Below are positions 1 to 20,000 of a stretch of 20,000 bases of DNA, in pieces (within the stretch, counting starts at the first letter, position 1; every line of letters starts with the position of its first letter). This DNA comes from an uncultured virus (IMG/VR IMGVR_UViG_3300035675_000006). Its lineage: Duplodnaviria; Heunggongvirae; Uroviricota; Caudoviricetes. Location: the IMG/VR virus record IMGVR_UViG_3300035675_000006, one strand, 5' to 3'. The translations under genes and the position numbers were made by a program. The notes below the pieces were generated by a model. It had not been told where the DNA came from. It did not search any database and was given only the letters and a program-made list of their open reading frames with translations.

Positions 1-2
1 AC

Positions 3-263
3 AACCCTGACGTTGCACGCAACAAGCCCAAGCATCTGTCATATCATTTGCAAGATAGATATCTGATACGCAATCCCTGTCCTATATTTATTAGCAATGC
101 GCTATTCACATACAATGACTATGCTGGATTACTTCAATGCAACAGCCAGCCTTGGATGCAGGAGATGCATAATTGCGTCTGCTGCGGTCCGGAAGAATAC
201 TTAGCTAGCGCAGAGCTAATCTTTAACGTAATCCAGGCGCGCAGAAAACTCGTCTCAGAATAG
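3..263 (+). CDS. Cys-rich array paralog (CCGPEEYLASAELIFN), probably 5'-truncated by the window edge
   Basis: The frame is open from base 3. It shares the CCGPxEY motif with 5769..6029 and 6017..6247. Confidence 0.75.
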   Translation, partial: NPDVARNKPKHLSYHLQDRYLIRNPCPIFISNALFTYNDYAGLLQCNSQPWMQEMHNCVCCGPEEYLASAELIFNVIQARRKLVSE

Positions 264-306
264 GCGGCGGCATCTACGTGAGATAAAACATGTCAAAGGA
301 GAAGAG

Positions 307-726
307 ATGAACCAGTTACCCGAGAAGTACATTCCTGATTTTAGTCCGTACGAGACAGTAATGCGTGACGCTTTGAGTGGAGAACCCGTCGGTTGGGGAC
401 ACAAACCATTAAAGCGCTTTGCAGATGATGAATTCAGTGAACTCGGAAAAGTAGGAGAATGGTTCTGCTTGCAAGGCAGCTATGCCAACTTATGGTGCCT
501 GGTCACACGTAAATTGACACTTACTGAAGCGATAGACAAGTATGGTCCTGTAACAGAAGTACACACTGGGCCGAATGGCGGATTTAAAGATGTTACTTTC
601 GGTACAAAGAAGTTCTGCTCCGAGTGGCTGGACCCTCGTCAAACTATGAACGTAGCTGATAATCTGATCCGTGCTGACAAACGCGCTCCGCGGATGCCAG
701 ATCGTAAGTTGTCTCGATTCTACTAA
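307..726 (+). CDS. Hypothetical protein, 139 aa (not an array paralog)
   Basis: ORF track; AAAGGAG SD upstream of the ATG. Confidence 0.8.
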   Translation: MNQLPEKYIPDFSPYETVMRDALSGEPVGWGHKPLKRFADDEFSELGKVGEWFCLQGSYANLWCLVTRKLTLTEAIDKYGPVTEVHTGPNGGFKDVTFGTKKFCSEWLDPRQTMNVADNLIRADKRAPRMPDRKLSRFY

Positions 727-743
727 TCAGAGGAGCCTGTTAC

Positions 744-920
744 ATGCATGAAAAACTGATCCCAGTCCCCTGCTCAGGCTGCGGCAGAATCCTGAGCCTG
801 CCCAAGACGGACAAGAACCCCAAGCCCAGAGGCGTGTGTGAGACTTGTCAGGCCAGGACAATCCGTGTCAGTCCGCGCCCCGAGAAACAAGCCGATGCTC
901 GAACTTCAAATCAGGCGTAG
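744..920 (+). CDS. Small Zn-ribbon protein, 58 aa (CSGC...CETC)
   Basis: Manual translation MHEKLIPVPCSGCGRILSLPKTDKNPKPRGVCETCQART...; GAGGAG SD. Below the ORF-track cutoff. Confidence 0.7.
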   Translation: MHEKLIPVPCSGCGRILSLPKTDKNPKPRGVCETCQARTIRVSPRPEKQADARTSNQA

Positions 921-1194
921 CTTTCGCGTGCTTCGGACAGCCTTTTCATGTCCGCCAAGATATGACTGCAACGTGGTCATACTTCGGTATGATCTCGGGA
1001 TAGTGGACATATGCAAAGAACTCACACGCCAAAATTATTTAGATCAGAAATGCTACGACTGCCCTTACGAGCTGGAAGATCTACCTGAGATCACTGAAGT
1101 GGTCTACAACGAACTGGTCAGGCACCAGTCAGGGACTGGTCCTACTGCAGGAGACAAACATGGCGAAGAACCGAAAACCCAACCCGATTCATGA
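895..1194 (+). CDS. Cys-rich array paralog (CYDCPYELEDLPEITEVVYNE)
   Basis: Family motif. ATG 895 is preferred to GTG 838, which lies inside the upstream gene. Confidence 0.7.
   Translation: MLELQIRRSFRVLRTAFSCPPRYDCNVVILRYDLGIVDICKELTRQNYLDQKCYDCPYELEDLPEITEVVYNELVRHQSGTGPTAGDKHGEEPKTQPDS
1117..1142. promoter_or_regulatory. 11-bp-phased GTCAGG motif, copy A
   Basis: gtcaggcacca gtcagggactg gtcc; near-identical to 9105-9130 and 10967-10992. Confidence 0.5.
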
Positions 1195-1360
1195 CGTCAC
1201 AGGTTGCTGCCGCTGGCCGCAGCAGGAAGAGAAGCTGAGGCGCCAGAGGCAGAAGCCTGAGCAGCAAGTAAAGTTCGTAGACGACTGGAACTCGCGCGAC
1301 GGCTTCATCACGAACCCGCCGGCGGAGACCAAGCCTGAAGAACCCAAATCGGAGAAATAG
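1160..1360 (+). CDS. Hypothetical protein, 66 aa, hydrophilic
   Basis: CAGGAG SD; the stop abuts the next ATG (TAGATG). Confidence 0.7.
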   Translation: MAKNRKPNPIHDVTGCCRWPQQEEKLRRQRQKPEQQVKFVDDWNSRDGFITNPPAETKPEEPKSEK

Positions 1361-1582
1361 ATGCTTATCCCGGTGAACATCCATGGCATCATGTTCCACA
1401 AAGACACCTGTCCAGAAGACTGCCCCATGAAAAACAAGGGCAACTGGACAGGCTGTCTTTACTACAACAAGCTCACGAAACAGACCGTCAGCACGTGCCC
1501 GAAAGTGACTTGGGCTGACAAGACCGAAGCAGCCGAGTTCATCAAGAAGCAGTCGGAAGACAAGTCATGCAATTCGAAATGA
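1361..1582 (+). CDS. Cys-rich array paralog (ADKTEAAEFIKK)
   Basis: CPEDCP plus family motif; GGAG SD. Confidence 0.8.
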   Translation: MLIPVNIHGIMFHKDTCPEDCPMKNKGNWTGCLYYNKLTKQTVSTCPKVTWADKTEAAEFIKKQSEDKSCNSK

Positions 1583-1824
1583 TCAATGAACCGTCTCTCA
1601 CACGCTGTCACCGTGTGGACAATATATGGAAAGAGCCATTGCATTGCTCTTCCATCATAGAGTTGGATAAGCTGACGAACACGGCGCGTGTCTGCACGCA
1701 ATACTTTTACAGGGCACATCGTCCGCAGCCAGCCTACGGCACGTGCTGTGAAGAGCCTGATCTGCTTCAGGCTCTTGAAATGTGCTTTAACCATTTGATG
1801 CAGGAGAACAAACATGGCACGTAA
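1567..1824 (+). CDS. Cys-rich array paralog (CCEEPDLLQALEMCFN)
   Basis: Family motif; coupled overlap. Confidence 0.8.
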   Translation: MQFEMINEPSLTRCHRVDNIWKEPLHCSSIIELDKLTNTARVCTQYFYRAHRPQPAYGTCCEEPDLLQALEMCFNHLMQENKHGT

Positions 1825-2188
1825 ACAATACGGTTGGCCTGCAGTACCCCGTAACAAACGCTGCATGATCCTGGCCAGCTACGATACTTATCCGTACATG
1901 CTGGTCCACCAGGCCATGAAACTGCCTAACGATGAATACAGGTGGGTGTCTGGCTGGCATGCAGGACACCAGAACCTGGGTACTTGGCCTAAAGGCCATT
2001 CGAGTCTGCTGGCTGTGTTGTCCACCAGGGACGGCGAGAGACTGGAAGAAGACCTGAAGCGGCTCACCAACGAACACCGCGCGTTAAAAGATTGCTTGCA
2101 TCTGGCCTACATGCTCAAGCGTGATGCACTCTTGACACATTACCCCGTGCGTCTCCCGCGGGGCGTAGCGGACTTGCACGAGATATGA
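1814..2188 (+). CDS. Hypothetical protein, 124 aa (not an array paralog)
   Basis: CAGGAG SD; ATGA overlap with the next gene. Confidence 0.75.
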   Translation: MARKQYGWPAVPRNKRCMILASYDTYPYMLVHQAMKLPNDEYRWVSGWHAGHQNLGTWPKGHSSLLAVLSTRDGERLEEDLKRLTNEHRALKDCLHLAYMLKRDALLTHYPVRLPRGVADLHEI

Positions 2189-2430
2189 ACAGCGATCTGC
2201 GCATCTGGCTGGGATCACAGGAACTCAGCGAATACACTTCTGTGATCTGCAAGAACAGTTCTGGTGGCACGTGCTTTGTCCTGTACCTTCACCGATGGGG
2301 CACTGCGCCACGTCTGTGCCACAGCATTGAGGAGACCTATACTCAAGCCTGCCACGACTGCCCCATGGTCAGCGCCTTCGAGATGGCCTACACCGAGTTC
2401 ATGCGAAAGAAGAAGACATGTTCCGACTAG
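2185..2430 (+). CDS. Cys-rich array paralog (CHDCPMVSAFEMAYTE)
   Basis: Family motif; ATGA coupling. Confidence 0.8.
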   Translation: MNSDLRIWLGSQELSEYTSVICKNSSGGTCFVLYLHRWGTAPRLCHSIEETYTQACHDCPMVSAFEMAYTEFMRKKKTCSD

Positions 2431-2648
2431 CTCATAGCTTCACCGTATACCCTAATAATCTGAAAATACAGTACTTGAGCTGCTCTTACAAAAACTGCCC
2501 AGGCAAAGAGGACGACAACATGTGTGCTCACTGCATATCGGTGAATCCAAGTATATGCTGTGAGATAGACCAAATGGAACTGGCAGAGTTCCTGTACAAC
2601 TGGATGAAAAGGAGATCAAGAGACCATGAAAGCGTTCACACTCATTGA
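2418..2648 (+). CDS. Cys-rich array paralog (CCEIDQMELAEFLYN)
   Basis: Family motif. Confidence 0.8.
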   Translation: MFRLAHSFTVYPNNLKIQYLSCSYKNCPGKEDDNMCAHCISVNPSICCEIDQMELAEFLYNWMKRRSRDHESVHTH

Positions 2649-2940
2649 AGCTTTGTGCTGCGTAGCTGTTGTTCTCATCCTGGGAGGACTAGCATGGCAA
2701 GCCATTGCTGGACCAGGACAACCCACTGTGCTCAAAGAACAGGCTGTGGGCGCCCCAGGCAGCATCGAAGCGAGCCAGACCCGGACTATTATGAAAGTAT
2801 CGCATTACCAGCTCGAGAAGTTCGTAACAGATATGCCTACTGATGTCAGGTTAGTCCAGGCCATACCTGTGTTCTCAGGAAGCGGCAAGACGCTCGATAT
2901 CAGCCACTACCTGTGCATCACTGAGAAAGTGACCAAGTGA
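2626..2940 (+). CDS. Type IV prepilin-like N-terminal cleavage/methylation domain protein, 104 aa
   Basis: MKA|FTLIEALCCVAVVLILGGLAW has Phe+1, Glu+5 and a hydrophobic helix typical of class III signal peptides; AAGGAG SD. Confidence 0.75.
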   Translation: MKAFTLIEALCCVAVVLILGGLAWQAIAGPGQPTVLKEQAVGAPGSIEASQTRTIMKVSHYQLEKFVTDMPTDVRLVQAIPVFSGSGKTLDISHYLCITEKVTK

Positions 2941-3200
2941 ACAAGCCAGTGTATTGCATATTAGAAGAGAATGACGTAATACTATTACGCGTACACGGCC
3001 ATGACCCTAATGTATGCTCCATGATACAGTTCAACGCTAAAAGACCGGAAGCATATGCATGCTGTGAATATGCTTTCAATCTTCACAAAAGGTGTCATGA
3101 CTGTCCTCACGACATGTGCCACATACCTGAAGCCATAGACTTGTGCTTCAACAAGATGCTTGAGTGCATGAGGAGAGACCTGTGGCTAAATTCAATATAA
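2937..3200 (+). CDS. Cys-rich array paralog (CHDCPHDMCHIPEAIDLCFN)
   Basis: Variant family motif; GTGA overlap. Confidence 0.75.
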   Translation: MNKPVYCILEENDVILLRVHGHDPNVCSMIQFNAKRPEAYACCEYAFNLHKRCHDCPHDMCHIPEAIDLCFNKMLECMRRDLWLNSI

Positions 3201-3460
3201 TCGAAGGCGGTCCAAATAGCGGTGTGTGGGCACATACCAGCGAGAAGCACCTGCATGTCCTGTCAGCCGATGGCACGTGTGGAATACTGTTTCACTCGGT
3301 GGCCCTGGACGAATGCGTGATCTGCGACCTGTTCACAAATCCCATGCATCCCGCCTGGGTGCGATGCCATGACTGCAACACTGTCCCTGAAGACCTGATA
3401 CCCATCATTGAGATGCTCAAGAACTACGCGGAGGGCAATCATGTACCTGCGCAGAAATGA
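3182..3460 (+). CDS. Cys-rich array paralog (CHDCNTVPEDLIPIIEMLKN)
   Basis: Family motif; GTG 3182 follows GAGGAG. Confidence 0.75.
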   Translation: MAKFNIIEGGPNSGVWAHTSEKHLHVLSADGTCGILFHSVALDECVICDLFTNPMHPAWVRCHDCNTVPEDLIPIIEMLKNYAEGNHVPAQK

Positions 3461-3677
3461 ACGTGGCGGATTAAGTCTTCGATGCAGGTCTTGTAGCTAT
3501 CAAGGCTTCGTATGCATGGAGTACGACGATCGCGTGTTTCCCGGAGACATATTCGTGTGCGGTCGTGCCGACGGTTACTGGACTGATGGCGTCCCTGAAT
3601 GCGAGTACATAGATCTGCTCATGTCAGCTGAGATACTCATGAACTGGAGGGTGCATGTTAAAACTGACAGTCGTTAA
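3441..3677 (+). CDS. Cys-rich array paralog (CEYIDLLMSAEILMN)
   Basis: Family motif; ATG 3441 follows GGAGG. Confidence 0.8.
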   Translation: MYLRRNERGGLSLRCRSCSYQGFVCMEYDDRVFPGDIFVCGRADGYWTDGVPECEYIDLLMSAEILMNWRVHVKTDSR

Positions 3678-3897
3678 ACCATATATCTACGGAGACAGCG
3701 TAAACATGCTACGAGTTGATTCACACCACTGCGCTGGAACATGTTTCTGCACATATGCTGATAAAGATTTACGCCCTTACGTGTGCCATAATGGCACTGT
3801 AGGAAGCATGAGTGAGATAACAGACCTGTGCCATGATATAGACTGGATCGAGCTGTCCGAGCTTCTCAGAAACTGGAGGAAGCATGCTGGTAGCTAG
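3655..3897 (+). CDS. Cys-rich array paralog (CHDIDWIELSELLRN)
   Basis: Family motif; GGAGG SD. Confidence 0.8.
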   Translation: MLKLTVVKPYIYGDSVNMLRVDSHHCAGTCFCTYADKDLRPYVCHNGTVGSMSEITDLCHDIDWIELSELLRNWRKHAGS

Positions 3898-4117
3898 GGC
3901 CACGGTTGACACGCTCATGATCTATCAGGACACATGTCAAACAGCCGCTTGCTTCTTCACAGATTGCCGGCCCATGGGCGCTTGCCATTACTATACTGTC
4001 CTGTGCGGCCTGGTGTCCACTTGCAAGCATTACAAGACACAGGACTACATACAGCTGGCAGAACTACTGAGAAACTCAGGAGGGCGTCAATGTACGAGTT
4101 CCGCCATCAGAGAATGA
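3884..4117 (+). CDS. Cys-rich array paralog (QDYIQLAELLRN)
   Basis: Family motif; GGAGG SD. Confidence 0.8.
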   Translation: MLVARATVDTLMIYQDTCQTAACFFTDCRPMGACHYYTVLCGLVSTCKHYKTQDYIQLAELLRNSGGRQCTSSAIRE

Positions 4118-4302
4118 GTAGCGCCACCCTGTTCACTCGCAAGGGCTGCGGCCTGTCATGCGTGTATCGCGTGAAATACAAACAGGACATAACGCGCTGC
4201 TGTTTACACATAGACTACTGCAAGTCAATTGACCTGATAGATCTGGCCGAGTTCATAGTCAACTGGACTGACAGGAGGCAACATGCTGGGAATCAGACAT
4301 AA
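4090..4302 (+). CDS. Cys-rich array paralog (CKSIDLIDLAEFIVN)
   Basis: Family motif; ATG 4090 follows CAGGAGG (internal start of track ORF 3934). Confidence 0.8.
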   Translation: MYEFRHQRMSSATLFTRKGCGLSCVYRVKYKQDITRCCLHIDYCKSIDLIDLAEFIVNWTDRRQHAGNQT

Positions 4303-4537
4303 CACTGATTATGGCAACACAGAGCTTTACTCCGAAACGCGAAACATCGAAACCAACACGCTGGGCTGGACGCAATGTTCCGGGGTATGCATGGCTAGAT
4401 ACCCTCCAAGACCAAGCCTGGAAGTGAATTACCCGATCAGCACTTTTGGAATGTGTGAGCTGTTCACGTTCTGTCACCGTGACGAACTGGTCACTCTTTG
4501 TGAAAGGCTCAAGAATGCGCTACGTACTCAAGAGTGA
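4283..4537 (+). CDS. Cys-rich array paralog (CHRDELVTLCERLKN)
   Basis: Variant family motif; CAGGAGG SD. Confidence 0.75.
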   Translation: MLGIRHNTDYGNTELYSETRNIETNTLGWTQCSGVCMARYPPRPSLEVNYPISTFGMCELFTFCHRDELVTLCERLKNALRTQE

Positions 4538-4742
4538 CGGGATAGGGCCATTCATGAGACAGAAGTCTTGCGATGGCATATGCCTGACTCTGATGCGTGT
4601 GCCTGCGAATGATAGCGAAGAACCAATCACCATGTACAGACATTGCCATCTTATGTCCGATTGCACGCGCGTAAACATGATAGACCTAGCCGAGTCTCTG
4701 TACTGCCAAATCAGGAGCAAGCCATGCACACCTTCGATGTGA
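4515..4742 (+). CDS. Cys-rich array paralog (CTRVNMIDLAESLYCQIRSK)
   Basis: Family motif; ATG 4515 chosen. Confidence 0.75.
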   Translation: MRYVLKSDGIGPFMRQKSCDGICLTLMRVPANDSEEPITMYRHCHLMSDCTRVNMIDLAESLYCQIRSKPCTPSM

Positions 4743-4984
4743 ACCATAAGGCGCCATACCTGCAGATCGCATGGCGCTCATGTCCCCGCGATTGCCCTGG
4801 GAAGAGCCGTGACTCTTACACGCACCCGACATACAGCTGTGTGTTCCCTGTGATATCGGAACAACAGCAGGCTCAGACATGCTACACATTTCGTTGCGAG
4901 CCTGAGAGCCTGATAGACCTGGCGGAGTTCCTGAAGCAGAGAGTCTCTAACACAGGAGAAAACACGTGTGACTCATGTGAGTGA
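4724..4984 (+). CDS. Cys-rich array paralog (CEPESLIDLAEFLKQ)
   Basis: Family motif; ATG 4724 follows CAGGAG. Confidence 0.8.
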   Translation: MHTFDVNHKAPYLQIAWRSCPRDCPGKSRDSYTHPTYSCVFPVISEQQQAQTCYTFRCEPESLIDLAEFLKQRVSNTGENTCDSCE

Positions 4985-5213
4985 CGTAACCATATCACAT
5001 CTCAAGTGCTCTGCCATATATGCTCACAATAACAACTGCCCGTACAAGAGAACTTCCATCAGCTTGTACCACAATTACAATCGCGCGCTTACATGCCTGC
5101 ATTTCGACGAACTGAATATATGCCCTGGCTGCGACATGACTCTGGCCATAGAGCTTGTCTTCACAGAGCTCATGCTGGCCAAGCGTCTTAACCAATGGAA
5201 ACCAGTGTGCTGA
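4968..5213 (+). CDS. Cys-rich array paralog (ICPGCDMTLAIELVFTELM)
   Basis: Family motif; close to 6741..7019. Confidence 0.75.
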   Translation: MTHVSDVTISHLKCSAIYAHNNNCPYKRTSISLYHNYNRALTCLHFDELNICPGCDMTLAIELVFTELMLAKRLNQWKPVC

Positions 5214-5234
5214 CACAAGGAGAACCGAGAAACT

Positions 5235-5501
5235 GTGAAGGTAGCATGGTGTGAATCGTCGGGCTGTGTGCTGATAAGGTATATCGACGGCTATGCCGTT
5301 CGTGGCCCTGACATGTGCACTGTCTTGTCATACTCTCTGTGCTGGGAGCTCGAGGATTGCTGCATAACACGTGTACTCAGGTTCTATGGCAAGCCGTGCA
5401 ATGGCTGTTCTCTTAACATACCCTACGGTGTGGTTCCTGCATTCGAGATAGCTTTCAACAGGGCCATACAGGACTTTCAGCATGGCGTTCTCAGGAGCTA
5501 G
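5235..5501 (+). CDS. Cys-rich array paralog (CNGC...VVPAFEIAFN)
   Basis: Variant family motif; AAGGAG SD. Confidence 0.7.
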   Translation: MKVAWCESSGCVLIRYIDGYAVRGPDMCTVLSYSLCWELEDCCITRVLRFYGKPCNGCSLNIPYGVVPAFEIAFNRAIQDFQHGVLRS

Positions 5502-5503
5502 CC

Positions 5504-5776
5504 ATGAAGCATGAGATCTACGAGTTCACCGTGGACGGCAATCTTTGCGGAGTGAGGCGACGCGATAACACCTGTTTCATAGTCAACTGCCGCACCCGCT
5601 TAGGTGCAGTACAGATCTGTCCATATTACGAGTTTATACATGGCCGTTGCTGGCTGTCAGACAACGCTGAGAAAAGGTTTCATTGCAACAACGAGGACTT
5701 CGTAGCTATCGCAGAGATGCTTTACAACGGTTTGCTGAGCATCCCGAAGAAGAAGCGGAGAAGCAAGCGTGTATAA
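5504..5776 (+). CDS. Cys-rich array paralog (CNNEDFVAIAEMLYN)
   Basis: Family motif; CAGGAG SD. Confidence 0.8.
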   Translation: MKHEIYEFTVDGNLCGVRRRDNTCFIVNCRTRLGAVQICPYYEFIHGRCWLSDNAEKRFHCNNEDFVAIAEMLYNGLLSIPKKKRRSKRV

Positions 5777-6029
5777 GCAGCGACCCATGGAGCTCGTGCA
5801 CGCTTACGGGGCGCTATACCTAACTGTCATAGATTGCCCTGCACATACCGACAGCGACGGCAATACCTATCAGGTGCCGGGAGACCTGTTCTCTTTTTAC
5901 TCGCACGTGAGAACCAACGCGTTCCAGATATGTCCACACACCTGCTGTGGACCGCAGGAGTACATCCAGGCAGCCGAGCTGATTTACAATGAGGCGTTCA
6001 ATCCCGGGAGAACCAAATGCATAAGCTGA
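5769..6029 (+). CDS. Cys-rich array paralog (CCGPQEYIQAAELIYN)
   Basis: Family motif, CCGP subfamily. Confidence 0.8.
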   Translation: MYKQRPMELVHAYGALYLTVIDCPAHTDSDGNTYQVPGDLFSFYSHVRTNAFQICPHTCCGPQEYIQAAELIYNEAFNPGRTKCIS

Positions 6030-6247
6030 CGCTGCATGTCCACAATGAATACGTCGGCGTGTACGTCAGGGATTGCCACCGGGGCCCGGCTAACAGGATG
6101 CTGGCGGGCTGCTACTTGTTTCCTGATCACTTCGAGCCCATGTTTGAACGGTGCATTTACGAGTGCTGTGGCCCTGAAGAATACATACTTGCTGCCGAGA
6201 TGGTGTACACGCATTTTCACGAACCCGAGAAGAGAAAGCGAGGTTAA
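6017..6247 (+). CDS. Cys-rich array paralog (CCGPEEYILAAEMVYT)
   Basis: Family motif, CCGP subfamily; GGGAG SD. Confidence 0.8.
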   Translation: MHKLTLHVHNEYVGVYVRDCHRGPANRMLAGCYLFPDHFEPMFERCIYECCGPEEYILAAEMVYTHFHEPEKRKRG

Positions 6248-6249
6248 AC

Positions 6250-6462
6250 ATGGGGTACATGAAGACCTACGGCAAGATCAAGTGCGGCTTCTGTTACGAA
6301 CTAATGAAAGTTGAGCACACTTGCACGGAAACATACAAGTGCACTGCAGGCAAATGTCCCAACTGCAAGGCTACTTTTTACTCGCAGACTAATTTCCCCA
6401 GCAGGTTCAAGGGCCACAGGATAGGTCCTGCGCCCAAACCCAAACCAAGAAAGAGAGTCTGA
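6250..6462 (+). CDS. Small basic Zn-ribbon protein (CGFC...CPNC)
   Basis: Two CxxC pairs; GAGGT SD; Lys-rich tail. Confidence 0.7.
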   Translation: MGYMKTYGKIKCGFCYELMKVEHTCTETYKCTAGKCPNCKATFYSQTNFPSRFKGHRIGPAPKPKPRKRV

Positions 6463-6464
6463 CC

Positions 6465-6740
6465 ATGCCGCCCAAGAAAAAGACCAAGAAAGTCACGGAG
6501 TTTTACGGGCTGTACGACAAAAGCGCGGGAGAACTACAAGGCGGGCTCTACAAGACCGTCGCCGAGGCTGTCTCTGAAGCCGAAGACATATTCCAGGAAG
6601 CCGAAGAGAACGGCGAAGACGTCAAAGACAACTACACGAATTTCTACGTGGTCAAGATCACTCCCGTGGGCTACCTGGAACCTGAGATCACCAAGACAGT
6701 GGACGCGATACTGCACACGGACGAGAAGGACATGGGTTAG
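6465..6740 (+). CDS. Acidic Cys-free hypothetical protein, 91 aa
   Basis: Clean ORF filling the gap; TAGATG junction with the next gene. Confidence 0.75.
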   Translation: MPPKKKTKKVTEFYGLYDKSAGELQGGLYKTVAEAVSEAEDIFQEAEENGEDVKDNYTNFYVVKITPVGYLEPEITKTVDAILHTDEKDMG

Positions 6741-7019
6741 ATGATCAAACTGTCAGTGATACCTAACCGTGAGCTGATAAGCGTCAAGGACAACAAGAAG
6801 AGCATGACGCAACAGACCGCTCTGGTCCTGTATAACACTGAATGCAAGCGAACCAACGGGCCCATCTCGCTGTATATGAAAAGCAAGTATGTCTGGGTCT
6901 GTTTCCCGTTCGATTCGCAAGGAGAAATATGCCCCGGCTGCGACATGGTCCTCGCGACTGAGATGCTTTTCACGGAACTCATGAATATCAAACATGCGGG
7001 AGAATGCACTGATGCCTGA
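6741..7019 (+). CDS. Cys-rich array paralog (ICPGCDMVLATEMLFTELM)
   Basis: Family motif; close to 4968..5213. Confidence 0.8.
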   Translation: MIKLSVIPNRELISVKDNKKSMTQQTALVLYNTECKRTNGPISLYMKSKYVWVCFPFDSQGEICPGCDMVLATEMLFTELMNIKHAGECTDA

Positions 7020-7290
7020 CACAGAAAGTGATTACGTGTTCTTCTACGAACCAGGCCAGTACCGGTTCGGCGTCAGACAGAAGGCCGCGGCCTGCAGCAT
7101 AGCGATCTATCATTACGGCAACGCACGCGTGGACATCTGCTCTTTCTACAATCACGAGATCGGAAAGTGCCGGGTTTGCGGGACTACTCTCTTGCGCGAT
7201 CAGCCAGGGTGCCGTGACATAGACTTCCTGCAGGTCCTGGAGCTCATGTACAACAAAGTCATGGACACTGTCGAGAAACAGGAGGTGTGA
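7012..7290 (+). CDS. Cys-rich array paralog (CRDIDFLQVLELMYN)
   Basis: Family motif; ATG 7012 follows GGGAG. Confidence 0.8.
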   Translation: MPDTESDYVFFYEPGQYRFGVRQKAAACSIAIYHYGNARVDICSFYNHEIGKCRVCGTTLLRDQPGCRDIDFLQVLELMYNKVMDTVEKQEV

Positions 7291-7293
7291 GCC

Positions 7294-7569
7294 GTGTCCG
7301 TAAGCAAACATTGTGGCCTGTATCTGTTCAAACGCCAAAGTGAGATACGCATCCAGGCAAACAAGTACGTAGGCTGCTGGACACTCTGGTACGATCGCCT
7401 GGGGCGCCCGTCAGAGCACCAGATCTGCTGCAGCGCCATTGGCCTGGGCAACTGCAGGGACTGCCCGTACACGGCTCAGGACGTCATGACTGCTCTGGAA
7501 GTTTTCTACACGGAGATACTCAGGAGGCCCGACCATGCAGAAGCTTCTGCTGGCATACGAGAAGAATAA
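7294..7569 (+). CDS. Cys-rich array paralog (CRDCPYTAQDVMTALEVFYTE)
   Basis: Family motif; AGGAGG SD. Confidence 0.8.
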   Translation: MSVSKHCGLYLFKRQSEIRIQANKYVGCWTLWYDRLGRPSEHQICCSAIGLGNCRDCPYTAQDVMTALEVFYTEILRRPDHAEASAGIREE

Positions 7570-7774
7570 CAAGCTTGTGACTATCACGGTGCAAGGATGC
7601 AAACTTCTGGTGTACTATCCTGGATGCTTCAAGCAATACTCTTACGGGATCACCACGTGCTGCAGGTCAGCGCTCGGAGCTCCCGACGCTGACTTCTGCA
7701 GGCGCTGCGAGCCTGCCGATCTGGTCCAGGCTCTCGAGATGTTTTACACGCACATGCGAGGACAGCCATGCTGA
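7535..7774 (+). CDS. Cys-rich array paralog (CRRCEPADLVQALEMFYT)
   Basis: Family motif; CAGGAGG SD. Confidence 0.8.
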   Translation: MQKLLLAYEKNNKLVTITVQGCKLLVYYPGCFKQYSYGITTCCRSALGAPDADFCRRCEPADLVQALEMFYTHMRGQPC

Positions 7775-8064
7775 GATCCATGAGGTTCGTAGTGACCGAC
7801 ATGCGCATAAACTTCTATAACAGCCACGACTGTCTCACATGCACGTGCCGCAGGTTCGAGCCCGACGCGGGCCAGTGGCGCTTCTGCGCGCTCATAAATA
7901 TGAACAGCTCTCTGTGCAGCCATCCGGAATACACATGCACAGGCCTGGACCTGATTGAAGTATGCGAGCTGCTCTTCGATGGCCTGCGCACGGGACAGAT
8001 ACCTTACGTGTATACGCGCCAGGACCTGGTAGCACAGATCAGGAGCGTGACATGTTCACCATAG
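7768..8064 (+). CDS. Cys-rich array paralog (CTGLDLIEVCELLFD)
   Basis: Family motif; GAGGA SD. Confidence 0.78.
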   Translation: MLRSMRFVVTDMRINFYNSHDCLTCTCRRFEPDAGQWRFCALINMNSSLCSHPEYTCTGLDLIEVCELLFDGLRTGQIPYVYTRQDLVAQIRSVTCSP

Positions 8065-8273
8065 TCACGCGTAACAGGCACTTCGGCGTGCTATATAATA
8101 AGTGCCCATTGCCATGCGCGGCCAAGCCCGACGACAGGCTCATACCTTGCGTGTGCACTATGGCCCACTACCGCATAGCCGTATGTCACAGGATACCTCG
8201 TGAAGACTACATAGCTCTGACCGAGTTCTTCATGGAATACCTCAGGAGCAAGTCATGCGAAAAGTCCAGATAA
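8052..8273 (+). CDS. Cys-rich array paralog (EDYIALTEFFME)
   Basis: Family motif; ATG 8052 follows CAGGAG; full-length similarity to 8910..9146. Confidence 0.8.
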   Translation: MFTIVTRNRHFGVLYNKCPLPCAAKPDDRLIPCVCTMAHYRIAVCHRIPREDYIALTEFFMEYLRSKSCEKSR

Positions 8274-8467
8274 GGCTCGGAGTGTACGAAGTGTTCAGTT
8301 TTAGAGCGCCAATGTTCTGTCTCAAGCATCCGCACTGCATAGGAACGTGCCTGGTCGATGACAGGCTGTTCGGTCTCAACACATGCAGGCAAATAACCCA
8401 GTGCTCTCGCAAGGGCCTGGACCTGGTCGAGCTCGCCGAGTACATGCGCAACTATACAGGGAGATAA
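8255..8467 (+). CDS. Cys-rich array paralog (GLDLVELAEYMRN)
   Basis: Family motif; CAGGAG SD. Confidence 0.8.
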   Translation: MRKVQIRLGVYEVFSFRAPMFCLKHPHCIGTCLVDDRLFGLNTCRQITQCSRKGLDLVELAEYMRNYTGR

Positions 8468-8468
8468 C

Positions 8469-8699
8469 ATGGTACTTGAAATGCGCCGGACTCTGGACAC
8501 CGAGCGACTGATGCTTCACACGCCACGCTGTCCGTATGTGTGCATGTCTACGAACAAAGACGGACCGTGCAACCTGTTCGCCCTGTGCGTTTACACGTCA
8601 CCGTGCCTTCTTGAGATAGCCGAGTACATAGCCAATCATGATTACTACGGTTTGGACTGGCCCGAGAATAGGAAAGGAACAAGCTGTGAGCCCAAGTGA
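8469..8699 (+). CDS. Cys-rich array paralog (CLLEIAEYIAN)
   Basis: Family motif; GGGAG SD. Confidence 0.8.
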   Translation: MVLEMRRTLDTERLMLHTPRCPYVCMSTNKDGPCNLFALCVYTSPCLLEIAEYIANHDYYGLDWPENRKGTSCEPK

Positions 8700-8925
8700 C
8701 AAGTACGCGCTCACTATGTCCTTTCAAGGCCTGGATGTCGTGTGCGTTAACAAGATGCTCCCTGAGCCGGCATGTCCTCTTGACTGCCTGAGATCCCATC
8801 CTGATACAACAGAATTTTCATATACGTACTGCATATATCTAACAGCCTGTTCGCGGATAGACCTGATAGATCTGGCTGAGTGCCTGGGCAATCAGATCAG
8901 GAGCAAACCATGTTCGAAGTCCTGA
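8686..8925 (+). CDS. Cys-rich array paralog (CSRIDLIDLAECLGNQIRSK)
   Basis: Family motif; GTG 8686 follows AAAGGA. Confidence 0.78.
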   Translation: MSPSDKYALTMSFQGLDVVCVNKMLPEPACPLDCLRSHPDTTEFSYTYCIYLTACSRIDLIDLAECLGNQIRSKPCSKS

Positions 8926-9146
8926 TACGCCATAACCGTTACGGCATCATGTACACGCAGTGTTCTCAGCCGTGCTGCGAAAAGTCTGAAGACATGGTCC
9001 TGGCCTGCGTCAGTATGTACCTTAACGACAAGAAAGAAGTGGGTGTGTGCAGAGCAGTGAACTACGAGGCTCTGGTGAGTCTCGCCGAGTTCCTGCGCGG
9101 GCAGGTCAGGAACACGTCAGGGACTAGTCATGTTCCAGAAATCTAA
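8910..9146 (+). CDS. Cys-rich array paralog (EALVSLAEFLRG)
   Basis: Family motif; ATG 8910 follows CAGGAG. Confidence 0.8.
   Translation: MFEVLIRHNRYGIMYTQCSQPCCEKSEDMVLACVSMYLNDKKEVGVCRAVNYEALVSLAEFLRGQVRNTSGTSHVPEI
9105..9130. promoter_or_regulatory. 11-bp-phased GTCAGG motif, copy B
   Basis: gtcaggaacac gtcagggacta gtca. Confidence 0.5.
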
Positions 9147-9363
9147 ATACGCGCATCTCTCGGAGGGCCTCTTCGTGACAACCTACAGCATGGACTGCGC
9201 CATCAAGGGCAAGCAGTGCTACGCGACCGTGTGCATGTGGTACATGCGCGGCATTCCCCAGCTGTGCTATCACCTGCAGGAGAGCCCCGAGGGCCTGCTC
9301 GAGCTTGCCGAGTTCCTTCGCAATAACTGCACTTATCCGAGGGACAAGTCATGTTCAAAGTAG
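9130..9363 (+). CDS. Cys-rich array paralog (HLQESPEGLLELAEFLRNNC)
   Basis: Family motif. Confidence 0.8.
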   Translation: MFQKSKYAHLSEGLFVTTYSMDCAIKGKQCYATVCMWYMRGIPQLCYHLQESPEGLLELAEFLRNNCTYPRDKSCSK

Positions 9364-9551
9364 TCGCGTACGCTCCAGACCTGCGCGTGTCATATGTGTC
9401 ATGCGAGCATCACGACAAGTGTGCGTTTCATAACTTCTGCCTGTGCAGGAGCGCGTTCGAACCTCCACAGCCATGCAAGCACCTGCAGTTCAGGCCAGAG
9501 CTGCTTCTCGAGATTGCTGAGTACTTGAAGAATAACTGCAGATACCCGTAG
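9351..9551 (+). CDS. Cys-rich array paralog, last member (HLQFRPELLLEIAEYLKNNC)
   Basis: Family motif; C-terminus closely matches the preceding gene. Confidence 0.8.
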   Translation: MFKVVAYAPDLRVSYVSCEHHDKCAFHNFCLCRSAFEPPQPCKHLQFRPELLLEIAEYLKNNCRYP

Positions 9552-9570
9552 TGAACACAGGAGAACAACC

Positions 9571-10227
9571 GTGGCCGAAAAGAAAGACCATGAACGCATC
9601 ACCCGGGACATGACACTCAACGTGACGCAGTCCGCTCCTCCCGCGGGGACGACGCTGCTCACCGTCATGGACAACCGGGAAAGCCTAAGACATAATCTGT
9701 CCGAGCTTGAACCCAACGTCCCTGGAAAAATAGACGTCGATTACCACGTGCGCCCGGTCCTGGCGATACGCATGCGCACCGTGCGGACGTACAGCAAAGT
9801 CATTTACCCGAACGAGATGGGTGCCTTCACGCCGAGAGCCAGGACAGAATCATGGACCACTCACAAAGAATACATGGACAACCACTGGTCAGTTCTTTTC
9901 GGAAACAACGAGTCGATTCTCATAAGTTTCCTGGTGCCCTCGATCATGTATGTCGACGAACCTTACAGCTGGTCGGAACTCACCGAGGAAATACCCAACT
10001 ACTGCGAGAATGAGGACGCGCCGGATTACATGTCTTTCAGTACGAACGTCATGCTGAGTTCACCGGACACATGTATCGTCAAGGCACAGCTGAAGAAGAT
10101 CATGAAGCAGATACGTCCTGAAGGATACGCAGGCGACATCTGGTTCATAGACAAGGAGACGGGCGAAGAAACGCGTTTTATGCCTGACCCGAAAACCGTT
10201 CAGAAACAGCCAGAGAGCACGCCATGA
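9571..10227 (+). CDS. Hypothetical protein, 218 aa
   Basis: CAGGAG SD before GTG; ATGA overlap with the next gene. Confidence 0.8.
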   Translation: MAEKKDHERITRDMTLNVTQSAPPAGTTLLTVMDNRESLRHNLSELEPNVPGKIDVDYHVRPVLAIRMRTVRTYSKVIYPNEMGAFTPRARTESWTTHKEYMDNHWSVLFGNNESILISFLVPSIMYVDEPYSWSELTEEIPNYCENEDAPDYMSFSTNVMLSSPDTCIVKAQLKKIMKQIRPEGYAGDIWFIDKETGEETRFMPDPKTVQKQPESTP

Positions 10228-10967
10228 GATTGCTCATAGACAGCCCAGAGCTGGACAAGAAATACCGGAACGTTATACGAGCGTGCGTAACAGCGCTAAT
10301 AAGTAAGCACAAAACAGCCTACAGGGTTAGTCTGAAAACCGGGCTGAATCAAGGGACTATCTCGCACATACTGCATGATCGTCGGGAGTACAGCGTCGGA
10401 CATGTGCTAAATAAATTGGCAGCCGAACTGGTTAGGACTGGGATCTGGTATAACTCGAGCCTTAATACTAGCCTGTCAGAGATAGCTAGATTATATTCTA
10501 AAGCGTCTCAGGCATGCGTGCGATATGTCCGCGCGAGTGATACCTGTGAAGGACCAGATAATGCTAAAACTGTATTGCTTGAGCAAAATCTAGTCATGTG
10601 GGTCAAGCCTTGGTTATATAATAAGAAATCTATACAGAGCTTGCGAGAATTATATAAATCAAGACGCGTGATAGGCATTTCGTTTCATAACTATTTAGCT
10701 AAAGGCGACAGATTAACTCTTGATCCTGACAGGTACTTGTCCGGAGAAATAGAATCCTGGCAAGATAAACGCTGCCGTGTCGTGATCCCGAAAGGGACTA
10801 TCGTGAAACACTACACGCACAAGACCAAGATGTGGCACCACGTTAGGATAGTACAGGCTACACGGCGCCGCATGCACTGGCAGGGACAAGTGTTCGTAGG
10901 AAAGCTACAAAACCCGACAGTGCTTGGGTTTCCGGCTAGCTTTGTGTCAGAGTACGGCTATGTCTAG
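10224..10967 (+). CDS. Putative DNA-binding protein with N-terminal Cro/XRE-like HTH, 247 aa, basic
   Basis: TAYRVSLKTGLNQGTISHILHDRR fits the HTH pattern. The rest is unrecognised. Confidence 0.6.
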   Translation: MRLLIDSPELDKKYRNVIRACVTALISKHKTAYRVSLKTGLNQGTISHILHDRREYSVGHVLNKLAAELVRTGIWYNSSLNTSLSEIARLYSKASQACVRYVRASDTCEGPDNAKTVLLEQNLVMWVKPWLYNKKSIQSLRELYKSRRVIGISFHNYLAKGDRLTLDPDRYLSGEIESWQDKRCRVVIPKGTIVKHYTHKTKMWHHVRIVQATRRRMHWQGQVFVGKLQNPTVLGFPASFVSEYGYV

Positions 10968-12090
10968 TCAGGAACTAGTCAGGGACCTGTCCTATCCCCC
11001 ATAAGAGATATCAGTCATTTTGTAAAAGCTCCAGGATGTGTCAGATGACTGATAGGAGCCCGTCAGGAACATGTCCCTTAAGCCACTTGAATCATAAGTG
11101 GCTTTTTTTAGCTGTCACACTGCTGTCACGGACGATTGACGAAGTTATTGGACTTACAAGATTTAGGTCAAACAAGTCCTAAGTATGGCGTGACAGTATA
11201 AGTCCTTACTGTGTAAGGGTTGATTTTTAAATCTTACGACGTGCACGCATTGTACGTCTGCCACCAGTGCCTCTAGAATTGGAGAGAGATAAAAGAGAGA
11301 GTGTTGAGAGTTACCTACGATGTGCAATGACGCATAACGACGGACGCGTCACGATCATAAGCACGCGGCGGCTCAGAGAGATAATGTTATATAGTTATGA
11401 CTCAGAAATCATAAGTGCTTAATGGCGGCTCTATGTAAATGATATTGACTTATGTAATCTACCTAACTCCCATACAATATAAGGGTTTATGACTATTGAC
11501 CGTTTTGAAGGGTCGCGCACGGGACAGGTATCTGACAGGCGTGACAGTGTGACACACGAACTAAACAGATACACATCAAGTACTTACAGTGTCATGCTAT
11601 TTAGATCAAGGCCTGATCAGGACTTATAACAAAAACGCTTATAGCGCTAAATATAAATATATAGAGTATATATACTTATATAAATAATAATAAGCGTGAC
11701 TAGCGTCGAGTTCTACTTGTCTCAGTCATATTTTGCAACGTTCGCATTGTGCACGTCTTTATGCGTCTCTGACACGCCATTTTGCGGTTATGACTGGCAC
11801 TTGAGGTGTCTCGCACGGAAATCTGTCAGGAACCCATTACGTGCCTGACAGGGACTAGTCACTGTACGCCAAAAAAGGGGGGTAGACGCATCGTTCCATG
11901 TCACAGAGTTCTCAAAGTTCGTACCGCCAAGCCCGACCTCCGTGCCTGCCTACCATATTTTTTTCCTGTATTTTTCAGATTCCAGGCCCTATTGGAGTTG
12001 CAAAATGCAACATGTAAAAAACAGGCCCTGGAACGGGCACAATATTATGTTGATAAGTGTGTTAGTTTTTTGGCACGCTTATTAACACAT
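10968..12090. other. Long non-coding region with an AT-rich core and repeated motifs (origin- or genome-terminus-like)
   Basis: No track ORF over 10968-11805; AT-rich run at ~11640-11695; phased G(T/A)CAGG units; repeated GTGACAG/CTGTCAC, TCATAAG and TTATGACT. Confidence 0.5.
11079..11109 (+). terminator. Intrinsic terminator-like hairpin ending the left operon
   Basis: aagccactt-gaatcat-aagtggctt followed by a T run. Confidence 0.55.
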
Positions 12091-12092
12091 GT

Positions 12093-12260
12093 TGTAAGCC
12101 GCCGGGTGAGTACACGGCCCTATTCCCTAAAGGGTGATATTTGGGACGCTAACTGGATCGACAGACCAGTTGTCATGCCCCCAGGCATACGGTTACATCG
12201 GTCTCGAATCGAAATTCGAGCGGGGGTCACACAAAGGTATCCGCATAGGGCGGATATCTA
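12093..12260 (+). ncRNA. Putative structured leader/ncRNA
   Basis: Closing stem tgtaagccg/cggttaca encloses the hairpins gccg/cggc, aactgg/ccagtt and atgcc/ggcat; then ctcgaat/attcgag and tatccgc/gcggata. Confidence 0.35.
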
Positions 12261-12292
12261 GAGAAACGGCAATCACATAAAGGAGAATTGCC

Positions 12293-12841
12293 ATGTTAGA
12301 CCAGAACTTCGTGTACCGGCTTCTCATGGGCAGACTTTGGGTGTCTCCAATCACTTGGAATGTCACTGACACCTCAGGTGAACATGTTGGTGACAGTTTC
12401 CTGACCAGTAACATCATTTGTCTTTGGGAAGACTGGACCCGCCGCGGCAGAGATGCAAACAGGTTCTCGAAGAACGGCTGTACTGTCGGATACATAATCC
12501 GGCGGCACAAAGAAGCCGCGCCGATCGGAAACAAGTTCGTATCAACTTCCAAGTTTGTCCTGCGCTTCGTCAGGAAGTCCGGGAGAGACTTGGCGTATAT
12601 CTACTATTCTCCTCTCCAGAAAGAGAAGTATTTCCCCGGAACGTTCGGGGACAATAACCAGGATCCGTACTTCCTGGTCGGCGTCTATGAGTTCCTGGAG
12701 AATTCCCAGGTAGTTCAGATCAGGCATCTCCCGGTAACAGTTATACCGGAGAACGAGTTCCAGGACTGGGAATCTGAAAAGATCCGGCGCCAGTTCGAAG
12801 ACGAACCCGAGACAGCCGAGATCGACAATCCGGTTCAATAA
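12293..12841 (+). CDS. Hypothetical protein, 182 aa
   Basis: AAAGGAG SD; long ORF. Confidence 0.8.
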   Translation: MLDQNFVYRLLMGRLWVSPITWNVTDTSGEHVGDSFLTSNIICLWEDWTRRGRDANRFSKNGCTVGYIIRRHKEAAPIGNKFVSTSKFVLRFVRKSGRDLAYIYYSPLQKEKYFPGTFGDNNQDPYFLVGVYEFLENSQVVQIRHLPVTVIPENEFQDWESEKIRRQFEDEPETAEIDNPVQ

Positions 12842-12849
12842 GGTCCAAT

Positions 12850-13180
12850 CGGCGAGAGGGAGTTTAACCCTCTCCTAAACTCGCCGTGAGCGCCCGTATT
12901 GTGCGGGCGCTTTTTAGTTTAAGGCCTGCACAGGATCCTGCAGGCTGGAGCGCTTCTCTCTCAGAGGGGGGAGCGCTTTTTACCTTAGCGCGAGTGAGTC
13001 CGCCAGGCCCTGTTCCGGGTGGCAGCTTGGAACAGTTATCTGGCCGGTCCCTGCCAGGATCGTTGGGAAAGCCCACGCCTCGCGCGGTTTACTGGAGAGG
13101 CGACAGCACGTCGTCTCGTGTAGGCAAGTCTGCAGCCAAAGGTGCATAAGGCCTCTTGCCGGGTCTCCAGTATTTTTTAT
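12850..13180 (+). ncRNA. Cluster of structured RNA elements / terminator-like hairpins
   Basis: Six consecutive stem-loops, including 12888-12915 and 12949-12981 (with T tails) and multibranch elements at 12988-13085 and 13090-13172. Confidence 0.55.
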
Positions 13181-13203
13181 TTCTCCTGGAAAGGAGTGAG
13201 TTC

Positions 13204-13521
13204 ATGCCAGGTCTCGGACTGGTTCTTGTCCAGGTCCAGACGTGTTCCTGTTGCGAGCAGTACATTGATTTCCAGGGTCCGCAGGATAAGACCCCAATCA
13301 AGCTTTTCGGATGTGTGCTTTATTCGGTGTGCCCGAACTGCGGGCAGCAGGTCGAAGATACGGACGATCCTGTGTACCGTTGCAAGTTCTGGAAAAGTCT
13401 CATCCGGAACCAGCAACGTGCTCTGAAGAAAGAGACGGACCCGGGTCTTCTTAGGAAGCTGCGCATTTCTCTAAAGAGCGCGCAGCGCAACTTGGCAGCA
13501 TTGGAAAAGGAGCGTGCTTAG
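13204..13521 (+). CDS. Zn-ribbon protein (CSCC...CPNC) with a C-terminal helix
   Basis: ATG 13204 follows AAGGAG. Confidence 0.75.
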   Translation: MPGLGLVLVQVQTCSCCEQYIDFQGPQDKTPIKLFGCVLYSVCPNCGQQVEDTDDPVYRCKFWKSLIRNQQRALKKETDPGLLRKLRISLKSAQRNLAALEKERA

Positions 13522-13530
13522 GTGGAAAGA

Positions 13531-13659
13531 ATGTTCGAAGTGATCGAGTCCAAGACCGGCAAAGTCATCGCGACAAAGTCTGGCTCGAAGAACCAGATCC
13601 GCAAGTGGGTCGCCAAGTCCATGAAGGTCGGGACTTGGAAGCTCAAGGAACTCAAGTAG
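13531..13659 (+). CDS. Small Lys-rich protein, 42 aa
   Basis: Manual translation MFEVIESKTGKVIATKSGSKNQIRKWVAKSMKVGTWKLKELK; AGGTGG SD; strong codon bias. Confidence 0.65.
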   Translation: MFEVIESKTGKVIATKSGSKNQIRKWVAKSMKVGTWKLKELK

Positions 13660-13664
13660 TTCCT

Positions 13665-13750
13665 GACAGGTCCCCGACCAGTGCCGAACGCAATCGCTCC
13701 AAGAGCGCGCACTGTTGTTTCGGGGACCTGTCTCTTTTCTTTTTCTTTTT
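13665..13750 (+). ncRNA. Long hairpin element with U tail (terminator or processing site)
   Basis: Perfect 13-bp stem gacaggtccccga/tcggggacctgtc, inner cagtgc/gcactg, and a long T-rich tail. Confidence 0.55.
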
Positions 13751-13765
13751 GCTCAGGAGAAAAAC

Positions 13766-14137
13766 GTGGCTACTAAGAAACAGATGGCCAACAAGAAGTG
13801 GGTCGAGAACAGATCCCAACAAGGCTTGGCTTGTCTCGTGCTCTGGGTTCAGATGTGCTGGTTGGAGCAGGAAATCAAGAAGATGCGTGATAAAGCCGGC
13901 AAACAGAAGATCAGCAGCATGCAGGGAGCGTTCTTCTTCGGTCGCGCGGACGGCTTGATGGCTGCTCACAAGCAGATCGATCGGGAGTTCAAGGCGTTCA
14001 ACAGGAAAAACATGCATGCCTGGATAGTCAGGATGCATGCTCAGCTGATTGGCAGGCTTGCCAAGGCCAAACCCAGGAAAAAACTCGTGCCTCTGCGCAG
14101 GATCAAGGCACATGACATTGGCAGCGGCTGCCCATAG
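13766..14137 (+). CDS. Basic hypothetical protein, 123 aa
   Basis: GTG 13766 follows CAGGAG. Confidence 0.75.
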   Translation: MATKKQMANKKWVENRSQQGLACLVLWVQMCWLEQEIKKMRDKAGKQKISSMQGAFFFGRADGLMAAHKQIDREFKAFNRKNMHAWIVRMHAQLIGRLAKAKPRKKLVPLRRIKAHDIGSGCP

Positions 14138-14154
14138 CAGCCAGAAAGGCAAAC

Positions 14155-14244
14155 ATGTCAGATGCACCGTGGTACCTCTGGTTAATGGTCGGGGGATTCG
14201 TCTGTTACGTCCTGCTTTTGTACAAGTACCGCGTTGGCAGGTAG
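14155..14244 (+). CDS. Putative 29-aa single-pass membrane peptide
   Basis: Manual translation MSDAPWYLWLMVGGFVCYVLLLYKYRVGR; GAAAGG SD. Confidence 0.5.
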   Translation: MSDAPWYLWLMVGGFVCYVLLLYKYRVGR

Positions 14245-14250
14245 AAATAA

Positions 14251-14393
14251 AGACAGGTCCCTGACACGCTTCTCACGTCTTTCCCCCGGGAGCGTGGTAG
14301 AAGCCCGTCAAACCTGTCTCCTAGATACCGGTCACGTGGCAGGGACTGAGAAACTGCCCTTGGTCCAACCGATTAGCTGCTGCGTGACCGGTA
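14251..14393 (+). ncRNA. Two tandem structured elements; the second is CCGGTCACG-family copy 1
   Basis: agacaggt/acctgtct long hairpin (14251-14319); 17-bp stem 14326-14342/14377-14393 with two G-U pairs. Confidence 0.55.
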
Positions 14394-14415
14394 CTTTTAA
14401 GTTAGGAGGAAATTC

Positions 14416-15387
14416 ATGACTTGGCATGTGCCGTTTGTTAATCTGACAAGAGCTGAGTTCAAACATCTGTCTTTTGAAGATAGATTTCGCAAGGTAATAG
14501 ATATCCATATTTCAGATGGCGCATCAGGTGAGCTTTTAGGCGTAATATCTGAAGGGATGGCATACGAGTACTTGTATTTGAAGCTGGGAAGACCTTCTTT
14601 TTATGTTCCACAGCATCTATGCGATTTGTTTTTGCGGTCTAGATATAACGTGCTGATAGGGAGTCTGCGGCTTCCGTATGACTGTTTCATGTTGGTTTTT
14701 CCCACCAGTTGTGTTTTGAAGAGCGGTAAAAAACTTAACCAGATATTGGTATGTTGGGCACGTTCAAAAATGTCTTTAGATATGATACGCTCTTTTGGAA
14801 TGGTCGGGAATGATTATCAACGAGTAGATTGTTCGACTTTTGGCAATAGACCTGGAATAGTCATATACCCGCGAGTTGAAGGCAGGTGTGTCGGGACACA
14901 CTATCTTCCTGCGGGAGCCATGTCCTGTAACAGAGCTCCTTGGGGGGATGACGGCATACCTAAAAATTACAAGGTCGCAGTAGATATAACTTCTGAAGAA
15001 CAGGATCAGATCGTAGATCTCGCGGTAGCTGCTCTTTGCAGATATACGACTCGTTCTGAGACAGTTCGTAAGTACACTCTTCCGAGATCTGAACGGTATT
15101 CTCATAAGGGTGATAGCGACAAAAAACGAATCTACACGTTCATGGATCCGAAGATTGTTATTACAGGCAAAATTCCCCGGCAAGCAGATGAGGAACCTGC
15201 ATATACTGTGAGGCCTCATGTCCGCGGCTTCGTGTACGCTACGCTTCGGCATCCCCGGTGGTACGTCAGAAATCCCCTGAAGCCTGGAGAGCTGGAACGT
15301 ATCCAGGAACGCGAGCCGACCATCATTCATCCCGAGGCGTTTGAAGAGGAGATGCGGAGACAGATTTCAGAAGATGATTTCAAGTGA
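14416..15387 (+). CDS. Hypothetical phage-type protein, 323 aa, with C-terminal VRPHVRG...HPRW motif
   Basis: AGGAGG SD; long ORF; basic PHxR motif. Confidence 0.85.
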   Translation: MTWHVPFVNLTRAEFKHLSFEDRFRKVIDIHISDGASGELLGVISEGMAYEYLYLKLGRPSFYVPQHLCDLFLRSRYNVLIGSLRLPYDCFMLVFPTSCVLKSGKKLNQILVCWARSKMSLDMIRSFGMVGNDYQRVDCSTFGNRPGIVIYPRVEGRCVGTHYLPAGAMSCNRAPWGDDGIPKNYKVAVDITSEEQDQIVDLAVAALCRYTTRSETVRKYTLPRSERYSHKGDSDKKRIYTFMDPKIVITGKIPRQADEEPAYTVRPHVRGFVYATLRHPRWYVRNPLKPGELERIQEREPTIIHPEAFEEEMRRQISEDDFK

Positions 15388-15389
15388 AT

Positions 15390-16066
15390 GCCGGTCACGT
15401 CACAGAGGGCTATACTAGTTCCCCTCAGACCTGTACAGGCAGTGACGTGACCGGTTTTGTTTTCATCGGGGAGATTCCTGCCGGAGCAGGAGTTTCCCAG
15501 TGCTTTCTACGGACCGGTCCCCGGATAACGGGACCAGAGATAGGAGAACGCACTTGGAAATACTGCTTGCTCTCGGAGCGATTTTTCTGTTCGGGTTGAT
15601 TTTTGCCGCGATCGCAGAAGCTCTCGAGAAACGTCCGGTCCGGAAGACGGTCACGATTCAGTACCATTAGTCCGTGAAATGCCGGTCACGTCATAGCTTG
15701 GAAGGTCAACGTCTTCTTTGTGATGTTGAAATCAGAGTGCTAGGTACTTGACGCCGACCACACTGGTTTCAGCAGTGACGTGACCGGTTAAGAAAAAAGC
15801 GTGCAGCAGCAGTACTAAACAGAACGACACAGCGTCTGAATATGCTCCTGAGAGCTAGCACTCGGGTTCTGCCCGACGCTTGAGTGTCTGTCCCGGGCTG
15901 TTGCTGCACGTGATTTAACAGGAGTTCTCCGCGCCGTGGATATAGGACACGGGGCCACTCACTGCCTGAGTGCGTTCCTCCTGCAGTGCATGAGGTGATT
16001 GGCAGCCCTCATGCGCAAATCGCAGTAGCTGGCCTGTTTGCCAGCCGGAGAACTTCTGCTTTTTTT
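15390..16066 (+). ncRNA. Cluster of multibranched structured RNA elements including CCGGTCACG-family copies 2 and 3
   Basis: Closing stems 15390-15403/15442-15455, 15681-15694/15775-15788, 15799-15812/15898-15911 and 15919-15931/16046-16058, each with internal hairpins and G-U pairs. Confidence 0.65.
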
Positions 16067-16082
16067 CAAGAAAGGCGGTTTC

Positions 16083-16313
16083 ATGACAGAGCAGGAAAAA
16101 CTCAAGCACTGTTCAGGGTGCCGGAACGATTTTTACAACGACAAGAACCCGATGGGAATAAAGCGCTGCTGGAGCCTGGACACGGCTGAACTTGTTCTGA
16201 AAAAAGAAGTAAGCATGTCGCAGGTTCCGCCATGGACTCAGAAGCCCAAGCAGGTTCTCAGCTGCTACCACCGGGACGGATTTATCTATGTCCCACCTGA
16301 AAAGGAGAGATAG
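16083..16313 (+). CDS. Small Cys-containing hypothetical protein (CSGCRNDFYN...CWSL)
   Basis: ATG 16083 follows GAAAGG. Confidence 0.75.
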   Translation: MTEQEKLKHCSGCRNDFYNDKNPMGIKRCWSLDTAELVLKKEVSMSQVPPWTQKPKQVLSCYHRDGFIYVPPEKER

Positions 16314-16314
16314 C

Positions 16315-16467
16315 GTGTCCGAACAGTTTTGGACCCAGGTACTTGACGTGGTCAAGTACGCGCTGGGAGGCCTTGGGATAATACTTTTCTTTCAGGGCTG
16401 GCCCAGGTTTTACAAGAAGTGCCAGTGCGACAAGTGTCAGAACTTCAAGAAAGAGGAGGAAGACTGA
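16315..16467 (+). CDS. Putative 50-aa membrane protein with CxCxxC tail
   Basis: Manual translation MSEQFWTQVLDVVKYALGGLGIILFFQGWPRFYKKCQCDKCQNFKKEEED; AAGGAG SD; TGATG overlap with the next gene. Confidence 0.65.
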   Translation: MSEQFWTQVLDVVKYALGGLGIILFFQGWPRFYKKCQCDKCQNFKKEEED

Positions 16468-17105
16468 TGGCGAAGCTCGTTACCCTTATTGAGTGCGAAA
16501 TCCGTGTCGGACGAGGCGTTGACGGTGATCCGATACGGCCAGTCACTCAATATTGGACTCTTGATGGCCAGTTGGTCTTCGAGAAAGACGACTGGGAAGC
16601 CAGCAAGTCCAAGAAGAAACCTGAGTTTGGCATCGATTACCGGGAAGAGATCGCCCGGTTTCGCAAAGAAGAAGCTCTTAAAAAAGATCTTCCTTCTGTG
16701 ACTCTTGAAAAGTTTCTTGGTCCGGACCTGAAGTGCAAAACCGACCCGGTCTTAGAAGCCCGTAAGCAAATCCTGGACGACCAGGCCCGTGCGAATCAGC
16801 ACATGAAGAATGTCCAGGTCATGCTCAAGTCTGACCCGGACATTAACACGCTCTGTCAGGAAAAGAGCCGGATTCATCTGGAAGCCTGCCGGTTCAATGA
16901 CCTGCGCGTGAAAGAATCCGACAAAGAGCGCAGTTCGAGCGCCAAGACCAGGGCATTCAACAGGTACAACACCGAGATCGGCGAGCTGTCTCAGAAAGAA
17001 TACCTGATTCACCGGAAGATTCAGGAACTGCAGCGCACCAAGGTTCTTGAATACTGCGTCAAGCATGGGCTTGATGCTGGCCTGTTCAATTTCCTGATTG
17101 GTTAG
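16467..17105 (+). CDS. Hypothetical protein, 212 aa, helical C-terminal half
   Basis: ATG 16467 follows GAGGAGG. Confidence 0.8.
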   Translation: MAKLVTLIECEIRVGRGVDGDPIRPVTQYWTLDGQLVFEKDDWEASKSKKKPEFGIDYREEIARFRKEEALKKDLPSVTLEKFLGPDLKCKTDPVLEARKQILDDQARANQHMKNVQVMLKSDPDINTLCQEKSRIHLEACRFNDLRVKESDKERSSSAKTRAFNRYNTEIGELSQKEYLIHRKIQELQRTKVLEYCVKHGLDAGLFNFLIG

Positions 17106-17185
17106 TGCTTTGGAGGGGGATGACTGCAAGAACTGAGTCGTGTGGCTCGGTTAAGAATTACTGTTTTACCAGGAGAAGCAAGCAC

Positions 17186-17836
17186 ATGAGTAATGATCTT
17201 GTCAAACCGGAACAGTTCTCAGTCGTGAAAGTCGATGCGCAAGTGTCCATGGATGATGTCTTGGACAGCAAAGTGTGGGAGTATGAGAAAAAACTCATGT
17301 CTCTCACGGAAGAAGTCGGCAAGGACAACGTGGCGCTCAAGAAGCAGATTCTGGACCTGCAGAACCTGCTCGAGAAGTCGTACAAGAACACTGATTTCGC
17401 CGAACTCAAGGCCAAAGCCCGGAAAGTGCTGGTCGCGATCGTGAAGTTTACCGAGCGCGACATGAAAGAGTTCGACATCGAGAGCCGCGGTGAGTTCATC
17501 GAGAGCGAAACCCGGCCTGCTGCAGTCAAGCAGATGGTCACTGTGATCACCAAGGACGGCCACAGGTATGTGAGCAAGTCACGGATGCGTGAGCTGACGC
17601 CTGCCGAAGTCAAGTGGACGCAGGATATCAAGCGCATCTCCGAGGATATCTGCGTGAACAACCAGTACCTGGCCCAGCTCGAGAAGGCCGGAGCCAAAGT
17701 GCCGCTGATCCGGCGTGAACTCAAGAACCGGGTAGTCAGGCAAAAACTCGAAGCTGCCGGCCAGACCAAACTGCTGGACAGCATCGACAGCTTCGAGATT
17801 CCGATCATGCCCAAACAAGTTCGGGCAAAGAAATAA
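17186..17836 (+). CDS. Coiled-coil hypothetical protein, 216 aa
   Basis: ATG 17186 follows CAGGAG; K/E-rich heptads. Confidence 0.8.
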   Translation: MSNDLVKPEQFSVVKVDAQVSMDDVLDSKVWEYEKKLMSLTEEVGKDNVALKKQILDLQNLLEKSYKNTDFAELKAKARKVLVAIVKFTERDMKEFDIESRGEFIESETRPAAVKQMVTVITKDGHRYVSKSRMRELTPAEVKWTQDIKRISEDICVNNQYLAQLEKAGAKVPLIRRELKNRVVRQKLEAAGQTKLLDSIDSFEIPIMPKQVRAKK

Positions 17837-17852
17837 TCTTCAAGCAACCAGC

Positions 17853-17886
17853 AAGCTACTATCCCCTGATCCGGGATAGTAGCTTT
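17853..17886 (+). terminator. Intergenic hairpin (terminator or processing site)
   Basis: Perfect 13-bp stem aagctactatccc/gggatagtagctt with a short T tail. Confidence 0.55.
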
Positions 17887-17901
17887 AACAGGAGATTAAG
17901 C

Positions 17902-18909
17902 ATGTCCGTCGACAAACAAGCTCTAAAAGAAGTCCTGGATCTGGCGAAATCAGCCGAGAAGCTTTCCCCAAGTGAAGAGATTAAACCAGCTGTACCTGTT
18001 GGCCTTGATGACAACCTGAAAGATCTGCCCAAGTACCTGCAGCCTGCTTATGCAGAGCACAAGAAACTGGTACAGAATGCCATCGCGTTTATTTGTGATA
18101 CGCCGAGCCATTGTGAGCTCAGGGAGTATTACCCGATATGCCAGGTGCTTTCCAAAGAAGACAAGCGAAATAATGACGATACTCGTGAGGGGATATACAA
18201 AATTTCTCTGGATGATCCGAAAGTGACGGCTCTGAATTTTCGTGACATGCTTGAGCATCTGATAGCGTCTCATCCGGCCAAGCACCCTGAATGCGTTCGG
18301 GTGACTGTCGATCGGGAGGGTCATTGGCATCGCCCTACGATCCAAGTCTGGACTACGGACGTTTATCCCGGGACTGACAAGACCATGGCCCGCGGCATAG
18401 TTCTGCTGCACAAGAAGCTCCGTGTTTTGGATCCTGGAGTGTACCAGTATCTGGGCAATTCAGGAGAAATCGGTATCGAACGGAACTTCAGCAATCTTTT
18501 CGTATGCCGGAGCAAGAAAGTGCCTACTTCCGAAGAGCGTGAGAAAGAACTGAAAAAGTCCAGGATTCTCAAAGGTCAATTATCTGCTGACAGTGTCCGG
18601 AACATGCTGCATTGCATTGTCAGGACTTTGCACTGCAAGTTCGCGAAGTATGGCTTTTATGTGAACAGGCCCATGAACTCGTGCAAGCATTTCGCGGAAT
18701 ATACCGCGTTCCTGATAGAGGCTTACCCTCTATACGTTGAGATCATTCCGTACAAGGAGCGTGTTACATTCCATAACATGCTTTTGGATACGGCGCCGTA
18801 CATCCCTGGTCTTCGAAAACACGGTGGGCGGGGCAGAAAAGAATTGGCCGATTTCCTGGCCAAGACTCTACGGAAGGAGAAGTTGCATGGCTGTAAGCTC
18901 GGTAGGTGA
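17902..18909 (+). CDS. Hypothetical protein, 335 aa
   Basis: CAGGAG SD; long ORF. Confidence 0.85.
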   Translation: MSVDKQALKEVLDLAKSAEKLSPSEEIKPAVPVGLDDNLKDLPKYLQPAYAEHKKLVQNAIAFICDTPSHCELREYYPICQVLSKEDKRNNDDTREGIYKISLDDPKVTALNFRDMLEHLIASHPAKHPECVRVTVDREGHWHRPTIQVWTTDVYPGTDKTMARGIVLLHKKLRVLDPGVYQYLGNSGEIGIERNFSNLFVCRSKKVPTSEEREKELKKSRILKGQLSADSVRNMLHCIVRTLHCKFAKYGFYVNRPMNSCKHFAEYTAFLIEAYPLYVEIIPYKERVTFHNMLLDTAPYIPGLRKHGGRGRKELADFLAKTLRKEKLHGCKLGR

Positions 18910-19120
18910 CGGACTTGACTGGGCTTTCACGGATCATCGAAGTTCTGACTCACAGATAAAAGACATGCTCCCGACGGGTCCCATACGTGGATCCGACCCG
19001 AGCACGGACTGTGTCTGTCTGTATCTTCCGGGTAACCAGGTGGTTTGGTTAAGTCCGGAAGCAGCTCGCATCACGGGCCAGCGTTTAATTCAAGAAGCAG
19101 ACAGACTAAGACATGCTTGA
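18887..19120 (+). CDS. Hypothetical protein, 77 aa
   Basis: ATG 18887 follows AAGGAG. Confidence 0.65.
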   Translation: MAVSSVGDGLDWAFTDHRSSDSQIKDMLPTGPIRGSDPSTDCVCLYLPGNQVVWLSPEAARITGQRLIQEADRLRHA

Positions 19121-19126
19121 TATAAT
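19118..19126 (+). promoter_or_regulatory. Extended -10 promoter candidate (TGnTATAAT)
   Basis: tgatataat, followed by the inverted repeat catgtcgaaa/tttcgacatg at 19138-19170. Confidence 0.4.
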
Positions 19127-19196
19127 TACTGCCTTCACATGTCGAAAGATTTTTCCCGGTTTTCGACATGATAGTCCATTTTGGAGGCAGTTAACC

Positions 19197-19553
19197 ATGG
19201 ATGCGATGCTTGCCCTCATAATAATTAGCCTTGCGAATGCCGGTGCACTGTTATTTGTTCTCGTCTTCTCGGCTGCACACGAGAAAAATAACGTGGCTTT
19301 GCACGACTTGCTCGCTAGGGTGATGAACCTGTGCGACATGTACCGTGAAGAGCTGGCTTGGATTCATAAGGAGGATCGTAAGAATGCAGTTTCCGGGTCT
19401 CAGATGGGAACCACCGACCGAGTCGACCAACCCGGTACGGTGGAAAAGATTCAAGGTCCTGGAGATCGCCCAGGGCCTGATGCAGGCTGCGCTCTCGGGA
19501 GGTCAGGCGATGACTCCTCAGGATGCAGTCAAGCTTGCCGCGGGCCTGTATGA
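19197..19553 (+). CDS. Putative membrane-anchored protein
   Basis: ATG 19197 follows GGAGG; N-terminal hydrophobic helix; 3' half overlaps the next gene. Confidence 0.55.
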   Translation: MDAMLALIIISLANAGALLFVLVFSAAHEKNNVALHDLLARVMNLCDMYREELAWIHKEDRKNAVSGSQMGTTDRVDQPGTVEKIQGPGDRPGPDAGCALGRSGDDSSGCSQACRGPV

Positions 19554-19815
19554 CAGCGCCCGTGAAACTTACACTGCTGCCGAGAAGCAGTGGGAGTTGC
19601 GTATGGCTGAGCTCGAGAAGAAGCGCAAGGAGCGCTTGGAGAAGCTCGAGGCTGAGCGCCAGAGGCTCTACAAGGAAATGGGCCGCTCTGACGGTCTGAG
19701 CAGCCTGGCGTACAGCGCCTGCAGTAACTCGGCAAGCGCCCAGAACGTCAACCAGGCATTCGACGAGGCCGAGCAGAAGCTTGCTGACCTGGCCGAGAAG
19801 GATGCCGGGACGTGA
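19384..19815 (+). CDS. Coiled-coil hypothetical protein, 143 aa
   Basis: ATG 19384 follows AAGGAGG. Confidence 0.75.
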   Translation: MQFPGLRWEPPTESTNPVRWKRFKVLEIAQGLMQAALSGGQAMTPQDAVKLAAGLYDSARETYTAAEKQWELRMAELEKKRKERLEKLEAERQRLYKEMGRSDGLSSLAYSACSNSASAQNVNQAFDEAEQKLADLAEKDAGT

Positions 19816-20000
19816 TTTGCCTGCCTTGATAGGCGGGCCGTTTCAGGAAGGAGGACGTAGGATGGCGCAGAGCATCTGTGGTAGCCGGTTGACTCGCAGG
19901 CAGAAGAAAGCGGTGAGTGCCGGCGCAGGTGCACTGGTTGGTGCCGGATTGGCCACGGCTGTGGGCCGGGCGGGGCTAGTTGCGCCCGGGGCGTGCGTGG

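Follow-up and report, generated by a model that had tools for sequence, protein, structure and literature searches.

Introduction

Compact as they are, phage genomes seldom retain more than a handful of paralogs. Phages and prophages encode small Cys4 proteins of the zinc-ribbon or treble-clef type, such as the restriction-alleviation family Lar (PF14354), Ogr/Delta and Com. These are 60-100 aa in length, have four Cys ligands in two groups, the second of which is followed by a helix, and are encoded by single-copy genes in early or accessory positions; Ogr/Delta and Com are small transcription or translation factors. The MGF110 and MGF360 families of ASFV consist of tandem, diverged small-protein paralogs that make up a sizeable share of the viral genome, and arrays of this kind in large eukaryotic DNA viruses are usually read as a product of host-virus conflict. 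Prochlorosin precursor arrays are made up of small Cys-rich paralogs by the dozen, each combining a variable segment with a constant one; the latter is an N-terminal leader, and the system requires a LanM enzyme.

Here we describe a gene array in a 20,000-nucleotide stretch of DNA (referred to as the window) from an uncultured virus of a wetland (IMG/VR IMGVR_UViG_3300035675_000006). The array proteins resemble the phage Cys4 proteins in size, in the grouping of four Cys, in the helix that follows and in gene location; in contrast, there are ~38 copies, the first Cys pair is C-x3-C and not CxxC, and the C-terminal helix is peculiar to this family. The array is like the ASFV families in its tandem, diverged paralogs, whereas those belong to a eukaryotic virus and are unrelated in sequence, and the array forms a translationally coupled operon of bacterial type. 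To our knowledge, there is no other phage array of this size, and none was found in the literature searched.

Results

As listed in Table 1, the plus strand of the window carries 32 family genes at 3..9551, which encode proteins of 66-99 aa (starts refined by Shine-Dalgarno position) and are arranged head to tail on this single strand, interspersed with seven unrelated small genes. The initial annotation had counted about 32 small Cys-rich paralogs of 65-100 aa and had expected the array to continue to the left, and both statements proved correct. Contig L002, which is identical to the window in the overlap, adds six members and one Cys-free relic leftward, where glycosyltransferase, epimerase and sigma-factor genes limit the array. 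Thus, the array comprises at least 38 copies and the relic in ~12.1 kb, with a size span of 66-105 aa, and represents ~16% of the longest recorded contig with these proteins (73,635 bp).

Table 1. Features of the array and its right flank in window coordinates; L002 and P numbers denote another contig and homologous proteins.
Feature	Position	Strand	Comment
Family member 1	3..263	+	5' end cut by window; full length 90 aa (L002:6031-6303)
Non-family gene, 139 aa	307..726	+	No library match
Non-family CxxC...CxxC protein, 58 aa, zinc-ribbon-like	744..920	+	Pfam matches weak only
Family member 2, 99 aa	895..1194	+	Start uncertain, without SD motif
Non-family charged protein, 66 aa	1160..1360	+	
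Family member 3, 73 aa	1361..1582	+	Found in more related fragments than any other member
Family member 4, 85 aa	1567..1824	+	
Non-family gene, 124 aa	1814..2188	+	
Family member 5, 81 aa, CxxC-helix type	2185..2430	+	
Family member 6, 76 aa	2418..2648	+	
Non-family, 104 aa, prepilin-type N-terminal methylation motif and hydrophobic helix	2626..2940	+	PF07963, E 8.8e-4, below cut-off
Family member 7, 87 aa	2937..3200	+	Sole copy with Asp for Glu
Family member 8, 92 aa	3182..3460	+	
Family member 9, 78 aa	3441..3677	+	
Family member 10, 80 aa	3655..3897	+	
Family member 11, 77 aa	3884..4117	+	
Family member 12, 70 aa	4090..4302	+	
Family member 13, 84 aa, weakest motif	4283..4537	+	Both leave-one-out tests narrowly failed
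Family member 14, 75 aa	4515..4742	+	
Family member 15, 86 aa	4724..4984	+	
Family member 16, 81 aa	4968..5213	+	Closest paralog 6741..7019, 39% identity
Family member 17, 88 aa, most divergent	5235..5501	+	15.3 bits with full HMM; leave-one-out failed
Family member 18, 90 aa	5504..5776	+	
Family member 19, 86 aa	5769..6029	+	
Family member 20, 76 aa	6017..6247	+	
Non-family Cys-rich zinc-ribbon-like protein, 70 aa	6250..6462	+	
Non-family acidic protein, 91 aa, without Cys	6465..6740	+	
Family member 21, 92 aa	6741..7019	+	One-residue variant P0002 in another data set
Family member 22, 92 aa	7012..7290	+	
Family member 23, 91 aa	7294..7569	+	
Family member 24, 79 aa	7535..7774	+	Modelled, pLDDT 60
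Family member 25, 98 aa	7768..8064	+	
Family member 26, 73 aa	8052..8273	+	Ortholog P0015, 63% identity; modelled, pLDDT 66
Family member 27, 70 aa	8255..8467	+	
Family member 28, 76 aa	8469..8699	+	
Family member 29, 79 aa	8686..8925	+	
Family member 30, 78 aa	8910..9146	+	Ortholog P0009, 57% identity
Family member 31, 77 aa	9130..9363	+	
Family member 32, 66 aa	9351..9551	+	Last in array
Two non-family genes, 218 and 247 aa	9571..10967	+	Prolong the co-oriented gene string
Terminator-like hairpin, 10 pairs and T run	11080..11104	+	First strong one past the array

Leave-one-out full-length HMMs assigned these proteins to one family, with 30 of the 32 window members scoring above the best of 200 shuffles of their own sequence; the failures were member 13 (8.7 vs 8.8 bits) and member 17 (3.9 vs 8.0 bits). 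With a leave-one-out HMM of the C-terminal motif alone (22 residues), 32 of the 38 copies scored above 200 shuffles, and 33 of 38 exceeded every one of the 233 six-frame ORFs of the window outside the family (top 4.2 bits). An HMM built from all 32 window members gave them 15.3-58 bits, scores that are circular because these members trained it, compared to 8.0 bits at most for the other 233 of the 265 six-frame ORFs. Outside the training set, six ORFs located to the left of the window scored 11.1-24.7 bits, compared to 5.8 bits for the next ORF. Cys accounts for 7.2% of the family residues (189/2,621), compared to 2.3% (68/2,936) in the 18 remaining window proteins. The array proteins are a genuine single multigene family.

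Searches of Pfam, PHROGs, PADLOC, PDB, BFVD and 1.84 billion protein representatives yielded no known relative, in agreement with the initial annotation, which had recognised no named family. When 43 members were compared with Pfam-A (E ≤1), each of 15 families was matched by just one member, in all cases far below the cut-off (best E 0.005). Similarly, 19 PHROGs were matched by one of the 43 members each, none recurring (best E 5.9e-4, unknown function), and PADLOC returned a single chance-level match for 1/43 members (E 0.018), beyond which nothing linked the family to a defence system. The only sequence match to a zinc site in a solved structure was the 'PCxxC + helix' motif of APOBEC (E 1.3-1.4, not significant), in which CxxC at the N-terminus of the helix is followed by residues resembling L-A-E-F-L. 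A cytidine deaminase or APOBEC-like identity was rejected, as only the CxxC-helix aligns, there is no His-x-Glu column, and the proteins (66-105 aa against ~130 aa or more) are about half the size of the deaminase fold.

The N-terminal two-thirds of the proteins, which had initially been regarded as largely unalignable by eye, can be aligned by four Cys columns that are common to the members, span the whole protein and are filled in 36, 39, 42 and 43 of 43 sequences, respectively. The order is C-x3-C, then C, then C, frequently with a fifth Cys or His, and the spacing varies widely between members. None of the 43 sequences contains a hydrophobic segment (18-residue window, Kyte-Doolittle ≥1.6); the neighbouring prepilin-like protein reaches 2.6 in a window of the same size. 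The members are thus predicted to be cytoplasmic, with neither a membrane nor a signal segment. Conserved Cys quartets in cytoplasmic proteins are as a rule metal ligands, and since the four columns are conserved and the proteins appear cytoplasmic, the metal binding suggested by the initial annotation is plausible. AF2 models of members 24 and 26 (pLDDT only 60 and 66) contain 3-4 short strands followed by the C-terminal helix, in the order b1, b2, C-x3-C loop, b3, b4, helix in member 26; for neither of these low-confidence models was a match obtained among solved or predicted viral structures. The presence of two predicted hairpins beside the four conserved Cys is compatible with a zinc ribbon (pLDDT 60-66; no structural match), although the first pair is C-x3-C, unlike the classic CxxC zinc knuckle.

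The same four Cys, together with one invariant carboxylate, would also suit iron-sulfur or redox mini-proteins (WhiB-type-like, or metal or thiol buffers) in place of structural zinc, and several members carry 'CP' after Cys2, a feature resembling ferredoxin motifs. However, none of the 43 members matched the WhiB or ferredoxin families of Pfam, the Cys spacing is highly variable and the need for 38 copies is not obvious, making this alternative very unlikely.

The amphipathic C-terminal helix has the consensus D-h-h-x-h-A-E-h-h-[FY]-N and begins 2-9 residues past the last Cys. The second codon positions of 6-7 of its residues are T or C, which makes these residues hydrophobic, and ~7 of the 11 motif positions are hydrophobic. 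Since the helix is mostly hydrophobic and starts just past the last Cys, it appears to form the fold's core. The conserved Glu is present in 42/43 sequences (codon GAR in 37/38 copies and GAC in 1/38), and this Glu and an Asn four residues away lie on the polar face of the helix in 37/38 and 30/38 copies, respectively. Third positions of the helix codons carry only 0.04-0.5 bits, whereas 0.7-2.0 bits are found at many of the first and second ones, which indicates that the constraint acts on the protein, as had been claimed from the outset.

The initial annotation had divided the proteins into a variable recognition domain and a constant docking helix. In such an adaptor library, the helix would dock all copies to one common partner (a phage or host hub such as a protease, RNA polymerase or phage enzyme) or mediate co-assembly; in its favor, the helix stands out as the sole linear motif with strong conservation, displays the Glu/Asn pair on its polar face, survives in the Cys-free relic (L002:3247-3459), where 13/20 residues are identical to the neighbouring copy, and would be present in a set of co-expressed copies. 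However, the Cys scaffold is conserved over the whole protein, a hydrophobic helix straight after the last Cys suits a buried core better than an exposed docking peptide, and there is no candidate partner. The proposed division was therefore not upheld, and we consider an adaptor library rather unlikely.

A constant segment in many small Cys-rich paralogs would also be expected of a library of RiPP- or bacteriocin-like precursors, with the helix as the recognition element for a common modifying enzyme, maybe one of the adjoining glycosyltransferases, and a Cys-rich variable core; two GT2-type genes border the first block of members. Unlike in prochlorosins, the constant segment is C-terminal and directly follows the last Cys, and conservation of the Cys positions points to a fold rather than a free RiPP core. 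Furthermore, 66-105 aa is large for precursors, we saw neither a double-Gly nor any other cleavage motif, and Pfam identified no maturation enzyme (lanthipeptide synthetase, radical-SAM or YcaO), peptidase or exporter among the 59 proteins of the 26 kb covered, out of ~74 kb. A RiPP precursor library is extremely unlikely.

In total, 28 of the 38 gene junctions overlap, and GGAG, GAGG or AGGA is found at −18 to −5 of 31/40 starts, compared to 11% at random positions. The ribosome-binding site of the downstream gene lies within the final codons of the upstream gene. Accordingly, while the near-invariant Glu and the helix motif of the initial annotation stood, part of the conserved tail is the AGGAG and ATG of the next overlapping gene in another reading frame. 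Because this ATG is read as Cys in 10/29 and as His in 9/29 overlapping junctions, Cys/His counts per protein are inflated. No strong-stem terminator-like site was found on the plus strand inside the array (best 6 pairs, 3 G-C), and the hairpin downstream of it (Table 1) probably ends the transcription unit.

These overlaps bear on the alternative that the proteins are nucleic-acid-binding zinc-finger regulators like Ogr/Delta or Com, possibly in concert with the phage sigma factor whose gene lies upstream. Their small size, the Cys4 pattern, the sigma-70-family gene 2.2 kb upstream of the array and the basic tails of some members (e.g., L002:3967-4227 and L002:4196-4510, pI 9.9-10.3) are in line with such a role, but the basic tail is largely the ribosome-binding site of the next gene read as codons. 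In addition, 19/43 members are acidic, the conserved helix is acidic to neutral, the profile matches of the 43 members at E up to 1 were isolated, at chance level and all to different families, and ~38 distinct regulators in a 74-kb element are hard to rationalise. We regard this role as quite improbable.

The copies had been described as hypervariable. Identity between paralogs does not exceed 39%, whereas it amounts to 57-70% between orthologs from related phage fragments. For member 3, orthologs P0020 and P0022 are 64-70% identical and loci L003 and L004 75-76%, and a comparison with an ortholog gave a pN of 0.15 with saturated synonymous sites. SNPs between strains were mostly synonymous (29 vs 13 non-synonymous). 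The copies are thus old and individually conserved, and hypervariability at the population level was rejected. A diversity-generating retroelement target was likewise rejected, as Pfam revealed no reverse-transcriptase domain and strain differences are mostly synonymous. The sole repeats are helix-coding and junction repeats, 61-83% identical.

The setting is of phage type, with small, dense genes on one strand, the sigma-70-family gene and a neighbour gene that matches PHROG 14088 (E 1e-11). The 26 kb covered contain no hallmark virion or replication gene, and the contig is absent from the viral collection searched, so that phage identity is itself a deduction, and the element is probably a phage.

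Discussion

We tentatively favor the reading that the array encodes an orphan family of probably zinc-binding cytoplasmic mini-proteins, expressed from one translationally coupled operon and diversified toward different targets, a function that we infer. The four Cys would bind a structural metal ion, with Zn(II) as the best candidate, that staples a small beta-hairpin/beta-hairpin/helix domain with the conserved helix as its hydrophobic core. Only the Glu and Asn (i, i+4) would be exposed on the polar face of the helix, possibly as a common functional patch, and the loops and the N-terminal hairpin may have diversified to give each copy a separate target, most plausibly a host protein during early takeover or counter-defence. 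In line with such diversification, the members have diverse surfaces, with pI values from 4.5 to 10.3 (19/43 acidic and 11/43 basic). Translational coupling would ensure joint production of all copies. The near-invariant Glu, which zinc-binding mini-proteins do not explain, could mean a catalytic or ligand role.

A more specific proposal, which we consider unlikely, is that ~38 zinc-stapled mini-binders from the coupled operon each engage a different host protein (e.g., variants of defence or surface machinery) and present the common Glu/Asn helix face to one effector or hub. The array would then be the bacterial-virus counterpart of F-box/SOCS-box adaptors and of the multigene families of eukaryotic viruses.

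The ribosome-binding sites coded within overlaps provide an example of translation signals that mimic protein motifs. Since the copies are old and individually conserved, each is probably needed, and ~12.1 kb is devoted to one orphan family. If the copies are diversified binders, they would constitute a natural library of minimal metal-stabilised scaffolds and would illustrate with unusual clarity how a phage can use gene-family expansion as a strategy.

Extent and gene content of the array

The ORF listing and its translation gave an unbroken string of small plus-strand genes running from the left edge of the window to position 9551. When the gene starts were re-set by the position of the Shine-Dalgarno core, GGAG, GAGG or AGGA was found at −18 to −5 in 31 of 40 starts, against 11% at random positions, and 32 of the genes, encoding proteins of 66-99 aa, were assigned to the family of small Cys-rich paralogs. 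Scanning metagenomes with the most conserved member yielded L001 and L002, two contigs that are identical to the window in the overlap; base 1 of the window corresponds to base 6041 of L002. As the initial annotation had expected, the array continues to the left of the window: L002 holds six more members and a relic, and the array then ends. These six members scored 11.1-24.7 bits with an HMM from whose training they were absent, compared with 5.8 bits for the next ORF. The last 20 residues of the relic are 65% identical (13/20) to the helix of the next gene, and it represents a decayed member or else a helix-only variant. Because methyltransferase-like, epimerase, GT2 and sigma-70-family genes (for the last, region 4, E 1.8e-13; TIGR02937, 48 bits, above the cut-off of 42.9) follow beyond the members, the array is bounded on this side. 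In all, no fewer than 38 members occupy about 12.1 kb, which corresponds to some 16% of the longest contig recorded for family proteins (73,635 bp). A further locus from the scan, L005, was a false positive, namely a bacterial polysaccharide locus.

Features of the array and its flanks (window coordinates unless prefixed by L002, the contig extending the window to the left)
Feature	Location	Strand	Description
Upstream genes	L002:400-3275		165-aa GxGxG methyltransferase-like, NAD-epimerase/RmlD-like, GT2 glycosyltransferase and sigma-70-family genes
Relic ORF	L002:3247-3459		71 aa; one Cys, with all four conserved family Cys absent
Six further members	L002:3449-5021		HMM-scored
115-aa gene	L002, between the six-member block and the first window member		Beside the GT2-like gene
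Second GT2-like gene	L002:5453-6031		Separates 6 array members from the other 32
First member, full length	L002:6031-6303		90 aa
Non-family small gene	307-726	+	Among members
Non-family small gene	744-920	+	Among members
Non-family small gene	1160-1360	+	Among members
Non-family small gene	1814-2188	+	Among members
Non-family small gene	2626-2940	+	Among members
Non-family small gene	6250-6462	+	Among members
Non-family small gene	6465-6740	+	Among members
First strong terminator-like hairpin past the array	11080-11104	+	
Second strong terminator-like hairpin	12888-12912	+	

In the surrounding 26 kb only a few genes could be assigned, namely those for a sigma factor, an epimerase, two GT2-type proteins and a protein with a prepilin motif, besides one PHROG of unassigned function, and the label "phage" is based on gene context and architecture, not on hallmark genes. 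The GT2, epimerase and methyltransferase genes of the L002 flank look like a sugar-modification module. The N-terminal 40 residues of a 228-aa protein (16419-17105, plus strand) matched PHROG 14088 (E 1.1e-11; function unassigned), which is the window's only strong link to catalogued phage proteins. Among the non-family genes in the array, 744-920 and 6250-6462 encode unrelated zinc-ribbon-like proteins (58 and 70 aa) of the CxxC...CxxC type, neither of which was matched by the family HMM. At its N-terminus, the 104-aa product of 2626-2940 combines a motif for prepilin-type cleavage/methylation with a helix of strong hydrophobicity (hydropathy 2.6), with a Pfam N_methyl match (E 8.8e-4) slightly short of the cut-off. 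This protein may be a phage-encoded pseudopilin, and its presence could suggest that the host has type IV pili or type II secretion, or that the element interferes with such systems.

Family membership and protein-level constraint

Four tests agreed that the family exceeds chance. With full-length leave-one-out HMMs, each protein was compared with 200 shuffles of its own sequence, and 30 of the 32 window members outscored the best shuffle; the two that failed were 5235-5498, at 3.9 bits against 8.0, and 4283-4534, at 8.7 bits against 8.8. When the leave-one-out HMM was restricted to 22 residues around the C-terminal motif, the check that the initial annotation had proposed, 32 of 38 members exceeded 200 shuffles and 33 of 38 scored higher than every one of the window's 233 six-frame ORFs outside the family, the best of which reached 4.2 bits. 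An HMM of all 32 members gave 15.3-58 bits for members, a comparison that is circular for them, and at most 8.0 bits for other six-frame ORFs; it found no more members at 9552-20000 or on the opposite strand. Finally, Cys makes up 7.2% of family residues, compared with 2.3% in the other window proteins.

Of 38 copies, 37 have GAR as the codon of the conserved helix Glu, the remaining copy having GAC, and third codon positions across the helix hold almost no information; therefore, as had been proposed, it is the protein that is constrained, not a repeat at the DNA level. A repeat search found only helix-coding and junction repeats in the array, 61-83% identical. Copies that lie close together resemble each other only slightly more than those far apart: of the 33 significant pairs, 7 are within two ranks (permutation p = 0.04).

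Overlapping genes and the probable transcription unit

Twenty-eight of the 38 junctions in the window array overlap, by 4-35 bases, a layout that indicates translational coupling of the array genes as an operon. The residues that follow the helix (R-S-K-P-C, N-W-R-K-H and similar) are the AGGAG and ATG of the next gene read in another frame; in the overlapping junctions (n = 29) this ATG is read as part of a Cys in 10 and of a His in 9, so the Cys and His of the tail should not be taken for ligands or for a protein motif. No strong-stem terminator-like site was found on the plus strand inside the array, where the best candidate had 6 pairs, 3 of them G-C. GC content drops to 43% at 11-12 kb, and there are few convincing genes at 11.0-12.3 kb. 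Given the low GC, the hairpins and the sparse genes, the region 11000-13150 probably separates transcription units.

Age of the expansion and selection

Identity between paralogs of the element reaches at most 39%, and BLASTP at E < 1e-3 recovers only 33 of the 703 paralog pairs. When the family profile was run against 1.84 billion protein representatives, 23 proteins reached E ≤0.001, of which 17 were the window's own and the other six, on short contigs from other data sets, were a one-residue variant and five orthologs of specific members (57-70% identity). Since orthologs are far closer than paralogs, the expansion took place before these phages diverged, and every copy has been retained. 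Purifying selection acts on the copies: the ortholog of member 1361-1582 on the related loci L003 and L004 has a pN of 0.15, with synonymous sites saturated. At L004:1474-2466 this ortholog has a Gly/Pro/Thr-rich C-terminal extension and lies immediately upstream of an epimerase gene (72% identical), which shows that gene order around the array differs between relatives.

The array was present, without indels or joints, in contigs from four runs of one wetland/freshwater study. The 40 listed strain differences gave 42 gene assignments, 29 synonymous and 13 non-synonymous, and the description of the paralogs as hypervariable does not hold; the family has instead diverged. A second strain in run X4 showed dense clusters of differences at 4298-4440 and 5757-5845 (13 + 13 listed), mostly synonymous and in two members. 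In the same run a difference at 4300 changes the stop codon of member 4090-4302 to Gln.

Search for known relatives

As in the initial annotation, no named family was recognised for the paralogs. No Pfam, PHROG or PADLOC family was matched by more than one of 43 sequences (38 array copies and five outside relatives) at E up to 1. Against all PDB sequences the best profile matches had E 0.5-1.4, the one at 0.5 being a chemokine; the sole match to a zinc site, at E 1.3-1.4, was to the "PCxxC + helix" motif of APOBEC3, and it is confined to the knuckle-helix part and does not include HxE. With two low-confidence models, nothing usable was obtained from Foldseek against the PDB (best E 0.5), VIA-align wide (best Z 2.4) or a BFVD structure search (best E 1.8). 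The ESM Atlas gave no match at ≥0.9, and its nearest named cluster, "Ral antirestriction" (0.76), was at chance level. A word-indexed search with the CxxC-helix subtype returned only proteins on this element's contigs or on short contigs. There was no match for the window DNA in cultured phages, for a 335-aa neighbour protein in phages, for a 323-aa neighbour protein or the window's first 40 bases in viral contigs, or for the 1361-type alignment in viral and genome contigs. No published description of such a phage array was found among the matches listed by full-text literature searches.

Protein anatomy and proposed function

The alignment of the 43 sequences has a conserved scaffold made up of four Cys columns, occupied in 36, 39, 42 and 43 of them, and one Glu, which is shared by 42. 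The usual order is an N-terminal beta-hairpin, C-x3-C (often CPxxC), Cys3 after 10-25 residues and Cys4 after a further 6-14, often with a second Cys or His 1-6 residues downstream (CxxC-helix subtype in 16 sequences; C-H or C-x-H forms in others). The helix D-h-h-x-h-A-E-h-h-[FY]-N begins 2-9 residues past the Cys4 region. Isoelectric points range from 4.5 to 10.3, with 19 of 43 sequences acidic and 11 basic. As no sequence of the 43 has a signal-peptide- or membrane-type hydrophobic segment, the members should be cytoplasmic. Conserved Cys quartets in the cytoplasm normally bind metal, and the four Cys would hold a structural metal, most likely zinc; reading the members as Fe-S proteins is a rival, as are readings as regulators or peptide precursors. 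A homodimer prediction with zinc gave a score of 0.12 (mark 0.42), which counts neither for nor against.

Both AF2 models from family alignments have short strands followed by the C-terminal helix, at low confidence (pLDDT 60.4/65.8, pTM 0.47/0.43). The codon table places hydrophobic residues at about seven helix positions, and in a helical wheel calculated from the motif these cover more than half of the surface, leaving a polar side of the Glu, the Asn at i+4 and one variable position. The initial annotation had proposed a variable recognition domain joined to a constant docking helix, a mechanism that the evidence supports only in part. An exposed Glu and Asn, together with the relic, which retains the helix but lacks the conserved Cys, leave room for such an arrangement, although a helix serving as the core of the protein is the more economical explanation. 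With the helix as its core, each member would be a hairpin-hairpin-helix mini-domain. The array is real and striking, an orphan family whose expansion is unusual for a phage-sized element, and its variable loops may have diversified toward different binding targets in early infection.
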